Part shown: in pieces, positions 1 to 64,000 of the stretch
Position numbering within the stretch: the first letter of the stretch is position 1
Layout: each line of letters opens with the position of its first letter
Source of the DNA: Oligoflexia bacterium
GTDB lineage: Bacteria; Bdellovibrionota; UBA1018; CAIMNF01
Reading direction: 5' to 3'
Assembly: GCA_903831745.1 (NCBI GenBank)
Contig: CAIKYX010000130.1
Location: 5,653-69,652 of the forward strand
DNA: 64,000 bases
Made by a program: the position numbers and the translations under genes
Notes under the pieces: generated by a model
Databases searched by the model: none
The model's input: the letters and a program-made list of their open reading frames with translations, nothing else
What the model was told of the DNA's origin: nothing

Positions 1-1340
1 ACCCAATTGGCGGTACATAGTTTCGACTCCACGGAAGTCGAAGTTAAGTGTTGGCAATCCTTTTCCATCTGGATATCCGGCCTTGGCCAAAAGCTCTTTT
101 GCCTTTGCCAGATTGTAGTCGTATTTGATGGTGGTAGTGCCAGCGCGGTCAGAAAGGCCCGAAGGACAAACTTCGGTTTGCTTTGACCCCATGTACTTCG
201 CAAAGGTATCCATCCATTTATCGCGATCAATGGCCGCGGACAACGCCTGACGAAGGTATTTATTCGACATGACTTTATCTTTGATATTGAACTCGACATA
301 GTAAATGACCAGTGAATCCTGCCACTCAGGAACCACACCTTTTTTCGCGAGTTCGGGAGTTGGATTGGATCCATCCACCATCGATGCGCGAAAAGTATCT
401 TTCATCAGCTCGAAAGAATCGAGATCACCGTTTTGAAACTTAAGAAAACGCGGCTGATCTTCTTTGACCACTTCGAACATCAAGCCATCGAGCATCGGCA
501 GCGCTTTGCCCGCGTCTTTCAGAAAACCTGCATTCTTAAGCTTTTCTGATCCGCTGACAGAAGGATACGCTTCTTTGAAAGAAGGGTTCTTGACGAGAAC
601 GAGCTTTTGATTGGTTTCCCAGCTCTTTAGAATAAAAGGACCTGTTCCGACCGGATGGTCGCGCATATTGCCATCTTTATCGGCGTACATCTCGGCAGCT
701 TCGTGAGCAACCGGAGAGGTAAAGGTCATCGCCAGAATGTAATTCAGGATAGGATACACTTGGGTAAGTTTGAACTCGACCGTGTAATCATCCTTGGCAG
801 TGAAACCTTCAACCGGACTTTCGAATACTTTTTTGAAATCTTCAGGCTTGGCAGCTTGAAGGGCTTTTTCGAATTCGTTGAACCCTTTGATCTTGCCTTC
901 GAATACCCAAGCTCCTTGAGATTGAATCGCAGGAATCGCGAGACGTTTGAAAGCAAAGATAAAGTCTTGCGCTTTCAGTTCGCGACCTTTGCCACTAGTT
1001 GCCTTAAAGCACGCATCGTCAGCAAACATGATTCCTTTTTTGAGTTTTACAGTAACGGTCAAGCCGTCCTTCGAATACTCAGGCATGCCATCAGCCAGCT
1101 TTGGCTCGAGAGTAGTCGTGTCTTCGAGATATTTATACTGAAGAAAACTCTCCATGATGTTCGGAAGCACTTCGTTTCCGATCGAATCATATTCATTCGC
1201 AGGATCAAGCGTCTTGACGTCGTCCTTGAGTGCGACTCGGAGCACGTTGCCCGGACCTTCTTTTTTTGTACAACCACTGATGATCGACGAAACCGTGATC
1301 AATGCAAATACCACTAACGGGAGCAGTTTTTTCTGCTTCA
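1..1340 (-). CDS. Periplasmic solute-binding protein, family 5 (oligopeptide/nickel ABC transporter, OppA/DppA-like); C-terminal end cut by window edge
   Basis: Reverse-strand reading frame begins ATG at 1338-1340 and reads MKQKKLLPLVVFALITVSSIISGCTKKEGPGNVLRVALKDDVKTLDPANEYD... (lipoprotein-type signal peptide with Cys). The remaining sequence resembles ABC-type peptide-binding proteins. The plus-strand ORF 655..1317 is its antisense shadow. Confidence 0.75.
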
Positions 1341-1400
1341 TAATGACTTCCTTCTATTTGTTAATGGGCACCCAATCTCATCGACTTCGAGCGTGACCGC

Positions 1401-4064
1401 TCAAGCTTTGAGCTTGTTTACTACAAACTGCCGGGCAGATGCAACTGCTTCATGAAGACCTGAAGCATTTGTACCACCTGCCTGAGCAAAATCAGGTTTG
1501 CCACCACCTTTGCCACCAAACTTTTCTGCACAGGCCTTGATGACTTCACCTGCATTCAAATTTTTAACCGCAGCACCGACCGCTACTACCATGAAAGGCT
1601 TGCTCGCTTCCGGCTCTTTTACCGCAAGAATACTGACTGAAGCCGGATTCTTGGCTTTGATACGGTCCGCCATTTCACGAAGTTTTTTCATTCCGTCAGC
1701 TGAGTCCTGCACCACCCCAGAAACGATGACGACCCCATTTTCGGTAACCGCCTGAGCCATTAACTCATCGATTTCGGCACCCGCCTGAGCAGCCTGAGCC
1801 TTTTCGAGCTTCTTGGACAACTCTCGAGATTCTTCAATGATGCGTTCGATCTTATTTGGAATTTCATCGACGGTCGAAGCCTTCAGCTGATCGCGGACTT
1901 GCTTTAGTTTTTGATCCTGTTCGCGCAAGTATTCAAATGCCCCCTTCGAGGTGTAGGCAATGATCCTGCGAACTCCTGCCGCAATACCGGCTTCGGACGC
2001 GACTTTAAAGAGGTTGATTTCAGAACTTCGGTCTACATGGGTTCCACCGCAAAGCTCGGTCGAAAAATCTCCGACTTGAATGACACGAACTTCGTCTCCG
2101 TATTTTTCTCCGAAGAAGGCAATCGCGCCAGCTTGAATTGCAGCGTCTTTCGACATCACCCGCTTGCTGACGACATCACCCAGCCAGATCTTCTGATTGA
2201 TCAGATTCTCGACTTGTTGAAGTTCGTCCTGAGTCATGGCCTGAAAATGTGAAAAGTCGAAACGAAGCAACTCTGGGGTAACTAGTGATCCCGCCTGCTT
2301 GACGTGTTCGCCGAGCACTTTTCGAAGTGCCCACTGAAGCACATGAGTGGCAGTGTGGTTCCTTGCAGTCAAAGCCCGGGTCTCGTCAGCCACTTTTTGA
2401 ATGACTTCGTCCCCTACCTTGAGCACGCCTTTTTTAACTTTCAATTGCGCGACAATGAGATCGCCCACCGGGCGCTGTACATCAATGACGTCTGCTTCGA
2501 ATCCGCGATTGGCAGTCCATACCGTGCCGCGATCGCCAGATTGTCCGCCCGATTCGCCATAGAATGGAGTCTTCGAGAAAATGGCATTCAGTAACTCGCC
2601 ATGTTCTTCCGACTTCTGCGGAATCAGTGCAAGAACTTTTCCGGCTTCTTCGAGTTTCTCGTAACCGACGAATACCGGTAATTGCTTTTTGCCCTTCAGG
2701 TCGTTTGCAATTTCTTGCCAGTTCGAATCGAGAGCTTGATCGCCCGAACCTTTCCAGGATTTGCGCGAGTCTTCACGCTGTTTTTCCATCGCGGCTTCGA
2801 AATTTTTCTCATCAACCGTAATGCCACGCTCTTCGCAGATGGTGCGGGTGAGATCGAGCGGAAACCCGAAGGTGTCATAAAGAGTGAATGCGACTGAACC
2901 TGGCAGCACCTTTTGCGCGCCCAATTTTTTAAGCTCTTCATCGAGCAAACCCAGTCCGCGATCGAGAGTCTTAAAGAATTGTTCTTCCTCGGCATGAACG
3001 GCGCGTTCGATAAAGGCGCGTTTGTCGACCAAATCAGGATAAGCACCCTTCATCTGATCAATGACGAAACCGCAAACTTTGTGCAAAAACGGTCCTTCAA
3101 ATCCGAGTTTTCGACCATGGCGAATCGCCCGGCGCATGATTCGTCGCAAAGTGTAGCCGCGACCTTCGTTTGAGGGCATGACCCCATCGCCGATCAAAAA
3201 AGTAGAAGCGCGAGCGTGATCAGCGACCACGCGAAATGAAAATACCAATTCATTCTTTGGATCGTAGGGCTTTCCCACAAGTTTCGAGGTCTTGCCGATA
3301 ATATCTGCAAAAATATCGGTATCGTAATTGGTTTCGGCATCCTGAAGAATCGAAGTCAGGCGCTCGAGCCCCGCCCCCGTATCGACAGAGGGCTTTGGAA
3401 GCGGCGTCAGCTTGCCAGTGGCATCGCGATCATATTGCATGAAGACGAGGTTCCAGAACTCCATGTAACGATCGCAGTCGCAGCCCATTTTGCAAGTAGG
3501 CTTGCCGCAGCTATATTTTTCTCCGCGATCGATGAAAATCTCAGTACATGGACCGCAAGGACCGGTATCACCCATCGACCAAAAGTTATCCTTTTCGCCA
3601 AAACGATAAATCCGATCGAGCGGAACACCCTCTTGTTTATTCCAGATCTCGGCTGCTTCGTTATCGGTTTCGAAAACGGTCACATAGAGACGATCTTTCG
3701 GAAGCTTATATTCTTTGGTAACGAGTTCCCACGCGTAGTGGATCGCTTCTTTCTTAAAATAATCTCCGAATGAGAAGTTTCCGAGCATTTCGAAAAAAGT
3801 ATGGTGTCGGGCAGTAAAACCCACATTTTCTAAATCGTTGTGCTTTCCACCGGCTCGAACGCATTTCTGAGAAGTGGTTGCACGAGTATACGGCCTTGGA
3901 TCTTTACCGAGGAACACATCCTTGAACTGAACCATTCCGGCGTTCGTAAAAAGTAGAGTCGGATCATTCTGTGGAACCAGCGACGAGCTTTCGACAACAC
4001 TGTGCCCATTTTTTTTGAAGTATTCCAAGAAGATAGATCGAACTTGAGCGCCGGTCATTCGCAT
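1401..4064 (-). CDS. alaS: Alanine--tRNA ligase
   Basis: 887 aa. Conserved AlaRS N-terminus (MRMTGAQVRSIFLEYFKKNGH...FTNAGM), editing-domain HxxxH/CxxxH region (HTATHVLQWAL...CGGTHV), and C-terminal DHHA1-like GGGKPDFAQAGG. Confidence 0.95.
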   Translation of the reverse strand: MRMTGAQVRSIFLEYFKKNGHSVVESSSLVPQNDPTLLFTNAGMVQFKDVFLGKDPRPYTRATTSQKCVRAGGKHNDLENVGFTARHHTFFEMLGNFSFGDYFKKEAIHYAWELVTKEYKLPKDRLYVTVFETDNEAAEIWNKQEGVPLDRIYRFGEKDNFWSMGDTGPCGPCTEIFIDRGEKYSCGKPTCKMGCDCDRYMEFWNLVFMQYDRDATGKLTPLPKPSVDTGAGLERLTSILQDAETNYDTDIFADIIGKTSKLVGKPYDPKNELVFSFRVVADHARASTFLIGDGVMPSNEGRGYTLRRIMRRAIRHGRKLGFEGPFLHKVCGFVIDQMKGAYPDLVDKRAFIERAVHAEEEQFFKTLDRGLGLLDEELKKLGAQKVLPGSVAFTLYDTFGFPLDLTRTICEERGITVDEKNFEAAMEKQREDSRKSWKGSGDQALDSNWQEIANDLKGKKQLPVFVGYEKLEEAGKVLALIPQKSEEHGELLNAIFSKTPFYGESGGQSGDRGTVWTANRGFEADVIDVQRPVGDLIVAQLKVKKGVLKVGDEVIQKVADETRALTARNHTATHVLQWALRKVLGEHVKQAGSLVTPELLRFDFSHFQAMTQDELQQVENLINQKIWLGDVVSKRVMSKDAAIQAGAIAFFGEKYGDEVRVIQVGDFSTELCGGTHVDRSSEINLFKVASEAGIAAGVRRIIAYTSKGAFEYLREQDQKLKQVRDQLKASTVDEIPNKIERIIEESRELSKKLEKAQAAQAGAEIDELMAQAVTENGVVIVSGVVQDSADGMKKLREMADRIKAKNPASVSILAVKEPEASKPFMVVAVGAAVKNLNAGEVIKACAEKFGGKGGGKPDFAQAGGTNASGLHEAVASARQFVVNKLKA

Positions 4065-4268
4065 TCCTTTCGGTGGTAATTCCGTGAAGAGTTGGATTCA
4101 TTAATTTAAGGACAATGCAGACTTGATGCAAGAAAAGCTTTTAAGAATGGGGCCTTAACCGTGAGAATCAACCAATATCAATGAGAAAAAGCCTACCTTT
4201 TCCTCACCAAACCCTGATTGACCTTTTTGATCAATTATCATAAGATCCAACTCATTAAAGAGGATTAT

Positions 4269-4919
4269 ATGAAAAACAAGATCACAAACAAGTTTCAAAA
4301 ACTGGCCGCTCTCGGAGCGCTCTCCTTCCTGGTCGTTATTCAAAGTGCAAAAGCAACTCCACCCACATTTGTAGAAGGAGATTTTGATATCAACGGCCCA
4401 GCCCACGCCGAATTTACCATCACCTGGGAACCCTCAACTTTGATTGAAGGCCCAACCGCCCACATTAACAGCCATACTGACGATGGTTCTGGCGATGGCA
4501 CCTGGTCAGAAACTTATTACACGATCCGCTTTCAGGTAGGCCGTGTTCACGCGGTCATCAAGCGCGCCGACAACAACATCATCCTGCTCGACTATGGTTT
4601 TCCGCTTTATATGAACGGTTCAAGCTACAGTGGCATTGATGTTTATCAAGCAAGCTTCGAGGCGATCAACACGAGCTACCTCGATAACTCACAAAGTTCT
4701 CACCTGATCCAATCGTTCATGACCTTCGGAACCAACCTGAACGTCAGCGTGGCTGGACTTCAAAAGCACAAGGTCTATTCAGCAGAGGACATCGAAAAAG
4801 TGAACTGGACCAGTCCCGATCAGGTAACCGGTGGTCGCCCAATCCAACATTCATTTTTCGTATACGATGCCCAAGACTATGTGTATGCGAAAGCGCATCG
4901 CGATGACGATCCGACCTGA
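4269..4919 (+). CDS. Hypothetical secreted protein
   Basis: GAGGA RBS 6 nt upstream of ATG 4269. N-terminus MKNKITNKFQKLAALGALSFLVVIQSAKA is a signal peptide. No recognisable catalytic motif. Confidence 0.55.
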   Translation: MKNKITNKFQKLAALGALSFLVVIQSAKATPPTFVEGDFDINGPAHAEFTITWEPSTLIEGPTAHINSHTDDGSGDGTWSETYYTIRFQVGRVHAVIKRADNNIILLDYGFPLYMNGSSYSGIDVYQASFEAINTSYLDNSQSSHLIQSFMTFGTNLNVSVAGLQKHKVYSAEDIEKVNWTSPDQVTGGRPIQHSFFVYDAQDYVYAKAHRDDDPT

Positions 4920-4921
4920 TT

Positions 4922-4938
4922 CAGGGATCAAACCCCTG
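4922..4938. terminator. Weak hairpin between convergent genes (4919 stop / 4946 stop)
   Basis: cagggatcaaacccctg: 5-bp stem CAGGG/CCCTG. No U-tract; weak. Confidence 0.2.
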
Positions 4939-4945
4939 GCTCGAG

Positions 4946-5854
4946 CTATTTCTTAGGTAGGTTCGGAAAATTAAATACTTTGGTGGCATTTTCGTAAAAC
5001 ACCTGTTTCCAGAATTTTTTAGGAACCGCCTGCTTGAATACATTCAGGTATCCCTTCATGTCGGCCAGTGGCCAATCTGTTCCGTACATGAGTTTTTTCG
5101 GATCATCGACGTAGCCCTGAATCCAAGTCAGAGGCTTGATAATAAAATCCTGAAGTTCCTTTTTCGGTAATTTTCCGATGATGCCGATTTCGAATGCCGA
5201 GCCATCGAGGTAAACATTCGGATTCTTATACGCCACTTCAGCCGCGGATTCGATCCAAGGGTTTCCGCAGTGAGCGATGACGAGCTTGATGTTCGGATGA
5301 TCGACAGCTACCTCATCGATGGTCAGCGGATCAGCAAACTTAAGTTTTCCTTTTACCGAATAAGTATCGCCCGTATGAAACACTACGGGCACCTTGTATT
5401 TTTCGGCCAATTGATAAGCTGGCTCGTATTTTTTGTCATAAGCCCACTGATGCACATAACCCAGATAGATTTTGATACAGCGATACATGCCCGACTTCAG
5501 ACCCGCTTCGATCGCCTTGACGTTCACATCAGCACCGGTGCCGGCACAATGAATGACATTATATTTGTCGAGATCCTGATACCCTTCTTGATTCTCGCCA
5601 GTATGCACGACCGCACCCACTACCCCGAGCTCTTTCATTTCTTTCTGATACTGCTCTAAAGTATCTGGAATCTTGCTTGTTTTTTCTGGCTGTCCCGAAA
5701 AGTGATTGTGCGTATGGGCATCGATAACCGGAAAAGTGCCGTCTCCCGGTTCGCCCGAAAATGGATCTTTTGTGGCTGCACGAGCGCCTCCCGTGAACAA
5801 TACACACACGAATAACGCACCCAAAACCACCTGCCGAACACCTGAATTTGCCAT
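4946..5854 (-). CDS. Amidohydrolase-family (TIM-barrel metal-dependent hydrolase), secreted
   Basis: 302 aa. Signal peptide MANSGVRQVVLGALFVCVLFTGGARA, then DAHTHNHF (HxH metal-binding start typical of the amidohydrolase superfamily), later HTGD and HCG motifs. Confidence 0.7.
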   Translation of the reverse strand: MANSGVRQVVLGALFVCVLFTGGARAATKDPFSGEPGDGTFPVIDAHTHNHFSGQPEKTSKIPDTLEQYQKEMKELGVVGAVVHTGENQEGYQDLDKYNVIHCAGTGADVNVKAIEAGLKSGMYRCIKIYLGYVHQWAYDKKYEPAYQLAEKYKVPVVFHTGDTYSVKGKLKFADPLTIDEVAVDHPNIKLVIAHCGNPWIESAAEVAYKNPNVYLDGSAFEIGIIGKLPKKELQDFIIKPLTWIQGYVDDPKKLMYGTDWPLADMKGYLNVFKQAVPKKFWKQVFYENATKVFNFPNLPKK

Positions 5855-5944
5855 ACTTGATTTTTATCATTCGCCTGATTAAAGAACAAGTTTTAGCACG
5901 ATTATCCTAGTGCGCTTGCCCGAACGCCTTGCTAAGTTTAAGGC

Positions 5945-6418
5945 ATGAATACACTTCCTTCACCCGCCCTCATCATAGATTTTAAGGATTATGAACAGTA
6001 TCATCAAAGCAAAGGAAACAAGCTTTTGCACATGGTGGGAATTCCCCTCGTGCTATTTAGTTTACTCGGATTGCTTTCTCACGTGGTGCTTTGGAGCCCC
6101 GGAGCGGCCGATGCACTCTTTCGAGTCGATCTCGGAATCATCTTGTTTTTTGTCGGAGCGATTTATACCGCGCGGATTGATGCAAAACTCTCCGTTCCTT
6201 ATTTGCTGTTCGCGTATTTGAATTACTTGCTTGCCCGTCACCTTTCGCTACCGGTATTGACAGGACTACAGGCGCTCGCCTGGATTTTTCAATTGGCCGG
6301 ACATTATGTTTTCGAAAAGAAGTCTCCTGCTTTTTTTAGCAACCTCGCTCAACTTTTCATTGGTCCACTCTGGATTTTTGCCTGGATGATCGGTTACTAT
6401 CGACCTACTCAATCATGA
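5945..6418 (+). CDS. Small polytopic membrane protein (DUF962/Mpo1-like)
   Basis: 157 aa with 3-4 predicted TM helices. Composition resembles the DUF962 (YGL010w/Mpo1) family. Stop overlaps the next ATG (ATGA at 6415). Confidence 0.5.
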   Translation: MNTLPSPALIIDFKDYEQYHQSKGNKLLHMVGIPLVLFSLLGLLSHVVLWSPGAADALFRVDLGIILFFVGAIYTARIDAKLSVPYLLFAYLNYLLARHLSLPVLTGLQALAWIFQLAGHYVFEKKSPAFFSNLAQLFIGPLWIFAWMIGYYRPTQS

Positions 6419-7356
6419 AAATACTTATTCCGATCCTATTTTGCATTACCCTGAGCGGCTGTGATTTCTCGTGCTCCGGAAAACCCAAAAACACCTTTAA
6501 GGCCAACTACGACGAGAACTACGCTTTTGAAGTCATTCAGAAATACGAGAAGTTCGGCCCGAAAGTTCCGGGCACCGAAGCCCACAAAAACACCGGCGAT
6601 TGGCTGGTGTCGGAATTAAAGCGATTGGGAGCCACCGTCGTTGAGCAAACGACGACTGCGGTCACCTTCGATCAAAAAACAATTCCTGTTCGCAATATCA
6701 TTGCTCAATACAATCCTAAGGCCAACACGCGCTATTTGTTTTCGGCACATTGGGATAACCGTCCTTTTGCCGATCAAGACACCGATCCACTCAAAAGCCA
6801 CGAACCGGTTCCGGGCGTAAACGATGGAGGAAGCGGCGTTGCCATTCTACTCGGAATTGCAAAAGCCGTTCAGGGTATGGATCTTCCGTTCGGAATTGAT
6901 CTGGCACTTTGGGACGCCGAGGATTGGGGAAGCCCACATAATCCCCCTTCTTATTGTTTGGGTTCGCAGTATTGGGCGAAGAATCCGGTTCCAGCCAATT
7001 ACCACGCCCAATTCGGTATCAACTACGACATGGTCGGACGTTTGGGTTCGGTTTTTCCGGAAGAAAATTACTCGCTTAAGAACGCTCCAGAAGTCATTGA
7101 AGGACTGCACCGTGCGGCGAAAACCCTAGGTTACCAGGATTACTTTCCGACCTATAAGATTGGTCCGATCGTAGATGATCACTATTACGTGCGAGAACTG
7201 AGACAGTTTCCGATGGTCGATCTGATCTACATGACCCAAGAAGGTGGCTTTCCGCCCGAATGGCATACCCACCTCGATACTTCGGAATACATTTCTCGTG
7301 ATGTGCTGAAAGTGGTGGGACAGACTTCTCTTGAACTGCTCTCAGAGCAAAAATAG
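6415..7356 (+). CDS. M28-family zinc peptidase / glutaminyl-peptide cyclotransferase-like lipoprotein
   Basis: N-terminus MKILIPILFCITLSGC is a lipobox. HWDNRPFAD, GVNDGGSGVAILLGIA and DAEDWG match the M28/glutaminyl cyclase zinc-ligand signature. Confidence 0.75.
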   Translation: MKILIPILFCITLSGCDFSCSGKPKNTFKANYDENYAFEVIQKYEKFGPKVPGTEAHKNTGDWLVSELKRLGATVVEQTTTAVTFDQKTIPVRNIIAQYNPKANTRYLFSAHWDNRPFADQDTDPLKSHEPVPGVNDGGSGVAILLGIAKAVQGMDLPFGIDLALWDAEDWGSPHNPPSYCLGSQYWAKNPVPANYHAQFGINYDMVGRLGSVFPEENYSLKNAPEVIEGLHRAAKTLGYQDYFPTYKIGPIVDDHYYVRELRQFPMVDLIYMTQEGGFPPEWHTHLDTSEYISRDVLKVVGQTSLELLSEQK

Positions 7357-7398
7357 GGTCTCACCGTAAAATCAGATTTGTTTTTTTCAGCAGTTCTC

Positions 7399-7947
7399 TT
7401 AATTTAGGCAAACGAGATCTTTGACTGGGTAATACGCATCATCCGCACCTTCTTCTTGATACCAAAAGGGAGATTTCTTCAGCTGCGGATCTTCGGTAGC
7501 ACCCTCGAACGCATTATCATCCTGCACGCGAGTGTAAATCACTTCGGTGCCCATATTGTAATTGACGCGCGCACGACGATAGCTGAGGTGATGGCACAAA
7601 TCGGATGGCTCGTTGACATTAAAAAAACCACGCGCTTTTACACCATTGATACTCGCCGATAAAATGTGAGCGTTCTGCTCTTGATCGAGCGTGTATCCCA
7701 GACAAACGACGTATTTCTGAACGGGAGTATTGTTGCGACTATCGTGCGTCTGCTTTACGCACATTCGCTGCTCGCCCAAGTCTTCGACTGGAGGTTGGGC
7801 CATTGCTTTGTTGGCAATAACAGTCGTTAGCTTTGCGGGACCAGGAAGATTGATCACCGCCGTGTTGTCTGGAGTGTTTGCACGCGCACCACTCGGATTT
7901 AGAACAAAGCCCATGAAAATGCCGAGAATAATCCAAATTTTATTCAT
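7399..7947 (-). CDS. Hypothetical secreted protein
   Basis: Signal peptide MNKIWIILGIFMGFVLNPSGARA (internal start preferred over the 7956 start). Several Cys residues. No family recognised. Confidence 0.5.
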   Translation of the reverse strand: MNKIWIILGIFMGFVLNPSGARANTPDNTAVINLPGPAKLTTVIANKAMAQPPVEDLGEQRMCVKQTHDSRNNTPVQKYVVCLGYTLDQEQNAHILSASINGVKARGFFNVNEPSDLCHHLSYRRARVNYNMGTEVIYTRVQDDNAFEGATEDPQLKKSPFWYQEEGADDAYYPVKDLVCLN

Positions 7948-8052
7948 TGATATCACCTTCTCCGGATGCAGACCTGTCGCAATTTAACATTTTATGTTTA
8001 ATAAATCAATCTGCAATTTGCCAATCGATCTTGAATATGCGACCTAATTACC

Positions 8053-8637
8053 ATGGCAAAGAAAAGTCCAAAAGTTCGATGTCCTTGGGCGGGTGAAAAA
8101 GACTATATGATCGCTTACCACGACAAGGAATGGGGGCGCGCAGTGCACGATGACCAAACCCATTTTGAATTCCTGATCCTAGAAGGCGCCCAAGCCGGAC
8201 TATCGTGGGATACTATTCTAAGGCGCCGCGAAAACTATCGAAAAGCCTTTGCCGGCTTCGATGCCAAAAAAGTCGCCCGTTTCGACACAAAGAAAATTGC
8301 CGCACTCCTGAAAGATGAAGGCGTCATTCGAAACCGCCTGAAAGTAAATGCCACCGTTACCAATGCCCAGGCATTTCTCGAAGTTCAACAGGAGTTCGGT
8401 ACCTTTGATCGCTATATCTGGAGCTTCGTCAAAAACAAACCTATCGTTCTTCACCCCAAGGGCAGTCGCGACTTCAGGGCGACTTCGCCCGAAAGCGATG
8501 CCCTATCGAAGGACCTCAAAAAGCGGGGATTCAAATTCGTTGGCAGCACCATCATGTATGCGCATATGCAGGCCTGCGGCCTGATCGTCGAGCATACGGT
8601 CAGCTGTTTTCGTTACACAGGGACTATTTATTCCTAA
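8053..8637 (+). CDS. tag: DNA-3-methyladenine glycosylase I
   Basis: 194 aa. [19 protein letters not shown]...[17 protein letters not shown]...HMQACG matches the Tag zinc-binding and HhH signature. Confidence 0.9.
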
Positions 8638-8660
8638 GATTTCATGCTAATCTTTTCGAC

Positions 8661-10019
8661 ATGACCGAAAATACAACCCCTGTGACCCCATCCCGCGAAC
8701 TCACCGATTTTGCGGATCTCGTATCCCTCTGCAAGCGCAGGGGCTTTATTTTTCCATCCTCCGAAATTTACGGCGGCATCGGCTCTTGTTGGGACTACGG
8801 CCCCCTCGGAGTAGAGCTCAAACTGAACATCAAGAATTCTTGGTGGCGCGCCATGACCGATCGCGATGATATTGAAGGTCTCGACGCCTCGATCCTCATG
8901 CACCCCCGTACTTGGGAGGCTTCGGGCCACGTCGAAGGCTTTGTCGATCCACTCGTCGATTGTAAAACCTGTAAAGGTCGTTTTCGCGCAGACAAACTCG
9001 AACACGCCAACTGCGGCAAGAAGTCTTCTTTGCGCCCTGGTCAACATGGCGAATGTCAACTCACCGAGCCCCGTCAGTTTAACCTGATGTTTAAGACCTT
9101 CATGGGACCACTCGAAGAGTCTTCTAGTGTGGTGTACCTTCGTCCCGAAACCGCCCAAGGAATTTTCGTCAATTTCGAGAACGTGCAACAAACGGCCCGT
9201 CAGAAAATTCCGTTCGGGATCGCCCAAATCGGAAAAGCCTTCCGAAATGAAATTACTCCCGGCAATTTTATTTTTCGTACCCGCGAATTCGAACAAATGG
9301 AAATGCAATACTTCGTCAAACCGGGCACCGATATGGAATGGTTCGAAAAGTGGAAAGAAGTGCGCGTTAATTGGCACTTAGGCAACGGCTTACGCCGCTC
9401 GAAGTTGCGCTTTCATCCACACGGACCGACCGAACTTGCGCACTATGCACGAGCGGCCTTTGACGTAGAGTACGAATTTCCAATCGGCTGGCAGGAAATC
9501 GAAGGAATTCATAACCGCTCTGATTTCGACTTGCGCAGACACCAAGAGTTTTCTGGCAAGAAGTGCGAGTATTTCGATGAAGCAGCCAAAGAAAAATACC
9601 TTCCTTTCGTAATCGAAACGTCAGTAGGTTGTGATCGCGCTCTTTTGGCAGTACTTTGTGATGCATACCGAGTAGAAGGCGAGCGCACGGTGCTTAAGCT
9701 TCATCCAAAACTCGCTCCTTACAAGGTGGCCGTGTTTCCGCTGATGAAAAAACCCGAGCTTCTCGAACTGACAGATAAGGTCTACGCCGACATGAAGGCA
9801 AACTTCCGCGCCACTTACGATGAAGGCGGAACCATTGGTAAACGCTACCGTCGACAAGACGAAATTGGCACTCCATTTTGTATCACCGTCGATTACGATG
9901 GACTCACCGATCAAACCGTCACCGTCCGCGAACGTGATGGCATGACTCAGGAACGCGTCGCCATCGGCAATCTGACGAGATACATTCAGGATAAAATGGC
10001 CGCGTGGAAATCTGAATAA
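8661..10019 (+). CDS. glyQS: Glycine--tRNA ligase (single-chain, class II dimeric type)
   Basis: 452 aa. Class II motifs ([25 protein letters not shown]; [16 protein letters not shown]; anticodon-binding C-terminal domain [26 protein letters not shown]). Confidence 0.93.
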
Positions 10020-10038
10020 TAGGTGTCGGACACCTATT
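10018..10038. terminator. Bidirectional intrinsic-terminator-like hairpin between convergent glyQS and the GT4 gene
   Basis: Perfect palindrome aataggtgtc g gacacctatt (8-10 bp stem) in the 21-nt gap between the two stop codons. Confidence 0.45.
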
Positions 10039-10040
10039 GA

Positions 10041-11189
10041 TTACCGTGAACGGCGCCTGAGTACGCGCTTATAAATCTCGAGCAATTTTTCTGTACGGGT
10101 GTTCCGATCATAATTCTGTCGGGCAAACTGCACTGCCCGCTTGCCCATGACCTTAAGCTCTTCAGGATCCTCTAAGATCATTCGGAGGCGGCGCTGTAAA
10201 TCAAACGAATCGCCTGATCGCATCAGGAGTCCGCCCTGCGAGTTACCGATCCACTCACTCGAATCGGGGCCTGAAGCACAGATAATCGGTGTTCCCATCG
10301 CCAGCGCTTCGATCGCCTGAAGCCCGAACATCGCCTTGCTCGAAGGGATGATATAAACATCGAGCGACCCCAATACTTTTGGAATCGATTCTTCGACGGG
10401 CGCCAAAATGATCTGATTTTGAAGATGAAACTGACGAATGAGTTCGATCAGATCTTCATTGCCGTTGTGCTCGAATCCGATAATCACAAACTTGGTGCGG
10501 GTCGCAAGCTCTTCGTTTCTTAAGAAAGAGGCTGCGGCCTTGATGAATGCGGCTTGCGCCTTCTTGTACTCCTGGGTCGCAATCATACCGACTACATAAT
10601 AGTCGGATTCGATTCCCCATTTCTTTCGAAGGACCGTAAAGTCAAAATGATCCGGATTGAAAATATTAAAATCGAGCCCTGGATGTACCACCCGCACTTT
10701 GTTCTCGAGAGTGGGTCTCATGCTTTGAATGCGCTTGCGAAGTGCTTGCGACGGAACCAACATGGCGTCAATGCGGGGATAGAAGAATGACTGAAAAATA
10801 TGTCGCCACTTTTTTCCGACCCGAGGCCCTTCCGAAACGACGATCGGAATCTTGGCCATTCTTACCATCCAAGGCAGGATGCTTCCGAGATATTCGGAAC
10901 CGAAAATATGAAGAAGGTTTGAATTTCCGGCTAACTGCTCATCAAGAAGATCACGGAAACCGCGATCGAGGTTGTGCGCGGGCGGCGAATCGAGTCCGAT
11001 GGCATGACTCTTACCGATTTGAATCACCCGATCATAAATCGGAGACCCTTTCATGCAAATGATTTTCCAATTCAAGCCGCGGCCATTCAGCTCGTAAATG
11101 TCTTCGAGCGCCAGCTGCTGGTCCTCGCCGAACCCCTGACTCAAATCAATGAATAAGACGGACGGGTCACGTTCTTGAAAAGAATCCAC
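10041..11189 (-). CDS. Glycosyltransferase family 4 (GT-B, retaining; LPS core/WaaG-like)
   Basis: 382 aa. C-terminal EX7E-like region GLQAIEALAMGTPIICASGPDSSEWI typical of GT4. 5' end overlaps the heptosyltransferase gene. Confidence 0.8.
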   Translation of the reverse strand: MDSFQERDPSVLFIDLSQGFGEDQQLALEDIYELNGRGLNWKIICMKGSPIYDRVIQIGKSHAIGLDSPPAHNLDRGFRDLLDEQLAGNSNLLHIFGSEYLGSILPWMVRMAKIPIVVSEGPRVGKKWRHIFQSFFYPRIDAMLVPSQALRKRIQSMRPTLENKVRVVHPGLDFNIFNPDHFDFTVLRKKWGIESDYYVVGMIATQEYKKAQAAFIKAAASFLRNEELATRTKFVIIGFEHNGNEDLIELIRQFHLQNQIILAPVEESIPKVLGSLDVYIIPSSKAMFGLQAIEALAMGTPIICASGPDSSEWIGNSQGGLLMRSGDSFDLQRRLRMILEDPEELKVMGKRAVQFARQNYDRNTRTEKLLEIYKRVLRRRSR

Positions 11190-12213
11190 GTTCTATTTCC
11201 TCTAATACCCGGCTCGCCGTAATTCCGACCAAGCACTGATTTTTTCTTTCATCTACAAACTGACACACATTTCTTTCACAAGGCCAACACTCGACCGGAT
11301 TGATCGTGACTTGCACTTTTCCTGGGCCAATGGGCTTGGTTCGTTTCGGATCTGCCGCTCCGCAAATGATCTGCACGTTGCTGCCACAAAGAGCAGCTAC
11401 ATGCGCCAGCCCCGATTCATTACAAACAGTAAACTGGGCCTGCCTGAAGAGTTTCCAGTGAGCTGCCACCCAACCCTTGCCTGTATAATCATCAACCCGC
11501 AATCCCCGTTCGAGAAACTTTTTGGCAATCTCGCGCTCGGCATTTCCGCCGATGACGATAGCTCGAAAATCCGTCCGTTCTTGAATCTTTTCGATGAGTT
11601 CAGAAAACTGCTCGACCGACCAACGTCTAGAGTCAGCTGTGGCGCCGGGGGCCAATAAAAAATAATTATCGCGAGGTGGCTCAATCGGAATCATGTCTGG
11701 CCAAAACGTGATGGGATCAAACGAGGTTTCTCCCGAATGGTTCCAGTAATCGACTGCCGGAAACCGCGTTCCCCCTTCGGGCTCGAGCAAATTCAGATAA
11801 GCCTGCGCACGATGAACGCCCGATCCCGGTACCCACGGCATTTTCTGCGTGAGCAACATGCCTCGAGCATCGGTGTGATATCCCCGACGCTCCTTTGCTC
11901 CTGCCCAGTAGAGTAGAAGCGCCGAGCTAAATGAATTCGGAAGAGAAATACCCAGATCCCATGGGCCACTTTGCTTCACTCTCTTTGAAAAATCACGGAT
12001 GGTCTGAAATGAACGATAGACAGAATCACCCTTTTTTTTGGGCAAAACAAATACCTCGTCAATCAAGCCCTTGAATTGAATATCGCGTACCCATTCGGTG
12101 CAAACCGATCCGATCCAGGCCTGGGGATAAGCCCGCCTAAGAAAGCGGTAGAAGGGATATGCCAAAACCTGATCTCCGATCCAGTTTGGGCTGCGAAGTA
12201 AAATACGTTTCAT
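11167..12213 (-). CDS. ADP-heptose:LPS heptosyltransferase (GT9, WaaF/WaaC family)
   Basis: 348 aa. MKRILLRSPNWIGDQVLAYPFYRFLRRAYP, ISLPNSFSSALL and NESGLAHVAALCG follow the GT9 heptosyltransferase pattern (compare E. coli WaaF YVLPNSF, NDSGLMHVAAAL). Confidence 0.82.
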   Translation of the reverse strand: MKRILLRSPNWIGDQVLAYPFYRFLRRAYPQAWIGSVCTEWVRDIQFKGLIDEVFVLPKKKGDSVYRSFQTIRDFSKRVKQSGPWDLGISLPNSFSSALLLYWAGAKERRGYHTDARGMLLTQKMPWVPGSGVHRAQAYLNLLEPEGGTRFPAVDYWNHSGETSFDPITFWPDMIPIEPPRDNYFLLAPGATADSRRWSVEQFSELIEKIQERTDFRAIVIGGNAEREIAKKFLERGLRVDDYTGKGWVAAHWKLFRQAQFTVCNESGLAHVAALCGSNVQIICGAADPKRTKPIGPGKVQVTINPVECWPCERNVCQFVDERKNQCLVGITASRVLEEIERGFFSRT

Positions 12214-13187
12214 AAAATCTTATCAAGAGCGACAGCGAAGGAACCCACTTTGAGTTTGGCTTCGATCCGCAATACGTAGCGATGGACATCTGCCGACAGC
12301 CACACCTTGTTGTCCTTGTTCTTGAGCTCGCCATTTTGGTAATTCTCGAGCTGATAGGCATCCGCTTCGAAATCACGTCCGCCGGCATAGATTTTCTCGC
12401 GTCCCAGATACCGAACCACCGATTCCCAGGGCTTGCCATCGAGAACCAACGGAAACCGAGTTTCCTTTCCTACTTCTTTCGGTAAGGCCAATACGCGGAA
12501 ATAATAAAGTGAAGAAAGCGGGTCTTGCGACCAAAGCGCTATGTCGTATTGTTCTTTTTGTTCCTTGAATCCCTTTTCGACATGGTCGACGCGGTTCCAA
12601 TAGAAGCTCTTTTTATTGTCGTAATCATAGAGCTCGATGACCTTGCGGGTCTGCTTGCTTTCATCGAGGTCCATGGTGAACTTGTGTGAGTACAAACCTT
12701 CCGCATCCCAGAAACTATCGATCTGATCATTCACGCGGTAGACCAGCTCGAATAGTTTAACCGTTTTTGCAGCACCATGCAGATGATAGACTTTGCGATC
12801 ATCGACGGTCTTCATCGGCAACACTTCGGTATTAAAATATCCGGCTGTGACTCCGATAAAACGAATTCCGTAAGCGAGTTTTTCACCCACTTCAAATGGC
12901 ATGGGGTCGATCGTGCGAACCGGCGGAACGAGAACCTGTTTGGTCACTTTAGGCTCCTTCTTGGGTGCCTTCTTCTTTTTTGAGCGAGTAGGTTGAGTTA
13001 CCACCACCGACTCGGGAGTCGGCGTAGGAGTAGCATCCTTGACTTCAAATCGCTTGGCAATATCAGCAGGGATCTCTTTTTGAAGATCTTCGTCTTTGAA
13101 TTTTCTGAGGTTGCTTGACGAGGAGCAGCCTTGAATAATCAAGATGAGGCTGAAAGATACGGTAGAGACTACGACGCTCGGTTTCAT
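12210..13187 (-). CDS. Lipoprotein of unknown function (possibly DUF3108-like), Lys/Pro-rich linker
   Basis: MKPSVVVSTVSFSLILIIQGCSSSS is a lipobox. Low-complexity TPTPTPESVVVTQPTRSKKKKAPKKEPK linker, then a beta-rich domain. Translationally coupled to the lpxB-lpxK gene. Confidence 0.5.
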   Translation of the reverse strand: MKPSVVVSTVSFSLILIIQGCSSSSNLRKFKDEDLQKEIPADIAKRFEVKDATPTPTPESVVVTQPTRSKKKKAPKKEPKVTKQVLVPPVRTIDPMPFEVGEKLAYGIRFIGVTAGYFNTEVLPMKTVDDRKVYHLHGAAKTVKLFELVYRVNDQIDSFWDAEGLYSHKFTMDLDESKQTRKVIELYDYDNKKSFYWNRVDHVEKGFKEQKEQYDIALWSQDPLSSLYYFRVLALPKEVGKETRFPLVLDGKPWESVVRYLGREKIYAGGRDFEADAYQLENYQNGELKNKDNKVWLSADVHRYVLRIEAKLKVGSFAVALDKIL

Positions 13188-13189
13188 TC

Positions 13190-15277
13190 TTAAATCATTC
13201 TAACGAACGACGCGTTGCTTTGCAAACGCTCAAATACTTGATTTAGCCAATCTTTTGAGTCTATTTCACGCCTCAAAACAAAGAAATCCTGCTCTGAAAA
13301 ACCCTGTTCTACCAGTTTCACAAAGTCTTTTTCAGTGACACTGAGGATCGAACCATCCTGCCTGGCCTGCCCGATCAGATCCCTGACTTCTGATGCTTCA
13401 AATAGAGAGTGATCTGGCTTGGCAATCACCCTTCTGACGCGGACTCCGGCTTGTTGGTAAAAAAAGGCCACTCGCGAAGGATTTGCTACTGCACAAAGAA
13501 TCCAAATTGGTTTTTCAGGGACCGCGTTGATTTTAAATTGAAGTGAATCCGTGTTCAGCACTTGCTCTGCAAATCTTTGCTGCCCAAAAAAATCGCGATA
13601 AACTACCTCACTTCGAGCCCGACCGGTCATGAGCAGCAAAGTGTGCAAGGACTTAAAACTGAGGTTCTGAAAACCATCATCAAACAGAATCAGATCGACC
13701 TCGGGCAACAATTCAAGGGTGCGTACCCGGTTCGCTCCGATTCCGAGATAAACCACTGGTACGGCCTTTCTAATTTCGGCAGGCTCATCACCCACCTCAC
13801 TGGCAAGCGCCGGCTTCGAAGGCTCGATGACGCGTGACACACTATTTTTTGAGCCATAACCTCGACTCACCACTGCGACCCGCATTTTGCGTCTCACCGC
13901 TTCCTTGGCCAGCGCAATCACGACTGGAGTCTTACCCGAACCGCCTGCCTGAAGATTACCCACTAGCACAGAAGGTGTTTTTACCTGAACGGTAGACAGA
14001 ATTCCGAGGCGATGAAGCGTGCGCCTGACCCAGTTCACCGACGACCACACCTGCGACGCAAGATAGATCAAGAAAGTCTGGTGAATACGCTCGATTTGAT
14101 AAGGTTTCTGCTCCTGCCAATTGAATAACTTTTCAGCCACTCGCACACCCAGATCAACATGTGGAACCAATGATTGCTTTAAACCATCCGCCCGGACCCG
14201 CACTTGCTTCTGCAATTCCTGATCCTGGTAGAACCGTAAAAGTGCATCTGAAAGTGACGCTGGCGTTGCTTCAGGCCCCAAAAACTCGGGAAACACACTC
14301 TTCGCCCGATCGCGAATACCCATCAGAATGTTTGGTAAACCGATAGGCCCCGCATAACGAATTCCGAATTGAAAAATCCATTCGGTAATCTGATTTACTT
14401 TGTAAAAGATGACCGGCACACAACCCAGAACAGCCGCTTCGAGTGTCGAGGTACCCGATTTAATGAGCCCGAGCGGAGCACTTCGTAAGCACGAAACAGA
14501 ACCGTCGACCACGAATTGGTAATGAACTCTCGACGTATCTTTTAAGAATTGGCGAACTTTTCCATCGTCGAGCGAACCTGGAATCGGCACGAGTGCTTGA
14601 ATCCGCTTTGAAATCTTTTGGGAAAAAAGCTCGAGGGTCTCGGGAATGACCGGCAAATGGTACTTAAGCTCTCCGTCACGACTTCCGGGCATGACCGCAA
14701 CAGCAAGTTCATCCGACTTCGTTGGAATGACCTTCACTTCGGCCGCCAGCAAATCCTGAATGAGCGGGTTTCCTTCATAAATGACCGGAATGCCGCGAGC
14801 TTCATAGAAGTCTTTTTCAAAAGGCAGAATGACCCACACCCCGTTGTAAAGCTGTCTGATCTTCTCGACCCGCTTTGATCTCCAGACCCAAACTTTCGGA
14901 GGAATGCCACAAACCTTGAGCGCTCGAGCAGAAAAGGGCTGAATACTCTTCATCAACTTGAAATGAAAATCCGGATAGTCAAAAGTGATGATGAGATCAG
15001 GGTCGTAATCCTGAATGAACCGCTTCGCCCGATGCAGGACATTACGAATATGAAAGAGCTTGCCAAGAACCTCTACGAAGCCCATCGCGCGCAACGATTC
15101 GGCCTTTTCGATACACTGAAAGCCCGGCAATGAGCGGAGCTTTTCGCCCCCGATTCCTGCAATTTGAATCTTCTTTCCGGATTTTTCGAGACGCTGGGAT
15201 AACGCTGAGAGGATAATCGTAGCGTGGATATCGGATGAGACTTCCGCCGCAGAGACGAATACCCTCATTTCAGGCAA
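13190..15277 (-). CDS. lpxBK: Bifunctional lipid-A-disaccharide synthase / tetraacyldisaccharide 4'-kinase (LpxB-LpxK fusion)
   Basis: 695 aa. Residues 1-380 match LpxB (VFVSAAEVSSDIHATIILSAL...GFVEVLGKLFHIRN...DYPDFHFKL). The C-terminal ~320 aa match LpxK with the P-loop VLVGNLQAGGSGKTPVV (compare LpxK GNITVGGTGKTP). An alternative start MRVF at 15268 would give a 4-nt overlap with lpxA. Confidence 0.85.
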   Translation of the reverse strand: MPEMRVFVSAAEVSSDIHATIILSALSQRLEKSGKKIQIAGIGGEKLRSLPGFQCIEKAESLRAMGFVEVLGKLFHIRNVLHRAKRFIQDYDPDLIITFDYPDFHFKLMKSIQPFSARALKVCGIPPKVWVWRSKRVEKIRQLYNGVWVILPFEKDFYEARGIPVIYEGNPLIQDLLAAEVKVIPTKSDELAVAVMPGSRDGELKYHLPVIPETLELFSQKISKRIQALVPIPGSLDDGKVRQFLKDTSRVHYQFVVDGSVSCLRSAPLGLIKSGTSTLEAAVLGCVPVIFYKVNQITEWIFQFGIRYAGPIGLPNILMGIRDRAKSVFPEFLGPEATPASLSDALLRFYQDQELQKQVRVRADGLKQSLVPHVDLGVRVAEKLFNWQEQKPYQIERIHQTFLIYLASQVWSSVNWVRRTLHRLGILSTVQVKTPSVLVGNLQAGGSGKTPVVIALAKEAVRRKMRVAVVSRGYGSKNSVSRVIEPSKPALASEVGDEPAEIRKAVPVVYLGIGANRVRTLELLPEVDLILFDDGFQNLSFKSLHTLLLMTGRARSEVVYRDFFGQQRFAEQVLNTDSLQFKINAVPEKPIWILCAVANPSRVAFFYQQAGVRVRRVIAKPDHSLFEASEVRDLIGQARQDGSILSVTEKDFVKLVEQGFSEQDFFVLRREIDSKDWLNQVFERLQSNASFVRMI

Positions 15278-16044
15278 CCACTCTCGCTTTTTCTCATAAA
15301 GTCTACCAATTGCTTCACTTCCGGAATTTCGCCATATTGCGTTTCGATTTCAAGCAGGCATTGTTCTTTGGTGACATCGGTTCGTTTCCAAAGTTTCAAT
15401 GACTCATTGATCGCCGTAATGGTCTCGGCCTTATAACCTTTTCTGCGTAATCCGATGATATTCGCGCCCTTGATTTCGCACGGACGTTGGCCCACCACGA
15501 TCGCAAAAGGAGGAACATCACGTACCACTGCCGACATACCGCCGACATAACTATGAGTACCTACTCTTAAGAACTGGGACACTCCGACCATGCCGCCGAT
15601 ATTGGCATAATCCTCGATGGTCACATGTCCGGCCATCCCTGAAGAGTTTGCAAAAATACAGTGACTGCCCACAATGCAATCATGTCCAAAATGCACATAA
15701 GCCATCAGAAGATTGTGACTACCGAGCACCGTCTTTCCGCCACCCTGAACCGTTCCGAGATTCAGTGTCACTGATTCGCGGATCGTATTGTGATCACCGA
15801 TAATGAGTTCGGTTTTCTCGCCTTTGTATTTCAAATCCTGCGGAATTGCGCCGATGACCGAAAACGGAAAGAACACGTTGTCGGTTCCGATCGTCGTCCA
15901 GCCATCTACAACCACATGACTGATCAGCTTCGTGCCTTTTCCTATTCGAACATTCGCACCCACCGTACAAAACGGCCCGATCTCGACGTCGTGATCGATC
16001 TGCGCTTCTGCATGTACCAAGGCTGTCGGATGAATTTTAGTCAT
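15265..16044 (-). CDS. lpxA: Acyl-ACP--UDP-N-acetylglucosamine O-acyltransferase
   Basis: 259 aa. MTKIHPTALVHAEAQIDHDVEIGPFCTVGANVRIGKG hexapeptide-repeat left-handed beta-helix, with a C-terminal helical domain. Confidence 0.92.
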   Translation of the reverse strand: MTKIHPTALVHAEAQIDHDVEIGPFCTVGANVRIGKGTKLISHVVVDGWTTIGTDNVFFPFSVIGAIPQDLKYKGEKTELIIGDHNTIRESVTLNLGTVQGGGKTVLGSHNLLMAYVHFGHDCIVGSHCIFANSSGMAGHVTIEDYANIGGMVGVSQFLRVGTHSYVGGMSAVVRDVPPFAIVVGQRPCEIKGANIIGLRRKGYKAETITAINESLKLWKRTDVTKEQCLLEIETQYGEIPEVKQLVDFMRKSESGCLK

Positions 16045-16053
16045 AAATACCTC

Positions 16054-16593
16054 TTAAAAGACCTGTCGTTTAGAATTTGGAATCAGGTTCGCAAGCAGAG
16101 TGGCTTCGGCAACCAACTTACCCTCAACAAATGCCTTACACCCGAACTTCCACAAAGAAGTGCGGCACATCAGCACGGTAGTTTCGATCTTTAAGACATC
16201 GCCGGGAGTGACCGGCGCACGAAATCTCGTGTCTTCAAGCCCCACCAGCACGGTTTGATAAGACTCACCTTGCTGTTGAATCTTTTTGATCGCGTTCGGG
16301 TACATCGAAAAACTTGCCACTTGGGCCATCGTTTCGATGATCATCACGCCTGGCATGATCGGCACACTCGGAAAGTGCCCTTGAAAAAACGGCTCATTGA
16401 TGGCCACGTTTTTTTGCCCGATCACTTTCAAACCCACCTTACGCTTCATGTCTTCATCATCGACTGGATGGTCACTGGTGATTTCTAGAATTCGATCCAC
16501 CATCAAAAACGGAAAACGGTGAGGAAGAAACTCTTGAATCTGTTTCTGATCCAGATGAAACGGGTTTTTTTCAGTAGTATTTTCAGAGGCCAT
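16054..16593 (-). CDS. fabZ: 3-hydroxyacyl-ACP dehydratase
   Basis: 179 aa. LPHRFPFLMVDRILE...PFFQGHFPSVPIMPGVMIIETMAQV hot-dog fold signature. Confidence 0.92.
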   Translation of the reverse strand: MASENTTEKNPFHLDQKQIQEFLPHRFPFLMVDRILEITSDHPVDDEDMKRKVGLKVIGQKNVAINEPFFQGHFPSVPIMPGVMIIETMAQVASFSMYPNAIKKIQQQGESYQTVLVGLEDTRFRAPVTPGDVLKIETTVLMCRTSLWKFGCKAFVEGKLVAEATLLANLIPNSKRQVF

Positions 16594-16595
16594 AA

Positions 16596-17672
16596 TTATT
16601 TCCTTCCACGATCTTTTAATAGTCTTTGCTGAATTGCTAGTATTCGATAGTGATCTTTCAGCGGTCTAGCGGGAACTCCCGCCATTTCAGCTCCCGATTC
16701 AACGTCTTTTGCGGCGCCGGTGTATCCGCCCAATTTTGCATAGTCTCCGACGTGAACTTGGTTGGCTGTTCCGGACTGACCCCCTATGACCACAAATCTT
16801 CCAAGTGAAGAACTTCCGGCCATACCGGCACAACCACAAAGTACCGAGCCTTCGCCGACTTCGCAGTTATGACCAATCTGAACCAAATTATCTATTTTAA
16901 CCTGTTTGTGAATCCGAGTGCTTCCCAAGGTTCCTCGGTCGATCGTCGAATTGGCACCGATTTCGACTTCGTCTTCAATGATGACATTGCCAACATGATA
17001 AATCTTCTGATGTCGGATTGGCAGTTTGCTGGCCGGGTCTATGACCGGTGCATATCCAAAACCATCGCCGCCAATCACAGCTCCCGCATGAATTCTACAG
17101 TTCTTACCGATCACCGTTTTTTCATAAAGGGTGACTCTCGGAAATAAAACCGTATTTTGCCCGATAGTCGAATTGGGCCCGATGTAGCAATGCGGATAAA
17201 GGACCACGCCTGATTCGATCTCGACGCCCGTCTCGATGACCACTCCCGCGCCGATCTTCACACCCTTGCCGATCTTGGCGGAATCATCAATGACTGCCGA
17301 AGGATGAATTTCGCTTTCAACTGACGGAACCTGATGATCATGATCAGACAGGTGCTTCGAAAACTCGCCCGACAGAACCGCCATGGCTAAATAAGGATCG
17401 TCACATGCGAGAAAAACCGACGACTTCCACTGGGGAATTCCCGCCGCCTCGAGCGGTGCCACGAAGGCTTTTCCGGTGACGATTACACCAGCCTTAGACC
17501 TTAAAAGTTCGTTTTGATAATTTTTAGAAAAAAAGAAGGCAACGTCGCCAGCCCCAGCTTCTTGCAAGGTAGCGAGTCCGGTAAGCTTTAATTGCGACAA
17601 AAGCGCACCGACCAAGTTTTCATTGGCCACGTGCGCTTTGATCAAATTCTTTAATTCGTTGACGTTAAACAT
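16596..17672 (-). CDS. lpxD: UDP-3-O-acylglucosamine N-acyltransferase
   Basis: 358 aa. N-terminal UDP-binding domain plus extended hexapeptide repeats ([24 protein letters not shown]...). Position between fabZ and skp. Confidence 0.92.
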
Positions 17673-17687
17673 CGTTTTCGAATTCGA

Positions 17688-18230
17688 TTAATCGAGTCCT
17701 TTCATGACTTCCTCGGTAATATCGTCCTTCTCTTGCGAGTAGATGACGATATTCTCGTTTTTCTCGAGAACCAGGTTCAAATTCTTCTTTTTCGCAATTT
17801 CAGACACTTTTTCGCGAATCTTGACGATGATCGGCTGACTCATCTCTTGTTCTTTTTTCTGAATCTCAGCTTGAGACTTCTGAAGCGTATCTTGATACTT
17901 CATGAATTTTTCTTGAAGCTTGGCTTGTTGGTCTTTCTTGGCAGACTCGCTGAGAGCCGCTTGCTTTTTCTGGAACGCTTCCTGATCTTTTTTCAGGGTC
18001 GCTTCCTGATCCTGGAGTTCCTTTTTCTTCTTATTGAAAGCCTGTTCGAGTTCGCCTTTGGCTTTTTTGCCGGCAGGAGAAGTCTGGATGGCTTTTTGCA
18101 TGTCGATGATACCAATTTTCATGTCATCCGCACGGGCGAAACCCGCATTCAAAACAAGTGCACTCACGACAAACGCGATAGTTGCTAAACGATTCATTAC
18201 TTTCAGTTTCCTTTCTGTTTCTACCGACAC
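17688..18230 (-). CDS. skp: Periplasmic chaperone Skp/OmpH
   Basis: 180 aa. Signal peptide, then Lys/Glu/Gln-rich coiled-coil (KKKKELQDQEATLKKDQEAFQKKQAALSE). Canonical position between lpxD and bamA. Confidence 0.85.
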   Translation of the reverse strand: MSVETERKLKVMNRLATIAFVVSALVLNAGFARADDMKIGIIDMQKAIQTSPAGKKAKGELEQAFNKKKKELQDQEATLKKDQEAFQKKQAALSESAKKDQQAKLQEKFMKYQDTLQKSQAEIQKKEQEMSQPIIVKIREKVSEIAKKKNLNLVLEKNENIVIYSQEKDDITEEVMKGLD

Positions 18231-18247
18231 CTTGTGTGCCGGCAGCT

Positions 18248-20629
18248 TTAAAACGGCTGTCCAATGAAGAAAATAAAGACCGGGCTTTCTTCAATTTGCT
18301 GAGTGGTTTTAACCACTCTTCTTCCAATCGGAAATCCCCATTCGAAGCGCAAAGGCCCGAGCGGAGAAAACCAGCGAATTCCAAATCCGTAATCTTGTCT
18401 GAGATCAAGGCTCGCACTCTTATCGATTCCGGGAATACCATAAAAAGTATTTCCGATATCGTAGAACATCACCCATTTGATTCCGGCTTCCTTGATCAAC
18501 GGATGTTCGATCTCGAAAAGTGAGAACATTTCTGAGGCGCCACCGACTTTTTCGACACTGCCGTCCGGACGCATCAGGATCGGAGCAAGCGAGAAAGCAT
18601 CGTAACCGCGCATATTCCAAGGACCACCGAGAAAGAAGGATTCAGAAGGAGGAATCCCTTTTCCACCTGTATCGATCATTCCACCTACTTCGGTGCTGTT
18701 CTTGAAGACAAAGTTGCCGATGAAATTGTCATAGAAACGATTGTTCAACGTAATCTTCGCAAAGTTCTTGGCCCCACCAATACCCGCGTATTCGAGCGAG
18801 GCGTTTTGATAGTTTCCGCCGGTGGTCTCGAAGCGGTTATTTCGTTTATCGCGAACTGCGCTGAATACAACACTCGAGAGATTTCCGACGTCGAGTGAAT
18901 CATTGACTGAGATTCCTTGAATCGGAGGAGTCGCACTGAGGTTCTGTGCCACTGCATAACTCTGAAGGACTCGAAGGTTTTCGAGTTTATAAGTGATGAA
19001 GCCCTGAATATCGTCAGTCAACGGATGACCGAACTTCAGATGAATTCCCGATCTACGAATCAGATAGCGATCCGGAATCGGTGCATTGCTCATGAACAAG
19101 TCAAATCCCGCGCTCCAATCGGTATCAAACGCATACGGATCCATGAATTCGAGACTGAAGCTGCGAACCAGATCTTGGCGACCCCACTGGGTTTCAAACG
19201 CAATGCTTTGTCCGGTTCCAAACAAGTTGATTTCTTGAACCTTACCTTGAAAAAAGAATCCTTGAACCGAGCTGTATCCCGCACCGAGGGTCACACTGCC
19301 GGTAGAACGCTCTTTTACCTGAATGTCGATATCGACTACGTCATCACGGCCCTTGCGTGGCACCTGATTGAACTGAACTTCACCGGGAGAGAAGAACCCC
19401 AGACGCTCGACCCGTTCTTTAGAGACGCGGAGTTTTGATCCACTGAACAACTCGCCTTCGTAAATACGAAGCTCGCGACGGATGACCTTATCGTAGGTCT
19501 TCGAGTTTCCGAGAATATGAATCTCGCCGAAATGGACGAGGTTGCCTTTTTCGAAACCGTAATCGACGGAAACAGTCTTGGCGTCCTCATTAAAATCCAT
19601 TTTCGGAACCACGTTCGCAAACGCATAGCCCAAATCCTGATACTTTTCAGTCAAACGCTGAATGTCGGCATTTCGCGTGGTGATACTGAAAGTATCTCCT
19701 TCGAGTAACTTGATTTCTTTTTTGAGGTCGTCCTTAGAGAAAAGCAGGTCGCCGCTGAAGTCGTAAGAGCCGATCTTGTACTGATCGCCTTCTTCGACAT
19801 AAACCGAGATATAAACATATTTTTTATCATCACTGATGGTGATGATCGGGTTTTCGAATTTGAATTTGAGATAACCGTTATCGAGATAGAAATACTGGAG
19901 GCGCTGAAGATCGATCTTAAACGATGCTTCCTTGAAAGTTCCTGAACTCGAGAGAATGCTTACCGAGTTACCTTCTTTGGTTTCCTGGAACACTGACTTG
20001 AGCTTCTCGTCTGCGAATTTTTTATTATTCAGGAATACGATCTGCTTGATCTCGACCTTGTCGTAATCTGCCACCTTGTACACGAGTTTGACTTCGCCAT
20101 CTTTGTCGGGGCGAACGTCATAAGAAACCTTGGCCAGGTAATAACCCTTTTCCTCGTAATGTTTCTGAATGAGGTCGACGTCCTGTTGGGCCTTATTGAC
20201 GTCGAGAATGTTCCACTTTTTGACTTTGACCACTTCTTCGAGATCGGTCGTGGTGATCTTGTCATTGCCTTCGAACATGACTTCGTTGATGACCGGACGC
20301 TCTTTGAACGTAAACGTAAGGGCAACACCTGCGGGAGCGGCATCTTTCGAGATGTCGATTTCATCGAAATAGCCCATTCCGTAAAGAGCCTCGATATCGG
20401 TACGCAAGGTATCGGCGTTATATTCGGCACCTGGCTTTGAACTAATTTTTTCGAGGATGGCATCACGCTCGATGCGCTTCAAACCGACGGTTTTGACCTC
20501 GGTCACCTTCTCATTTTCTGCGAAGGCGCTAGGCGTAAACGACAAGGGTGTAATCAGCCATGATGCAATAAATAACGTCAAAAGTTTCACTAGACTTACG
20601 GTCTTATCACAAGGAAATGATTTTTCCAT
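18248..20629 (-). CDS. bamA: Outer membrane protein assembly factor BamA
   Basis: 793 aa. N-terminal signal peptide, five POTRA-like repeats, and a C-terminal 16-strand beta-barrel ending ...FIFFIGQPF (aromatic C-terminus). Confidence 0.92.
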   Translation of the reverse strand: MEKSFPCDKTVSLVKLLTLFIASWLITPLSFTPSAFAENEKVTEVKTVGLKRIERDAILEKISSKPGAEYNADTLRTDIEALYGMGYFDEIDISKDAAPAGVALTFTFKERPVINEVMFEGNDKITTTDLEEVVKVKKWNILDVNKAQQDVDLIQKHYEEKGYYLAKVSYDVRPDKDGEVKLVYKVADYDKVEIKQIVFLNNKKFADEKLKSVFQETKEGNSVSILSSSGTFKEASFKIDLQRLQYFYLDNGYLKFKFENPIITISDDKKYVYISVYVEEGDQYKIGSYDFSGDLLFSKDDLKKEIKLLEGDTFSITTRNADIQRLTEKYQDLGYAFANVVPKMDFNEDAKTVSVDYGFEKGNLVHFGEIHILGNSKTYDKVIRRELRIYEGELFSGSKLRVSKERVERLGFFSPGEVQFNQVPRKGRDDVVDIDIQVKERSTGSVTLGAGYSSVQGFFFQGKVQEINLFGTGQSIAFETQWGRQDLVRSFSLEFMDPYAFDTDWSAGFDLFMSNAPIPDRYLIRRSGIHLKFGHPLTDDIQGFITYKLENLRVLQSYAVAQNLSATPPIQGISVNDSLDVGNLSSVVFSAVRDKRNNRFETTGGNYQNASLEYAGIGGAKNFAKITLNNRFYDNFIGNFVFKNSTEVGGMIDTGGKGIPPSESFFLGGPWNMRGYDAFSLAPILMRPDGSVEKVGGASEMFSLFEIEHPLIKEAGIKWVMFYDIGNTFYGIPGIDKSASLDLRQDYGFGIRWFSPLGPLRFEWGFPIGRRVVKTTQQIEESPVFIFFIGQPF

Positions 20630-21293
20630 CTTTCATCGTCAAAACTCTCTTCATTCGACGCGCAACGTCATTATCGTGAGTTACGAGGAGGATGGCAATT
20701 CCAAGCTTTTGGTTGAGATCCAAAAGTAGGTCGATCACACGGGCGGTATTTTCGGAGTCGAGGTTTCCGGTCATTTCGTCAGCCAGGATCAATTTCGGGG
20801 TCAGCATGATCGCTCTGGCAATAGCCACCCGTTGCTGCTCTCCACCCGAAAGCTCAGAAGGACGGTGCTCGGCGCGAGCACTCAAACCGACGTATTGAAG
20901 CAATTCCGTTGCACGAGTTTGTGCCTGATTGCGATCGAGCCCCGCAATCAAAGCCGGCATCATTACGTTTTCGAGCGAAGTGAATTCGGGCAAAAGGTAG
21001 TGAAATTGAAAAATGAAACCGAGATTCCTGTTTCTGAACTCAGAAAGATGCTCATCGGACATTTTCCAGAGGTTGGCTTTGTTTTCGCCGTAATAAATCT
21101 CTCCTGAAGAAGGAAAATCAAGTCCACCCAGCAAATGAAGCAGCGTGCTCTTGCCCGCGCCCGAAGCCCCCATGATGGCCACACAATCGCCCTTGTGAAT
21201 ATCGAGCGAAACACCCTTTACGACCCGAAGTCGCTCAGTGCCTTTGACGTATTCTTTATGCAGATTGCGCGCGCGCAGAATGGTTTCGTTCAT
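20607..21293 (-). CDS. lolD: Lipoprotein-releasing system ATP-binding protein
   Basis: 228 aa. Walker A GASGAGKST, ABC signature LSGGEQQRVAIARA, Walker B ILADEMTGNLD. Adjacent to the FtsX-like permease. Confidence 0.88.
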   Translation of the reverse strand: MNETILRARNLHKEYVKGTERLRVVKGVSLDIHKGDCVAIMGASGAGKSTLLHLLGGLDFPSSGEIYYGENKANLWKMSDEHLSEFRNRNLGFIFQFHYLLPEFTSLENVMMPALIAGLDRNQAQTRATELLQYVGLSARAEHRPSELSGGEQQRVAIARAIMLTPKLILADEMTGNLDSENTARVIDLLLDLNQKLGIAILLVTHDNDVARRMKRVLTMKDGKIISL

Positions 21294-21300
21294 CTCTAAA

Positions 21301-22569
21301 CTACATGCTCCATTTCAAGGCATCGACCGGAGATCTTCGCGCAATTTTAAGTGCGGGTCCCACGGTCGCCAGAAAACAAATGACAAATGCCATTAAAGCA
21401 ATCGCACTCCACTCTGTCCAGCGAATCACCACCGGAAGGTATTCTAGATGATAAATCTCGGCAGGAAGCTGGATCAAATGTGTTTTTCCTAAGATGAATA
21501 CCCCGATCAAAGACACAACGATGCCCGCAAAGGTTCCCATCAGGCCAAAAAACGATCCGATCCAAGAGAACAAGATGAACTGATCGGCGCGACGCACCCC
21601 CATCACCCGAAGAATGGCGATTTCGCGTTCCTTCTCGTAGACCATCATCAAAAGCGCACTGACCACATTAAAGGCCGCTACGATCATGATAATAGTGAGC
21701 AATATCGAAATGACCGCTTTCTCTAGCGTAATGGCATAGAGAAGGTTTTTATTAAGCTGGCTCCAATCCCGCACTCGGTACGGAAATCCAAAATGTTGCG
21801 AAAGTTCGCCCGCTTCTTGAGCGGCATTCACCCCGTCCTTGAGCTTGATTCGAAAGGAAGTAATCCAATTCTTCGGCGCACTGCTTTCATCAGACTGGCT
21901 GTCATTCAGAACCAAGGCCTGAACCGAGCTGAGCGGCGCATACGCATATTTTGAATCATAATCATACATTCCAAGATGCACGATGCCGACCACACTGAAA
22001 TCACGAACCCGAGGCGCGCCATAGCCGCCTTCATGATCTGCGTCCGAGAACGGCAGAATGACCCGAACCGAATCATGGGTTTTTACGCCAAGACGCTCGG
22101 CCAGTGCACTTCCGAGGACGATTTCATTGTCATGAGTCGGCATACTTCCGCCCGGAACCAATCGATCAGCCACCGAAATGACTTCGCCCCAAGACTCGAG
22201 CTCAACCCCTTCAATCGCTCCCCCTGCCACCCCTTCGGGACCATTGAACATCACTTCACTGACGAAAGAACCGGTGATCGCCTGCAAATGGGGGGTAAAT
22301 TCGCGGATTTTTCGCTCTAGCTCTGCCCGATCCCGAATCGGGGCCGAGCGGGTATAAAACAAAATGTCGCCTTGAGTGCCTGAAATCACTCTCGTGAGTT
22401 CGTGCTCGAAACCATTTACCACGCTCGTTACCAAGAGAAGAGCGAGCACGCCGACACAAACGCCCAAGATCGAAACAAAAGTAATGAAGGAGAGTGAATT
22501 ACCGCGGGATTTAGAGGCCAGGAAACGGATTGCAACTTCGAGAGAAAGTTTGAATCGTTGAAGCAGCAA
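21301..22569 (-). CDS. Lipoprotein-releasing system permease (LolC/LolE, FtsX-like fold)
   Basis: 422 aa. N-terminal TM, large periplasmic MacB-like domain, and C-terminal FtsX 3-TM bundle (ILLTIIMIVAAFNVVSALLMMVYEKEREIAILRVMG). Confidence 0.85.
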   Translation of the reverse strand: MLLQRFKLSLEVAIRFLASKSRGNSLSFITFVSILGVCVGVLALLLVTSVVNGFEHELTRVISGTQGDILFYTRSAPIRDRAELERKIREFTPHLQAITGSFVSEVMFNGPEGVAGGAIEGVELESWGEVISVADRLVPGGSMPTHDNEIVLGSALAERLGVKTHDSVRVILPFSDADHEGGYGAPRVRDFSVVGIVHLGMYDYDSKYAYAPLSSVQALVLNDSQSDESSAPKNWITSFRIKLKDGVNAAQEAGELSQHFGFPYRVRDWSQLNKNLLYAITLEKAVISILLTIIMIVAAFNVVSALLMMVYEKEREIAILRVMGVRRADQFILFSWIGSFFGLMGTFAGIVVSLIGVFILGKTHLIQLPAEIYHLEYLPVVIRWTEWSAIALMAFVICFLATVGPALKIARRSPVDALKWSM

Positions 22570-22571
22570 CT

Positions 22572-23507
22572 TTAGAGGTTTTCACTTTCTAAGAACCGCT
22601 CGGCATCGATTGCCGCCATACAGCCGGTACCGGCTGCCGTTACGGCCTGGCGATAAACATGATCTGCTACATCGCCAGCGGCAAAAACGCCTGGAATCTT
22701 GGTCTTGCTGGTTCCGGGCTCTACCAAAAGGTATTCTGCGGAATTCATCTCGAGCTGGCCTTTGAATAGCTTCGTATTCGGCTGATGCCCGATCGCAACA
22801 AACACACCAGAAACCTTAAGCTCACTGACTGCATTTGTTTTTAAATTTTTAAGTTTTGCGCCGATCACTTCTTGATCACCGATAATATCTTCCACGGCAG
22901 TGTCCCAGATGATTTTTACTTTTGGATTATTGATCGTGCGGTCTTGCATGACCTTGCTCGCGCGAAAGGAATCACGGCGATGGATGACGGTTACACTCTT
23001 TGCAAAGCGGGTCAGGTAGTTTGCCTCTTCCATACACGTGTCGCCGCCGCCTACGATGGCGATATCTTGATTTCTGAAAAAGAAACCATCACAGGTCGCA
23101 CATGCCGATACCCCACGGCCCATCAACCGGGTTTCGTTTGGAAGACCCAGTAATTTTGCAGACGCTCCGGTTGCAATAATCAAAGTAGCCGTTTTTACTT
23201 CTGAACCGTCAGCAAGAGTCATCGTAAAAGGACGCTTTGAAAGATCGACCTTTTGCACATCACCTTGCTTAAAGCGCGTGCCGAAACGCTCCGCCTGCTT
23301 GCGGGTCAGCTCCATCAACTCCGGGCCCTGAATTCCGTTTGGAAAACCCGGATAATTTTCGACTTCAGTCGTAATGGTCAGCTGACCACCCGGCTGAGAG
23401 CCTTCGATACAAAGGGGACTGAGATTAGCGCGAGCAGCATAGATAGCTGCAGTGAGGCCCGCAGGCCCCGTGCCGAGAATGACTACTTTTTCTTGTTGTG
23501 GGTTCAT
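22572..23507 (-). CDS. trxB: Thioredoxin-disulfide reductase
   Basis: 311 aa. FAD site VILGTGPAGLTAAIYAARA, redox-active CATC, NADPH site IAIVGGGDTCMEEANYL. Confidence 0.92.
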   Translation of the reverse strand: MNPQQEKVVILGTGPAGLTAAIYAARANLSPLCIEGSQPGGQLTITTEVENYPGFPNGIQGPELMELTRKQAERFGTRFKQGDVQKVDLSKRPFTMTLADGSEVKTATLIIATGASAKLLGLPNETRLMGRGVSACATCDGFFFRNQDIAIVGGGDTCMEEANYLTRFAKSVTVIHRRDSFRASKVMQDRTINNPKVKIIWDTAVEDIIGDQEVIGAKLKNLKTNAVSELKVSGVFVAIGHQPNTKLFKGQLEMNSAEYLLVEPGTSKTKIPGVFAAGDVADHVYRQAVTAAGTGCMAAIDAERFLESENL

Positions 23508-23525
23508 AGATGTAACGTGCAGGAT

Positions 23526-23699
23526 TTATTGATCTTCGAGTTCGTCGAGACTGATGTAAGTCGCGTTCTCGCCGTCGTCTTGAAGATTCTCAACATGGGC
23601 TTTGACCTCTTTATCGGCAACAACGTTGCGAACGAGGTTCTTTTCGACCATACGGGTATCAAATTTTTTCTCAATAATAGCTTCGTGAAGTAATGACAT
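23526..23699 (-). CDS. Small acidic hypothetical protein (57 aa)
   Basis: Hand-translated minus-strand ORF MSLLHEAIIEKKFDTRMVEKNLVRNVVADKEVKAHVENLQDDGENATYISLDELEDQ. It lies just downstream of the trxB stop, where an intrinsic terminator is otherwise missing. No family recognised. Confidence 0.3.
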   Translation of the reverse strand: MSLLHEAIIEKKFDTRMVEKNLVRNVVADKEVKAHVENLQDDGENATYISLDELEDQ

Positions 23700-23847
23700 A
23701 GTTTAGAAATTTACTTGGATTTGGGACTTCAGTCAAGGTTTTGTTCTTGTTGAATTTATTACGAAATCCTCGCTAAAAAACACCGGAACCTTGCATTATT
23801 ACACAATACTTGTTAACTTTTGCAGCGTTCCTCAGGAGATTTCGGAA

Positions 23848-24408
23848 ATGACCCATTTGGGATACCTATTTGCCATCACCGCATCGATCGCCACTTCTGC
23901 TCATGCTTCGCATGAGCACCTCGCTGATCAATCAGCCCCCCATGTGAATGTGACCCATGCTTATGCTTTGGCCTCGAACTCGGAAAACGATCAGAATTCG
24001 AACGAGAACCTCGCCCTTCGCAAAGAAATTCTTCAATTCGCCCAAGACACTTTCTATAGCTTGGCCGAGACCACTGGTTTTTTGCAATACACTCTCGAGG
24101 CCGCAAAGACTTTCAAGCTCGATGACATTCTGATTGGAATTCCTACGAGCGTAAAGAATGCCGACAACCTGGCGACCTATACCGTGGTCGATCCAGCAAA
24201 GAAAAGACTGACTTGCTGGAATCCAAAATTCTGGAGAACCGAAACGCGCCTGCAGAAACGCCAGAACGTCATCAACGCATTTTCGACCGATCTTTATCAA
24301 CGCATGGTTCTGAGCTGGTATGCGGATGATTCGAATCTGAAAAACTTTCCTGCGATCAAGGCAAAGCTTGGGCAGCCGAATGGCGTTTCAGCTGTTACCG
24401 ATCAATAG
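23848..24408 (+). CDS. Hypothetical secreted protein
   Basis: AGGAG RBS 8 nt before ATG 23848. MTHLGYLFAITASIATSAHAS is a signal peptide. No recognisable domain. Confidence 0.5.
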   Translation: MTHLGYLFAITASIATSAHASHEHLADQSAPHVNVTHAYALASNSENDQNSNENLALRKEILQFAQDTFYSLAETTGFLQYTLEAAKTFKLDDILIGIPTSVKNADNLATYTVVDPAKKRLTCWNPKFWRTETRLQKRQNVINAFSTDLYQRMVLSWYADDSNLKNFPAIKAKLGQPNGVSAVTDQ

Positions 24409-24450
24409 TTCAGTTTTTTTAAAAGGGCCGAATTCCACCCAGGCAAAACG

Positions 24451-24480
24451 CCATTCCAGCTGCCACTAGCAGCGAAGCTG
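24451..24480. repeat. 28-30 bp direct repeat copy A (contains internal 5-bp hairpin GCTGC-N5-GCAGC)
   Basis: ccattccagctgccactagcagcgaagctg. Copy B lies at 24849-24876, about 397 bp away; 25/28 positions are identical. Confidence 0.6.
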
Positions 24481-24595
24481 CATGGTAATTGCGTGAAAAG
24501 AATTGCAGGTATCATTATTGCAGAGTCGGCTCTGCCAAACACAGTCGCCGCAGAGGGATTTGCCCCATTCTCTACCAAAGAAATGGGGTGATTCT

Positions 24596-24760
24596 ATGAG
24601 TCAACAAACCACTTGTATGACTTGTCGTCAATTTCAGGAAAAACTTGAGCGTGATTTCCGCTGGAAATTTCGCTTAAAAATCTGGACCTTAATCGTTCTT
24701 GCCAGATTACTGTCTTTTCTGATTCTGATTTTGACCTGCTATCATGAACGATTTCTCTGA
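24596..24760 (+). CDS. Putative small membrane protein with CxxC (54 aa)
   Basis: MSQQTTCMTCRQFQEKLERDFRWKFRLKIWTLIVLARLLSFLILILTCYHERFL. Weak RBS (GGGGTGA). One C-terminal TM helix. Lies between the two direct repeats. Confidence 0.25.
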   Translation: MSQQTTCMTCRQFQEKLERDFRWKFRLKIWTLIVLARLLSFLILILTCYHERFL

Positions 24761-24848
24761 ATAGGTCTTCGGTACAGCAATTAAGAAACCGGGGTTTCTC
24801 AGGATGAGAGTCGATTGTGTTTGGTATGATAACCGTACAAAACAAACA

Positions 24849-24876
24849 CATTCCAGCTGCCACCAGCAGCAAACTG
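24849..24876. repeat. Direct repeat copy B
   Basis: cattccagctgccaccagcagcaaactg. Pairs with copy A at 24451-24480. Confidence 0.6.
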
Positions 24877-25034
24877 AACAACACAGCCTAATCCCAACTA
24901 GCTCAGGTATGACGGCCGCTCAAAATGGCGAAGATGCGAATTGGGCGAACAAAAAATGACTGAGATGCACTGCCTGTGCTTCGAAGAATTTTTTTGTAAG
25001 TCCAAGCAGCAGATTCGCTATTTTCAGCGGTCGA

Positions 25035-25754
25035 CTAGTGCCAGGTTTTGGGGCCACCACGCTTGGGCTCATCATCCTCAGTTCCGGGCACCAATCTCAG
25101 ATGACTTGCATTTCTCTTGGTCGATCCGATCTTGGCCGCGTTGCCTTTACGAATCCTGATTCCTTTGGCCATTGCCCAAAGGTAGAGAAATCCCACGCCC
25201 ATTCCCGAAAGGTGAGCGACCGCAGCGACCATGGTGCCAGATCCACCACCTGAAAATACGGCTTGAAGAAACTCGATACCGGCAAGTACCCAGACAAATT
25301 GCTTGGCCTGCATCGGAAACAACATCATGAAGAGGAGTTCGCGCTCAGGAAAAAGGATTCCATACGCCATAAGCACTCCATAGACACCTCCCGATGCCCC
25401 CATCAGAGGAGGAAGCGCGACCGGCAAAAGCTGCAAAAAAAGATAGAACACACCGACCATGATCGAACAGAAAAAATAGTAGGTGAGGAATTTCTTTTTG
25501 CCCCAGATGGCTTCGAGTTCACCGCCAATAAATGCCAGAACCAGGCAGTTCAATACGAGGGGCATGATGTCAGAATGCAAAAAACCATAGGTAAACAACG
25601 TCCAGATTTTTCCGTGAAAGAAATCAATCGGAGTCAGGGCAAACCACCCTGCGAAGTTTCCTCCCATGAATTGATCAATAATGTGCTGAACAATGAATAC
25701 AGCGACATAAGCTAAAAGAAGTTTTTTTAGGGTATCACTCAAACGAACTGGCAT
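25035..25754 (-). CDS. Rhomboid-family intramembrane serine protease
   Basis: About 240 aa, polytopic. Catalytic GASGGVYGVLMAYG (GxSG) and downstream His in AAVAHLSGMGVGFLY. Start placed at MPVRLSD (ATG 25752-25754) so that it does not overlap the upstream epimerase gene. Confidence 0.8.
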   Translation of the reverse strand: MPVRLSDTLKKLLLAYVAVFIVQHIIDQFMGGNFAGWFALTPIDFFHGKIWTLFTYGFLHSDIMPLVLNCLVLAFIGGELEAIWGKKKFLTYYFFCSIMVGVFYLFLQLLPVALPPLMGASGGVYGVLMAYGILFPERELLFMMLFPMQAKQFVWVLAGIEFLQAVFSGGGSGTMVAAVAHLSGMGVGFLYLWAMAKGIRIRKGNAAKIGSTKRNASHLRLVPGTEDDEPKRGGPKTWH

Positions 25755-25755
25755 A

Positions 25756-26163
25756 TTAGACCATTCCTTCCATGAGCTCGATGAGCACACCGCCTGCGGT
25801 TGCAGGATGAATAAAATTAACACGCATGTTTTGCGCACCTAACTTTGGAGTTTCGTAAATCAATTTGAAACCTTCAGTTTTAAGTCGGGCAGAAATATCG
25901 TCGAGCTTTCCGGAATCGACCTGAAAAGAAAGGTGATGAATTCCGGGGCCACGTTTTTTGATGAATTGAGCGATGGTTCCTTCAGGATCCTGAATTTTAA
26001 GTAGCTCGAGATGCGGAGCCCCTCCTGCCAAATTGAAAAAATGAACGTCGACTCCTTGCTCCGGAACCGACTCGGTCACTCCACGGGTAATATTCAAGAG
26101 TTTAAACAGCTTTTCGAGCTGTTCTCCGTTTGATGCAATGCCAATATGATTGAGTGTGACCAT
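25756..26163 (-). CDS. VOC-family enzyme, methylmalonyl-CoA epimerase/glyoxalase-like
   Basis: MVTLNHIGIASNG...GPGIHHLSFQVD...GGVLIELME has His/Glu metal ligands in a paired beta-alpha-beta-beta-beta module arrangement. Confidence 0.72.
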   Translation of the reverse strand: MVTLNHIGIASNGEQLEKLFKLLNITRGVTESVPEQGVDVHFFNLAGGAPHLELLKIQDPEGTIAQFIKKRGPGIHHLSFQVDSGKLDDISARLKTEGFKLIYETPKLGAQNMRVNFIHPATAGGVLIELMEGMV

Positions 26164-26491
26164 GAGGTCTAGAATAGCGAAAAAAAAAGGAGCCGTCATC
26201 ACCTGTCGCTGTACCCCGAACCAACTCCTCAGTCGTGGTTGATTCGAAATTCAAGTGTAACGGCCCCCAGTCAAGCATCTAAGCTTTCGTACCCACCAAG
26301 TCCTCCAGCCTAGACACTGTTCTGATCGGTGTGTGTCAGCAAAACTTTAATAAATTTTCTGAAATTGTTTAAGAAAACAGGGATTAAAAGCAGGTCAATA
26401 AAAGTCATTTAATAACGAGGCCTTGTGCCCATAAAAACCGACTCACCCGGCGTATTAATATTTTTTTATACACTTTTAGTATAAAAACTAA

Positions 26492-26520
26492 TTGACTTGA
26501 GTATTAAGCCGCCATAGAAT
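26492..26520 (+). promoter_or_regulatory. Near-consensus sigma70-type promoter (TTGACT-17 nt-TAGAAT) on the plus strand
   Basis: -35 TTGACT at 26492-26497, a 17-nt spacer, and -10 TAGAAT at 26515-26520, preceded by an AT-rich UP-like tract. The predicted TSS near 26527 coincides with ATG 26528 (leaderless 64-aa ORF). The transcript would be convergent/antisense to the galE 3' end. Confidence 0.4.
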
Positions 26521-26716
26521 TGGCGCAATGGCAGCGATCGAGCGAGTCACATTAAAATCAGCAGACACTTCTCCAACCCAAAACATGGAGTATGAAGGTT
26601 ATTTGCCCGGCCTGAGAATCAGCGCCCGGCTGACGACTTCGTCATTTTCGGATTATCCGGAATGGTCGATGGACGAGCTTCAGTACCGTGCCTGGCTGAT
26701 TACCGACGGAACCTGC

Positions 26717-27700
26717 TCATAATCCGGATCGAAACTCGCGTCCCAATTCCCACTCATAGGTGCCTTTTACAATCGTTTCAAGCTCTGCATATTTTGGACA
26801 CCACCCCAACTCTGCTTTTGCCAAGCTCGAATTCGCGATCAGAGTGGCGGGATCACCGACTCGCCTCGGAACGATCGTAGTAGGTACTTTTTTACCCGAA
26901 ACCGCTTCAACGACCTTGATGACTTCAAACACAGAGTAGCCGCTGCCATTACCGAGATTGTAAATTCCGGATTGGTTGGAAGTATTGATCTTCTGAAGCG
27001 CCAAAACATGCGCTTGCGCAAGATCACTGACATGAATGTAATCGCGGATGCAGGAACCATCGTTTGTCGGATAATCATTTCCGAAAATCTGAAGCGGTTT
27101 ACCCCCGAGTGCGGCCCGCACGACGAGCGGAATAAGGTGGGTCTCGGGGACATGATCTTCACCCACTTCGAGTTCGGGATCGGCTCCGGATGCATTAAAA
27201 TACCTTAAAATCATGCCCTGAAAACCATATGACCTCTGAAAATCGAGAATCATTTTTTCAGACATGAACTTCGACCAGCCATAGGGATTGATCGGTTCGA
27301 GCGGATGGTCTTCGGTCAATGGAACACTTTTCGGCGTTCCGTAAACCGCAGCAGTACTCGAAAAAACGATTTTTTTAACCTGGGCCTGCTTCATTGCCGA
27401 AAGCAGACTCAAAGTGCCGAGTACATTGTTTTGGTAGTAGGCGGCAGGATCACTGGATGATTCGCCCACCACAATGTAAGCCGCAAAGTGTACGACCGCT
27501 TCAATTTTGTAATCGATCAGGGATCGCACGAGATGGGCGTGATCTGAAAGATCGCCCTTCACCCATTTTCCCCATTTGATGGCGCGCTCGTAGCCTCGGC
27601 TGATATTATCGTAAACCACCGGATTGAATCCGGCTGCAGCCAATGCTTTACAGGTATGACTTCCAATATATCCCGCACCACCGGTTACCAATATATTCAT
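26717..27700 (-). CDS. galE: UDP-glucose 4-epimerase
   Basis: 327 aa. MNILVTGGAGYIGSH, catalytic YGWSKFMSE (YxxxK), and a GalE-like C-terminal substrate domain. Confidence 0.9.
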   Translation of the reverse strand: MNILVTGGAGYIGSHTCKALAAAGFNPVVYDNISRGYERAIKWGKWVKGDLSDHAHLVRSLIDYKIEAVVHFAAYIVVGESSSDPAAYYQNNVLGTLSLLSAMKQAQVKKIVFSSTAAVYGTPKSVPLTEDHPLEPINPYGWSKFMSEKMILDFQRSYGFQGMILRYFNASGADPELEVGEDHVPETHLIPLVVRAALGGKPLQIFGNDYPTNDGSCIRDYIHVSDLAQAHVLALQKINTSNQSGIYNLGNGSGYSVFEVIKVVEAVSGKKVPTTIVPRRVGDPATLIANSSLAKAELGWCPKYAELETIVKGTYEWELGREFRSGL

Positions 27701-27788
27701 GAATTCAAGGCTACACTAAAAAAGGATCGACGACTATTGTACCCATCATTTTCTATATCTCGGCCAAAATAGGGTGTAAACTGGTCGC

Positions 27789-28544
27789 ATGATCAGCGTT
27801 GTGACCATTACCTACAACAATTACGAAGAATTGATTGAAACCCTGGATTCGATCAAGGGGCTTACCTCCGTTCAATCGATTGTCGTCAATGGCGGAAGCT
27901 GCGAGAAAACCCGAAACTTTCTTTCGAGTTATCCGGGTGTGGTCATCAGCGAAAAGGATCATGGCATTTCGGATGCTTTTAACAAGGGGCTTAAACTAGC
28001 CGAAGGAACGGGTGTGATGTTCCTCAATTCGGGCGACCGCCTGATTTTTCGTGATTACCCTGCAGTCGCCGAAGAACTGCTTGGAAAATACGATTTCATC
28101 CATTCAGACATCATTTTCGATGATGCAATCACCGGCCCCATTCGCATGAAACCCGCCCTTTGCTCCGTAGGGTATGGCATGCCTTATTTTCACCAATCGA
28201 TGGTCATCAAAAGCGAATGGATGAGAAAAGCAGGCCTTTTCGATCTGAATTTTAAAATCGCCATGGACTACGATTATGTGATCAGGCTTCAGAAACTCGG
28301 AGCGCGTGGATATTACTTTAATGCCGCACCGACCATTCATATGGATGGCCAGGGAATTTCAGCAACCCAGGAAAACAAGAGCCTGGCCGAATGTTATACC
28401 TCGATGAAGAAGAACGATGTGCTGAACCTTCAGAACCGTGCTGGCTTCGCGCTAAGAAAAGCGAGATTATCGGCCAGACAAACCTTAACCCGCCTGGGCC
28501 TTCCTTCGGTCATCGGCTGGATCAAGAAAATCAAACACTCTTAG
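27789..28544 (+). CDS. Glycosyltransferase family 2
   Basis: 251 aa. MISVVTITYNNYEELIETLDSI...SEKDHGISDAFNKGL...FLNSGD (GT-A fold DxD-like). Confidence 0.8.
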   Translation: MISVVTITYNNYEELIETLDSIKGLTSVQSIVVNGGSCEKTRNFLSSYPGVVISEKDHGISDAFNKGLKLAEGTGVMFLNSGDRLIFRDYPAVAEELLGKYDFIHSDIIFDDAITGPIRMKPALCSVGYGMPYFHQSMVIKSEWMRKAGLFDLNFKIAMDYDYVIRLQKLGARGYYFNAAPTIHMDGQGISATQENKSLAECYTSMKKNDVLNLQNRAGFALRKARLSARQTLTRLGLPSVIGWIKKIKHS

Positions 28545-29659
28545 TCCTGGTCGATATGAAAAAGATCTTTTTGTGAAAAAGCCTGCAGAGACGCTGAAAA
28601 ATCCTGCTTCATGCTGCCTTCATCAAGATATCCCACCCAATTGATTTTCGGAAACATCGACCCGCCAAAAAGCTCTTTAAAATGACTGATCGACACTTCT
28701 TTCGCCGAGGCTTGATACAACCAATGCGGCCCGAAATAAAGCTCACCCAGCTCGTAAAACAAAAACCCCAACTTGCGGTAATGCAGAATCGCTTCCCATT
28801 CGAGAATATGCCGCGGCGAATATTCACGCTCATATTCCTCGAGATTCGCCTGCGACCAACTCCAAACCATTTTTGAAAACTCACCACAATACAAAAAACT
28901 AATGGGTTTTTCTTCGACAAAGGCCACAAAAAGGCGCGCTTGCCCCTGGTGAGCACGGGCGAGCATGGCATCCCAGGTCGAGTGAGGCCTGGTCCACCGT
29001 CCCGCTGAAAGATAATGGGCATTCTTAAAAGCCGCGAAATTCGCGTCGAGTTCTTGAGCGCTTTCACTAGCAGAAAAAGATCGAACACTTACGCCCTTTT
29101 TGGCGGCCTGCCTGACGTTGATTCGGTGCGATTTAGAAACGTTATTTAAGAGCGTCTCTTCAGGCAAACTCAGGTTCATGATGGCAGTATTCTTGATATC
29201 CGAAAGGAATCCATACTTCTTCATCTCGAATCCATTTTCAAAACCCACGAGACTCTGATCGCACACCCCTCGGGTAATCGGGTGACTGATCATTCGCACC
29301 TTTTTTGCCCCTGCTTCTCGAGCGATACCGTAAACCTGTGCAAAAACCTCGGCAGAGATCTTGCGACGCAGTGTTGGCTGAATGGTGACGAACGCAGGTG
29401 CGGCTAATGGATTTCCACCCAGTGACAGTTCGTTTTCACCGGTTTTGGTATTTTTAGTCAGACCCAAAGCACAAACCGCAAGCGGGGTCTTTTCGTTTTC
29501 AAGCAAAATGAATGATTTTTGCTCTGTATTTTCATCAAAAAGTTGATTGTAATGAAGCCAATCCCAGCCATGCTGGTAAGTCGCTTCTTGAATCTGATTT
29601 ACCCAACCATCCCATTGTTCGCGCGTCGTCGCCTGGTGATGCTTGACTTTAAACTCCAT
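28541..29659 (-). CDS. FemAB-family / GNAT-fold acyl- or aminoacyl-transferase (Acetyltransf_6/DUF482-like)
   Basis: About 372 aa, starting at MEFKVKHHQ (ATG 29657-29659; 11-nt overlap with the pseI stop). Two-lobed GNAT-like architecture resembling FemX/FemAB peptidyl-transferases (LFVAFVEEKPISFLYCGEF...YSPRHILEWEAILHYRKLGFLFYELGE). Confidence 0.6.
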   Translation of the reverse strand: MEFKVKHHQATTREQWDGWVNQIQEATYQHGWDWLHYNQLFDENTEQKSFILLENEKTPLAVCALGLTKNTKTGENELSLGGNPLAAPAFVTIQPTLRRKISAEVFAQVYGIAREAGAKKVRMISHPITRGVCDQSLVGFENGFEMKKYGFLSDIKNTAIMNLSLPEETLLNNVSKSHRINVRQAAKKGVSVRSFSASESAQELDANFAAFKNAHYLSAGRWTRPHSTWDAMLARAHQGQARLFVAFVEEKPISFLYCGEFSKMVWSWSQANLEEYEREYSPRHILEWEAILHYRKLGFLFYELGELYFGPHWLYQASAKEVSISHFKELFGGSMFPKINWVGYLDEGSMKQDFSASLQAFSQKDLFHIDQD

Positions 29660-30710
29660 TTCGAACCATCTCCCAACGAAGCGCCTGCCCTCTGAGAAGC
29701 GGTACTTTTGCCGTGCCCGCAAGAACCTGATCCATGTGTTTCGGATCAAGGCCATGTCCCGGTCGAATGATTCTTACATTTTCGTTCGTAAACTTCTCGC
29801 CGGCCTGCATGTCTTTGATGACGTAGATCGAACGCTTGAATTGAATCGACTTCTTTTCTCCCTCAGACAACTCGAAAGTCATTTTACCCAAACCCTGCCA
29901 CGCACGAAGCGACTCATCGACCAACAACTTTAACTCGTGGGGTTCCATCGAAAACGCAGAATCGACTCCACCTTCGGCCCTACTTTCGGTAAAATGCTTC
30001 TCGATCACTCGTGCGCCAAGCGCAATACTCGCGACTGACACACCGATTCCGAGCGTGTGGTCCGACAAACCAATATTCAAATCGAGTTTTTCGCGCAAAA
30101 AAGGAATGGTCATCAGATTGGTTGCCAGAGGTGATGCGGGATACGTGCTGGTACACTTTAGAAGAATCGCATCGCTTGCGCCTTCCTTCTTTAGAAAGGC
30201 ATCGAGCTCTTGAATATGTTCGAGCGAGGATATGCCGAGCGAAATAATGACGGGTTTTCCGGTTTTGATTACCTTTCGAATCAGAGGATAATGATTGTTT
30301 TCGAAAGAGGCGATTTTGTAGCATGGTGGATTGAACTGTTCCAGAAAATCGACCGCTGCTTCATCAAAGGGCGTACTGAAACAGATCAGGCCATGTTTTT
30401 TGGCGCGTTCAAAAAGAGCCGCATGCCATTCATACGGGGTATTGGCCTCTTGATACAATTCATAAAGTTTTCGACCCGCCCAAAGGCTCTTGGGATCTTG
30501 AATGATAAAATCAGGAGCATCACAGTCGATGGTCAGACTATCCGGCGTATAGGTTTGAAGCTTGATCGCCTGTGCGCCCGCTGCTGCCGCAAGGTCGATC
30601 AATTTAAGGGCCCGGTCTACCGAATGATGGTGATTACCAGAGAGTTCAGCAATGATGAACGGTGGATGATCCGGACCGATCTGATATTTTCCAATTGAAA
30701 CAGTTTTCAT
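29649..30710 (-). CDS. pseI: Pseudaminic acid synthase (NeuB family)
   Basis: 353 aa. MKTVSIGKYQIGPDHPPFIIAELSGNHHHSVDRALKLIDLAAAAGAQAIKLQTY is the NeuB TIM-barrel start. C-terminal antifreeze-like SAF domain. Neighbours are pseG/pseF/pseB/pseC. Confidence 0.85.
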   Translation of the reverse strand: MKTVSIGKYQIGPDHPPFIIAELSGNHHHSVDRALKLIDLAAAAGAQAIKLQTYTPDSLTIDCDAPDFIIQDPKSLWAGRKLYELYQEANTPYEWHAALFERAKKHGLICFSTPFDEAAVDFLEQFNPPCYKIASFENNHYPLIRKVIKTGKPVIISLGISSLEHIQELDAFLKKEGASDAILLKCTSTYPASPLATNLMTIPFLREKLDLNIGLSDHTLGIGVSVASIALGARVIEKHFTESRAEGGVDSAFSMEPHELKLLVDESLRAWQGLGKMTFELSEGEKKSIQFKRSIYVIKDMQAGEKFTNENVRIIRPGHGLDPKHMDQVLAGTAKVPLLRGQALRWEMVRNGV

Positions 30711-30762
30711 AGAATTAAGAATATTATAGCAAATTTGCCTGATAGTTCACTATACTTTTAGC

Positions 30763-31752
30763 ATGCGAATCCTCTTTAGAGTCGACTCATCGCTCGAAAT
30801 CGGAACCGGACATGTGGTTCGCTGCCTTTCACTTGCCCATGCACTGAGAAACAATGGACATCAAGTGTCTTTTTGGAGCCTTGACCTTCCGGGCAATGAT
30901 CTTTCGTCAATCAGAAAAAATGGTTATTCGCTGTTTGATCCTGCTTCTTCAGATCGATTTGATCTGGCGATAGTAGACCATTATGGAATTGATCAGGAAG
31001 GCGAAAACCATATCAGACAATGGGCGACCTCGCTTGTTGCCATTGATGACTGGGGAACCAGACTTCATCACGCCGATTTGATTCTCGACCCATCGGTAAG
31101 CACCCAATCGACCCTTAGAATAAAAGCCAATCCAACCACACCGTTTCTGACCGGATTTGATTGGCTGCTCATGCGGGATGATTTCAAGAAACTTCATCCA
31201 GAAGTTCCACCTCGAACTGAATTTAAAAAGGTACTTTTGTTTTTTGGTGGAACCGATCCGCAGAGCCAGTGCCTGAGTTACCTCGAAGCACTCCTTCAAT
31301 CACAAAACGAATTCAATCATCTTGAGTTTCACATGATGGTTTCGGCAGTCCATCCAACACTCAAACAAATGCAGAGCCTGAAATTGCCAAATCATGTTCA
31401 TCTTGAAGTTTCTCCGCCCTCCGTTGCAAAGCTCATGAGAAATTCAGATCTCTATCTGGGAAGTAGCGGCACCGTCACCTGGGAAAGAATGGCCATGGGC
31501 CTGACCGGCTTGATCGTTTCGGTAGTAGATAACCAAGAGGACATTGCGAAAAACCTCGACCAAATGGGGTTTCATCGTTATCTCGGAAAATGCCAGGACG
31601 TTACCCCGAAGTTTGCATTGGAAAAGCTCAAGGAATTACTGAATCAAAGTGAAATGATTTCAAGAATGTCGTCTCTTTGTTATCAAAAAGTCGACGGACA
31701 AGGAGTCGATCGATTCGTTCAGGAGCTAGAGAATCGATTCAAAGCCACTTAG
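30763..31752 (+). CDS. pseG: UDP-2,4-diacetamido-2,4,6-trideoxy-beta-L-altropyranose hydrolase
   Basis: 329 aa. MRILFRVDSSLEIGTGHVVRCLSLAHAL is the PseG hallmark N-terminus (RxDxSxxIGxGHVMRC). GT-B-like MurG/GT28 C-domain. Confidence 0.8.
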   Translation: MRILFRVDSSLEIGTGHVVRCLSLAHALRNNGHQVSFWSLDLPGNDLSSIRKNGYSLFDPASSDRFDLAIVDHYGIDQEGENHIRQWATSLVAIDDWGTRLHHADLILDPSVSTQSTLRIKANPTTPFLTGFDWLLMRDDFKKLHPEVPPRTEFKKVLLFFGGTDPQSQCLSYLEALLQSQNEFNHLEFHMMVSAVHPTLKQMQSLKLPNHVHLEVSPPSVAKLMRNSDLYLGSSGTVTWERMAMGLTGLIVSVVDNQEDIAKNLDQMGFHRYLGKCQDVTPKFALEKLKELLNQSEMISRMSSLCYQKVDGQGVDRFVQELENRFKAT

Positions 31753-33794
31753 CCCTTCGAACCATACGTCCAACTCTGATAATCATCATGATCCTGAGAC
31801 ACTTCAAACCCTGCCTCATGGGCCATGCGAATTGAAGCGGGATTGCCTTTTTTAATTTCAGCGACATAGTGGTCTGGATTTTCGAGCACAAAACACGAGA
31901 GCATTGCTTTACCGATCCCCTGTCCCTGAAGTTCGGGAGCAACCAACCAGGAAAGCTTCCAAGCCGGTTCGCCCGAAATGCGATCTCGTCGAATCATACC
32001 CACTGGCTTTCTATTTTTGATGACCATATAAATCTCGCGATCCGCATTGCTGAGGGTTTTTTCAAACCAGGCCAGATGCTGCTCGATTGGAATACTTTCG
32101 GTCTGATGCGATTGTGCCCGTACACTTTCAGAGTTACGCCACTGGTGGACCAGATGAGCATCCTCACTTGCGGCAGGCACAAAAAGCAATTGGTCACTGA
32201 ACAGTTCCGCGGAATCACAAAAAGAACGAAACACCAAAGAATCCGTCTGCTTCAGGTACTTCGAATTCTGACAAAGGCGGACATATTCTCTTAAATGTTC
32301 GCTCTGGGTAAACTTTCGCCACTCCTGCTGAATCATCGCATTTTCATTCGCTTTGAGTTTGCCCGGAAACGGGTACAAAAAATGGAGGTAATAAAACTCA
32401 TGAATTTTTGCTTTTGCATCTGCCGGCACCGCAGGAATCGCGTCAATGTTCATCAGGAATTGCTCGTATTCTTCACGGCTTTTTGGATGCACGCAAAAAT
32501 CAAAAGTAACATGCGGATTATCACCTGCATTCAACACCCGAATTCCTTGATACGGAAACTCATGACCCAAAGTACCATATACGGTAACCGCAAGATCAAA
32601 GCCCTCGTCTAACAACTGTTTATTGCTGGTATGACGAGGCAGGAATTTGATCTCCGGAAATTCCTTTTTCAATTGTTCGATAATCTCGTCATTTCCTGCA
32701 ACCCCGTTCGGATGGGCCTTCACATAAAAATCTGCGGGGCTTTGAGTAGCAATTTTTAGCGTTGCCCGAATCCAATGGTAAAAGTCAGGATAAAGCATCG
32801 AACGATAGCCATGAGGGCTGTCGAAGAAACAATGAAGAAAAACCACCACCCTCTTTTTACCATTTTGCGCAAACACCTTTGACTTCTCGTCTACAGGCGA
32901 ATGATAGGCGCTCGAATTCATGTAAGTAATGGCCTGGTCCTTTTCGCCCGAGAATCGTTTCAGCAGCATGGTTTCTGCGGCACTTTTTCCAACTTGCTTT
33001 TCGGAATCGCTGAGCCGCTGAAACGAGCCGTGATAGTCGGTAAAATTCTTGCTATGAAATGGAAATTCACTGACCAGCTTCATGCTCAATTGATCATAAT
33101 CTCCGAATGAAATTACTTTTACGCCACGAGCGAGTGCCACTCGGGCCATGATTCCGTGCTGAATATAGCTACTATAGGAAGTGATCAGATAATCGTACTT
33201 TTTTTCAGAGAGCAAGGATTCGGCGCGATTGAAAATGTGAAGTGCGCTTACCATAATCCGTTTTAAGAACGGATCCTTGAGATCAACGGTCGGGCTCGGC
33301 TTGAATCTTAAGTAAGTATCATAGATCAGGCTCCCGATCAGGATACCGTGATATTGAAGTTCGAGCAGCGAAAATGGATCTGAAAGACCCATGAAAAGAT
33401 CTTCTGCCTCTGCAACCCAGACCGGATTCAAATCAGATTCATAAAAGATATGAGAGAAAACGGCCTTACCCCCATTTGACTGGTAGAGTTTGTTCCACTT
33501 TCTTTCGAAGAATCGATTTCTCTTGAGGAATCCTGATTTGCCAGAACGTTGGAACTCCGTATTGACATTGATCCAGCCGATATCGACTTTGAATTTTCTC
33601 CTGAGCGAGCGAAGAAGCGAAGAAAACAACAGCAGATAATAGTACTCTTCTGGCATCTGAACCAGTACTTTCAATTCCGAACCCGTTTTTGAAGGCACGA
33701 CTAACGATCGATTGAAACGGATGAATTCCTTCTCTGCAGCGTTAAGAAAAACCGCTGACTTAACGTTCTGAAGTTGAAGAAGGACTTTATTCAT
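31749..33794 (-). CDS. Two-domain protein: Capsule_synth (KpsC/KpsS)-like putative nonulosonic/keto-sugar-acid transferase + C-terminal PseH-like GNAT N-acetyltransferase
   Basis: 681 aa. N-terminal ~540 aa carry KpsS-like motifs (VVVFLHCFFDSPHG ... DFYVKAHP ... FDLAVTVYGTLGHEFPYQGIRVLNAGDNPH). The C-terminal ~130 aa form a GNAT (MVIKNRKPVGMIRRD...LVAPELQGQGIGKAML). Paralogous to the 33887..35347 product. Confidence 0.65.
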   Translation of the reverse strand: MNKVLLQLQNVKSAVFLNAAEKEFIRFNRSLVVPSKTGSELKVLVQMPEEYYYLLLFSSLLRSLRRKFKVDIGWINVNTEFQRSGKSGFLKRNRFFERKWNKLYQSNGGKAVFSHIFYESDLNPVWVAEAEDLFMGLSDPFSLLELQYHGILIGSLIYDTYLRFKPSPTVDLKDPFLKRIMVSALHIFNRAESLLSEKKYDYLITSYSSYIQHGIMARVALARGVKVISFGDYDQLSMKLVSEFPFHSKNFTDYHGSFQRLSDSEKQVGKSAAETMLLKRFSGEKDQAITYMNSSAYHSPVDEKSKVFAQNGKKRVVVFLHCFFDSPHGYRSMLYPDFYHWIRATLKIATQSPADFYVKAHPNGVAGNDEIIEQLKKEFPEIKFLPRHTSNKQLLDEGFDLAVTVYGTLGHEFPYQGIRVLNAGDNPHVTFDFCVHPKSREEYEQFLMNIDAIPAVPADAKAKIHEFYYLHFLYPFPGKLKANENAMIQQEWRKFTQSEHLREYVRLCQNSKYLKQTDSLVFRSFCDSAELFSDQLLFVPAASEDAHLVHQWRNSESVRAQSHQTESIPIEQHLAWFEKTLSNADREIYMVIKNRKPVGMIRRDRISGEPAWKLSWLVAPELQGQGIGKAMLSCFVLENPDHYVAEIKKGNPASIRMAHEAGFEVSQDHDDYQSWTYGSKG

Positions 33795-33886
33795 TGCTCT
33801 GGCAGCCTTTTGAAAAACATTTTTCCATTGGAATTAAACTATGTTAAGTTGTTTTATTAAGAATCAAGGATAAAAGCGAGGAAATT

Positions 33887-35347
33887 TTGAAAAGCCTGAT
33901 TTATAATGGAACTCATTCGCAAGTTTCGATCGACATCCTGAAAGGGATCCTCGCCTCCTCACCCGCCCTTGAAGATGTGTGCATTATTTCTTCAGTTGCT
34001 GCGAAGCCTGAAGAAATCGATTTCAAGCAAATCCGCCATCAGGAATTCGATTATTTTAAGGTTCATGATGCCATTTATCCTGAAATCACAGCGCTTCAGC
34101 AAGGGCTGATGCTCGACGGCCCCAGACTCGATCAGATGTCTTCCTATTGGTTCGTCGCTCTTAAAATGATGGATCGGCTGTCACCCGAAATTGCCCTCAA
34201 TTACCACACGCGCATGGAGCTTCTTCTCAATCACATCCGTTTTTGGGATGCGTACCTGACTGAATACAAAGTCGATTGCTACATGGGAATGAATTATCCC
34301 CACGAGGTTTTTGATTACGTCATTTATGCGCTTTGCAAATCGAAGGGTATTCGCACCCTGTTCTTCGATACACCTCAAGTTCCGGGTTATGTTCAACTGA
34401 TTGATTCGGTAGAAGAAAATAATCCTCAAATTAAAAAACTGATTGAAGCCCAGCCAGCCCCTGCGAACATCAGGCTCGAACCCAGACTCGAGGAGTATTA
34501 CCAACGTCAGACTACGAATTATCAGACCCCGAAATACATGCAAAAGAATCTGGCCAGTCTGAAGCGCGAAACCTCTACGGTCCAACTCATTCAACGTTTC
34601 TTTACCCGCTCTTGGTCGCGGATCAAGCGTGCCGTGACGCTGAGGCATCTCAATTATGACCGCGTGATTAAAATTCTTTATTTTAATACCCTCTTTGGTT
34701 CAAGGGCAGAACGAAAACTCAAACAGGCCTACCAAGCATTGGTCAGCATTCCCGACTTTTCAAAACCGTATATTTTTGTTCCGCTTCATTTTCAACCCGA
34801 ATGCACCACCAGCCCCCAAGGCGGTTATTTTGTGTTTCAAGAGCTCCTGATCGAGATGTTAGAGCGCACTTTGCCCGAAGGGCACCTGATCTACGTCAAG
34901 GAACATCCGATTCAACGATTACACGGACGCTCAGCCGGATTTTATCAAAAAATTGCAGCATTTAAGAAAGTCAGACTCGTTCCACTCGAAACCAGTGCAC
35001 AAGACCTCATCAAAAGCAGCCTCGCCGTTGCTACGGTAACCGGCACCGCGGGATGGGAAGGACTCTTCAAGAATAAGCCCGTATTCTTGTTTGGATCGGT
35101 ATTCTTTCAATATGCCCCGGGAGTATATACGATTCGAAGTGAAAGCGACTGTAGGCTTGCACTCAAAGAAATTCTCTCTCGAACCACTCCATTCGATTTT
35201 TCGAGAGAGCTCAGATATTTTTTATCTAAGGTACCAGAATTCATGATTCGCGGATGGATCGATTCTTCCTATGAAGATGTTGCGGGCATCACTTACCCCG
35301 AAAACCTCAAAAACCTCGTTACCGCGGTTCAGAATCGCCTTCGATAA
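33887..35347 (+). CDS. Capsule_synth (KpsC/KpsS)-like putative glycosyltransferase (paralog of 31749..33794 N-domain)
   Basis: 486 aa. Apparent TTG start with a GAGGA RBS. Motifs YIFVPLHFQPECTTSP, LIYVKEHP and SSLAVATVTGTAGWEGLFKNKPVFLFGSVFFQY parallel the KpsS/KpsC signature (LQV..D / KxHP / S..GfEAl..gKPV). Confidence 0.6.
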   Translation: MKSLIYNGTHSQVSIDILKGILASSPALEDVCIISSVAAKPEEIDFKQIRHQEFDYFKVHDAIYPEITALQQGLMLDGPRLDQMSSYWFVALKMMDRLSPEIALNYHTRMELLLNHIRFWDAYLTEYKVDCYMGMNYPHEVFDYVIYALCKSKGIRTLFFDTPQVPGYVQLIDSVEENNPQIKKLIEAQPAPANIRLEPRLEEYYQRQTTNYQTPKYMQKNLASLKRETSTVQLIQRFFTRSWSRIKRAVTLRHLNYDRVIKILYFNTLFGSRAERKLKQAYQALVSIPDFSKPYIFVPLHFQPECTTSPQGGYFVFQELLIEMLERTLPEGHLIYVKEHPIQRLHGRSAGFYQKIAAFKKVRLVPLETSAQDLIKSSLAVATVTGTAGWEGLFKNKPVFLFGSVFFQYAPGVYTIRSESDCRLALKEILSRTTPFDFSRELRYFLSKVPEFMIRGWIDSSYEDVAGITYPENLKNLVTAVQNRLR

Positions 35348-35351
35348 AATC

Positions 35352-36677
35352 CTAAAGGATTTTTCTGAAAACAGGCTTGGCCACGTCACCTACCAAGAAC
35401 TTCTGATACCCGCCTTCGAGCGCCTTTTGATAAACCTCGAGAGTACCGCCCAACGCTTCCATGAAAGAGTCCGCTTCAGCTTTCTCGTGAGAAAAACAAG
35501 GCACAAACACACCTTGAAACAACACGCCTCGCTTGATCATTTCTTGAAGCGCCAGGGTGCGCATTCCTGGACACACTGTATTTTCTTTGTTCTTAAAAAT
35601 AAACATCGGAAACCACTCGCTCGGCACAAACTGAACGTAATCGGCCAAACCATTTTTTTGAATCAGTGCTTTGGCCGCTTCCGAAAAGTAATTTCCAATT
35701 TGATGATTGTGTTGAAGCACATTCTTGGTCTTGAATTCGTGAATAGTGGCAATCGCTGCCGCGAGCGATATCGTTTCGCCGCCATGAGTACTGGAAATCA
35801 AAAATACTTTCTCATCACCCTTCTTTCGAATTCCCCCCAGCTCCATGACCTCTTTCTTTCCGGTCAGGGCGCAAAATGAAAAACCGTTGGCAATTCCCTT
35901 ACCCCACGTCGCCATGTCGGGCACCACGCCGTACTTCTTGATTGAGCCAGGAAAGTCGGTTTTAAAACCGGTAATCATCTCGTCGACAATAAAAAGCGCA
36001 CCATTTTTAGCGCAAATTTCTTGAATTTCTTTAAGGTAGGTCGGGGCGTGAATATTGCTCTTTTCGGGCTCTGAAATCACACAAGAAATCTGATTCGGGT
36101 ATTTTACAAACAGCTCTTTTAACGTTTCGAGATCTGTAGATTTGAAAGTCAGACTTAAATCAGAAAACTCTTCGGGCACTCCGCGGTTACAAGCCGTCTT
36201 TCCAATAAACCAATCATCATAAGAATAAAATGGATGATCCCCCGGAAAAGCCACTAATTTTCGATTGGTCTTTGCTCGAGCAAGCTTTACAGCGGCAGTG
36301 GTGACGGTAGATCCGTTCTTTGCAAACTTGATCATGTCGTGGCCTGGCGTGAGCGACAAAAAAGCCTCAGCAGTCTGACGCTCGAGCACTGACGGTCGTT
36401 GAAAATTTACACCATCCTCGAGTGCGCGTCGTACCGCTTCATTGACCGGCTCATAGGCATGACCCAAACTCACCGAAGTTAGTCCCATCGAACAATCCAG
36501 ATATTTATTTTCATCCAGATCCCAAACATAAGCTCCCTTGCCTCTCAGGATCGCAGCCGGTGCTTGTTCTGGAAACTGGTCGTCTCCTTTTGAATAGGTG
36601 TGCGCCCCCCCCGGAATCAGGTCGTGAATGACTTTTCGGTATTCGTTTGATTTTTGAAATTGAGTAATGAAGTTCAT
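35352..36677 (-). CDS. Class-III (glutamate-1-semialdehyde aminomutase-like) PLP-dependent aminotransferase
   Basis: 441 aa. GAHTYSKG, DCSMGLTSVSLGHAY, FIVDEMITGFK, and PLP-lysine context MATWGKGIANGFS. Confidence 0.85.
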   Translation of the reverse strand: MNFITQFQKSNEYRKVIHDLIPGGAHTYSKGDDQFPEQAPAAILRGKGAYVWDLDENKYLDCSMGLTSVSLGHAYEPVNEAVRRALEDGVNFQRPSVLERQTAEAFLSLTPGHDMIKFAKNGSTVTTAAVKLARAKTNRKLVAFPGDHPFYSYDDWFIGKTACNRGVPEEFSDLSLTFKSTDLETLKELFVKYPNQISCVISEPEKSNIHAPTYLKEIQEICAKNGALFIVDEMITGFKTDFPGSIKKYGVVPDMATWGKGIANGFSFCALTGKKEVMELGGIRKKGDEKVFLISSTHGGETISLAAAIATIHEFKTKNVLQHNHQIGNYFSEAAKALIQKNGLADYVQFVPSEWFPMFIFKNKENTVCPGMRTLALQEMIKRGVLFQGVFVPCFSHEKAEADSFMEALGGTLEVYQKALEGGYQKFLVGDVAKPVFRKIL

Positions 36678-36687
36678 AATTACGTCC

Positions 36688-37362
36688 TTATTCCTGAATC
36701 AAGGCCAGATAGTCCCGCCAAGGACGATCGTACCCTATTTGTTTCACTAGTTTTGAAATGACTTGAAAATCTTCTTCGCGATCGACAGTCAGGCGGATTT
36801 TGCTTTGATCAATACCCTGGGCATGATTTCCGAGCTTAAATATTTCGGGATGTTCCCAAATATACGGGGTAACATGTTCGGTCTCGCGAGGTTTCGACGC
36901 TTCATCAAAAGCCCGTTTCAGAGCACTGAATCGAAAGATTTCTACATCGAGTCCATCCGGATAAGTCGCAGGGTGAACATTCGAATAGTAATCAAAATCC
37001 GATTTTTCGAATTTTTGCAGCATTTCGTCGATCATCGCACCGTCGTTCAAAGGACAATCAGAGGTAACTCGAATGACTGTCTCGGGTTGATAGCGTTCGG
37101 CTGCGCGGTAAAACCGTTCAAGCACATGGTGAAGTGACCCGCGATAAGAAAGACAGCCCATTTTTGTTGCAATCGAAACAATTTCTACCGACTCGGGCTC
37201 GTCCGTTGTTGCCACCATGATTGCGTCAGAAAGATGCGACCACTTAAGTCGGTGCAAATGAATCTCAAGTAGAGTCACTCCATCGATGGTCTTCAGAACT
37301 TTGCCCGGAAGCCTGGTTGAACCAAAGCGAGCCTGAGTGATGATCAGAGTTTTCATTTCCAA
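36688..37362 (-). CDS. pseF: Pseudaminic acid cytidylyltransferase (CMP-NeuAc synthetase family)
   Basis: 224 aa. MEMKTLIITQARFGSTRLPGKVLK (CTP_transf_3 signature). Confidence 0.8.
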   Translation of the reverse strand: MEMKTLIITQARFGSTRLPGKVLKTIDGVTLLEIHLHRLKWSHLSDAIMVATTDEPESVEIVSIATKMGCLSYRGSLHHVLERFYRAAERYQPETVIRVTSDCPLNDGAMIDEMLQKFEKSDFDYYSNVHPATYPDGLDVEIFRFSALKRAFDEASKPRETEHVTPYIWEHPEIFKLGNHAQGIDQSKIRLTVDREEDFQVISKLVKQIGYDRPWRDYLALIQE

Positions 37363-38222
37363 GCCCTCGGATCAATCCATTTCGGATTTTCAATCTGGAT
37401 ACTCGATATTTGGTCGATGATACCTGGGCTTAAAATCTGACTTTGAACAGAAAGGTTATCCATCAGCTGCCTTTGACTTTCGACTCCGATAATGATCCGA
37501 TCGATTTCTTCGAAGTGCGAAGCATAGGCGAGAGCCAGATGGTTTACCGGTAACCCCATTTGTTTTGAAAGTTCGCGCAAACGCAGAAGCTCTGGCTTCA
37601 GAGGCTTGAGCATCTCCGGCAAGAGTTCGAGTTCACGATAAAAAAGCCCCTGCAAAAACACCGAGCGCACATGGACTTCTTTTTTGTTGGCTTTGGCTCG
37701 CCTGATCCCAGGCCCTCGGAGCGACCAATTATCGAATAAATTAAAAGGTGTTTGAATGATATCGATGTGGTCAAGCAGAGCGGCAGCGTCGAGCTCCTCA
37801 ACAGTATAAACAGACACGCCGATTTTCTGAATCAGGCCACCGTTCTTTAGGTCAAGAAGTTCGTGCTTTTTCTCGAGGTCATGAACGTCGGAAAACTGAT
37901 GATAGGAATAGCCATATACTCCGCAAACACCCAACCGCTCCAGACTCGAACTCAGCTGTTTTTTCAAGCTTGCTTCGTTAGATTTGAATTTGGTCAGAAT
38001 TTTAAAATGATGGTTTGGATGTTTTAAAAAATAACTTCCGATGATTTGTTCGCTCTCGCCGTAACTCTCGGCAGTATCCAGATAACGGATTCCTTCGCGT
38101 TCACAGAGATCCAGGATCAAGAAGGCTTCGCCTTCGCTCGGTTTTCCGGTTTGATTGTTAATGCCATAAGGCAATCCCAATTGAACCGTACCCAAGACCA
38201 GTTTCTCTTGAAGAGAGTTCAT
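37353..38222 (-). CDS. Aldo/keto reductase
   Basis: 289 aa. LVLGTVQLGLPYGINNQ...LDTAESYGESEQIIG is the AKR N-terminal signature. Translationally coupled to pseC (upstream) and pseF (downstream). Confidence 0.8.
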   Translation of the reverse strand: MNSLQEKLVLGTVQLGLPYGINNQTGKPSEGEAFLILDLCEREGIRYLDTAESYGESEQIIGSYFLKHPNHHFKILTKFKSNEASLKKQLSSSLERLGVCGVYGYSYHQFSDVHDLEKKHELLDLKNGGLIQKIGVSVYTVEELDAAALLDHIDIIQTPFNLFDNWSLRGPGIRRAKANKKEVHVRSVFLQGLFYRELELLPEMLKPLKPELLRLRELSKQMGLPVNHLALAYASHFEEIDRIIIGVESQRQLMDNLSVQSQILSPGIIDQISSIQIENPKWIDPRAWK

Positions 38223-39373
38223 CGCGCAAAAAACTCCTTCAGACTACCCACGACCCGAGTCTGCTCTTCATCTGACATCGAGTGATACATCGGAATACTC
38301 AAACACTGATTATAGAAAGCATCAGACAGTTCGAACTGTTGCTTTCCATAGCGTTCAACGTAATACGGATGCTGATGCACCGGTATGTAGTGAACTTGGG
38401 CATAAATATTTTTGGTCTTTAAGAAGTCATAAAGTTCGCGACGCTGGGCCGTCTGAATCACGTACAAATGAAATGCATGAACCGAATCAGGCGCGGTATA
38501 AGGAAGTACTACCGGTAGATCCTTTAGCTCGTGATCATACCGTTTTGCAATCTCCTGACGCCGTTTAAAATTAGCTTCTGCACGCTTAAGCTGACTATTT
38601 CCGAGGGCACAGAGCATATCTGGAATGCGATAATTGTAACCCAACTCTTGCATCTCCATAAACCAGCCCCCGTCGTTTCGGGCCATTTGTGCCGGGTCTT
38701 TGGTAATGCCATGAGTGCGAAGTTTCTGCATCCGCTGATAGAGCTTCTGGTCGTTAGTCGTGATCATTCCCCCTTCGCCGCTCGCGATGTGTTTGACCGG
38801 ATGAAATGAGAAAATGCTGAGCTCGGAATATTTGCCGTTTCCTGAGCGCTGCACCGTCTTTTGCGCATCTAAAAAACTCGCCCCAGGAGCATGACATGCG
38901 TCTTCGATGATCCAAAGTCCGTAACGATCGGCCAACGCGCGAAAAGCATCCGCCTGAATCGGATGACCAGCATAATCGACAGGAATAATGCCAGAATATT
39001 TCTTGGGATTCTTTTTCAGCAAATCCTCGACCCTGTTTAAATCGAGGCAATAAGTTTTAGGATCGATATCGGCGAAGTCGACATCGCCTCCGCAATAAAG
39101 AACACAGTTCGCACTCGCCGCAAACGTAATGGGGCTCGTAATCACTCTTTGGCCAGGCTTTACATTCAGTGCCATTGTAGAAAGATGAAGGGCTGCGGTT
39201 CCATTGGCCACAGCAACTGCATATCGGGCGCCTACGTAACGGGCAAACGCTTCTTCGAATTCGTTCACCATCGGACCTTGGGTTAAAAAATCAGATTGCA
39301 ACGAAGCCACTACCGCCTGAATGTCGTCTTCGGTGATTTGCTGCTTGCCATAAGGAATGGTTGAACTTGCCAT
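38219..39373 (-). CDS. pseC: UDP-4-amino-4,6-dideoxy-N-acetyl-beta-L-altrosamine transaminase (DegT family)
   Basis: 384 aa. IPYGKQQITEDDIQAVVASLQSDFLTQGPMVNEFEEAF matches the PseC N-terminus pattern. PLP lysine in SFHPVKHIASGEGG. Directly downstream of pseB. Confidence 0.82.
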   Translation of the reverse strand: MASSTIPYGKQQITEDDIQAVVASLQSDFLTQGPMVNEFEEAFARYVGARYAVAVANGTAALHLSTMALNVKPGQRVITSPITFAASANCVLYCGGDVDFADIDPKTYCLDLNRVEDLLKKNPKKYSGIIPVDYAGHPIQADAFRALADRYGLWIIEDACHAPGASFLDAQKTVQRSGNGKYSELSIFSFHPVKHIASGEGGMITTNDQKLYQRMQKLRTHGITKDPAQMARNDGGWFMEMQELGYNYRIPDMLCALGNSQLKRAEANFKRRQEIAKRYDHELKDLPVVLPYTAPDSVHAFHLYVIQTAQRRELYDFLKTKNIYAQVHYIPVHQHPYYVERYGKQQFELSDAFYNQCLSIPMYHSMSDEEQTRVVGSLKEFFAR

Positions 39374-39375
39374 GA

Positions 39376-40386
39376 TTACGCCTCGAAATGGTGGTCAACA
39401 TGTTCCTTGATCTGGACCCTTAATTCTTCAGCCGACAACCATTCTGTGTTTTCGCCCGAATTGTATTTAAACCCTTCGGTAACAAATTTTGCCGAAAACT
39501 TTTTCAGGTAATCGTCTTTCTTCCAGTTCGGATGACTTGGAATGATGACATAATACTTTCCGCAATCGAGCGTATTCAGCGAATCTGATTCAGTAATCAT
39601 CTCTTCGTGTAACTTTTCGCCCGAGCGAATTCCCACGATCTCGGTCTTACATTTCGGACCAATGGCTTTTGCCATTTCGAGAATTCGATAAGAAGGAATC
39701 TTCGGGACGAAAATCTCGCCGCCCCAGGAATTTTCGAGCGCATGAAGTACCATCTTTACACCCTCTTCTAGCGTAATATTGAAACGGGTCATGTTTTCGT
39801 GCGTTACTGGCAGCGTTCCGGTCGAACGCATTTTCATGAAAAACGGAACCACAGAGCCGCGAGAGCCAAGCACGTTTCCGTAGCGGACCACCGAAAAAGT
39901 GAGATCGCGTTTTCCCTTAATATTATTGGCAGCAATGAAAAGCTTGTCCGAGCATAGTTTGGTTGCACCATACAGATTCACCGGTGCCGCCGCCTTATCG
40001 GTCGAAAGCGCAACCACCTTGGTGACACCGCAATCGAGGGCTGCGTTGATGACATTTTCGGCGCCGAAAATATTGGTGTTGATACATTCCATTGGATTGT
40101 ACTCGGCAGTCGGAACCTGCTTGAGCGCCGCTGCATGGATGATGATGTCGACACCTTCACAAGCACGTTTCATGCGGGCACCATCTCGAACATCACCAAT
40201 GAAATATCTCATTTGCGGATATTTCTTCGGATCAAATTGCTGGGCCATTTCGAATTGCTTGAGTTCGTCCCGTGAGTAAACAATTAATTTTTTTACTTCG
40301 GGATAAAGCTCCAGAACCATCTGAATGAATTTTTTTCCGAAAGATCCGGTTCCACCGGTTACCAATATGGTTTTACCTTTTAGCAT
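39376..40386 (-). CDS. pseB: UDP-N-acetylglucosamine 4,6-dehydratase (inverting)
   Basis: 336 aa. MLKGKTILVTGGTGSFGKKFIQMVLELYPEVKKLIVYSRDELKQFEM...HAAALKQVPTAEYNPMECINTNIFGAENV...YGATKLCSDKLF is near-identical in pattern to Campylobacter/Helicobacter PseB (FlaA1). Confidence 0.92.
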   Translation of the reverse strand: MLKGKTILVTGGTGSFGKKFIQMVLELYPEVKKLIVYSRDELKQFEMAQQFDPKKYPQMRYFIGDVRDGARMKRACEGVDIIIHAAALKQVPTAEYNPMECINTNIFGAENVINAALDCGVTKVVALSTDKAAAPVNLYGATKLCSDKLFIAANNIKGKRDLTFSVVRYGNVLGSRGSVVPFFMKMRSTGTLPVTHENMTRFNITLEEGVKMVLHALENSWGGEIFVPKIPSYRILEMAKAIGPKCKTEIVGIRSGEKLHEEMITESDSLNTLDCGKYYVIIPSHPNWKKDDYLKKFSAKFVTEGFKYNSGENTEWLSAEELRVQIKEHVDHHFEA

Positions 40387-42089
40387 ATTCCACCTCTATC
40401 TTTTTTCAGCTCCAGGGTTCTGGTAGCAATTTTATCGAAACTTGATTTGTGACTGATGATAATGGTCGTAATTTCTTTGAGAATGCCTTCGATCGAACGA
40501 ATGAATTTGGATTCTGTTTCGCCATCGAGATTGGCTGTCGCTTCATCGAGAATCAGGATCTGGGGCTTTCGAACCACGCCACGTGCGATGGATAAACGCT
40601 GCTTTTGTCCGGTCGACATGGGCGTTTGTTCTTGAATGAAATAATCGAGAGCAAATCGCTCGTCAGTGAGTTGCGCTTTTAAAAGAGCGTCTTTCATCTC
40701 CGCATCGGTCACTGTTTCTGGACTATGGTGACCGAACAAGAGGTTTTCGCGAATGGTTCCTGCAATCATATAGGGTTCGGGCCCGACATAGGCCACTCGT
40801 TCGAACAAACTGTTTTTTACAGATTCAATGGGCGCACCATTGATCAGCACCCCACCCCGGCTGGGCTTAAGTAGACCGAGCACCAGCATCAAAAGCGTGC
40901 TTTTACCGACTCCCGATTCGCCCTTGATCAGCAGCACCTGACCACGCCCCACCTCGAGGCTCAAATCATTGAATAGCTTCGGACCGCTGACATAACCAAA
41001 ATCGACGTTCTTAAGCTGAATCGAAACACCTTGCTCGCATGAAAGCGGAAGAACCGGAAACTTCTTCTCGGAATCTTCTTTTGCTTTTTGCTGACTCAGA
41101 CGTTCGTGCCATTGATAGATTTCCTTGAACCCTCCGAGATGAAGTCTGAATTCAGAAAGGGCAATATTGGCATCGCTCGCCCCTTGAGCTAGCCTGATAA
41201 AAAGATAGAAAAACGAAATCAGGGTAATCGCAGGAGTATGAATGTAGGCGATGCTGATATAGGTGATCGAACTGATGACAAAAATGCCAATGATATTCGG
41301 AAAGAAATTTTTTACAGAAGAGGCAACGAAATACGAACGGTAGTGCTGCTCGTAAACCACCAGAGCCGTATTCGCTCGTTTGATTTCACGATCTAACAAA
41401 CCATAGATCTTCAGCAAGAAATGGTGCCTCAGGCCTTCCATCAAAATCTTACTGACATTCTCCCACTGCCCACGAAAGCCATCTCCTGCTTTTTTGATGC
41501 CGGAATTGAACCGCCTGAGAGGGACAAGAAAAATACCGAGAAAGGTAAGCCCGATCAGCATCTCGATCGGTGCAAGCTTAAGCCCCATGGCAAAAAACAA
41601 AAAGGAAGAAGTTCCGACTAGCGTGAGTTGCGACAAGGACTGAAGCACTGAACCCGCCTGTGCCACACGTTCGGTAAAAATAGTAATGACCTGATGTGCA
41701 GAAACATCTTCGGCCTTGAGAAGCGCATACTCGAGCGTTCGAGAACGCTGAAGGCGAACGAACGCCTGCCCCGTCACGCCAGCAAGATAGGATCGGATCA
41801 TGTAAGCCACACCGCGGGCTACTCCGAACGTAAACAGAATCAAGACGGCTGAAAGAAGACTTGTCGGATACCACGCCGGCAATTTAAGGTCAGGCGACTT
41901 TACCAAGCCAATCGCCTGAAGAAATCCTTGAAGCACCGGAATAAACGACGCTTCGATCAGGAACATGAAAATTCCAAAGACGGTGGAAACAAAGAAAAGT
42001 CTCCAGACTTCCTTACCTAAAAAATTCTTAAACTTCCGAAATTGCTGCAGGTACTTTTGAATCATGTTTTGATTGAAAAAGGGTACCAA
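40380..42089 (-). CDS. ABC exporter, fused TMD-NBD half-transporter (type I exporter, MsbA-like fold)
   Basis: 569 aa. Six N-terminal TM helices, Walker A GESGVGKST, signature LSGGQKQRLSIARG (as read on the protein), Walker B ILILDEATANLD. First gene of the minus-strand operon that continues into pseB-pseC-AKR-pseF. Confidence 0.85.
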   Translation of the reverse strand: MVPFFNQNMIQKYLQQFRKFKNFLGKEVWRLFFVSTVFGIFMFLIEASFIPVLQGFLQAIGLVKSPDLKLPAWYPTSLLSAVLILFTFGVARGVAYMIRSYLAGVTGQAFVRLQRSRTLEYALLKAEDVSAHQVITIFTERVAQAGSVLQSLSQLTLVGTSSFLFFAMGLKLAPIEMLIGLTFLGIFLVPLRRFNSGIKKAGDGFRGQWENVSKILMEGLRHHFLLKIYGLLDREIKRANTALVVYEQHYRSYFVASSVKNFFPNIIGIFVISSITYISIAYIHTPAITLISFFYLFIRLAQGASDANIALSEFRLHLGGFKEIYQWHERLSQQKAKEDSEKKFPVLPLSCEQGVSIQLKNVDFGYVSGPKLFNDLSLEVGRGQVLLIKGESGVGKSTLLMLVLGLLKPSRGGVLINGAPIESVKNSLFERVAYVGPEPYMIAGTIRENLLFGHHSPETVTDAEMKDALLKAQLTDERFALDYFIQEQTPMSTGQKQRLSIARGVVRKPQILILDEATANLDGETESKFIRSIEGILKEITTIIISHKSSFDKIATRTLELKKDRGGIC

Positions 42090-42182
42090 TAAATAGCTGC
42101 CCCAGCAACGTTTAACCCATAATATCGTTTAATTTTAAAGGGTTTTTGTTCATTTTTTGCTTTTATGATACACTGAAGCCCA

Positions 42183-42950
42183 ATGATTCCTGATGAATTC
42201 AGATTAGGGCTGTTTCAATGTGACCTCACCTGGGAAAACACTTCAGCCAACCTCTCCAGACTCGAAGCTCTCGGCCCCGAGTTCGCAGGCACCTGCGACT
42301 TGCTGCTGGTTCCCGAAACCTTTTCAACGGGCTTTACCTCAAAACCTGCCGGACTCGCACTCAATGAGCAAAACGGCGCGCTCGAACGAATCATTCAGGT
42401 GGCTAAAAACCTTAAAACCCACGTAGCAGGATCATTCATCTGGAAACATGAAAACACCTACCGCAATCGCTTTATACTGGTAAACGAACTGGGAATTCAG
42501 GGGCACTACGACAAACATCATCTTTTTGGTCTAGGTCAAGAGACCCAGTTATTTCAAGCCGGAATAGAGAGGACCACTTGGATGGTCGGTGGCTTCAAGA
42601 TTGCCCCGTTTGTTTGTTATGACTTGAGATTTCCAGAATGGTGCGGAAATTCCGAAAAGTGCGATTTGATGATTTTTTGCGCAAATTGGCCCGAGGCCCG
42701 AGTCAGCCATTGGAAGACGTTGCTGAACGCAAGGGCAATCGAGAATCAATGCTACGTTGCAGGCGTGAATCGAATCGGGCGCGACGGAAACCAACTCACC
42801 TATTCGGGCGACAGCCTGGTCATCGATGCGAACGGATCGACGCTTTTGGATTCAGGGGCGACCGAATCACTTAAAATAGTAAAACTATCAAAATCTAACC
42901 TGGCCGCTTACCGCAATAAACTACCGTTTTTGAACGACCGCTTTCAGTAA
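42183..42950 (+). CDS. Carbon-nitrogen hydrolase family (nitrilase/omega-amidase-like)
   Basis: 255 aa. Starts MIPDEFRLGLFQCDLTWEN. The catalytic E-K-C triad context includes ...VCYDLRFPEW (Cys). Confidence 0.78.
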   Translation: MIPDEFRLGLFQCDLTWENTSANLSRLEALGPEFAGTCDLLLVPETFSTGFTSKPAGLALNEQNGALERIIQVAKNLKTHVAGSFIWKHENTYRNRFILVNELGIQGHYDKHHLFGLGQETQLFQAGIERTTWMVGGFKIAPFVCYDLRFPEWCGNSEKCDLMIFCANWPEARVSHWKTLLNARAIENQCYVAGVNRIGRDGNQLTYSGDSLVIDANGSTLLDSGATESLKIVKLSKSNLAAYRNKLPFLNDRFQ

Positions 42951-44896
42951 CCCCAAAGATGCTGAAGACTGACTGCACCTGCTTCAGAACTGGTCACAAT
43001 CTGGGCATTCATGTCTGCATCAGAGGATGAAATACAAACACCACCGAAACCTTCTGGCAAAAATTCGCTCAGCTCCGGAAATACCTCATGCAGCCACAAA
43101 TGATGAACACCAAACGCGGGCACGTTCAGATCTTTTTCAATTTTTAAGCCTTTTGGGCTATAAATCTTAAGTTTATAGCGAGCTTCGCCCGGATAATTTA
43201 ACGAGCCACTTCCGTTTACCAGCGAGATTGCGGTTCTAAAGCCAGAATGATTCAGAACACGTCCGACCACATTCGTATTCGCATTGATCGAACGGGTAGG
43301 ATGAAGCCAGTGTGGAAAATCCTTGAACATGACGCCGACATTTCGCCAACAATTTTGAAACTCGGTAAAATCGCGGTCATGGGTCTTACGATTCCTGATC
43401 ACCAAATCACCCCAGGCCACCCATTTGCGTGGATCCCAATTGGTGTTTGAAAAATCTGGCTCAACCACCATCAGGCGTGCCTCATTCTTTTTAGGAAAGT
43501 CCCTTAGTACCTCTGAACAAAAAATATGTCCTGGTGATTTCTGTTCGTACTTGAGCTCGCCTATCTTGCGGCCCGAACCATCAAATACGTGAACTATAAA
43601 ACGACTCATTCGCGGATTGGCCCACTCGAAAGTAAATCCGTACTCATGTAAATCATTTTCCGGCAAAACCGGTACTGCGTGCGGATAGATCATGTATCCA
43701 GCTGTACGCATTTTTTGCATCCATTCGTTCGACTCACCCGGAGTAAATTCAACCGAATTTTCCTTCAACGCCTGGGATGCCATGTGGTTTCCGAGGAGTA
43801 CTGGCCGCTGAGTATTAAGCCCGCCTTGCGCCTCTTCGAATAAATACCAAAAACAGCATCCATAACCCCTGAAACTCAGGCCTACGTTGGCAAAACCTTC
43901 GGTGGGCTTGCGCTTTTCAAACACGACTTCCTCGAGTGGAACATTCTGATTGCGCTTGACGATCTCAACCCCGTCTACCGTCATTTGGGTTAACGGAATT
44001 TCATGCGATTGCATGTCCATTTCGTAATTCGGAATCGTGGCGACGATTTTACCACTCGTGATCAGACTGGCAGCAACTATCGTCGACTCTTCAGTGGCCG
44101 GACCGTAATCATGCCCGCCATGCAGCGACGTAATTGATCCCTTCCAATGCAAATCAGACCAAACTCGCCAGCGACGATGCCGTTTTCTCGTCAATTGAGG
44201 ATGATGGGTAAACACTTCAAATACCGCAGGCCCCACCCTGACCGGCAAGGCGTCACTTAATCTTAAATGAAAGGTTTCGCCGGGGCTCAGCAGGACTTGA
44301 TTTTCGTATCTCGAACTCCAGTCGCGCACCCTCACGTTTACCAAAACCGGCTCTTTTGCGCCGAAAAATTCGCCATAGTGATTGAACAGATAAAAATCAG
44401 CATCTTCGGCTTCTGTCGGAACCGGAATGGTCGAACCCCCGAACTCAAAATCCGCACCTTCCCACAAAACAGGAATCGATAGATTCTTTTTCTTCAGGAT
44501 TTTTAGAATCGCAGGATAGGCGGTCTTCACATCACGCCCACCGACCAGAATTGCATCGAGCGAAGCAAAGTCCGCTCCGGACAATGGTGTCGCGCCCTTG
44601 AGTACGTCTTCACCCCGAAGCGATATCCATTTCCATTTCGTCGAATCAGGAGCGAGTTCACGAACCGCACCTTGAAAGGCAGAATCGCCGCAAAGCAGAA
44701 TTCGTTGCCAATTCTTATCCGAGATTTTCTTCAGCAAAGGTGCCAGTTCTTGTGTGACCGTTCGCTGATCTTGCGGCACCACATTTCGATTTTTGTATTT
44801 TTCGCGATTGAGAACCATTCGTCCTCGAAACGCTTTTGGATCCGTGGTTAAAAGCTTAGCCGCTGTAGAAAATTTGCGAAAAAGTACCGGTATCAT
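42944..44896 (-). CDS. Large hypothetical protein (650 aa), no confidently recognised domain
   Basis: Long uninterrupted ORF. N-terminal Rossmann-like segment RILLCGDSAFQGAVREL...LDAILVGGRD. Many Trp/His-rich stretches. Translationally coupled (4-nt overlap) to the upstream FkbM-family methyltransferase. Confidence 0.6.
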   Translation of the reverse strand: MIPVLFRKFSTAAKLLTTDPKAFRGRMVLNREKYKNRNVVPQDQRTVTQELAPLLKKISDKNWQRILLCGDSAFQGAVRELAPDSTKWKWISLRGEDVLKGATPLSGADFASLDAILVGGRDVKTAYPAILKILKKKNLSIPVLWEGADFEFGGSTIPVPTEAEDADFYLFNHYGEFFGAKEPVLVNVRVRDWSSRYENQVLLSPGETFHLRLSDALPVRVGPAVFEVFTHHPQLTRKRHRRWRVWSDLHWKGSITSLHGGHDYGPATEESTIVAASLITSGKIVATIPNYEMDMQSHEIPLTQMTVDGVEIVKRNQNVPLEEVVFEKRKPTEGFANVGLSFRGYGCCFWYLFEEAQGGLNTQRPVLLGNHMASQALKENSVEFTPGESNEWMQKMRTAGYMIYPHAVPVLPENDLHEYGFTFEWANPRMSRFIVHVFDGSGRKIGELKYEQKSPGHIFCSEVLRDFPKKNEARLMVVEPDFSNTNWDPRKWVAWGDLVIRNRKTHDRDFTEFQNCWRNVGVMFKDFPHWLHPTRSINANTNVVGRVLNHSGFRTAISLVNGSGSLNYPGEARYKLKIYSPKGLKIEKDLNVPAFGVHHLWLHEVFPELSEFLPEGFGGVCISSSDADMNAQIVTSSEAGAVSLQHLWGY

Positions 44897-45912
44897 AAAT
44901 TAGGCCAACCCCGTTTCATCCAGTAAATGGTCATGTCGTCGTTCATCCGAAGCTTGCGTCTTACTCGTCGCACCAGATTGCCGATTCGATCATCCCGCTC
45001 GCGCAATCGCGGACGCGGGGCAACTGACTTGATGGCTTCGATCATTGCTGCAGATTCGTCTGCGGTAAACAAACCCTGTGCAGTGGCTCGATCCAGCAAC
45101 CAGAACGCAAGATCAAAAAACTGATAGGTACACGCACAAATCAGTGCTTTGGTCAGAAAAGTTTTTGAACGGAATAGGTTTCCGTTTGATGAGCTTCTAA
45201 AATAAAGTGCATCCCCCCCGACCAACTCGGCCCCAAGATGAGCTGTGGCTCTGGCGGTATTCAAATGTCTCCTAATGAAATAGTTTTCGACACCATCCTT
45301 GCAATAATACGATCGCGCCGTTCGAAGATCGAGAAGTTCGAAACCCTTTGAAAGCATGAAAGCATGCACATCACTGAACATCGGTTGACCTTTGTAAATC
45401 TCATGAAACTCGACTTCCGTTTCGACACAAATCACATCATTGAGTTGTTCATCGGTCATAGAAGAAAGGATGTCGAGTTCGGAACCCTGAGTATCAAGTT
45501 TGATCAGATTGGGAGCGCCCTTTTTTTGCTTCTGCAAAAAATCGGCATAGGACGAACACTGAATCTCGACCTGACGCACATTACCCCAATAGTCTGAACT
45601 TCCGAATTTATCGACAAATACAGGATTCGGTGGATAAATCGAAGCACCGGTCGTGCGCATCGGCACATAAAGCGTGCAAGGGCCGGTTTTCTTGGCAAGC
45701 CCGATGGGATGCCATTGAATTTCTGGTCTCGAAATCTTCGACTGACGCTCACATTCCTTCTCATTGGGCTCGAACGCATCGACTTTCATCAACTCGAGGT
45801 AAGGAAACCAGTGTTCGCAAATTCCACCATCGGCTCCGACGTCGGCCGCGAGAACGTTCTCAGAGGCAAGAAACTTGCGTAAAATTGCATTAAATTTCGC
45901 CGATTTTGTCAT
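44893..45912 (-). CDS. FkbM-family SAM-dependent methyltransferase
   Basis: 339 aa. LAADVGADGGICEHWF...VDAFEPNEKECERQ matches the Methyltransf_21 (FkbM) core (DvGAn.G....FEPnp). Confidence 0.72.
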   Translation of the reverse strand: MTKSAKFNAILRKFLASENVLAADVGADGGICEHWFPYLELMKVDAFEPNEKECERQSKISRPEIQWHPIGLAKKTGPCTLYVPMRTTGASIYPPNPVFVDKFGSSDYWGNVRQVEIQCSSYADFLQKQKKGAPNLIKLDTQGSELDILSSMTDEQLNDVICVETEVEFHEIYKGQPMFSDVHAFMLSKGFELLDLRTARSYYCKDGVENYFIRRHLNTARATAHLGAELVGGDALYFRSSSNGNLFRSKTFLTKALICACTYQFFDLAFWLLDRATAQGLFTADESAAMIEAIKSVAPRPRLRERDDRIGNLVRRVRRKLRMNDDMTIYWMKRGWPNL

Positions 45913-46041
45913 GCCGTGAGGGTATCAACAGTCGGATTTTTGTGTCAAGGATGATGCCAGATCCGAGGAATGCGCGCAGACCAAATTTCGCTTGCTTCTT
46001 TATGGCTCAGGCTCTAAAAAATTCAATGGTATCGGTATTCT

Positions 46042-47112
46042 ATGAGTGAATTTCATTTCAAAGCAGCAGTCTTGGAGAAAACCGGACATCCCCTGAAGAT
46101 GTTCGATCGCATTCCAGTACCCGCGCTCAAACCCGGACAACTCCTCGTCAAAATGGCCTATAGCGGAGTTTGCAGAAGCCAACTGATGGAAGCGCGGGGC
46201 CTTCGAGGCAAAGATCACTACCTTCCCCATCTTTTGGGACACGAAGGCTCAGGAAAAGTCATCGCGGTCGGATCTGAAGTCACCAAAGTCAAACCGGGCG
46301 ATTTCGTGATTCTCGGCTGGATCAAGGGGCTGGGGCTAGAAAGCGGTGGAACCCAATTTCACGTCGATGGTCAGATCATCAATGCAGGCGGCATCACTAC
46401 TTTTTCGGATTACACCGTCATTTCAGAAAATCGCTGCGTAAAAATTCCTGCAGGACTTCCGTTGGATATTGCCGTTTTGTTCGGTTGCGCCCTGCCCACC
46501 GGCGCTGGAATCGTGCTGAACGAAATCGAACTCAAACCCCAAGACACAGTCGTCGTCTGGGGATTAGGAGGAATCGGGCTGAGCGCTTTGATGGCGACCC
46601 AACTTTTTGGTTGCAAGCAAGTGATCGCGGTAGATGTAGAAGATTCGAAACTTGCGCTTGCCCGCGAATTCGGAGCGACCCATACCATCAATTCGACCCA
46701 AGAAAACGCCGTCGAAAAGATCCGCGCACTGACGAACGATCAAGGCGCAGACTACGCCATCGAGGCGTCGGGTTTTGCTAAATCAATCGAACAGGCTTTC
46801 GAGGCAGTAAAAAGAAACGGCGGACTTTGCATTTTTGCATCTCATCCGGCGAATCACGAAAAGATCGAGCTTGATCCTTTCGAGCTAATTTGCGGCAAAC
46901 AAATTCGCGGAAGCTGGGGCGGCGGAGTTAAACCCGATACCGATATTCCACGAATGGCAGAACTCTATCTGAAGGGCAAGTTGCCACTCCAGAAGCTCTT
47001 GTCGAAACCCTATGCGCTGAACGAAATCAATCAGGCGCTCGATGACTTGGAGAACCGAAAAGTCACCCGTGCGATCATCGAAATTGATCCAACCTTAAAG
47101 GCAATCCCATGA
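46042..47112 (+). CDS. Zinc-dependent medium-chain alcohol/polyol dehydrogenase
   Basis: 356 aa. Catalytic-zinc motif GHEGSGKV, structural Cys cluster, Rossmann motif VVWGLGGIGLSAL. Confidence 0.85.
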   Translation: MSEFHFKAAVLEKTGHPLKMFDRIPVPALKPGQLLVKMAYSGVCRSQLMEARGLRGKDHYLPHLLGHEGSGKVIAVGSEVTKVKPGDFVILGWIKGLGLESGGTQFHVDGQIINAGGITTFSDYTVISENRCVKIPAGLPLDIAVLFGCALPTGAGIVLNEIELKPQDTVVVWGLGGIGLSALMATQLFGCKQVIAVDVEDSKLALAREFGATHTINSTQENAVEKIRALTNDQGADYAIEASGFAKSIEQAFEAVKRNGGLCIFASHPANHEKIELDPFELICGKQIRGSWGGGVKPDTDIPRMAELYLKGKLPLQKLLSKPYALNEINQALDDLENRKVTRAIIEIDPTLKAIP

Positions 47113-48614
47113 ACCACTCTTCGAATGAGCTTAGCCCTGAATCTCAGAAAATCATTGCCACCATCCGCGAAACTGCAGGACCTAATCGAAAAATTTCTTT
47201 TGTGTCGGGATACTTTAACGTCCTTCATCCGGGGCATTTGCGCCTGCTTCGCTTTGCCAAAGAATGCGGAGACTTTTTGGTGGTCGGCGTACTCGAGAGC
47301 GGCCCTTACAGTTCGCCACTTCTTTCAGAATCCCTGAGGCTTGAAGGAATTCTTTCTACCAGTTGGGTCGATTTCGGATTCATCCTGAAGGACAATCCCA
47401 AGGAATTTATTCGTGCGCTTCAACCCGCCACTGTTGCCAAAGGAAATGAATTCGCCGACCAGGAAAATGCAGAGCAAGCCATTGTCGAATCTTACGGCGG
47501 AAAGCTTCTTTTCAATTCAGGCGACTTTATTTTTTCATCGATCGATTTTCTCCGTAAAGAATTCAATCGCCTGAAATTTTCAGACATCGAAAAGCCGATG
47601 GATTTTCCGAAACGCCATCAATTCAGCATGCAGCGATTGGCCCAGATCATCGATCTTTTTCCAAATGTCAACGCAACGGTCATCGGTGACTCGATTGTAG
47701 ATGAATACATTACCTGTGATCCGGTAGGCATGTCGCAAGAGGACCCTACCCTGGTGATCACCCCCGTACTGACGGAACGCTTTCTCGGCGCCGCTGGAAT
47801 CGTCGCGGCCCATGCGGTTTCACTTGGCGCAAATATCGATTTCTTCACCGTCACCGGAAATGATGCCGAAGGAAAATACATTCACGAACAAACCGAACGC
47901 TACAAAGTCAAATCACACATTTACGAAGACACGAGCCGTCCTACCACACTCAAGCAACGCTTTCGGGCTACCGGCAAGACCCTGCTTAGAGTGAACCGCT
48001 TTAGGCAGCACGAGATCAATACCAAACTACAGGAAGTCATTTTCAAAGACTTGGTCAAGAACCTGGCCGACAAGCAGCTTCTGATTTTTTCTGATTTTAA
48101 CTATGGTTGCCTGCCTCAAACCCTGATTGAAAAGCTGATCACCCATTGCAAGAAAAACAATATCAAGATGGTGGCCGACAGCCAGTCTTCATCACAAGTG
48201 GGCAACGTGGCCCGTTTTCATGATATGGACCTGATCACGCCGACCGAGCGTGAAGCCCGCCTGGCAGTTCAGGACTTTCGATCAGGCATCGTCATGATGG
48301 CGCGCGAACTGCAAAAAGCGTCGAATGCCAAGAACATTTTTGTAACCATGGGTAAGGAAGGCGTCATGATTCACGCCGATGTTTCGGGCGAGAACCAATG
48401 GCTGACCGACCAATTACCCTCGATGAACTCGGCACCCGTAGATGTTTCTGGAGCGGGCGACTCGCTTTTCATTTGCTCATCTCTGGCTCTGGCCGCCGGT
48501 GCCAACATCTGGGAAAGTGCTTATTTGGGTTCTCTTGCAGCCGCAAGTCAGGTAGGAAGACTCGGAAACATTCCACTGACCAAGCAAGAACTCTTAAAGG
48601 ACACTCTCAATTGA
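47109..48614 (+). CDS. Bifunctional sugar kinase / nucleotidyltransferase, HldE (RfaE)-like with inverted domain order (cytidylyltransferase-like domain N-terminal, PfkB kinase C-terminal)
   Basis: 501 aa. N-terminal ISFVSGYFNVLHPGHLRLLRFAKECGDFLVVGV is the HxGH nucleotidyltransferase domain, similar to HldE domain II. C-terminal VIGDSIVDEYI...GAAGIVAAHAVSLGA...DVSGAGDSLF is a ribokinase/PfkB domain, similar to HldE domain I. ATGA overlap with the upstream ADH. Confidence 0.8.
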   Translation: MNHSSNELSPESQKIIATIRETAGPNRKISFVSGYFNVLHPGHLRLLRFAKECGDFLVVGVLESGPYSSPLLSESLRLEGILSTSWVDFGFILKDNPKEFIRALQPATVAKGNEFADQENAEQAIVESYGGKLLFNSGDFIFSSIDFLRKEFNRLKFSDIEKPMDFPKRHQFSMQRLAQIIDLFPNVNATVIGDSIVDEYITCDPVGMSQEDPTLVITPVLTERFLGAAGIVAAHAVSLGANIDFFTVTGNDAEGKYIHEQTERYKVKSHIYEDTSRPTTLKQRFRATGKTLLRVNRFRQHEINTKLQEVIFKDLVKNLADKQLLIFSDFNYGCLPQTLIEKLITHCKKNNIKMVADSQSSSQVGNVARFHDMDLITPTEREARLAVQDFRSGIVMMARELQKASNAKNIFVTMGKEGVMIHADVSGENQWLTDQLPSMNSAPVDVSGAGDSLFICSSLALAAGANIWESAYLGSLAAASQVGRLGNIPLTKQELLKDTLN

Positions 48615-49306
48615 AAGCCCTCTTGCTTGCAGCCGGTCTCGGCACGCGCCTTCGCCCACTCACCCTCACCACACCCAAATGCCTGGTTCCCATTGCAGGC
48701 AAACCCCTTCTCGAATATTGGCTCGAAAAACTCGAATCAGAAAACATCGACACACTGATCAACACCCACTATATGAGCGAACTGGTGATTGAGTACCTAA
48801 AGGGGCATCCTCATCGAAATCGAATCGAAACCGTATCGGAAACAATCTTACTGGGTACCGGCGGAACCCTGTTAAAGAACCGAAAGTTCTTCGCAAATGA
48901 TTCGATCTTACTTGTTCATGCCGACAATCTTTCGCGCTTTTCTTTGCCGGCCTTTCAGAAGGCGCATGCCGAACGCCCGAGCGGTTGCGTAATGACCATG
49001 ATGACGTTTGAATCTCCGGCTCCAGAAACCTGCGGAATTCTCGAGTTAGATTCGCGCGGTGTCGTGACTCGCATGCACGAAAAAGTAAAAAATCCACCCG
49101 GAAATCTGGCCAACGCTGCGGTTTATATTCTCGAGCCCTCCATCATGGCGCATTTGGAAAGCTTGGGCCGCGACGTCATTGATTTCAGCACGGAGGTCAT
49201 TCCACATTTTCTGGGTAAGATCGCCACTTTTGCCAATACCGATTATCACCGCGACATCGGGTCGATCGAGAGTTACGAGAAAGCGAACCTCGATTTTAAG
49301 ACTTAA
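48611..49306 (+). CDS. Sugar-1-phosphate nucleotidyltransferase (HddC/GMP-like, GlmU-fold)
   Basis: About 231 aa. TTG start overlaps the upstream stop (TTGA). [36 protein letters not shown] is the G-x-G-T-R-L NTP-transferase motif. Confidence 0.78.
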   Translation: [231 protein letters not shown]

Positions 49307-50162
49307 AGTATTCCTCGATCACTTCGTCGAGTGACTGAAACTTCAATCCCAATTCCTGCTGCGCCTTTTGATTACTCAGCGTACTGTTCACTGGGCGAAT
49401 TTCGCGCCCAGTAATATCGCGCGACTCACTTTCGTGAATGACCGTGCTCGAGCCTAATTTGTTCTTGATCGCTCGCCCGATTTCGAACCAGGTATATCCA
49501 GCATTCATAGCGAGATGAAACGTACCATTGAGTTTGCATAATAAAACCGCCTCGACCGCACTGGCCACGTCTTTTGCCGACACCGGAGTGAGTTTTCGAT
49601 CACTGGTCAGCGTGAGTTCGATACCTGCTTTCAGTTTTCGGCTCAGATCTGAAATCGGATTCTTTGCATGGTCGGAAGACGACAAAATCCGCGCGGTTCT
49701 GAAGACCACACCATTTGAAAAATTCTCGGTGATCCATGTTTCGAGCTCGACCTTGTGTTGACCATAAACCATTGAAGGCTTTGGAGTTTCGCTTTCTACA
49801 GAAAAAGCATTTACCCCTGAAAACACGTTATTACTTGAAAAAAGAACCGGTTTTATACCTGAATTCACCAAGGGAAGGAGTAACTTTTGGTATCCCAAGA
49901 AATTGATCTGTCTCGACTTCATTGGATCCTTCAAGCACAGATCGACATCGGTCATTGCGGCCACCAGCAGTAGCACTTCAATTTGGTTTTTTTGGATGTA
50001 AGCTCGTAAAGAATCCGGATTTGGATTCTCAAGATCAATACCATCGGCCCGGTTCATTACCTGAACTTCATGCCGAAGAGCAAGAAGCCTCGAGAGTTCA
50101 GTTCCTAAAAACCCTGTGCCTCCGAGAATCAGAACCTTGGGGTTTTGAACCTCATTGCTCAT
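49296..50162 (-). CDS. NAD(P)-dependent sugar reductase/epimerase, RmlD-like SDR
   Basis: 288 aa. KVLILGGTGFLGTELSRLL glycine-rich motif. YGQHKVELE (YxxxK). Size and architecture like dTDP-4-dehydrorhamnose reductase. Confidence 0.72.
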   Translation of the reverse strand: MSNEVQNPKVLILGGTGFLGTELSRLLALRHEVQVMNRADGIDLENPNPDSLRAYIQKNQIEVLLLVAAMTDVDLCLKDPMKSRQINFLGYQKLLLPLVNSGIKPVLFSSNNVFSGVNAFSVESETPKPSMVYGQHKVELETWITENFSNGVVFRTARILSSSDHAKNPISDLSRKLKAGIELTLTSDRKLTPVSAKDVASAVEAVLLCKLNGTFHLAMNAGYTWFEIGRAIKNKLGSSTVIHESESRDITGREIRPVNSTLSNQKAQQELGLKFQSLDEVIEEYFKS

Positions 50163-50950
50163 GAGGCTGGCTTTTGCTTGGTTGAACGTCGGGTAAAAAT
50201 AATGCCCCGAATTCTTCGAATCAAAATCTGAAGCACGCTATGGCTCACGGAAAGGACGTTGATCATCCGAAATGCTTTTGAGATTCCACTTTCTCGATCC
50301 AGGTTCTTGATCTCGACTTCGACGTAGGTTGCACCTTCTTCAAGAAGCCGCGTCAGCACTTCGGCTTGATAGGCAAAACCATAGGTATCCGAATGCCAGC
50401 GAATAATATTAATACGTCGGTGCAAGACCGGGCCATTGTAATAAGAAATATGATTTCCGGTGATCGTGTTGATCAACCAGGTAAAAAACTGAGACAATCG
50501 CACTCTCGACATCGCACGACTGTCTTGCGATCCAAAATGCGGAATAACCATGTCCGCTTTGCCTTTTTGAGCCAAGATCGCTTCGATGGCTTCTTGAGGT
50601 TCGGCATTATCGCCATTGACGAGCATAATGAATTCGCCCGAAGCCAAATACGCAGCGTCGACATAGTTACGGCCCAGGCCACGATTCGTTGTATTGATGA
50701 TCAAATCGATTCGCACATGGGGATGGCCCTGCTTGTACGCCTTGATCTTAGAAATTGTCTGATCCTTTGATCCATCATCCACAATTAGAATCTGATAGGT
50801 GTAGGTAAATTTCGAAACTGCGGCATGAATATTCTCGATCGTGGGAACAATGTTTTTTTCTTCATCCATGCACGGAACAAAGAAAGTGACATCACAATCG
50901 GACTTGATTTCAAATGTTAACTCGCTTCCGAGCCCTCGATTTACATACAT
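50159..50950 (-). CDS. GT2 polyprenyl-phosphate glycosyltransferase (DPM1/ArnC-like)
   Basis: 263 aa. ILIVDDGSKDQT ... LVNGDNAEPQEAI ... (DxD). C-terminal basic tail. 4-nt overlap with the RmlD-like gene. Confidence 0.8.
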   Translation of the reverse strand: MYVNRGLGSELTFEIKSDCDVTFFVPCMDEEKNIVPTIENIHAAVSKFTYTYQILIVDDGSKDQTISKIKAYKQGHPHVRIDLIINTTNRGLGRNYVDAAYLASGEFIMLVNGDNAEPQEAIEAILAQKGKADMVIPHFGSQDSRAMSRVRLSQFFTWLINTITGNHISYYNGPVLHRRINIIRWHSDTYGFAYQAEVLTRLLEEGATYVEVEIKNLDRESGISKAFRMINVLSVSHSVLQILIRRIRGIIFTRRSTKQKPAS

Positions 50951-50955
50951 GTGTT

Positions 50956-51444
50956 TTACCCCGTTCGATCCAAATTATAAAAATGCTGAAAAAAGATCAA
51001 GATCTTCGCTAAACCGCCGGCCTTTGAGGTACACCGAAGCGATCCATCCGGTGCACGGGTCAGCCAATTTCCCTGCACTAACCAGTCTACTCGGCTGATA
51101 AACATCGAGTCAGGCGAATACGTGTGAAGAATCTGCTCGATCGTCAGTTCTTGATTCTCGCTCTGCCTGATTTCTTCCAGAATGCGGATCGAAACCGAAC
51201 GCTCCATCCCCACATAGAGATGAAAATACATGATGATGAACAAGGCATAGACGGCAATTCCAAGCGAAGTGACCAGAGCACCCTGGATAAGAAATCCAGC
51301 ACCAAATCCGAGAATCGCAAGCAAGATCAACAACTTCAGAGATGCTAGTGCTTTTAAATAACGCCAAATTACGAGATGCGCTCCCAGAAAAATCAGGAGG
51401 CTAAAAAGTGGAAACTTCAAATCCTGAAGCAGTTCGCAATTCAT
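50956..51444 (-). CDS. Membrane-anchored protein with C-terminal winged-helix-like domain (paralog 1)
   Basis: 162 aa. Two or three N-terminal TM helices, then SIRILEEIRQSENQELTIEQILHTY...ISRVDWLVQGNWLT...DGSLRCTSKAGGLAKI (MarR/winged-helix-like pattern). Confidence 0.5.
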   Translation of the reverse strand: MNCELLQDLKFPLFSLLIFLGAHLVIWRYLKALASLKLLILLAILGFGAGFLIQGALVTSLGIAVYALFIIMYFHLYVGMERSVSIRILEEIRQSENQELTIEQILHTYSPDSMFISRVDWLVQGNWLTRAPDGSLRCTSKAGGLAKILIFFQHFYNLDRTG

Positions 51445-51923
51445 CCTCCAGCTCCCATGCGAAGCATGGTTTTATAGCTTCGGCTCAGAAAGACGATCGC
51501 TTTAGAACGGGTAAAATCAGCCCGCAAGCGATTCTGATTCATAGTAAGTAAACCAGAGGCAGCCATTCCTTCGATTCGTTTTTTCAGGAGTCCAGTAGGA
51601 CCCATGCCATTTCCGTATTGAACCATCAACTCTGAAACCGTAATCGGCTGACGTTCATGCACGAGCTTGATGATGTGAAATGAAAACCCACGACAGATCA
51701 TCGAGAAAAACTCGAGATAAAATAAAAACACCGCAATATTAGTTACCAGGGCCGTGAGGAGTTCTTTTGAGTTCAGACAAAAAACCACCGCGCAGGCAAT
51801 GGTAAAAACGAGTGACCCAACCCACGAAAACACCATGGCTTTTGCGAAGCCATTTTTGAGGATGCGAAGAAGGATCACATGAGTCAGCATCAAAATGAGA
51901 CCGGACGTGATTCCTATGATCAT
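51441..51923 (-). CDS. Membrane-anchored protein with C-terminal winged-helix-like domain (paralog 2)
   Basis: 160 aa. Same architecture as 50956..51444 (SFHIIKLVHERQPITVSELMVQYGNGMGPTGLLKKRIEGMAASGLLTM). 4-nt overlaps with both neighbours. Confidence 0.5.
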   Translation of the reverse strand: MIIGITSGLILMLTHVILLRILKNGFAKAMVFSWVGSLVFTIACAVVFCLNSKELLTALVTNIAVFLFYLEFFSMICRGFSFHIIKLVHERQPITVSELMVQYGNGMGPTGLLKKRIEGMAASGLLTMNQNRLRADFTRSKAIVFLSRSYKTMLRMGAGG

Positions 51924-52523
51924 CTAGTAGGTGCTCGCTGGCCCTTTGTTTTCGATATAACTGCGAAGGTACTGGCTGCTGAGATGCGAAAACATCAGTT
52001 GTGCATCTTCGACCGAGCCGTAATTGTGGGATTTGAAATGAAAGTTCACATCGGCAACTTCCTTGAGTTTGCCACCAGAAAACCCTACGAGAGCGATGGT
52101 TTTTCCGCCGTGCTTGCGGGTGAATTGCGCTGCCTGAACCACGTTTTCGGAATTACCTGAAGCGGAGATGGCAATCAAGACCGAGTCGGGTTCCCATAAG
52201 CTTTTCAATTGCTCAACAAAAACAGTTTGATAGCCACAATCATTTCCGTACGCAGTCAGCGTGCTCATGTTGTCAGCAAGTCCTACGACTTTGAGGCGTA
52301 ATTTGCCATCTACGACAGTGCCTTTGATCAGGTCATTGACCATGTGATTACTGGTGCCGGCAGAACCACCATTTCCGCAAATAAAAACAGGTCGTCGAGC
52401 CAGATAGGCATCGATGAGAATTTTCGTCGCTTCAGCGAAAGCGGGCCCCTGATATTCGTTGAAGAGCGGGAGTGTCTGGTTTAAGTATTGCGCGACAAAA
52501 GCGTCAGTTTGCTCCATGGACAA
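51924..52523 (-). CDS. gmhA: Phosphoheptose (sedoheptulose-7-phosphate) isomerase, SIS domain
   Basis: 199 aa. RPVFICGNGGSAGTSNHMVNDL and LIAISASGNSENVVQAAQFTRKHGGKTIALVGFSGG are classic GmhA motifs. Confidence 0.85.
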   Translation of the reverse strand: MSMEQTDAFVAQYLNQTLPLFNEYQGPAFAEATKILIDAYLARRPVFICGNGGSAGTSNHMVNDLIKGTVVDGKLRLKVVGLADNMSTLTAYGNDCGYQTVFVEQLKSLWEPDSVLIAISASGNSENVVQAAQFTRKHGGKTIALVGFSGGKLKEVADVNFHFKSHNYGSVEDAQLMFSHLSSQYLRSYIENKGPASTY

Positions 52524-52579
52524 AATCCCTTTTTGGATGTGTTTTTATTGAAAAACAAGTATGTTACGGTTAGGATGGC

Positions 52580-53758
52580 ATGTCAAGAACCATGAATAAA
52601 TCTGCACCGGTTAACCATAATTTTTTGCCTGAGCAATATCGTTCGACCGGCCAAGCCGGAATCAATCACAATTACCTACACTCACAGTTTTCTGATTATC
52701 CTGAGATTTTCAAAAGACTCGAATCCTTGATTATTCAAGGCGATTTTACATTAGGAAAAGCGGTTGATGAATTCGAGGCCCGTGTTGCCAAAATTTCCCA
52801 AACCGAATTCGCCATCGGCGTGGGCAGCGGAACCGATGCGTTATTTTTAAGTTTGAAGGCACTGGGCATTGGTCCGGGTGACGAAGTCATCACCACCCCC
52901 TACACCTTTTTCGCGACAATCGGAGCGATTGTCACCGCTGGCGCCCGTCCCGTGTTTGCAGACATCGGAGATGATTTTAATATCGATCCCAAAAACATCG
53001 AGAAAGTCATCACGTCAAAAACCAAAGCCATTCTTCCGGTTCATTGGGCCGGTCTGATTTGCGACATGAATGCAATTCAATCAATCGCCAAAGCCAACAA
53101 ACTTTCGATTGTCGAAGACGCCTGTCATGCAATTCAAGCAACCTATCAAGGACGTCCTTCGGGCTCACTGAGTGACGCCGGTTGCTTCTCGATGCATCCG
53201 CTTAAGAATCTGAATGTATGGGGAGACGGCGGCTTCATCACCACGAATTCTCGCGAGCTTCATGACCGATTGGTTCTGCTTCGCAATCACGGACTTCTGA
53301 ATCGCGATCAATGCGCGGTGTTCGCTTACAATTCGAGACTCGATACCCTGCAGGCGATCGTGGCAAATTTTTTGCTCGAGAAGAAACTCGATAACATTAC
53401 CCAAAAGCGGATCGAGAATGCGGCCAATTACGATGCCCTTCTCGCTGATTGCCCAGGCATTCGCATTCCGGCAAGACCATCCGATCGAAAACAAGTCTAT
53501 CACCTGTACATCGTTCGAGCTGAACGTCGCGATGACTTGGTTACTTTTCTGAATGCCAATGGAGTTGATGCAAAAGTCCATTACCCGATTCCGATGCACC
53601 TTCAACCTGCCGCTCTCGAATACGGTTATCACGTGGGCGATTTTCCGGTGGCCGAACGCACCTGCAATGAAGTGATCTCGCTTCCGGTACATGAGTTCAT
53701 TACCCGCGACAACTGTGAACACGTGGCCAAAAAGATCAGAGAGTTTTACCAACGATGA
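52580..53758 (+). CDS. DegT/DnrJ/EryC1/StrS-family sugar aminotransferase (copy 1)
   Basis: 392 aa. AIGVGSGTDALFLSLKALGIGPGDEVITTPYTF ... CFSMHPLKNLNVWGDGG (PLP-Lys). Confidence 0.85.
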   Translation: MSRTMNKSAPVNHNFLPEQYRSTGQAGINHNYLHSQFSDYPEIFKRLESLIIQGDFTLGKAVDEFEARVAKISQTEFAIGVGSGTDALFLSLKALGIGPGDEVITTPYTFFATIGAIVTAGARPVFADIGDDFNIDPKNIEKVITSKTKAILPVHWAGLICDMNAIQSIAKANKLSIVEDACHAIQATYQGRPSGSLSDAGCFSMHPLKNLNVWGDGGFITTNSRELHDRLVLLRNHGLLNRDQCAVFAYNSRLDTLQAIVANFLLEKKLDNITQKRIENAANYDALLADCPGIRIPARPSDRKQVYHLYIVRAERRDDLVTFLNANGVDAKVHYPIPMHLQPAALEYGYHVGDFPVAERTCNEVISLPVHEFITRDNCEHVAKKIREFYQR

Positions 53759-54861
53759 ATTCAATACGCGTCCCTTTCGTCAATCTGGGTCTTCAATATC
53801 AAGGCATGCGAGATCAAATCATCGCCGAAATCGATCGCATTTCGCTTGCCGGACAATACATTCAGTCGCCTGATGTCGAGAAATTTGAAAAAGGCTTTGC
53901 TCACTATTGCGGAACCCAAGACGCAGTGGCAGTGGGTAACGGTGGCGACGCCCTTTATTTTTCACTGCTGGCGATCGACGTAGGGCCCGGAGATGAAGTC
54001 ATTGTTCCCGCAAATTCATTTGTGGCGTCTGCCTGGGCAGTGGCAGGTTGCGGGGCCAAAGTTGTTTTTGTAGATGTCACTTCGGATTACAATATCGATC
54101 CTGCTTTGGTCAAAAAGGCGATCACGCCAAAAACCAAAGCAATCATGCCGGTGCACCTGACCGGTCGCCCGGCACCCATGAATGAAATTCTCGAAATTGC
54201 CAAGCAACATGGCCTGCACGTTATTGAAGACGCCGCTCAAGCCGTAGGCGCCACCTACTACGGAAAAAAAACAGGCTCGATGGGCACTACCGGTTGTTTC
54301 AGCCTGCATCCCCTTAAAAATCTTCATGTTCTGGGCGATGGTGGAATTATCTCGCTGAACGATACGAAGCTTGCATCAAAAATCAGACTCTGGAGAAATC
54401 ACGGCCTTAAGAATCGTGATGAATGTGTGTTCTGGGGCAGAAATTCGAGACTCGACAGCATTCAGGCGGCGATTGCCAATCTCAAGCTCCCTCTGCTCGA
54501 TCAATGGAATGACCGCTTTCGGGCGATTGCAGGGCGCTACTCACAAGAACTCGGTGAGTTCGTCAGCGTGCCCGTGGATCGACCGTACGAGCACAGCGTG
54601 TTTCATCGCTACATCATCACGACCGAAAAACGCGATTCACTTCAAAACTTTTTAACCGAGCGCGGAGTCGAAACCAAGGTAAACTACCCTATTCCTTTGC
54701 ACTTGCAAGAAGCAGCCGGGCCTTATCCTGTCGGCTCTTTTCCGGTTGCAGAAAAGCTCGCAAAAACCATTTTGAGCCTGCCCGTCTATGCAGAGATGCA
54801 GGATTCACAAATTGATATTGTCATCGAAGAAGTAAAACAATTTTTTAGAAAGAAGATCTAG
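53755..54861 (+). CDS. DegT-family sugar aminotransferase (copy 2, tandem paralog)
   Basis: 368 aa. MNSIRVPFVNLGLQYQGMRDQI ... CFSLHPLKNLHVLGDGG. ATGA overlap with copy 1. Confidence 0.88.
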   Translation: MNSIRVPFVNLGLQYQGMRDQIIAEIDRISLAGQYIQSPDVEKFEKGFAHYCGTQDAVAVGNGGDALYFSLLAIDVGPGDEVIVPANSFVASAWAVAGCGAKVVFVDVTSDYNIDPALVKKAITPKTKAIMPVHLTGRPAPMNEILEIAKQHGLHVIEDAAQAVGATYYGKKTGSMGTTGCFSLHPLKNLHVLGDGGIISLNDTKLASKIRLWRNHGLKNRDECVFWGRNSRLDSIQAAIANLKLPLLDQWNDRFRAIAGRYSQELGEFVSVPVDRPYEHSVFHRYIITTEKRDSLQNFLTERGVETKVNYPIPLHLQEAAGPYPVGSFPVAEKLAKTILSLPVYAEMQDSQIDIVIEEVKQFFRKKI

Positions 54862-54864
54862 ATC

Positions 54865-55905
54865 ATGGCGTCTCAGAAGATATTGGTTACCGGTGGTTTT
54901 GGTTACGTAGGCAGCAGACTGACTCCGCTTTTGCTCGAACAAGGACATGATGTTCGCGTACTCGATTTGAATCTGTACGGCGACGACGGCTTACAGGCTC
55001 TCGAAAAACATCCTCAATATCAGAATTTTAAATCACGTTTTCAATTCATCCGTGGCGATATCCGCCATCCGGAAGTGGTAGAAAAGGCGCTTGCCGGACG
55101 AGAAGCCGTCATTCACCTGGCCGCCATCTCGAATGATCCCACCGGCGAAATCGACGAAACCCTGACCCGCCAGGTTAACTTCGATGCAGTTGGATTGCTT
55201 TTGGCCAAAGCCAAGAGCGCGGGCATCAAACGTTTTATCAGCGCGTCTTCGAGCAGCGTTTTTGGAATCAAGAATGAAGAGAATGTGACCGAGGATCTCG
55301 AACCAGAACCGATCACTTCTTATTCAAAATACAAAATGCTTTCTGAATGGTTAGTACTCTCGGCTTCGTCACCAGAATTCACGACCGTGAGCATTCGCCC
55401 GGCTACCATTTGTGGCTATTCGCCCAGACAGCGTTTCGATCTGACGGTAAACAAGCTGACAGCCGATGGAGTCACTAAGAAAAAGATCACTGTCCATGGC
55501 GGCCAGCAACGTCGCCCGAATCTCGGCATGACCGACATGATCAACCTGTATTGCCATTTGCTTGATGTTCCATCAGCGCTCATCAACGGACGCACTTTTA
55601 ACTTTGGCTTCGAAAACATGAAGGTCATCGAGATTGCAAACGAGATTCAAAAGCAATTGTCCGACCTGAACGCCGAAATCGTGGTCACGGACACAACCGA
55701 TCGCCGCGATTATCATATTTCTTCAAGCAAGATCCTGCGCGAACTGAAATATGAACCCATCAGCTCAGTTCGCCGAGAAGTTCAGGAACTGAAGAAAATG
55801 CTGCTCTCGGGTGCTTTTTCGGATATCGAAGATGCACGTCACTACAACATGAAATCAATGAATATCAAGCGCGACAAATCGCCTTATTCATTCTTATCAA
55901 AATAA
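54865..55905 (+). CDS. NAD-dependent sugar epimerase/dehydratase (extended SDR)
   Basis: 346 aa. KILVTGGFGYVGSRL, YSKYKMLSE (YxxxK). Confidence 0.85.
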   Translation: MASQKILVTGGFGYVGSRLTPLLLEQGHDVRVLDLNLYGDDGLQALEKHPQYQNFKSRFQFIRGDIRHPEVVEKALAGREAVIHLAAISNDPTGEIDETLTRQVNFDAVGLLLAKAKSAGIKRFISASSSSVFGIKNEENVTEDLEPEPITSYSKYKMLSEWLVLSASSPEFTTVSIRPATICGYSPRQRFDLTVNKLTADGVTKKKITVHGGQQRRPNLGMTDMINLYCHLLDVPSALINGRTFNFGFENMKVIEIANEIQKQLSDLNAEIVVTDTTDRRDYHISSSKILRELKYEPISSVRREVQELKKMLLSGAFSDIEDARHYNMKSMNIKRDKSPYSFLSK

Positions 55906-55920
55906 GAATCGGGGGATTCC

Positions 55921-56580
55921 ATGCAACAAGAAATTGATTTGATGAAAAACTATCCCCGCACGAAGCGCGATCCTATGGCCCGTGCGGCTGAAAAAACCGA
56001 AGCAGACCGAAACATTGCCCGCCAGTTCGGCCGCGAGTTTTTTGATGGAGACCGAAAGACCGGTTACGGCGGATTCAGTTATCAATCGCGTTTCTGGCAG
56101 CCCGTCATTCCGGACTTTGTAAAGCACTTCGACCTGACGTCCGCATCTTCGGTGTTGGATGTGGGCTGCGCCAAAGGCTTCATGCTGTTTGATTTTATGC
56201 AGCTCGTGCCAGGCATCACGGTCGCCGGAATCGACATTTCTTCGTATGCGATCGAAAACGCGGTCGAAGCGGTCAAACCCTTTGTAAAAGTTGCGGATGC
56301 GCGAAAACTTCCGTTTGCCGACAAATCATTCGATGTGGTCATTTCGATTACTACGGTTCATAATTTTGATCGCGCCGAGCTCATTCAGTCGCTTCAAGAA
56401 ATCGAACGGGTGCAAAGAAAAGGATCCTTCATCACCATCGATGCTTACCGCACCGAAGACGAGAAGAAGATGATGGATGCCTGGAACCTCACTGCAAAAA
56501 CCGTTCTGCACGTCGACGAATGGAAGAAGCTCTTTAAAGAAGCCGGATTCACCGGAGATTATTATTGGTTCATGCCATGA
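55921..56580 (+). CDS. Class I SAM-dependent methyltransferase
   Basis: 219 aa. VLDVGCAKGFMLFDF (motif I), FDVVISITTVHNF (motif II/III region). Confidence 0.8.
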   Translation: MQQEIDLMKNYPRTKRDPMARAAEKTEADRNIARQFGREFFDGDRKTGYGGFSYQSRFWQPVIPDFVKHFDLTSASSVLDVGCAKGFMLFDFMQLVPGITVAGIDISSYAIENAVEAVKPFVKVADARKLPFADKSFDVVISITTVHNFDRAELIQSLQEIERVQRKGSFITIDAYRTEDEKKMMDAWNLTAKTVLHVDEWKKLFKEAGFTGDYYWFMP

Positions 56581-57572
56581 ACACACTTCAATCTAAGGAA
56601 ATGTACGAGAAGTTGTTCCTGATCCGAGAGGCCGAGCAAGCGATTGCCCGTGTTTATCCGGAAGGCGAAATTCGTTGCCCAACCCACTTAAGTATCGGCC
56701 AAGAAGCGGTTCCTGCCGCTATGGGGCTTGCGACCACTTCACAAGATCTGGCAGTCAGCACGCACCGATGTCATGCCCATTACTTAGGTAAGGGCGGATC
56801 GCTTCGTGGAATGTTCGCGGAACTCTACGGCAAGGTGACGGGTTGCACTCGGGGCCGCGGAGGCTCGATGCACCTGATGGATGAATCGGTTGGTTTCATG
56901 GGCAGTACCGCCATTGTCGCCAACAGTATTCCTGTAGGAGTAGGTCTGGCGCTTTCGATGCAACTCAAGAAGCAAAAGAACGTCAGCCTCATTTTTTTCG
57001 GAGACGGCGCAACCGAAGAAGGCGCATTTTATGAAGCTGCCAACTTTGCGGCCCTTCGTAAACTTCCTGCCTTGTTTCTCTGCGAAAATAATCTTTATTC
57101 TGTTTATTCCTCACTGAAGCCAAGACAACCCGAAGGTCGAAAGATTGTAGAAGTGGCCAAGGCCATAGGCCTTCACACCGAAATCGCCAACGGAAATGAT
57201 GCCGAAGAATGTTTTCGCGTCATCTCTGAGGCGAAGCAAAGAGCGATCAATGGCGAAGGCGCCCAATTCATCGAATTTTTTACTTATCGTTGGCTCGAGC
57301 ACTGTGGACCGTTCATCGATCAACACCTCAAGTACCGCGCAGACGATGAATTCGCAAAATGGAAGGCGATGGATCCCGTCGCCAGCTTCCGCGAGAAAAT
57401 GCTGAAGAATGGTACGCTGACTGAATCCCAAATGATGGGTATCGAAAAGAACGTTCTCGACTCGATTGCGGATGCCATTACTTTTTCAAAGGAATCGCCC
57501 TATCCGGAAGCAAGCGAAGCTTTTGGGCCCATCTACAAGGAACGTAACCATTCGGCGGGAGCTTCGAAATGA
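56577..57572 (+). CDS. Thiamine-diphosphate-dependent dehydrogenase E1 alpha-like subunit
   Basis: About 331 aa. ThDP-binding GDG...N motif region GGSMHLMD...IFFGDGATEEGAFYEAANFAAL...FLCENNLYS. ATGA overlap with the methyltransferase. Confidence 0.85.
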   Translation: MNTLQSKEMYEKLFLIREAEQAIARVYPEGEIRCPTHLSIGQEAVPAAMGLATTSQDLAVSTHRCHAHYLGKGGSLRGMFAELYGKVTGCTRGRGGSMHLMDESVGFMGSTAIVANSIPVGVGLALSMQLKKQKNVSLIFFGDGATEEGAFYEAANFAALRKLPALFLCENNLYSVYSSLKPRQPEGRKIVEVAKAIGLHTEIANGNDAEECFRVISEAKQRAINGEGAQFIEFFTYRWLEHCGPFIDQHLKYRADDEFAKWKAMDPVASFREKMLKNGTLTESQMMGIEKNVLDSIADAITFSKESPYPEASEAFGPIYKERNHSAGASK

Positions 57573-58627
57573 AAGAAATGACTTTTGTTCAAGCAGTCAA
57601 TGAAGCCCTTCATCTTTCGATGGAACGCGATCAAAATGTAATTTGCTATGGTCTGGGAGTTACCGATCCAAAAGAGATTTTCGGCACTACCGATGGTTTG
57701 CTTAAGAAATACGGATCAGAGCGTGTTTTCGACATGCCGACCTCGGAGAACGGAATGACTGGCGTGGCGATCGGCGCCGCCCTGAACGGCATCCGATCGG
57801 TCATGGTACACCAACGCCTCGATTTTTTCCTGCTCGCGATGGATCAGGTCGTAAACAATGCCGCAAAATGGTTCTACATGTTTGGAGGACAAAGATCGGT
57901 TCCGATTACCATCCGTCTGATCATTGGCCACGGTTGGGGTCAGGGTCCGACCCATTGTCAAAATCTGCAAAGTTGGTTTGCACATGTTCCGGGCCTGAAA
58001 GTCGTCATGCCTACTACTCCGGCAGACGCAAAAGGAATGTTGCTTGCTTCGATTGCGGATGAAAATCCGGTAATTTTTCTAGAGCACCGTTGGCTGCATC
58101 AGCAAAAAGGCATGGTCCCAGAAGGTTATTACGAAACTCCGATCGAAAAGGCGAAGGTAGTCACTTCTGGAACTGATGTCACCATCGTATCTCTTTCATA
58201 CATGACGGTTGAAGCCATTCATGCGATCGAATTCCTTAAACACCAGGGCATTTCTTGCGAACTGATTGACCTGCGTTCTGTTCAGCCCATTGATTGGGAA
58301 ACCATTTTTACTTCTGTGAAAAAAACCGGAAGACTCGTCGCACTTGATACGGCCCAAGAGACTTTATCGGTTGCTTCCGAAATCGTGGCACGGGTTTCTC
58401 AAGATCTTTTTTCATTTCTGAAGTCAGGGCCGGTTCGCATCGGTCAGCCTGATGTTCCAAGTCCGACCAGCTTCGGATTATCCAAAGGGTACTACCGAAG
58501 AAGTGAAGCCATTGCCCTTGCAATCGGCCGGATGATGAAAGGCCATGATCTCGAAATCTCTGCGTTGACCGAAAGTCGAAAGTTTCCGCACGACGTTCCG
58601 GGAGATTGGTTCAAGGGTCCGTTTTAG
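57569..58627 (+). CDS. E1 beta-like subunit (transketolase-like pyrimidine-binding and C-terminal domains)
   Basis: 352 aa. FDMPTSENGMTGVAIGAALNGIRSV..., and a C-terminal transketolase_C-like segment. ATGA overlap with E1 alpha. Confidence 0.85.
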   Translation: MKEMTFVQAVNEALHLSMERDQNVICYGLGVTDPKEIFGTTDGLLKKYGSERVFDMPTSENGMTGVAIGAALNGIRSVMVHQRLDFFLLAMDQVVNNAAKWFYMFGGQRSVPITIRLIIGHGWGQGPTHCQNLQSWFAHVPGLKVVMPTTPADAKGMLLASIADENPVIFLEHRWLHQQKGMVPEGYYETPIEKAKVVTSGTDVTIVSLSYMTVEAIHAIEFLKHQGISCELIDLRSVQPIDWETIFTSVKKTGRLVALDTAQETLSVASEIVARVSQDLFSFLKSGPVRIGQPDVPSPTSFGLSKGYYRRSEAIALAIGRMMKGHDLEISALTESRKFPHDVPGDWFKGPF

Positions 58628-58629
58628 CC

Positions 58630-59625
58630 ATGAAGTATCTCGTACTTGCCAGCAATTCATTTACTGGAGCTCATTTTGTAAATCATGTGCTCGAGCATAC
58701 CCAAGATCAGGTCATCGGTGTGAGCAGATCGCCCGAGTATCATCCGCTACTGCTTCCTTACCTTTACCGAAAAGAGCGCTCCAATCGTTTTCAGTTTCAT
58801 CAACTGAATATCAATACGGATACCGCCAAAATACTCGAACTAATCGAACGCGAAAAACCGGAATACATCATTCATTTTGCCGCTCAGGGAGAAGTTCGGA
58901 ACAGCTGGACCTGGCCTGCCGACTGGTATGAGACCAACGTGATGTCGCTGGTCAGATTGACGTCGGCCCTGGTCGATAAGAAATTCATCAAGAAATATGT
59001 CATGGCATCGACTCCCGAGGTGTATGGAGCAACCGGCGAAAATCTCGTCGAGTCGGATCGCTATCACCCAAGCACCCCGTATGCAGGCTCGAAGCTGGCG
59101 GGCGATTTGCATCTGATGACCCTGCATAAACGGTATGGCTTTCCGGCGAACTTTACCCGTGCAGCCAATCTCTACGGCATTCATCAGCAGTTGTATCGCA
59201 TCATTCCGAGAACCATTCTCTACATCAAAAAGAACAAGACCCTCGAACTACATGGAGAAGGAAAAAGCGTTCGCTCCTTCATTCACGCAAGGGACGTGGC
59301 TGACGCAACCCTCAAAGTCGCCACCAGCGCCACTTCGGGCGAAGTCTATCATGTCGCCCCCAAAGGCTCGGGCATCTCGATGTTCGATCTGGTACAGAAA
59401 ATTTGTGGCCTCATGAAAACCGATATGAACGAGCATGTTCGCCTGATTCGCGAAAATTTTGGTCAAGACGCCTTGTTCTCGATGAGTTCCGAGAAAATTC
59501 GCAGCCAGTTGGGCTGGCAGGACCGGATTTCGTTGGATGACGGAATCGCCGAAATGATCCGATGGATTGACGAAAATTGGGCCGAGATCAAAAACTTTCC
59601 GGATGAATATCAACACAAGGTCTGA
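58630..59625 (+). CDS. NAD-dependent sugar 4,6-dehydratase/epimerase (extended SDR)
   Basis: About 331 aa, from MKYLVLASNSFTGAHFVNHVL. YAGSKLAGD (YxxxK). Resembles the dTDP-glucose 4,6-dehydratase family. Confidence 0.8.
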   Translation: MKYLVLASNSFTGAHFVNHVLEHTQDQVIGVSRSPEYHPLLLPYLYRKERSNRFQFHQLNINTDTAKILELIEREKPEYIIHFAAQGEVRNSWTWPADWYETNVMSLVRLTSALVDKKFIKKYVMASTPEVYGATGENLVESDRYHPSTPYAGSKLAGDLHLMTLHKRYGFPANFTRAANLYGIHQQLYRIIPRTILYIKKNKTLELHGEGKSVRSFIHARDVADATLKVATSATSGEVYHVAPKGSGISMFDLVQKICGLMKTDMNEHVRLIRENFGQDALFSMSSEKIRSQLGWQDRISLDDGIAEMIRWIDENWAEIKNFPDEYQHKV

Positions 59626-61610
59626 TGAAAAGGCAAAACCAATTATCAGCGTGGCTTAACTGGGGGGTATCAGAAGCGCCCTTCTTTATTGTTTCAATCG
59701 CTATCCTGTTTTTTTTCGCCTGGGTAAGACTCTTCGCAGGACTCGACACTTGGTCGGCCTACAAAATGCTTCTTCCGATCGCCTATTTCTATTTTTATCC
59801 GAAGTTGCTCGAACCGCTTCTTCGTCCGCACCTCTCGGGCTTAAATCCGAGACCCTTTGCCTGGGTACTGATGTTTTTTGGATTCATGACCCTGGCGTTT
59901 GTTTTTAAGACGTTTACCTTTCCTGTTTTGATTGCGCTTGGCTTTTTCATTTCACGTAGAAAGAATACCGGAATCGAAATTTTACCGATCCAGTGGCAGG
60001 ACTTTCTACTTGCCCTCATACCGCTTCTTGCATTTTCGGTTTTTATTTCAGATACCCTCTGGCATTCGGGTTACCTGACTCCGTTTTTTCGCGAGGCTCT
60101 GAATGAAGGATTGGGCAAGTCGGATTCTCTCAGCCACATGAGTTACAGTGTAATGCTGGGCCAATACCAGGCCTTGACCGTTGGGCTGCACGGGTTCACA
60201 CCGATCCGTTATCACCTGGGTGTTCATACGTTTCTATTGGCGTTGGGACGCTCGTTAGGCGAAGACCCTGCCTACTGCTTTAGCGTCGGGTATCCCGTAC
60301 TTGTTCCTGCACTTTTGCTTCAAAGTATCTGGTGCCTGGGTGAAACGTTCTGTTCTGTTCCGAAGCGAGTGTATACACGTTACACAGTGCCGTTTTTGGC
60401 GATTCTGATATTACAGGTTTTTCCGTTTACCCTGCTCGATCAATACGGATATTGGAAATCTTTTTTTATCTCAGAGTCGCATGGCATGGGGCTTTTACTC
60501 CTGACCTTTTTTGCCTGGATTCTGCTTGAACTCCTCCGCGAACCCTCATGGATGAGCCGCCTCTCGACCCCGGTTAAAATCAGCATTGCAGCGCTGCTGG
60601 CAATTTTACTCTTTTGGATTGTTTTTACCAAAGTATCGACCGGCTTTGTCTGCGCGGCACTTCTCGGGCTCTATGTCCTTTATGATTTCAAAAAGGGACA
60701 AAGGATCTTTCTCGCTTGCACACTCATGGTTTCGGCTGCGCTGGCCATTCTCTCGTTCAAACTCTCGGCAAAATCAATGCCCAATCCCTTTGAGTGGAAC
60801 TACTTCATTAAATCCTACGGGCACACTCAGCTCGGCTACTACTTCTTTTTCTACATTCACCTTTGGCTGGCACTCTTAATGGGCGCGATTTTCTGGTTTA
60901 AGCGAAGCTACTTGCCTGAACCTCGTCGACCTTATCTTTTTCTACTCGCTTCCGCTGCATTTTGTTTTGCACTGACATGGCCGTCCATTCATTTTCAAAT
61001 CGACGGGGGTTCAGGCTATTATTTTACGAACATTACCATGTGGCTCGCTATTTATTCGGCGATCGCGGCATTCTCGATGCTATTGGCGCAGAAAAACCTG
61101 CATCGAATGGTCCTGATTTTAATATTGGCCGGCGCATACGCCTCTTTCTCTAACTTCATGGCGTCTGCCCATGGATTAGTGGGCCTTGCCCGCGAAGGAA
61201 AAGCCCTGGCACAGAATCAAAGTCCGGAAACTCTGGGATTTCGAACGTTTTTGGCCGAACTCGATCGCATCAAGACGGACTTGCCTAAAGACTATTTTGT
61301 CTACATCCCTTCTCGAGAAAACTTGTATTGGTTTAAAAAGGACTATGCACTTTCTGCGATGGCCCTGGCGATACCAGTGGTCTCTGGGCATCCGGCAATA
61401 TTTGGCGCGCCATCAAATCCTGAAATCAAAGAAAGCGGATCGTTTCGTTTTTGGTTCGGTGCATTTCCGGAATACTGGAATCTTGCAGTATCACCCACCG
61501 AAGCACAACTCTGTGAAGAAGTTCGAAAGTTTGCCTTTCACCACTATGTTCAATTGGGCTGGGATCAGCAGAATTTAACAGTACTTCGACAAATCAAGGA
61601 GTGCCCATGA
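59625..61610 (+). CDS. Polytopic membrane protein, putative GT-C-type (ArnT/PMT-like) polyprenyl-phosphate-sugar-dependent glycosyltransferase
   Basis: 661 aa with at least 12 predicted TM helices and a C-terminal soluble domain. Overlaps the upstream stop (TGATG). Co-operonic with the sugar-modifying enzymes. Two ArnC-like GT2 genes lie nearby. No WWDYG (PglB) motif seen. Confidence 0.6.
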   Translation: MKRQNQLSAWLNWGVSEAPFFIVSIAILFFFAWVRLFAGLDTWSAYKMLLPIAYFYFYPKLLEPLLRPHLSGLNPRPFAWVLMFFGFMTLAFVFKTFTFPVLIALGFFISRRKNTGIEILPIQWQDFLLALIPLLAFSVFISDTLWHSGYLTPFFREALNEGLGKSDSLSHMSYSVMLGQYQALTVGLHGFTPIRYHLGVHTFLLALGRSLGEDPAYCFSVGYPVLVPALLLQSIWCLGETFCSVPKRVYTRYTVPFLAILILQVFPFTLLDQYGYWKSFFISESHGMGLLLLTFFAWILLELLREPSWMSRLSTPVKISIAALLAILLFWIVFTKVSTGFVCAALLGLYVLYDFKKGQRIFLACTLMVSAALAILSFKLSAKSMPNPFEWNYFIKSYGHTQLGYYFFFYIHLWLALLMGAIFWFKRSYLPEPRRPYLFLLASAAFCFALTWPSIHFQIDGGSGYYFTNITMWLAIYSAIAAFSMLLAQKNLHRMVLILILAGAYASFSNFMASAHGLVGLAREGKALAQNQSPETLGFRTFLAELDRIKTDLPKDYFVYIPSRENLYWFKKDYALSAMALAIPVVSGHPAIFGAPSNPEIKESGSFRFWFGAFPEYWNLAVSPTEAQLCEEVRKFAFHHYVQLGWDQQNLTVLRQIKECP

Positions 61611-62701
61611 GCGCAATTCAGAGCATTCAGGTAGATTGCGTGGTCATCGGTGGCGGCGTGGTGGGAGCTGCGGTGGCTGTCGAGCTTTCAAAGAGATCTG
61701 GACAAGAAATTTTGGTTCTCGAAAAGGGGCCTCGAATTGGAGAAGGCGTCACCTCCCGGAACAGCGGAGTCATTCACGCTGGAATCTACTACCCTCCCCA
61801 CTCGCTGAAAGCCGAAACCTGTATCGAGGGCCAGAAGCTTTTGTATCAATGGTGCGAAGAGCATCAGGTTCCTTTTCGAAAAACAGGAAAATGGATTGTC
61901 GGCCAGACGGCCGAACAAGAGTCACTCGAGCAGATTTATGAGAATGCTAAAATCTGCGGAGTGAAAAGTCTGAAATGGAGTTCAACCCTTGCGGACGAAG
62001 TAGACGGACTCTTTGCAGATCGGGGTATTTTCTCACCCGAAACCGGTATCGTCGATCCTTACGCCTATTGCGCCTCGCTCATGCATTCAGCCGAAGAAAA
62101 TGGCGCCATGATCATTTCGAACGCCCAGGTAACGTCCGTCGAAACGACACGCGATGGATATACCCTGACAAGCTCGCGAGGCGAAATTCGCGCGCAAACT
62201 GTAATTAACGCTGCCGGCCTTGATTCGGACGATATCGCCCGCATGGTCGGAATCGAAAAATACACTCTTTATCCTTGTCGCGGGGACTACTTTAAATTCA
62301 ATACCCCGGTATCCTTTCGGCAGCTGATTTATCCGGCAAAGCCAAAGAACGCGCCCGGACTCGGAGTTCACCTCACGCTTTCGCTCGACGGTAGCTACCG
62401 ACTGGGGCCAGACGCCTACTATGTCGACACGAAAGAATCGTTTCAGGACCCGGTCAATCAAGACGAAAAGCGAGATGCATTTCTGATGTCGGCACGAAAA
62501 CTTTTTAAAGCGGTCGACGCGAACATGCTCAGTTACGATACCTGCGGAATTCGTCCCAAGTTACGCGCCCCGAACGGAACCAAGGAAGAGGATTTCGTCA
62601 TTTCGAAAGATCTACCGGGCTGGGTGAATTTAATCGGCATTGAATCGCCGGGATTAACAGCGGCGCTTGCGATCGCAAAACGGGTCGCTCAGTTACTTTA
62701 A
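61607..62701 (+). CDS. FAD-dependent oxidoreductase (DAO family; L-2-hydroxyglutarate oxidase-like)
   Basis: About 364 aa. VDCVVIGGGVVGAAVAVEL is the dinucleotide-binding GxGxxG motif. ATGA overlap with the membrane protein gene. Confidence 0.8.
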   Translation: MSAIQSIQVDCVVIGGGVVGAAVAVELSKRSGQEILVLEKGPRIGEGVTSRNSGVIHAGIYYPPHSLKAETCIEGQKLLYQWCEEHQVPFRKTGKWIVGQTAEQESLEQIYENAKICGVKSLKWSSTLADEVDGLFADRGIFSPETGIVDPYAYCASLMHSAEENGAMIISNAQVTSVETTRDGYTLTSSRGEIRAQTVINAAGLDSDDIARMVGIEKYTLYPCRGDYFKFNTPVSFRQLIYPAKPKNAPGLGVHLTLSLDGSYRLGPDAYYVDTKESFQDPVNQDEKRDAFLMSARKLFKAVDANMLSYDTCGIRPKLRAPNGTKEEDFVISKDLPGWVNLIGIESPGLTAALAIAKRVAQLL

Positions 62702-62710
62702 TTCAAGAAA

Positions 62711-63454
62711 CTATTTTCTCTCTCGATGTTCCGGTAAGTCATATCCGAGCGAAAATACGGTACGATGAACTCGAAGCATGTCTTTGATGGTTGCCATGAT
62801 GTTCTTGATGGTAACCGAGGCTCCCCGTCCAAACTCACGTTTGAAGGTTTGAATGCCTACTTCTCCGACCGGAAAGCCCTTGAGCATGGTTTTAATGGCA
62901 ATTTCGGCACCGATAAACGGAGAGTTTGAAATGAGATTCAGTTCTGAGATTACATCACGCTTCATCAACCGAAGTCCGGTCGAAATATCCCTGAAACTCG
63001 TTCGAAAAAGGGCGCGCAGTACAATATTGTAAATCACCGAGATAAAAACCCGTTTACTCGAATAAACCCGGGCATAACGAAAATTGATGATCAGTTCATA
63101 ATACTGCCTGAGCTTAAGCAAGCGGATCAGATCGTGAACATCATATTCGTCATCACCATCCGTGAAGCACACCCATTCGTACTGAACGGCGGCCAAACCC
63201 GAACGAATCGCCGCGCCGTAGCCCTGATTCTTCGGATGATGGATGACCTTCAGCGCATCCGGATATTGTTTCTGCAAACGATCAGCCACTTCTCCGGAAC
63301 GATCTGGCGACCCATCGTTGACAATGATGATTTCAAAACGGTTGGCGTGTTCACGAAGTACTTTCAGTGCCTTGAGAAATACAATCTCGACCGTATTTTC
63401 ATCGTTATAAACCGGAAAGAACAATGAAATATCGGGTTTCTGAACAGGCTGCAT
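62711..63454 (-). CDS. GT2 polyprenyl-phosphate glycosyltransferase (DPM1/ArnC-like), second copy
   Basis: 247 aa. ISLFFPVYNDENTVE...IIIVNDGSPDRSGEVA...FTDGDDEYD. Confidence 0.85.
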   Translation of the reverse strand: MQPVQKPDISLFFPVYNDENTVEIVFLKALKVLREHANRFEIIIVNDGSPDRSGEVADRLQKQYPDALKVIHHPKNQGYGAAIRSGLAAVQYEWVCFTDGDDEYDVHDLIRLLKLRQYYELIINFRYARVYSSKRVFISVIYNIVLRALFRTSFRDISTGLRLMKRDVISELNLISNSPFIGAEIAIKTMLKGFPVGEVGIQTFKREFGRGASVTIKNIMATIKDMLRVHRTVFSLGYDLPEHRERK

Positions 63455-63549
63455 GATTCAATATTTTTAGATTTTAGATTCGCTAAACGCAAGAAATAAA
63501 TGGTGATTTTGGCCCAGTTTCATGATTATATCTGAGCAAAGAGCTTATT

Positions 63550-64000
63550 ATGAATTTGAGCCCCGTCCTGAACATCGAAGCCTTTAAACAGTTTGTTCAA
63601 AAGGAAAAATCAAACTACTCGCAGGAAAAACCTTTTCCGCACACCGTAATCGAGCAGTTTATCAATCCCGAACTCGCGCTTTCGGCTAGTAAAGAAATCG
63701 ATCAAATTCACGAACACACGAGTTATTTTCGTCACTACAATTCAAAAAAATACACCTGTAACGAACTCGATAAGATGGGGCCAGCCACCCAAACCATCAT
63801 TCAGGCTCTTCAATCAAAAGAGTTTATCGAACAGATTTCCGAGTTAAGCGGAATTCCCGGTCTGATTGCAGACCCCACTCTCGAAGGCGGCGGGGTTCAC
63901 ATTCTCAGTCCCACCGGATTTCTGAATGTTCACACGGATTTTTTGTCCCACGCCAAGTTCCGCAATTGGAGCCGAAGAATCAATATCCTGGTTTACTTGA
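63550..64000 (+). CDS. 2OG-Fe(II) oxygenase-superfamily protein (prolyl-hydroxylase-like), N-terminal part; continues beyond window
   Basis: MNLSPVLNIEAFKQFV... with HTD (HxD iron-binding) in GFLNVHTDFLSH. ORF is open at the window end. Confidence 0.55.
   Translation, partial: MNLSPVLNIEAFKQFVQKEKSNYSQEKPFPHTVIEQFINPELALSASKEIDQIHEHTSYFRHYNSKKYTCNELDKMGPATQTIIQALQSKEFIEQISELSGIPGLIADPTLEGGGVHILSPTGFLNVHTDFLSHAKFRNWSRRINILVYL

Follow-up and report, generated by a model that had tools for sequence, protein, structure and literature searches.

The divergent ORF A and ORF B lie within a pseudaminic acid (Pse) biosynthesis cluster at 26.7-46 kb of the 64-kb window, the whole stretch of DNA that was analyzed, which comes from an uncultured Bdellovibrionota bacterium. 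We propose, with somewhat better than even confidence, that this region encodes the transfer step of a Pse surface-glycan cluster, in which ORF B and the N-terminal domain of ORF A would be two Pse transferases. The preliminary description of this DNA had named the pair plausible Pse transferases, and its proposal is supported by the PF05159/KpsC matches, the conserved motifs and the complete Pse pathway around the two ORFs. Pseudaminic acid decorates lipopolysaccharide (LPS), capsules and glycoproteins in many bacteria. To our knowledge, few Pse-attaching enzymes are known, these being the Maf proteins, KpsS1 (GT118) and a Tannerella enzyme. The pair is laid out as follows.

31749-33794, minus strand: ORF A, 681 aa
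32199-33794, minus strand: N-terminal domain of ORF A (residues 1-532), a GT-B, KpsC-like candidate pseudaminyltransferase of an unnamed family, here 'family A'
31749-32198, minus strand: C-terminal GNAT domain of ORF A (residues 533-681 plus stop), a PseH-like N-acetyltransferase
33795-33886, no strand: divergent intergenic spacer between ORF A and ORF B, 92 bp, from sequence
33887-35347, plus strand: ORF B, 486 aa, TTG start, a candidate pseudaminyltransferase ('family B') of PF05159 (Capsule_synth)

Both ORFs are present with the lengths and positions first reported for them. They had been called convergent, but they are in fact arranged head to head as a divergent pair. It is with pseG that ORF A is convergent, the stop codons of the two genes overlapping.

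The pathway genes around the pair, and those that flank the PseF-like gene, were assigned as listed.

29649-30710, minus strand: pseI, pseudaminic acid synthase (TIGR03586, 462 bits, cut-off 340)
30763-31752, plus strand: pseG, UDP-sugar hydrolase (TIGR03590, 192 bits, cut-off 153.6), whose 3' end overlaps that of ORF A
35352-36677, minus strand: class-III (HemL-like) aminotransferase, flanking the PseF-like gene
36688-37362, minus strand: PseF-like CMP-ulosonic acid synthetase (Pfam CTP_transf_3, 108 bits; weak KdsB-subfamily matches only in NCBIfam)
37353-38222, minus strand: aldo/keto reductase, flanking the PseF-like gene on the other side
38219-39373, minus strand: pseC, aminotransferase (TIGR03588, 481 bits, cut-off 423.5)
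39376-40386, minus strand: pseB, inverting UDP-GlcNAc 4,6-dehydratase (TIGR03589, 523 bits, cut-off 408)
40380-42089, minus strand: ABC exporter with fused TMD and NBD, closing the pse operon (Pfam ABC_tran plus ABC_membrane)

The HemL-like aminotransferase and the aldo/keto reductase are likely Pse-modifying enzymes; their genes recur in the related loci L002, L003, L007 and L076. Neither a Maf/DUF115 signal nor flagellin genes are present, and the glycan targets are probably LPS or polysaccharide rather than protein.

The GNAT domain that had been reported in ORF A is real, matching Pfam Acetyltransf_3 over residues 536-664 (49.5 bits). When the domain is taken in isolation, its best NCBIfam match is PseH (TIGR03585, 52.3 bits) and its best PDB match is the PseH structure 4xpk (E 0.0015). 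It shares with PseH the GNAT fold and the QGQGIG acetyl-CoA loop, and takes the place of the stand-alone pseH-like gene of related clusters. It differs in being fused to a 532-aa GT-like domain and in scoring under the equivalog cut-off of 93.1 bits, and this shortfall (52 vs 93 bits) counts against our main explanation. The stand-alone GNAT counterparts also fall under this cut-off, at 41.9 bits in L003 and 26.8 bits in L002. In L003 the stand-alone GNAT, 43-45% identical to that of ORF A, is located between the B gene and pseG, which is the position of the A-GNAT gene in the window. No second PseH-like sequence was detected in the window, leaving the ORF A GNAT as the only PseH-like gene in a complete pseBCGI(F) cluster.

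The fusion of the two domains is taken as real because it is found in independent assemblies, the identical 681-aa ORF being called on contigs of ERZ1426549 and ERZ18668442. The window is metagenome-derived and no second fused homologue was found, as would fit an assembly or frameshift artefact uniting two separate genes. Such an artefact is nevertheless extremely unlikely: besides the identical product from separate assemblies, the reading frame is unbroken across the junction, and the junction coincides exactly with the end of stand-alone A proteins and the start of the stand-alone GNAT. The arrangement had been described as unusual, and no other A-GNAT fusion was present in 80 genome loci or in the best 150 of 1.84 billion database representatives. 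We propose to read it as a 'Rosetta stone' of one lineage, linking family A to Pse metabolism, and not as a required coupling. It may have originated by insertion of a family A gene immediately 5' of pseH, with loss of the stop codon. A different arrangement is seen in P0209 of locus L005, the one fusion of PF05159 with a GNAT that was found; this GNAT is not PseH-like, and the cluster has a separate PseH-like gene.

The motif strings quoted for the pair in the preliminary description are all present. In ORF A they are VVVFLHCFFDSPHG (residues 316-329), DFYVKAHP (355-362), TVYGTLGHE (404-412) and NAGDNPH (422-428); those of ORF B are YIFVPLHFQPECTTSP (295-310), LIYVKEHP (334-341), TVTGTAGWE (383-391) and FGSVFFQY (402-409). 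Two motifs in each protein bear on catalysis.

32820-32834, minus strand: H321-C-F-F-D325 of ORF A, counterpart of the KpsC QXXXD motif, D325 being the predicted nucleophile
32709-32720, minus strand: K359-A-H361-P362 of ORF A, the HP (predicted CMP-binding) motif, from conservation and BLASTP
34787-34801, plus strand: H301-F-Q-P-E305 of ORF B, aligned with Q161...D165 of KpsC (phmmer, 6mgd), E305 being the predicted nucleophile
34898-34909, plus strand: K338-E-H340-P341 of ORF B, the HP motif, aligned with VKVHP of KpsC

ORF A and ORF B appear from their sequences to be distantly related KpsC-like enzymes. Compared alone, they give a weak BLASTP match (27.7 bits, E 0.001, 57 aa), in which K359-A-H361-P362 of ORF A is paired with YVKEHP of ORF B. 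Comparison by hhalign of profiles built from 117 relatives of A and 112 relatives of B yields a probability of 97% (E 1e-10, 268 columns); the same profiles reach no more than 11% against the controls PseG (another GT-B), PseI and PseC. The identity between ORF A and ORF B is about 17%, and an N-terminal region of 185 residues in A has no alignment to B. The term 'paralogous' that had been used for the pair thus holds in the sense of remote homology, but not in any closer sense. The N-terminal domain of ORF A is grouped with B because of the profile-profile match together with the conserved H321xxxD325 and H361-P362.

ORF B is the more readily classified of the two, being an ordinary member of the known PF05159 group, to which it adds one more. 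It matches PF05159 over residues 208-409 (37.7 bits against a gathering threshold of 20, E 2.2e-9), as do 116 of its 120 closest relatives in precomputed matches, and its family profile matches KpsC structures at E 4e-12. Position 301 is His in 103 of the 112 relatives and Gln in 5, while Q303, P304 and E305 are each found in all 112. In the HP motif, K338 is kept in 112/112, H340 in 106/112 and P341 in 97/112. No KpsS1 structure was among the PDB sequence matches.

The KpsC/KpsS (PF05159) pattern that had been ascribed to both proteins thus holds for ORF B, but ORF A has no direct Pfam match. Residues 1-532 of ORF A found no match in Pfam, NCBIfam or the PDB sequences, with nothing at E <= 1 against PF05159. 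A Pfam scan of 65 aligned family A members returned scattered chance matches only, with PF05159 in 0/65, and the family A profile found nothing among the PDB sequences at E <= 10. This lack of a sequence match to a curated family or a solved structure counts against our main explanation. The conservation of the predicted active site in family A is strict: D325 is Asp in 117/117 relatives, K359, H361 and P362 are each kept in 117/117, and H321 is His in 115/117. One position that is Asp in 114 of the 117 relatives is Ser in ORF A, which was counted against the Pse-transferase reading. In the ORF A model, H321-C-F-F-D325 is predicted to come after the strand E315-319. The models of A and B both suggest a GT-B-like fold of two Rossmann domains, with KpsC, WbbB or KrkA as structural neighbours. 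In keeping with the kinship to KpsC first suggested, KpsC/KpsS is the best structural match to both models. It is only through profile and predicted-fold evidence that ORF A is placed in the KpsC-type superfamily.

PF05159 proteins encoded beside nonulosonic-acid modules (KpsS1, KpsS2 and Gtr59) were inferred genetically to be the transferases by Kenyon et al. 2015 (PMC4487303). For KpsS1/GT118, biochemical proof of a retaining Pse5Ac7Ac transferase comes from Walklett 2024, as cited in PMC12887879. KpsS1 of Acinetobacter baumannii KL2 is likewise a GT-B enzyme of PF05159 that is encoded beside a Pse synthesis module, uses a CMP-activated nonulosonic acid donor and is kin to KpsC, KpsS and WbbB. 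Its likeness to ORF B is drawn through the shared Pfam family and not from direct sequence comparison; the ORF A domain is wholly outside PF05159, and a fusion to PseH, as found in ORF A, is not described for KpsS1. KpsC and KpsS (GT107), the retaining beta-Kdo transferases of the group 2 capsule linker, are the best sequence match of B. [quoted passage not shown] However, the identity is only 12-14%, and A and B have large helical insertions. The retaining Kdo transferases WbbB (GT99) and KrkA (GT140), whose sequence similarity is negligible, became the founders of one new GT family each; they differ in using a Kdo donor and in being modules of larger multi-GT proteins, whereas family A proteins stand alone and their genes are linked to Pse genes. 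The role proposed for A and B, transfer of Pse from CMP-Pse, is also that of the TagB-like Pse/Leg transferase Tanf_01245/BFO_1060 of Tannerella forsythia and of the Maf flagellin transferases. An HP motif, as in ORF A and ORF B, is present in the Tannerella enzymes as well, but ORF B is without significant membership in NCBIfam BFO_1060_trans (E 0.009, 15 bits, cut-off 200). No better match to Maf/DUF115 or CDP-glycerol transferases appeared.

These comparisons bring in the alternative that A, B or both are genuine KpsC/KpsS/WbbB-type beta-Kdo transferases, with Kdo as linker, terminator or repeat-unit sugar and another enzyme transferring Pse. The nearest solved relatives of A and B are indeed Kdo transferases, the Pse cluster adjoins lipid A genes, and its cytidylyltransferase matches, weakly, only KdsB-type NCBIfam models. 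We nevertheless regard this alternative as quite unlikely. The Kdo context of KpsC/KpsS is here replaced by a Pse context, with none of the kpsM/T/E/D-type export genes, kdsA or kdsB in the window, and family A adjoins pseI across phyla. No candidate Pse transferase other than the pair, whether Maf or TagB-like BFO_1060, was detectable. In Kdo transferases the QXXXD motif is invariant, with Gln binding the carboxylate and Asp acting as nucleophile (PMC10148158, PMC12887879). Strict QXXXD is absent from both families, being HxxxD in A and HxxxE in B, with the acidic position invariant (117/117 and 112/112). An acidic residue is retained where KpsC has its nucleophile; its absence would have spoken against the enzymatic role first suggested. 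The HP motif is conserved as given above.

For the two Pse transferases that we favor, we infer the following donor, acceptors, stereochemistry and covalent mechanism. PseB and PseC would form the UDP-4-amino sugar, which the C-terminal GNAT of ORF A, acting as PseH, would N-acylate. PseG, PseI and the PseF-like cytidylyltransferase would then lead to a CMP-Pse derivative. ORF B and the ORF A N-domain would be GT-B enzymes, soluble or peripheral, that belong to the KpsC/KpsS/KpsS1 superfamily; each would use CMP-activated Pse but differ from the other in its acceptor or linkage. If they work as KpsC and WbbB do, CMP may be bound at the HP motif. The acidic residue four after the His (D325 in A, E305 in B) may attack C2 to give a covalent sugar-enzyme intermediate, and an acceptor hydroxyl would resolve this intermediate, so that the anomeric configuration is retained. 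The alteration of QXXXD (Gln to His in both, Asp to Glu in B) implies that the KpsC mechanism may not carry over.

Family A is large: clustering at 50% identity gives at least 675 clusters, and members occur in Bacteroidota, Pseudomonadota, Campylobacterota, Bdellovibrionota, Planctomycetota and Verrucomicrobiota. The proteins, about 520-540 aa long and stand-alone, as in Herbaspirillum lusitanum and Marinomonas mediterranea, share the signature HxxxD...KxHP...GT.xxE and are covered by no Pfam or NCBIfam model. The gene neighborhood was sampled in 60 species-representative loci within a 10-kb radius. The family A gene has a PseI orthologue within this distance in 38/60 loci, at a median of 1.8 kb and usually adjoining it, and a NeuB-family synthase in 46/60. 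In 10/60 loci no Pse gene lies within 10 kb, which counts against our main explanation. In 42 of 63 related loci, a homologue of the ABC exporter is no more than 10 kb away from the family A gene. The family B gene is present in 5 of the 60 loci, most family A genomes being without B; the closest relatives, L002 and L003, have retained both A and B.

Hydrolases and epimerases such as PseG and NeuC have GT-B folds as well, and this too counts against our main explanation. The ORF A N-domain could accordingly be a GT-B-fold hydrolase, epimerase, CMP-Pse modifier or non-catalytic partner with PseH, with only ORF B transferring Pse. We consider this unlikely, since the cluster already has a canonical PseG and family A shows no variation in the HP motif or in the acidic residue at the nucleophile position. 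The fusion to PseH is a one-off, and the rarity of B would leave most such Pse clusters without a transferase. The pair may instead act sequentially on one polymer, comparable to KpsS initiation and KpsC extension with poly-Kdo, giving a di- or oligo-Pse segment and not modifying two unrelated acceptors. Two superfamily members divergently transcribed from one spacer, their retention as a pair in L002 and L003 and the dedicated ABC exporter that closes the operon are consistent with such a scheme. However, the scheme is drawn purely from the poly-Kdo analogy, and in the majority of family A loci there is no B gene; it seems very unlikely.

That PF05159 enzymes serve as Pse transferases is already known from KpsS1 (GT118); what is new is the unclassified family A and its fusion to PseH. 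Returning to the reading of two Pse transferases, family A may represent a new CAZy-level family of pseudaminic-acid, or broader nonulosonic-acid, glycosyltransferases, a proposal to which we give about an even chance. Family A would be the sole candidate transferase in most Pse clusters that contain it, with the PseH fusion as a Rosetta-stone link. If confirmed, this function would provide an annotation for hundreds of 'hypothetical proteins', a GT family whose catalytic motif is altered (HxxxD), to compare mechanistically with KpsC, WbbB and KrkA, and new enzymes for chemoenzymatic pseudaminylation. Family A is the more useful result, the PseH fusion being a curiosity of a single lineage.

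Searches of the window and of unannotated neighbors in the Marinomonas locus L004 with the family HMMs gave no A or B paralogues beyond the known ones. When 31500-35600 was scanned for promoters and terminators, sites were no more numerous than in shuffled sequence, and the single promoter-like site for ORF A, at 33847-33819, does not exceed chance expectation. A GAGGA sequence is located 5-6 nt upstream of the TTG start of ORF B.

Open reading frames of 681 and 486 residues (ORF A and ORF B) were found at the coordinates where the preliminary description had placed them, and every motif string cited for them is present. The two genes are divergent, with a 92-bp spacer between their start codons, and not convergent as had been stated; it is with pseG that ORF A converges, and the stop codons of these two overlap. 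The pair sits within a complete pseudaminic acid (Pse) pathway.

ORF A, ORF B and the Pse pathway genes (NCBIfam bit score / curated cut-off, except for the cytidylyltransferase, which was assigned with Pfam)
29649-30710, PseI, 462 / 340
30763-31752, PseG, 192 / 154
31749-33794, minus strand, ORF A, 681 aa, ATG start
33887-35347, plus strand, ORF B, 486 aa, TTG start, GAGGA Shine-Dalgarno sequence
36688-37362, cytidylyltransferase, Pfam CTP_transf_3, 108
38219-39373, PseC, 481 / 423
39376-40386, PseB, 523 / 408

Further genes of the cluster encode an aldo/keto reductase, a HemL-like aminotransferase, a FemAB-like protein, a GT2, GalE and an ABC exporter. The cluster adjoins lipid A and outer-membrane genes (an LpxB-LpxK fusion, LpxD and BamA) and runs on into a large sugar-biosynthesis region. 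The closest named relatives of BamA are from Bdellovibrionales and Bdellovibrionota MAGs, at ~75% identity.

The predicted likeness of ORF B to KpsC/KpsS is borne out by a Pfam match to Capsule_synth (PF05159) of 37.7 bits against a gathering threshold of 20 bits. KpsC structures of E. coli and Thermosulfurimonas are matched by ORF B at E 1e-6 and by a 64-sequence profile of its relatives (family B) at E 4e-12; WbbB matches this profile weakly. The N-domain of ORF A (residues 1-532) has no Pfam or NCBIfam match, and no match among PDB sequences even with a 65-sequence profile; PF05159 matches 0/65 of its relatives (family A). A non-transferase role for this domain could be entertained, and is considered less likely than glycosyl transfer. 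The only Pfam match on ORF A is a GNAT domain at residues 536-664 (Acetyltransf_3, 49.5 bits), which sets its start at ~536, near the earlier estimate of ~545-681. Its proposed PseH-like character is upheld by its best NCBIfam family, PseH, although the score of 52.3 bits is under the 93.1 cut-off, and by its best PDB sequence match, the C. jejuni PseH structure 4xpk. No other PseH-like sequence was found in the 64-kb window.

The kinship claimed for the two proteins is marginal when they are compared alone (BLASTP, 27.7 bits, E 0.001, 57 residues covering YVKxHP...TVxGTxGxE), but is clear from the sequence profiles at the family level. Aligned by hhalign, families A (117 relatives) and B (112 relatives) match with a probability of 97% and E 1e-10 over 268 columns, A 185-467 with B 114-445, whereas control profiles built from the same loci for PseG (another GT-B family), PseI and PseC reach 11% or less.

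In KpsC-type Kdo transferases the QXXXD motif is invariant, with Gln binding the carboxylate and Asp (Asp160 in KpsC-N and Asp165 in KpsC-C of T. dismutans) serving as the nucleophile, and CMP is bound by an HP motif (PMC10148158, PMC12887879). The phmmer alignment sets PLHFQPE of ORF B onto PGQVESD of KpsC-C, with H301 on the Gln and E305 on Asp165. In family B, Q303, P304, E305 and K338 are each present in 112/112 relatives, E391 in 111/112, H340 in 106/112, H301 in 103/112 (Q in 5) and P341 in 97/112. In family A, D325, K359, H361, P362, G407 and E412 are each present in 117/117 and H321 in 115/117. The motif residues lie on loops that follow strands E315-319 and E355-359 in the ORF A model and strands E295-299 and E334-338 in the ORF B model, and these strands are equivalent in the predicted structures. 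From this conservation and these loop positions, both families retain the HP motif and, where KpsC has its nucleophile, an invariant acidic residue; the Gln is replaced by His in both and the Asp by Glu in family B. Kdo transfer in place of Pse transfer is considered the less likely activity. Ser155 of ORF A (33330-33332, minus strand) falls in a near-invariant G-D-L-I-Y-D motif of the N-terminal domain, where 114/117 family A members have Asp.

An assembly artefact is a very unlikely explanation of the A-GNAT fusion, as an identical 681-aa product occurs on contigs of separate metagenome assemblies and the reading frame is unbroken across the junction. Stand-alone A proteins stop at about query residue 532, and the alignment to a stand-alone GNAT (43-45% identical) in the related locus L003 begins a few residues before the junction. 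That GNAT lies between the B gene and pseG, the exact place of A-GNAT in the window, with the A gene of L003 5.5 kb away. In the simplest history, an A gene would have been inserted directly upstream of pseH, followed by loss of the stop codon. The fusion is unusual, as had been suggested: no second A-GNAT case was found in 80 genome loci or among the best 150 of 675 database representatives. Locus L005 (10001-12085) encodes P0209, a 694-aa family B (PF05159) protein fused to a GNAT; it was rejected as a second PseH fusion because the GNAT of P0209 does not resemble PseH and a separate PseH-like gene is present in the same cluster. Other genes of the L005 cluster encode two HisH/HisF-like pairs, a radical SAM/SPASM enzyme and an MBOAT.

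A search of 1.84 billion clusters at 50% identity yields at least 675 family A representatives at E <= 1e-30; the best 150 are all <=574 aa, and each matches the N-domain once only. Its members occur in Bacteroidota, Beta- and Gammaproteobacteria, Campylobacterota, Bdellovibrionota, Planctomycetota and Verrucomicrobiota. Of 60 species-representative loci, all 15 kb or longer, 38 carry a PseI orthologue (at least 44% identity) no more than 10 kb from the family A gene; the median distance between the gene centres is 1.8 kb, which makes the two genes adjacent. A NeuB-family synthase is present in 46/60 and PseG in 31/60. A family B gene accompanies family A in only 5/60 loci. Both are retained in the closest relatives, L002 and L003. 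Sequential, KpsS/KpsC-like action of A and B is considered less likely than separate transfers. In Marinomonas mediterranea (CP047694.1, 782-15659), the family A gene stands in a row with three unannotated 440-480-aa proteins, which have no match to the A and B HMMs, and a PF05159 gene, together with a 750-aa NeuB+AP_endonuc_2 fusion and a second NeuB.

PF05159 genes beside nonulosonic-acid modules (KpsS1, KpsS2, Gtr59) were assigned as cognate transferases a decade ago (PMC4487303), and KpsS1 was later demonstrated to be a retaining Pse5Ac7Ac transferase, the founder of GT118 (Walklett 2024, as cited in PMC12887879). Further Pse transferases are Maf proteins and TagB-like Tannerella enzymes. 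The earlier proposal of KpsC/KpsS-like Pse transferases is therefore right in its central inference but not new for ORF B. What is new is that family A is a widespread unannotated relative with an HxxxD motif and the usual neighbour of pseI, fused in this lineage to the only PseH candidate of the pathway. On balance we favour, with more confidence for B than for A, the reading that ORF B and the ORF A N-domain are CMP-Pse-dependent retaining glycosyltransferases, which would serve two acceptors or linkages of an LPS or polysaccharide, with the ORF A C-domain as the source of PseH activity. For both proteins we infer the donor, the acceptor, the stereochemistry and the mechanism.

Several other genes of the window are also described.

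13190-15277, minus strand, LpxB-LpxK fusion in one 695-aa ORF
28541-29755, minus strand, FemAB-family/Acetyltransf_6 protein, directly downstream of pseI
40380-42089, minus strand, fused TMD-NBD ABC exporter at the end of the pse operon
42944-44896, minus strand, 650-aa soluble protein without Pfam match
44893-45912, minus strand, FkbM-type methyltransferase
56565-58627, plus strand, thiamine-dependent E1 dehydrogenase alpha and beta subunits
59625-61610, plus strand, 661-aa protein with ~12 hydrophobic segments and no Pfam match

The Lpx fusion joins LpxB (lipid-A-disaccharide synthase, residues 6-369) and LpxK (tetraacyldisaccharide 4'-kinase, from residue 402), two successive lipid A steps. 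The longest ORF of the FemAB-family gene overlaps pseI by ~100 nt, and gene callers choose a 372-aa start; its product may modify the Pse derivative with an aminoacyl or acyl group. The 650-aa protein and methyltransferase pair is retained in L003 (18512-21450) at 48% and 63% identity. The 661-aa protein, within the sugar cluster, could be a polymerase, ligase or GT-C-type enzyme. The E1 dehydrogenase genes stand amid nucleotide-sugar genes, beside genes for a methyltransferase and a 4,6-dehydratase-like protein; their position is a hint of a sugar that is branched or acylated. In 42/63 related loci, a homologue of the ABC exporter is encoded no more than 10 kb from the family A gene, which suggests a conserved export or flipping partner.

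Follow-up and report, generated by a model that had tools for sequence, protein, structure and literature searches.

What do a class-III aminotransferase and an aldo-keto reductase (AKR) contribute to a transcription unit of pseudaminic acid (Pse) genes? We addressed this question in a 64-kb stretch of DNA (the whole of which we call the window), in which the following genes were identified:

40380..42089, minus strand: ABC exporter with fused membrane and ATPase domains (PF00005 and PF00664)
39376..40386, minus strand: PseB, UDP-GlcNAc 4,6-dehydratase (inverting) (TIGR03589, 523 bits; cutoff 407.75)
38219..39373, minus strand: PseC, DegT-family C4 aminotransferase (TIGR03588, 480.8 bits; cutoff 423.5)
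37353..38222, minus strand: AKR, 289 aa (PF00248, E = 1.6e-24)
36688..37356, minus strand: SpsF/COG1861-type CTP_transf_3 cytidylyltransferase, 222 aa (PF02348, 108 bits, E = 7e-31)
35352..36677, minus strand: GSAM-like class-III PLP aminotransferase, 441 aa (PF00202, E = 1.7e-40; NF004856)
33887..35347, plus strand: Capsule_synth (KpsC/KpsS-like) protein (PF05159, E = 2.2e-09)
31749..33794, minus strand: 681-aa protein with a C-terminal PseH-like GNAT domain, residues 536-664 (PF13302, TIGR03585)
30763..31752, plus strand: PseG, UDP-sugar hydrolase (TIGR03590, 192.2 bits; cutoff 153.55)
29649..30710, minus strand: PseI, pseudaminic acid synthase (TIGR03586, 462.1 bits; cutoff 340.25)
28541..29659, minus strand: FemAB/Acetyltransf_6-like acyltransferase (PF13480, E = 4e-11; a 372-aa gene call in public assemblies)

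Organization of the locus

PseB, PseC, PseG and PseI all exceed their equivalog cutoffs, so that, PseF apart, the window encodes a canonical Pse pathway. PseH is recognizable at the domain-family level only: the 681-aa protein scored 48 bits against TIGR03585, under the cutoff of 93.1, and its ~530 N-terminal residues gave no family match. A sequence-only reading of this DNA had placed a class-III aminotransferase and an AKR in the pse unit, and domain searches and coordinates confirm that both are real, tightly packed and on the minus strand. The order that it gave, pseB-pseC-AKR-cytidylyltransferase-aminotransferase, also stands, but the unit extends further upstream to the ABC exporter (42089-40380), its first gene, which overlaps the pseB start by 7 nt. 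As for the overlaps of 4-10 nt that had been described, inspection of the sequence revealed ATGA start/stop overlaps of 4 nt at both the pseC/AKR and the AKR/cytidylyltransferase junctions, whereas the 10 nt before the aminotransferase form a spacer, which contains AGGA. The cytidylyltransferase starts at ATG 37356 (222 aa, as in the public-assembly calls) and not at TTG 37362. A scan for promoters and terminators gave no signal above shuffles, so the case for co-transcription comes from gene packing and conserved order. Gene calls and domain searches revealed no SDR in the operon. The Capsule_synth gene is convergent with the cassette and its family recurs in related loci; its product is a candidate transferase for the activated sugar; the FemAB-like protein, encoded downstream of pseI, is a candidate extra N-acylating enzyme.

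An SpsF-type cytidylyltransferase in the position of PseF

The cytidylyltransferase had been labelled pseF, a label that proved wrong at the family level. Against the PseF model (TIGR03584) it scored 20.3 bits, over residues 7-70 only, which is ~185 bits short of the equivalog cutoff of 205.7, and we therefore rejected it as a PseF orthologue. Its PF02348 match spans residues 7-205, in keeping with a CTP_transf_3 fold with an N-terminal CTP-binding loop, and its motifs QARFGSTRLPGK, RVTSDCPL and ETEHVTPY match invariant columns of the cytidylyltransferase alignment. The best PDB match is 6oew (134.8 bits, E = 3.3e-38), and homologues that are 48-63% identical are named SpsF by JGI, which assigns the enzyme to the SpsF/COG1861 type. 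No other CTP_transf_3 gene is present in the 64-kb window, and none of the extra cytidylyltransferases that we tested is a canonical PseF; a canonical pseF could sit beyond the window. PseF itself (for example, PDB 6IFD) is likewise a CTP_transf_3 protein in the slot between PseC and PseG, and the two probably catalyse the same type of reaction, whereas the window enzyme lies in the SpsF/COG1861 branch and travels with the AKR and the aminotransferase. It is probably a CMP-nonulosonate synthetase that does PseF's job in PseF's position. In Bacillus subtilis, an spsF mutant makes free Leg and loses the display of Leg (PMC7439481).

The AKR and the aminotransferase retain their catalytic residues

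The AKR belongs to a subfamily that is specific to nonulosonate clusters. Its catalytic tetrad (D49/Y54/K78/H108) is invariant in a 20-sequence family alignment and aligns with the DTAxxYG, TK and H motifs of IolS and YhdN.

The aminotransferase matches NF004856 (PRK06209) over its full length with 537.5 bits, above the cutoff of 486. Both the name of this model and the source annotations give glutamate-1-semialdehyde 2,1-aminomutase, which would make the protein a housekeeping HemL that sits beside sugar genes by accident. We consider this almost certainly wrong, because the hemL models do not support the name (TIGR00713, 187.5 bits against a cutoff of 527.3; NF000818, 189.9 against 398; NF009055, 149.6 against 637), and because the gene shows conserved synteny with nonulosonate genes and is found fused to a cytidylyltransferase. 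K260 aligns with the PLP-binding GK lysine of GSAM and D232 with the Asp of its DEV motif, and both residues are invariant in both aminotransferase alignments. By contrast, the GSAM substrate motif GGVSSPVRAF (the Arg of which we take to be the substrate-binding Arg32) and the lid/gating loop are replaced by the family-specific invariant motifs GGxHTYSKGDDQFP and HPFYSYDDWFIG. Homologues that are 62-80% identical occur across phyla. The nearest class-III relatives, GSAM (HemL) and BioA, both handle alpha-amino-carbonyl/vicinal-diamine pairs; the window enzyme resembles them in fold, in its PLP-binding Lys and Asp and, as proposed, in chemistry of this kind, and differs from them in the swapped motif and lid and in a genomic context of sugar biosynthesis rather than of heme or biotin.

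A conserved and frequently fused three-enzyme module

We counted genes around the aminotransferase in 60 loci with at least 5 kb of upstream sequence and in 63 with at least 6 kb downstream. An AKR is present in 57/60 and a CTP_transf_3 gene in 58/60, together with PseB in 49 and PseC in 51 of the same 60; PseI is present in 56 of the 63. The same gene order is found in dozens of genomes from several phyla, and the arrangement is far beyond chance. Moreover, the cytidylyltransferase and aminotransferase form a single open reading frame in 33 of 80 loci, and further fusion proteins join AKR to cytidylyltransferase in either order, GNAT to AKR (with or without the cytidylyltransferase) and a formyltransferase to AKR. 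An Aminotran_3 gene lies near all six of the AKR/cytidylyltransferase-fusion loci that we inspected, and is adjacent in four. The cleanest locus (L084) reads PseB-PseC-AKR-cytidylyltransferase-aminotransferase-PseG-PseH-PseI, which is the canonical order with PseF replaced; apart from PseB, this minimal cluster encodes no oxidoreductase other than the AKR. We conclude that AKR, SpsF-type cytidylyltransferase and GSAM-like aminotransferase make up one three-enzyme module. In one scan, at least 488 species-level genomes matched, mostly of Bacteroidota and Bdellovibrionota.

Some loci depart from this pattern. The aminotransferase occurs with an adh_short_C2 SDR and without an AKR in one locus (L079), and alongside an RmlD-like domain in two from Bdellovibrio (L062 and L071), so the roles of the partners are not fixed. 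Canonical Pse needs one GNAT. Two or more GNAT domains lie between PseB and PseI in 26 of the 45 complete loci (a count of cassette loci alone), which speaks for the extra amine proposed below; L084, with its single GNAT, speaks against it.

Sister clusters exchange the aminotransferase for an SDR

Sister Pse clusters on plasmids of Priestia and Marinovum retain part of the module. In Priestia megaterium the order is PseB-(Pal-like)-PseC-cytidylyltransferase-AKR-SDR (adh_short_C2)-PseG-PseH-PseI, and the Marinovum plasmid pMaD10 carries an SDR, a cytidylyltransferase-AKR fusion, Capsule_synth and PseI. Both keep the cytidylyltransferase and AKR, with an adh_short_C2 SDR in the aminotransferase's place. 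The window AKR is 33% identical to its Priestia counterpart over the full length (E = 2e-42), and the cytidylyltransferases are 23% identical (E = 1e-13). The 25 most frequent accessory families listed for the aminotransferase loci include no SDRs. This alternation of aminotransferase and SDR is directly observed, as are the gene identities, the synteny and fusions, and the intact catalytic residues.

The cytidylyltransferase, AKR and adh_short_C2 set of the sister clusters equals the domain content of EpaA (CTP_transf_3 and Aldo_ket_red) and EpaB (adh_short_C2) from Acinetobacter baumannii prophages, which convert Pse5Ac7Ac to its C8 epimer, as determined by NMR (PMC12053666). Likeness to EpaA (SBS22546.1) was judged by domain content, with Priestia and Marinovum as proxies for sequence comparison; a phage collection gave no AKR match. 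The window shares with this system a coupled CTP_transf_3 and Aldo_ket_red pair (fused in EpaA, joined by a 4-nt overlap in the window and fused in both orders in many homologues), a Pse-producing background, a third enzyme on which the outcome for the sugar depends, and the existence of phage-borne versions. The third enzyme differs: the SDR EpaB leads to epimerization, whereas in the window its slot is held by the class-III PLP aminotransferase. EpaA also works beside a canonical PseF, whereas the SpsF-type enzyme is the only cytidylyltransferase in the window.

Two further A. baumannii systems act at C8. ElaA/ElaB/ElaC, which make 8-epi-legionaminic acid, have a proposed CMP-8-keto-Leg intermediate (PMC13656337), and in AciA-E, the enzymes for acinetaminic acids, exchange of the SDRs AciB and AciE flips C8 (PMC5595891). 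Ela and AciA-E resemble the cassette in combining a cytidylyltransferase, an oxidase and a second enzyme to reach C8 through a proposed CMP-8-keto-nonulosonate, but they use a Gfo/Idh/MocA oxidase and an SDR reductase, and they epimerize a Leg backbone, where we propose amination of Pse.

Amination at C8 has its own precedent in the Kdo8N pathway of Shewanella, in which an oxidase and KdnA, its transaminase partner, act on an ulosonic acid. The oxidase is KdnB (Gattis 2013, cited in PMC5125639). There, as in our proposal, the C8 hydroxyl of a 2-keto-3-deoxy sugar acid is oxidized and then transaminated to give an 8-amino sugar; unlike in our proposal, the substrate is the eight-carbon Kdo, a primary alcohol becomes an aldehyde, and the oxidase is of the Fe-ADH family. 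To our knowledge, neither KdnB nor KdnA belongs to the enzyme families of the window cassette.

A proposed route to 8-amino-8-deoxy-Pse

We propose that the AKR oxidizes the C8 hydroxyl of (CMP-)Pse to a ketone, which the aminotransferase converts to 8-amino-8-deoxy-Pse, a reading to which we give an even chance. PseB, PseC, PseH, PseG and PseI would make Pse5Ac7Ac by the usual route, and the SpsF-type enzyme would join the sugar to CMP. Acting as an NAD(P)+-dependent dehydrogenase, the AKR would turn the secondary alcohol at C8 into a methyl ketone, giving an 8-keto intermediate whose keto group the class-III PLP enzyme would transaminate. The predicted product is CMP-activated 5,7-diacylamido-8-amino-3,5,7,8,9-pentadeoxy-non-2-ulosonic acid; extra GNAT or FemAB-like enzymes may N-acylate the new amine before the sugar joins a surface glycan. 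We infer on which substrate and at which carbon the cassette acts, in which direction the AKR runs, and whether remodelling comes before or after CMP activation. The choice of C8 follows from analogy with the systems above and from chemistry, as CMP would be lost more readily from a 4-keto sugar.

Transamination requires a carbonyl group, and the AKR's position as the only oxidoreductase besides PseB in the minimal cluster supports it as the source. The AciB/AciE swap suggests, in turn, that the SDRs set the stereochemistry as reductases, in which case oxidation would fall to the AKR. AKRs usually catalyse reductions, and this counts against such a role. The authors of the EpaA study also describe the AKR domain of that protein as a reductase rather than an oxidase (PMC12053666). 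The same gene types are listed for the O-antigen loci of Legionella pneumophila Sg6/Sg12, yet the sugar reported for non-Sg1 strains is legionaminic acid (PMC3694923), which counts against the proposal. Our simple scheme also leaves unexplained the two cytidylyltransferase genes in some loci and the extra NeuB-like gene inside the cassette in 11/60. The sequence-only reading had envisaged extra redox and transamination chemistry on a Pse intermediate, such as a keto-to-amino conversion at another carbon; this is partly supported, being favoured by the fusions and the alternation with SDRs.

Alternative explanations

The amine might be placed at another nonulosonate carbon (for example, C4), or a free 6-deoxy-hexose might be aminated before condensation with PEP, with the cytidylyltransferase activating the end product only. 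A variant arrangement, AKR-NeuB2-CT2-AT, keeps a second synthase and cytidylyltransferase beside PseI and fits a pre-condensation branch; dedicated activation after remodelling of the free sugar would suit both the loci with two cytidylyltransferases and EpaA, which brings a cytidylyltransferase domain into hosts already equipped with PseF. We nevertheless regard this as unlikely, because a 4-keto group beside the C3 methylene would favour CMP elimination and the triamino sugar known from nature bears an amino group at C8 (PMC3210612). Pre-condensation amination also meets the difficulties that the hexose carbon becoming C8 bears the ring-forming C5 hydroxyl, making a 5-amino hexose awkward, that hexose C3 becomes the ring-oxygen carrier of the nonulosonate, and that ElaA and ElaC are modelled on CMP-linked substrates. 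Quite improbable, in our view, is a branch away from Pse that starts from a nucleotide-linked hexos-4-ulose, either the product of PseB or a different 4-keto-6-deoxy sugar. From it the aminotransferase would make a second diamino sugar or an alternative stereochemistry at C4, and the same ketone would be reduced by the AKR. Rhizobial megaplasmid homologues (44% identical, with the window-type motifs) do adjoin a glucose-1-phosphate cytidylyltransferase, an SDR and an RfbC-like gene, a CDP-hexose context, and many viral contigs have PseB and a class-III aminotransferase with no DegT gene in the flank examined. However, identity is only 30-36% for the viral and L086-type aminotransferases, from which the window-type motifs are missing, PseC accompanies the enzyme in 51/60 loci of the orthologous group, the fusion partner is a CTP_transf_3 (KdsB/NeuA-type) enzyme and not a sugar-1-phosphate nucleotidyltransferase, and the same cytidylyltransferase-AKR pair acts with an SDR on Pse itself in A. 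baumannii.

The cassette could instead act on acyl groups or leave no amine behind. Pse is known to occur in derivatives that carry 3-hydroxybutyryl, glyceroyl, alanyl or similar groups, and the earlier reading had suggested an N-acyl side chain such as 3-hydroxybutyryl; the AKR and aminotransferase would then make an unusual donor (3-hydroxybutyryl or amino-acyl) for N5 or N7 of Pse. The Tenacibaculum maritimum sugar does bear a 3-hydroxybutyramide (PMC3210612), and extra GNAT, ATP-grasp, KAS-III or FemAB-like genes are frequent in related loci. Yet L084 has no acyl-CoA, ACP or ligase genes, the two enzymes are repeatedly fused to a cytidylyltransferase rather than to acyltransferases, neither family is typical of acyl-thioester chemistry, and the homologous set with an SDR alters sugar stereochemistry, not acylation, all of which makes a donor role very unlikely. 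That the PLP enzyme is an epimerase or isomerase, or forms a transient amine, so that the cassette yields a Pse stereoisomer, seems hardly probable: although the class-III fold includes racemases and epimerases (among the PDB matches) and the related Epa, Ela and Aci systems all epimerize, PLP epimerases need a free substrate amine that Pse5Ac7Ac does not have, a cheap SDR already performs epimerization elsewhere (the Priestia and Marinovum clusters), and the enzyme has retained the Lys and Asp typical of transaminases, with true transaminases and GSAM as its nearest relatives.

Implications

The O-antigen of T. maritimum contains an 8-amino-3,5,7,8,9-pentadeoxy nonulosonic acid of manno configuration (PMC3210612), the genes for which were stated to be unknown (PMC9796276). 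The cassette may be the missing genetic basis of 8-amino-8-deoxy (5,7,8-triamino) nonulosonic acids, a widespread and overlooked class of bacterial sialic-acid-like sugars, a suggestion that we hold tentatively and rate a little below even. If it is correct, two alternative modules, one with a reductase and the other with a transaminase, would draw on a single 8-keto intermediate, and the cassette would serve phages to change the decoration of host surfaces or flagella.

Gene content of the locus

The aldo-keto reductase (AKR), SpsF-type cytidylyltransferase (CT) and class-III aminotransferase (AT) genes belong to an extensive region of surface-glycan genes in a Gram-negative bacterium that is represented by metagenome assemblies only. 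Together with the surrounding genes for pseudaminic acid (Pse) synthesis, the locus reads as follows.

Genes of the Pse region (coordinates, strand, product; bit score and model cutoff where a pathway model was used)
42089-40380, minus: ABC exporter, upstream of the trio
40386-39376, minus: PseB, upstream (TIGR03589, 523 bits; cutoff 407.75)
39373-38219, minus: PseC, directly upstream of the trio (TIGR03588, 480.8 bits; cutoff 423.5)
38222-37353, minus: AKR, 289 aa (PF00248)
37356-36688, minus: CT, CTP_transf_3 cytidylyltransferase, 222 aa (PF02348)
36677-35352, minus: AT, class-III aminotransferase, 441 aa (PF00202)
33887-35347, plus: Capsule_synth-like protein, downstream of the trio
33794-31749, minus: 681-aa protein with a PseH-like GNAT domain at its end, downstream
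30763-31752, plus: PseG (TIGR03590, 192.2 bits; cutoff 153.55)
30710-29649, minus: PseI (TIGR03586, 462.1 bits; cutoff 340.25)
After PseI in the downstream part of the pathway: FemAB-like acyltransferase

Inspection of the sequence revealed ATGA overlaps at the pseC/AKR and AKR/CT junctions, and, at the CT/AT junction, 10 nt of spacer containing AGGA ahead of the AT, where a 10-nt overlap had been claimed. A promoter and terminator scan from 33.5 to 42.6 kb gave matches at shuffle level only and thus lends no support to an operon. GC content is uniform throughout, and no foreign-island signature was seen in base composition around the cassette. Upstream, the Pse region is flanked by lipid A genes and BamA; downstream are genes for heptose and for other amino sugars.

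Several neighbouring genes are unusual in their own right. In the 681-aa protein the PseH-like GNAT domain is confined to the last ~150 residues, and the first ~530 are without a Pfam or NCBIfam match; a 'bifunctional PseH' resembling it has been noted in Vibrio (PMC7371886). Large ORFs of 650 and 661 aa (42944-44896, minus; 59625-61610, plus), both inside the glycan region and without a Pfam match, may be novel glycosyltransferases or polymerases. A single 695-aa ORF (13190-15277, minus) fuses LpxB (lipid-A-disaccharide synthase) to LpxK (tetraacyldisaccharide 4'-kinase). A second amino-sugar set (52580-59625, plus) comprises two DegT aminotransferases, an SDR epimerase/dehydratase, a methyltransferase, E1 alpha and beta components of a thiamine-dependent dehydrogenase and another dehydratase, a composition that points to a branched sugar, or one with unusual acylation, as its product; heptose genes lie nearby (SIS/GmhA-like, 51924-52523; HldE-like, 47109-48614).

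The cytidylyltransferase and the aminotransferase

The sequence-only reading had placed an AKR and a class-III aminotransferase beside pseC and pseF. The genes, their order and the same-strand run with overlaps are borne out, but the CT is not a PseF orthologue (TIGR03584, 20.3 bits; cutoff 205.7). Similar proteins carry the name SpsF, and the CT also resembles structure 6oew, the function of which is unpublished. No second CTP_transf_3 gene was found within the 64-kb window, and none of the extra cytidylyltransferases tested in related loci was PseF. In Bacillus subtilis, deletion of spsF leaves free legionaminic acid (Leg) still made and none on the spore surface, and the authors of that study assigned SpsF as the CMP-Leg synthetase (PMC7439481). 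A fusion of SpsF to an AKR has been proposed to substitute for the missing NeuA/PseF in a Vibrio Pse cluster (PMC7371886).

The AT falls inside the curated family NF004856 (537.5 bits; cutoff 486) and far below every model of HemL, the glutamate-1-semialdehyde 2,1-aminomutase (GSAM). Its homologues are strongly conserved: sequences from Bacteroidota, Bdellovibrionota, Limnohabitans and other groups show 62-80% identity. Alignment to GSAM structures showed that the PLP lysine (K260) and an aspartate (D232) are kept, that the GSAM motif GGVSSPVRAF is replaced by an invariant GGxHTYSKGDDQFP, and that the GSAM lid loop is replaced by an invariant HPFYSYDDWFIG. Judged by these residues, the AT is therefore predicted to be a GSAM-like transaminase with a substrate other than that of GSAM. 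We rejected HemL as its identity, given the missed models and the substituted motif and lid loop. Among class-III enzymes the nearest relatives are GSAM and BioA, which both interconvert pairs of alpha-amino-carbonyl and vicinal-diamine compounds; by analogy, this chemistry would match a 7-acetamido-8-keto substrate. In the AKR, the Asp-Tyr-Lys-His tetrad is intact (D49, Y54, K78 and H108), is invariant in a 20-sequence family alignment and aligns with IolS and YhdN.

Conservation of the trio

A scan of one genome per species matched 488 genomes; the best 80 of these 488 gave the loci compared, the ORFs of which were searched with the window proteins. Across these 80 loci, synteny is near-universal: PseB, PseC, (one small gene), AKR, CT, AT, PseG and/or GNAT, and PseI. 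Where 5 kb or more of upstream sequence was available (60 loci), the AKR is present in 57, a CTP_transf_3 gene in 58, PseB in 49 and PseC in 51; where the downstream sequence reached 6 kb or more (63 loci), PseI is found in 56. The clearest example, L084, has the order PseB-PseC-AKR-CT-AT-PseG-PseH-PseI, which is the canonical Pse gene order with the trio in the place of PseF.

Fusions tie the three genes together further. CT and AT form one ORF in 33/80 loci, and many AT homologues are 695-aa fusions with an SpsF-type domain. AKR searches returned fusions of AKR to CT in either order (CT~AKR, 518-568 aa), of GNAT to AKR (with or without CT) and of a formyltransferase to AKR. An Aminotran_3 gene lies near all six such fusion genes whose neighbourhoods were inspected, one of them in a flagellin/Maf locus. 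AKR, CT and AT are one conserved module. In Bdellovibrionota-type loci (L062 1132-3243, L071 340-2415, L019, L050 and L064), an RmlD-like reductase domain lies N-terminal to PseC in proteins of ~700 aa.

Two cassette types

In Acinetobacter baumannii prophages, EpaA (CTP_transf_3 and Aldo_ket_red in one protein) and EpaB (an adh_short_C2 SDR) turn Pse5Ac7Ac into its C8 epimer, as established by complementation and NMR (PMC12053666). ElaB/ElaA/ElaC epimerise legionaminic acid at C8 via a proposed CMP-8-keto intermediate (PMC13656337), and exchange of the SDRs AciB and AciE flips C8 (PMC5595891). By domain content the window is alike: Epa joins a fused CT and AKR to an epimerising SDR, whereas the window joins CT and AKR to a class-III AT.

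Annotated plasmids supplied sequence comparators, bearing an SDR-type cassette within full Pse clusters: a Priestia megaterium plasmid encodes PseB, a Pal-like SDR, PseC, CT, AKR, SDR (adh_short_C2), PseG, PseH and PseI, and Marinovum pMaD10 encodes an SDR, a CT~AKR fusion, Capsule_synth and PseI. The window and Priestia AKRs are 33% identical over their full length (E 2e-42), with common N- and C-terminal subfamily signatures; between the cytidylyltransferases identity is lower, at 23% (E 1e-13). There are therefore two cassette types, which have CT and AKR in common and differ in whether the third enzyme is an SDR or a class-III aminotransferase. SDRs do not figure in the 25 accessory families listed for AT loci. 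Searches of a phage collection by tblastn gave no match for the AKR and only one unrelated marine virus for the CT.

Proposed reaction and its alternatives

We propose that the AKR would act on Pse, either free or linked to CMP, and oxidise its C8 hydroxyl to a methyl ketone. The SDR of one cassette type would reduce this 8-keto sugar to 8-epi-Pse, and the aminotransferase of the other would convert it to an 8-amino sugar. The AKR is the probable source of the carbonyl because a transaminase needs one and the AKR is the only oxidoreductase besides PseB in the minimal cluster; its role as oxidase is our own reading, because SDRs are the stereo-determining reductases in Aci and Epa. A functional analogue is Shewanella Kdo8N, described in PMC5125639 by way of Gattis 2013, in which an oxidase and a transaminase act at C8 of Kdo.

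A plasmid tblastn search with the AT keeps alive an alternative in which this family can aminate nucleotide-hexos-4-uloses. Homologues of the AT on rhizobial megaplasmids (44% identity, with the special motifs of the AT) occur on Sinorhizobium fredii NGR234 pNGR234b (L081 11923-13368) and a Shinella sumterensis plasmid (L082), beside an SDR, DUF4910, an RfbC-like epimerase, a methyltransferase, a glucose-1-phosphate cytidylyltransferase and a PIG-L deacetylase. This CDP-hexose-type set looks like an uncharacterised CDP-amino-sugar pathway; the rkp Pse locus was rejected as its identity. For the cassette we favour amination at C8, by analogy, because all known remodelling systems act there, because a 4-keto group would labilise the CMP linkage and because an 8-amino-3,5,7,8,9-pentadeoxy nonulosonic acid of manno configuration is proven to occur in nature. 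This sugar is found in the O-antigen of Tenacibaculum maritimum, which belongs to the Flavobacteriaceae (PMC3210612); the genes for its synthesis are described as unknown, and the serotyping paper gives generic gene classes only (PMC9796276).

ATP-grasp, formyltransferase and FemAB-like genes are frequent neighbours in AT loci, and 26 of 45 complete loci have at least two GNAT domains between PseB and PseI. Both observations would fit the proposed product, which has one more amine open to acylation; with no control set of canonical clusters alongside, they are only suggestive. We rank low the earlier suggestion that the AKR and AT make an N-acyl donor.

Variant loci

Some loci fit the C8-amination scheme poorly. 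One (L079) has CT, AT and an adh_short_C2 SDR, and two from Bdellovibrio (L062 and L071) have an RmlD-like domain fused to PseC, all without an AKR; the oxidoreductase partner of the AT is therefore interchangeable. In 11/60 loci AKR and AT are separated by an additional NeuB-like synthase and a divergent cytidylyltransferase, with PseI kept. L014 (7395-11341) shows the arrangement: AKR, a 326-aa NeuB-like synthase that reaches neither the NeuB nor the PseI cutoff, a divergent cytidylyltransferase of 246 aa and finally AT; it recurs, with normal PseI, in L036, L043, L048, L050, L054, L066 and L068. Some loci have two cytidylyltransferases. The extra enzymes may mean remodelling before activation or even condensation, with the predicted product unchanged. 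The same gene types are listed for Legionella pneumophila Sg6/Sg12 O-antigen loci (PMC3694923); legionaminic acid has nevertheless been reported for non-Sg1 strains.

Viral copies

SpsF-type cytidylyltransferases occur in 134 IMG/VR viral contigs, some labelled as giant-virus MAGs. Among 80 of the 134 (L089-L168), 29 encode a class-III aminotransferase; a PseB-like gene occurs in 45, often with no DegT aminotransferase in the flank retrieved. The tailed-phage contig L093 (IMGVR_UViG_3300050014_000111, 2104-13034) carries a phage-borne copy of the cassette with a flagellin-glycosylation-type transferase: GNAT, a NeuB fragment, PseB, AKR, SpsF-type cytidylyltransferase, class-III aminotransferase and a Maf/MptE-like protein, all between the terminase large subunit and P22-like portal genes; L090, L092 and L094 are further cases. 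Aminotransferases from viral contigs and from beside CT~AKR fusions (L086 and L087) are 30-36% identical to the window AT and are without its motifs, so that two class-III lineages retain the same partners.

Significance

Nonulosonic acids decorate flagella, capsules and O-antigens, and control phage receptors, immune recognition and serotype. To our knowledge, the post-synthetic nonulosonate modules described so far perform C8/C7 epimerisation only (Ela, Aci and Epa). In the literature on class-III aminotransferases or GSAM in Pse or nonulosonate synthesis we found gene tables only, and no study interpreting or testing them. Cassettes that remodel CMP-nonulosonates at C8, and the co-occurrence of these gene types in such tables, are known; new is the reading, from sequence, of the class-III aminotransferase as a probable part of nonulosonate biosynthesis, with a concrete predicted product.

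If correct, a cassette that transaminates would extend the nonulosonate pathway map by a new chemical class and provide genes for the orphan sugar of T. maritimum, a major fish pathogen. It would also correct a very common mis-annotation, with hundreds of proteins named glutamate-1-semialdehyde aminomutase or glycosyltransferase family protein, and would give glycan-prediction tools (for example, Kaptive-like schemes) a modified-sugar marker; sialic-acid analogues bearing an amino function would become accessible by a simple enzymatic synthesis.

What the first reader, a model, noticed from the sequence alone, without database searches (positions are those of the whole stretch)
42944..45912. 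650-aa orphan protein translationally coupled to an FkbM-family methyltransferase at the junction of the two sugar modules
The large ORF has no motif I can assign. It shows a weak Rossmann-like N-terminus and Trp/His-rich segments. It overlaps by 4 nt the downstream end of an FkbM-type methyltransferase gene. That family typically O-methylates sugars in glycan/polyketide pathways. Its position between the Pse operon and the heptose module suggests a glycosyltransferase or glycan-modifying enzyme of an unrecognised family. A Maf/DUF115-like nonulosonate transferase is one possibility.
Basis: inference. Interest (0 to 1): 0.5.

Follow-up and report, generated by a model that had tools for sequence, protein, structure and literature searches.

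The report
Unknown partner protein of sugar methyltransferase

Summary
A 650-aa ORF (42944-44896, minus strand) starts in an ATGA stop/start overlap with a genuine FkbM-family methyltransferase gene (44893-45912). It lies beside a verified PseB/C/G/I pseudaminic-acid operon within an LPS region.

The protein matches no Pfam, NCBIfam or PDB sequence. It is still conserved: 141 cluster representatives among 1.84 billion, about 30 of them full length, and every named one is 'hypothetical'.

Among 22 non-redundant loci with adequate flanks, 12 have the orthologous FkbM gene adjacent and 11 have a fused ABC exporter adjacent. Three have both and two have neither. One clade sits in sphingolipid-like lipid loci with no pse genes, yet keeps the same 32 invariant residues, seven of them His.

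The site is therefore not Pse-specific. Best reading (0.36): a membrane-peripheral substrate-engaging partner for the methyltransferase and exporter. Close rival (0.32): a new-scaffold enzyme.

The parts
42944..44896 (-). 650-aa protein of an undescribed family ('BIG'), stop codon included
   Evidence: ORF. Homologues. AlphaFold model with pLDDT 93. No Pfam, NCBIfam or PDB sequence match.
44765..44896 (-). residues 1-44: two N-terminal helices, net charge +7, no transmembrane segment; proposed membrane-association element (inference)
   Evidence: Helices 2-18 and 20-38. The N-terminal ~40 aa carries +3 to +10 in almost all full-length core members while the rest is usually acidic. No Kyte-Doolittle window exceeds 1.6.
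44459..44764 (-). residues 45-146: small Rossmann-like alpha/beta domain with no invariant residues
44111..44458 (-). residues 147-262: beta-sandwich 1, carrying H173, H240, R242, R244, S254, H259, H262
   Evidence: Eight strands. Asn172 follows strand 2. Invariants. Weak in-register profile similarity to sandwich 4.
43772..44110 (-). residues 263-375: beta-sandwich 2, carrying P289, N290, R315, N370, H371
43322..43705 (-). residues 398-525: beta-sandwich 3 and following loop, carrying D507, D509, T511, E512, Q514, W517, R518, N519
42947..43291 (-). residues 536-650: beta-sandwich 4, probably the best TM1070/ASRT-like unit; it ends in the invariant ..LQHLWGY C-terminus. A separate ~550-aa family shares only this C-terminal ~110-residue domain.
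44893..45912 (-). FkbM-family methyltransferase, the dedicated partner, with a family-specific ~140-aa C-terminal extension
   Evidence: PF05050 and TIGR01444 above cut-off. Orthologues at 34-52% identity lie next to BIG in L001, L003, L004, L005 and L008. An HMM built from them finds the orthologue next to BIG in many loci.
44893..44896 (-). ATGA stop/start overlap (translational coupling signal)
   Evidence: The same overlap occurs in L001.
40380..42089 (-). fused TMD-NBD ABC exporter (ABC_membrane + ABC_tran), a probable functional neighbour
   Evidence: Pfam. Below all NCBIfam equivalog cut-offs. 44% identical to the exporter next to BIG in L001. An exporter of this type lies within 1 kb of BIG in 11 of 22 well-flanked clusters.

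Best explanation
The 650-aa protein is a cytoplasmic, membrane-peripheral partner protein of an undescribed family.

Shown:
- It consists of a basic N-terminal helical pair, a small Rossmann-like domain and four eight-stranded beta-sandwiches. At least two of these are of the TM1070/ASRT ('ASRAH') type.
- It is encoded as a conserved gene pair with its own orthologous FkbM methyltransferase. In other lineages it is paired with a fused TMD-NBD ABC exporter. In this window both are present.

Inferred:
- The cationic N-terminal helices hold it at the inner face of the cytoplasmic membrane.
- The sandwich array forms a single, highly constrained ligand site: 32 invariant residues, rich in His, Arg, Asp, Glu, Asn and Gln.
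- That site engages a lipid-anchored, anionic surface-glycolipid precursor. Here this would be the pseudaminic-acid-containing LPS or capsule intermediate made by the flanking operon.
- It presents the substrate to the co-translated FkbM enzyme for O-methylation, and the product then goes to the neighbouring ABC exporter for flipping.

On this reading it is the substrate-recognition and tethering subunit of a two-protein methylation/export module. This is analogous in logic to ASRAH tetrads appended to amidases and to the cap-then-export coupling of ABC-dependent O-antigen pathways. It is not itself a glycosyltransferase.

For: Partnership with methyl transfer.
- The ATGA overlap is conserved in the window and in L001.
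- FkbM partners are orthologous and share a private C-terminal extension.
- The partner is adjacent in 12 of 22 well-flanked clusters. This includes divergent and convergent orientations and isolated pairs.
- In L005 both partners carry the same extra N-terminal class-I-methyltransferase-like domain (41% identity, E 2e-47).
- O-methyltransferases flank a distant member in L011.

Partnership with export. A fused ABC exporter lies within 1 kb in 11 of 22 clusters, sometimes only 4 nt away. The window and L001 exporters are 44% identical.

Membrane proximity. The N-terminal ~40 residues are +3 to +10 in almost all full-length core members, and there is no TM segment.

Context. PseB, PseC, PseG and PseI are verified, and LPS genes (LpxB-LpxK, LpxD, GT9) lie in the window.
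Against: - No binding or complex formation was tested. I could not inspect model coordinates, so the idea that the invariant residues form one pocket is inference.
- About 22 invariant polar residues, including seven His, stay identical in Pse-type and sphingolipid-type loci. That looks more like catalytic or metal-binding machinery than a lectin-like site, which would be expected to change with the ligand.
- Half of the well-flanked loci lack an adjacent FkbM gene, so the protein cannot be solely a methyltransferase adaptor.
- Similarity to ASRAH is structural only. There is no HMM-level match, and internal-repeat profile similarity is weak (E about 6e-4, probability 26-29%).
- The neighbouring exporter is of the ABC_membrane (MsbA/PglK-like) type, not the Wzm/Wzt type for which cap recognition is documented.
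Confidence: 0.36

Rival explanations
1. It is an enzyme built on a new scaffold. The invariant His/Arg/Asp/Glu cluster, contributed by several beta-sandwiches, forms a catalytic centre that may bind a metal. This centre carries out a head-group or lipid-proximal modification common to Pse-type and sphingolipid-type pathways, for example a hydroxylation, elimination/epimerisation or transfer step. FkbM then O-methylates the product where present, and the ABC exporter flips it.
For: 32 residues are invariant (at most one exception) over 36 non-redundant members. They include H173, H240, H259, H262, H371, H529, H646, R242, R244, R315, R518, D507, D509, D628, E512, N370, N519, Q514, Q645 and Y650. 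They are identical in both genomic contexts, with only two class-specific positions. The protein is long (650 aa) and cytoplasmic, and it sits in biosynthetic operons. Conserved His residues lie at or near the ends of the last strands of three sandwiches (H259, H371, H646), with E512 in the last predicted strand of sandwich 3. This would suit a shared centre on a pseudo-symmetry axis, which is inference.
Against: No known enzyme fold is detected. All strong matches are non-catalytic beta-sandwiches or generic Rossmann halves. No cofactor-binding motif was recognised, and the Rossmann-like domain has no invariant residue. I cannot name a reaction that both contexts require. Invariant residues could instead staple the four domains together.
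Confidence: 0.32
2. One reading: it is a nonulosonic-acid (Pse) glycosyltransferase of an unrecognised family, Maf/DUF115-like or sialyltransferase-like, that uses CMP-Pse.
For: It lies next to a complete Pse pathway here and in L003, L004, L008 and L013-L020. Distant members sit beside CMP-sugar synthetases, a KdsA-like gene (L010) and two GT30 Kdo-transferase homologues (L011). Arg- and His-rich sites are typical of CMP-sugar enzymes (general knowledge).
Confidence: 0.07
3. It is an ASRT-like intracellular sensor. It binds a sugar or metabolite and allosterically regulates the methyltransferase and/or the ABC exporter, without handling the substrate itself.
For: Stand-alone ASRAH proteins were proposed to act as small-molecule sensors that regulate neighbouring sugar enzymes and transporters through protein-protein contacts (PMC2739507). 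The fold match is to TM1070/ASRT. The protein is tightly linked to an enzyme or a transporter.
Against: It is much larger and far more constrained than the ~115-aa stand-alone sensors. The basic membrane-directed N-terminus and the stoichiometric, translationally coupled expression suggest a structural or handling role. The sensor role is itself only a prediction for ASRT proteins.
Confidence: 0.08

Closest known systems
TM1070 / ASRT (ASRAH superfamily, Pfam PF07100; PDB 1nc7, 2ii7)
   Different: There is no sequence-profile match. The four units are fused in one 650-aa chain with a Rossmann-like domain and basic N-terminal helices. It has its own large set of invariant His, Arg and acidic residues in place of the SHEshChhN signature. 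Its partners are an FkbM methyltransferase and an ABC exporter. It is cytoplasmic and occurs in biosynthetic rather than catabolic loci.
Cap-and-export modules of ABC-transporter-dependent O-antigen synthesis (WbdD methyltransferase/kinase terminator plus the Wzt carbohydrate-binding module; PMC3482155, PMC9445017)
   Same: The logic is shared: a cytoplasmic methyltransferase modifies the lipid-linked glycan, a beta-sandwich module recognises it, and an ABC transporter exports it. All are encoded together, and the machinery is membrane-peripheral.
   Different: No sequence or fold match to WbdD or the Wzt CBM was found. The exporter here is a fused ABC_membrane-type half-transporter, not Wzm/Wzt. 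The beta-sandwich protein is separate and four-domain. The family also occurs without any methyltransferase.
Maf / DUF115 (PF01973) flagellin nonulosonate transferases
   Same: Large proteins of poorly understood mechanism encoded next to Pse/Leg biosynthesis genes.
   Different: No PF01973 match. The fold is dominated by beta-sandwiches. The window carries LPS genes, and the genes I annotated include no flagellar ones. The family is also found in loci without nonulosonate genes.
FkbM-family O-methyltransferases (PF05050, TIGR01444), for the upstream gene
   Same: The catalytic domain matches above the curated cut-offs.
   Different: This subfamily has a private ~140-aa C-terminal extension ending in FWxxRxWP and is nearly always adjacent to the 650-aa protein.

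Membership tests
Maf / DUF115 (MptE-like, PF01973) | Sequence match to the PF01973 profile | tested here: not met
   No Pfam family at E<=1 for the window protein. None of 40 family members matches PF01973 at E<=0.1.
Maf / DUF115 (MptE-like, PF01973) | Genomic association with flagellin or flagellar glycosylation genes | tested here: not met
   The genes scanned around it are LPS/lipid A, Pse, heptose-like and glycosyltransferase genes. No flagellar gene is among those annotated.
Glycosyltransferase folds (GT-A, GT-B, sialyltransferase GT29/42/52/80) | Structural similarity of a confident model to a solved GT of that fold | tested here: not met
ASRAH / ASRT superfamily (PF07100) | Eight-stranded beta-sandwich superposable on TM1070 | tested here: met
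ASRAH / ASRT superfamily (PF07100) | Profile-level sequence similarity | tested here: not met
   No PF07100 hit. A profile of the C-terminal domain does not retrieve 1nc7 or 2ii7 at E<=10.
ASRAH / ASRT superfamily (PF07100) | Conserved Asn at the end of strand 2, and conserved Trp at the start of strand 1 (PMC2739507) | tested here: inconclusive
   Asn follows strand 2 in all four units: N172 in 27/40, N290 in 32/40, N427 in 18/40, N561 in 31/40. No conserved Trp was seen at the strand 1 positions.
ASRAH / ASRT superfamily (PF07100) | Occurrence as dyads, tetrads or tetramers | tested here: inconclusive
FkbM methyltransferase family (upstream gene) | Match to PF05050 / TIGR01444 above the curated cut-off | tested here: met
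   55.4 bits against 22.7, and 43.5 bits against 37.7.
Wzt-type carbohydrate-binding module / WbdD-type terminator | Sequence or fold similarity to the Wzt C-terminal CBM or to WbdD | tested here: not met
Wzt-type carbohydrate-binding module / WbdD-type terminator | Binding of the capped glycan terminus and dependence of export on it | not testable with these tools
   Requires biochemistry and genetics.
Pseudaminic acid pathway (flanking operon) | PseB, PseC, PseG and PseI equivalog models above cut-off | tested here: met
   Scores against cut-offs: 523 vs 407.75, 480.8 vs 423.5, 192.2 vs 153.55, and 462.1 vs 340.25. The PseH-like domain and the cytidylyltransferase are below cut-off or generic.

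The most novel reading that the evidence does not exclude
The four TM1070-like sandwiches assemble into an intramolecular pseudo-tetramer. Equivalent strand-end residues (H259, H371, H646, E512 and neighbours) would build a metal-dependent catalytic centre. That would make this the first enzyme class on an ASRAH scaffold. It would perform a previously unassigned modification of lipid-anchored anionic glycolipids, shared by pseudaminic-acid glycans and bacterial sphingolipid-type lipids, upstream of O-methylation and ABC-mediated flipping.
Probability: 0.25. Interest if true: 0.78.

Novelty: new variant of a known kind. Interest (0 to 1): 0.55.

Why it matters
Nonulosonic-acid glycans and bacterial sphingolipids are surface molecules whose late tailoring and export steps are poorly assigned.

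This family has no Pfam or NCBIfam model, is always annotated 'hypothetical', and is so far seen only in metagenomes and MAGs. It is a conserved, confidently foldable component that links a dedicated methyltransferase and/or a lipid-type ABC exporter in both kinds of locus.

Defining its role would do one of two things. It would add a substrate-recognition or hand-over component to models of glycolipid capping and flipping, or it would reveal a new catalytic scaffold.

It would also give the ASRAH/TM1070 domain, whose function is still only predicted, a tractable and genetically anchored context.

Practically, a profile built from the alignment would allow these genes to be annotated as a family.

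Tried and rejected
- Pfam and NCBIfam scans of the protein, 40 relatives and the distant ~550-aa group found nothing.
- PDB sequence searches with the single sequence, the family profile and the C-terminal-domain profile gave only noise.
- Foldseek against PDB gave only generic multi-Ig matches, with TM about 0.1.
- The AFDB library was unavailable.
- tblastn against 72,556 plasmids found no match, so no link to rhizobial rkp-type regions could be made.
- A second word-indexed homologue search with the alignment returned nothing new.
- Cluster look-up showed only 'hypothetical protein' names.
- The promoter/terminator scan of 42000-46300 did not differ from shuffles.
- The Capsule_synth proteins of different loci are not detectably similar by BLASTP, so they are not a third orthologous member of the module.
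- The gene upstream of BIG in L006 and L010 is not a diverged FkbM.
- One protein comparison failed on wrong coordinates.
- Literature searches for FkbM with pseudaminic or nonulosonic acid, and for ASRAH, found no description of this pairing.
- I considered a sialidase-like or lyase-like site (Arg cluster, QH..Y motif) and a hydroxylase-plus-O-methyltransferase pair. I could not test either, so they stay inside the generic 'enzyme' rival.
- I could not identify the source organism.
Full report
**Observation**

One search lists a 650-aa ORF at 42944..44896 (-) and a 339-aa ORF at 44893..45912 (-). The sequence at the junction reads aatttATGAtaccg, so the upstream TGA stop and the downstream ATG share four bases. 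The upstream protein matches the FkbM domain PF05050 (55.4 bits, cut-off 22.7) and TIGR01444 (43.5 bits, cut-off 37.7).

The 3' end of the 650-aa ORF overlaps by 7 nt a convergent carbon-nitrogen hydrolase gene (42183..42950 +). In this window, therefore, the methyltransferase and the 650-aa gene form a two-gene unit.

The flanking minus-strand genes are a bona fide pseudaminic-acid pathway. PseB, PseC, PseG and PseI all exceed their NCBIfam equivalog cut-offs. On the other side lie GmhA-like and HldE-like genes, which match below cut-off. The wider window carries LpxB-LpxK, LpxD, BamA and a GT9 heptosyltransferase, so the setting is LPS and envelope biogenesis in a diderm bacterium.

**Is the gene real, and how rare is it?**

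The protein has no Pfam, NCBIfam or PDB-sequence match. A word-indexed search of 5.8 billion proteins found three relatives, two of them at 42-46% identity. An exhaustive HMMER search of 1.84 billion cluster representatives found 141 hits at E<=1e-3. About 30 of these are full length (about 620-690 aa). A separate group of ~550-aa proteins shares only the C-terminal ~110 residues.

None of 40 members has any Pfam family, and none of 10 has an NCBIfam family. All names given by sources are 'hypothetical protein'. The named sources are MAGs of Dongiaceae, Terriglobia and Dormiibacterota. Loci range from 31 to 69% G+C. This is a real, widely scattered but rare family with no curated description.

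**Structure**

With a 40-sequence alignment AlphaFold2 gave pLDDT 93 and pTM 0.89. The model contains:
- two N-terminal helices (residues 2-38);
- a small alpha/beta domain (residues 45-146);
- four blocks of about eight beta-strands each.

De Souza, Iyer and Aravind (PMC2739507) defined this 'ASRAH' superfamily as eight-stranded sandwiches predicted to bind sugars or small molecules. They describe an Asn closing strand 2 and note that the domains occur as tetramers, dyads or tetrads attached to enzymes. In this family an Asn follows strand 2 in all four units (N172, N290, N427, N561; conserved in 18-32 of 40 sequences).

Profile-profile comparison gives weak but in-register similarity between sandwiches 1/4 and 3/4 (E about 6e-4). 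There is no sequence-profile match to ASRT. The resemblance is therefore structural, and membership of the superfamily is only partly established.

The protein has no transmembrane segment. Its first ~40 residues carry +3 to +10 net charge in almost all full-length core members, while the rest is usually acidic. I read this as a membrane-association element; that is inference.

**Genomic company**

The first few loci showed the FkbM gene next to the protein, with PseB/PseC/NeuB/CMP-transferase genes nearby. The FkbM partners are orthologous (34-52% identity) and share a private ~140-aa C-terminal extension.

A metagenome scan added 75 loci. With HMM probes built in the sandbox I reduced 52 full-length genes to 36 clusters at about 90% identity. 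Among the 22 clusters with at least 2.5 kb on both sides:

| Feature near the gene | Clusters |
|---|---|
| Orthologous FkbM gene within 200 nt | 12 |
| Fused ABC_membrane/ABC_tran exporter within 1 kb | 11 |
| Both (window, L001, L081) | 3 |
| Neither | 2 |
| Nonulosonate genes within 10 kb | 8 (7 of them FkbM-type) |

The FkbM gene can be upstream, downstream, divergent or convergent, and some pairs stand alone. The exporter is sometimes only 4 nt away. The window's exporter is 44% identical to the one beside the L001 homologue.

One NJ clade (11 clusters) sits in a different, syntenic locus. That locus contains an alpha-oxoamine synthase (Spt-like), ACP, an AMP-binding enzyme, an epimerase/reductase, then this protein and one or two ABC exporters. 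It also holds DAGK_cat, CDP-OH_P_transf, an Elm1-like glycosyltransferase and a 2OG-oxygenase-like gene. From general knowledge this resembles bacterial sphingolipid loci.

More distant members lie beside CMP-sugar synthetases and a KdsA-like gene (L010), or directly after two GT30 Kdo-transferase homologues with O-methyltransferases on both sides (L011).

In L005 both the family member and its FkbM partner have acquired the same N-terminal class-I-methyltransferase-like domain (41% identity, E 2e-47). This is a fusion-type link between this protein and methyl transfer.

**The conserved site**

Over the 36 non-redundant full-length members, 32 residues are invariant with at most one exception:
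- seven His (173, 240, 259, 262, 371, 529, 646);
- R242, R244, R315, R518;
- D507, D509, D628, E512;
- N370, N519, Q514, Q645;
- the C-terminal W648-G-Y650.

Only two positions differ systematically between FkbM-type and Spt/ABC-type members. No invariant residue lies in the Rossmann-like domain.

This result bears most directly on interpretation. Whatever the site does, it is the same in Pse loci and in loci without any nonulosonate genes. It therefore cannot be a Pse-specific donor or acceptor site.

**Interpretation**

The specific proposals do not:
- there is no DUF115/Maf match and no GT fold;
- a KpsC/KpsS-type candidate Pse transferase is already present at 33887-35347;
- the family is not restricted to Pse loci.

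Two readings remain close.

(a) Adaptor (0.36). ASRAH-type sandwiches are binding modules that accompany enzymes. The protein is stoichiometrically coupled to a complete methyltransferase and/or an exporter. One member is fused to a methyltransferase-like domain, and the protein carries a membrane-directed N-terminus. I therefore favour a membrane-peripheral substrate-engaging subunit. It would present the lipid-linked, anionic glycolipid intermediate to FkbM for O-methylation, and the product would then go to the ABC exporter. In logic this resembles cap-then-export in ABC-dependent O-antigen systems (PMC3482155, PMC9445017), without any homology to them.

(b) Enzyme (0.32). The number and kind of invariant residues, and their constancy across chemically different pathways, look more like a catalytic or metal centre on a new scaffold.

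I could not inspect coordinates, run multimer predictions or search AFDB. Those three computations, followed by metal analysis, pull-downs and methylation assays with and without the protein, would decide between the two.

**Verdict**

The finding is real and more interesting than a routine hypothetical gene. It is an undescribed family with a confident, unusual architecture and two sharply defined genomic partnerships. I rate it a new variant of a known kind (ASRAH-type sandwich proteins in a new architecture and partnership), with interest 0.55.

Noticed in passing
L012, L024, L028-L030, L033-L035, L037-L040, L043, L045, L056, L061, L074 (gene at about 10001-11990 in the long loci): One clade of the family lies in a syntenic lipid locus. 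It contains a Spt-like alpha-oxoamine synthase, ACP, an AMP-binding enzyme, an epimerase/reductase, then this protein and one or two ABC exporters, plus DAGK_cat, CDP-OH_P_transf, an Elm1-like GT and a 2OG-oxygenase-like gene. It looks like a bacterial sphingolipid-type pathway with an unassigned component.
   Followed up: partly
L005:8150-9904 and L005:10001-12625 (P0023): The FkbM partner and the family member have both gained the same ~215-aa N-terminal class-I-methyltransferase-like domain (41% identity, E 2e-47).
   Followed up: partly
window 33887-35347 (+): A 486-aa Capsule_synth (KpsC/KpsS-type, PF05159) protein lies on the opposite strand inside the Pse operon and is a plausible Pse transferase. 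Proteins with the same Pfam family occur in L003 and L008 but are not detectably similar by BLASTP.
   Followed up: partly
window 35352-38222 (-); L081:9892-14021: The Pse operon contains an aldo/keto reductase and a class-III aminotransferase flanking the cytidylyltransferase. The distant locus L081 repeats this set next to its BIG-FkbM-ABC trio, with the aminotransferase fused to the cytidylyltransferase, plus DegT and HldE-like genes. This suggests a modified CMP-activated sugar.
   Followed up: no
window 31749-33794 (-): A 681-aa protein whose last ~150 residues are PseH-like GNAT (below cut-off). The first ~530 residues have no family match.
   Followed up: no
window 42183-42950 (+): A carbon-nitrogen hydrolase (closest to the PRK10438 amidohydrolase model, below cut-off) is inserted on the opposite strand between the 650-aa gene and the ABC exporter. 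It overlaps the 650-aa ORF's 3' end by 7 nt. It is absent from the equivalent position in L001.
   Followed up: no
window 47109-48614 (+): An HldE-like bifunctional protein with the domain order reversed relative to the HldE model: cytidylyl/adenylyltransferase-like N-terminus and PfkB kinase C-terminus. It scores below the equivalog cut-offs. The next ORF (48398-49306) overlaps it by over 200 nt, and its NTP_transferase domain starts only at residue 73, so its true start is probably later.
   Followed up: no
window 13190-15277 (-): LpxB and LpxK are fused in one 695-aa ORF.
   Followed up: no
P0085, P0086, P0090, P0094 and similar: A separate family of ~540-560-aa proteins shares only the C-terminal ~110-residue sandwich, including the ..QHLWG end. 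It has no Pfam or NCBIfam match. One example is flanked by a hexapeptide acyltransferase.
   Followed up: partly
window 50956-51923 (-): Two adjacent ~160-aa ORFs without family matches lie between a GT2 gene and the GmhA-like gene. One has a faint ABC-2 membrane-like hit, so they may be small membrane proteins.
   Followed up: no
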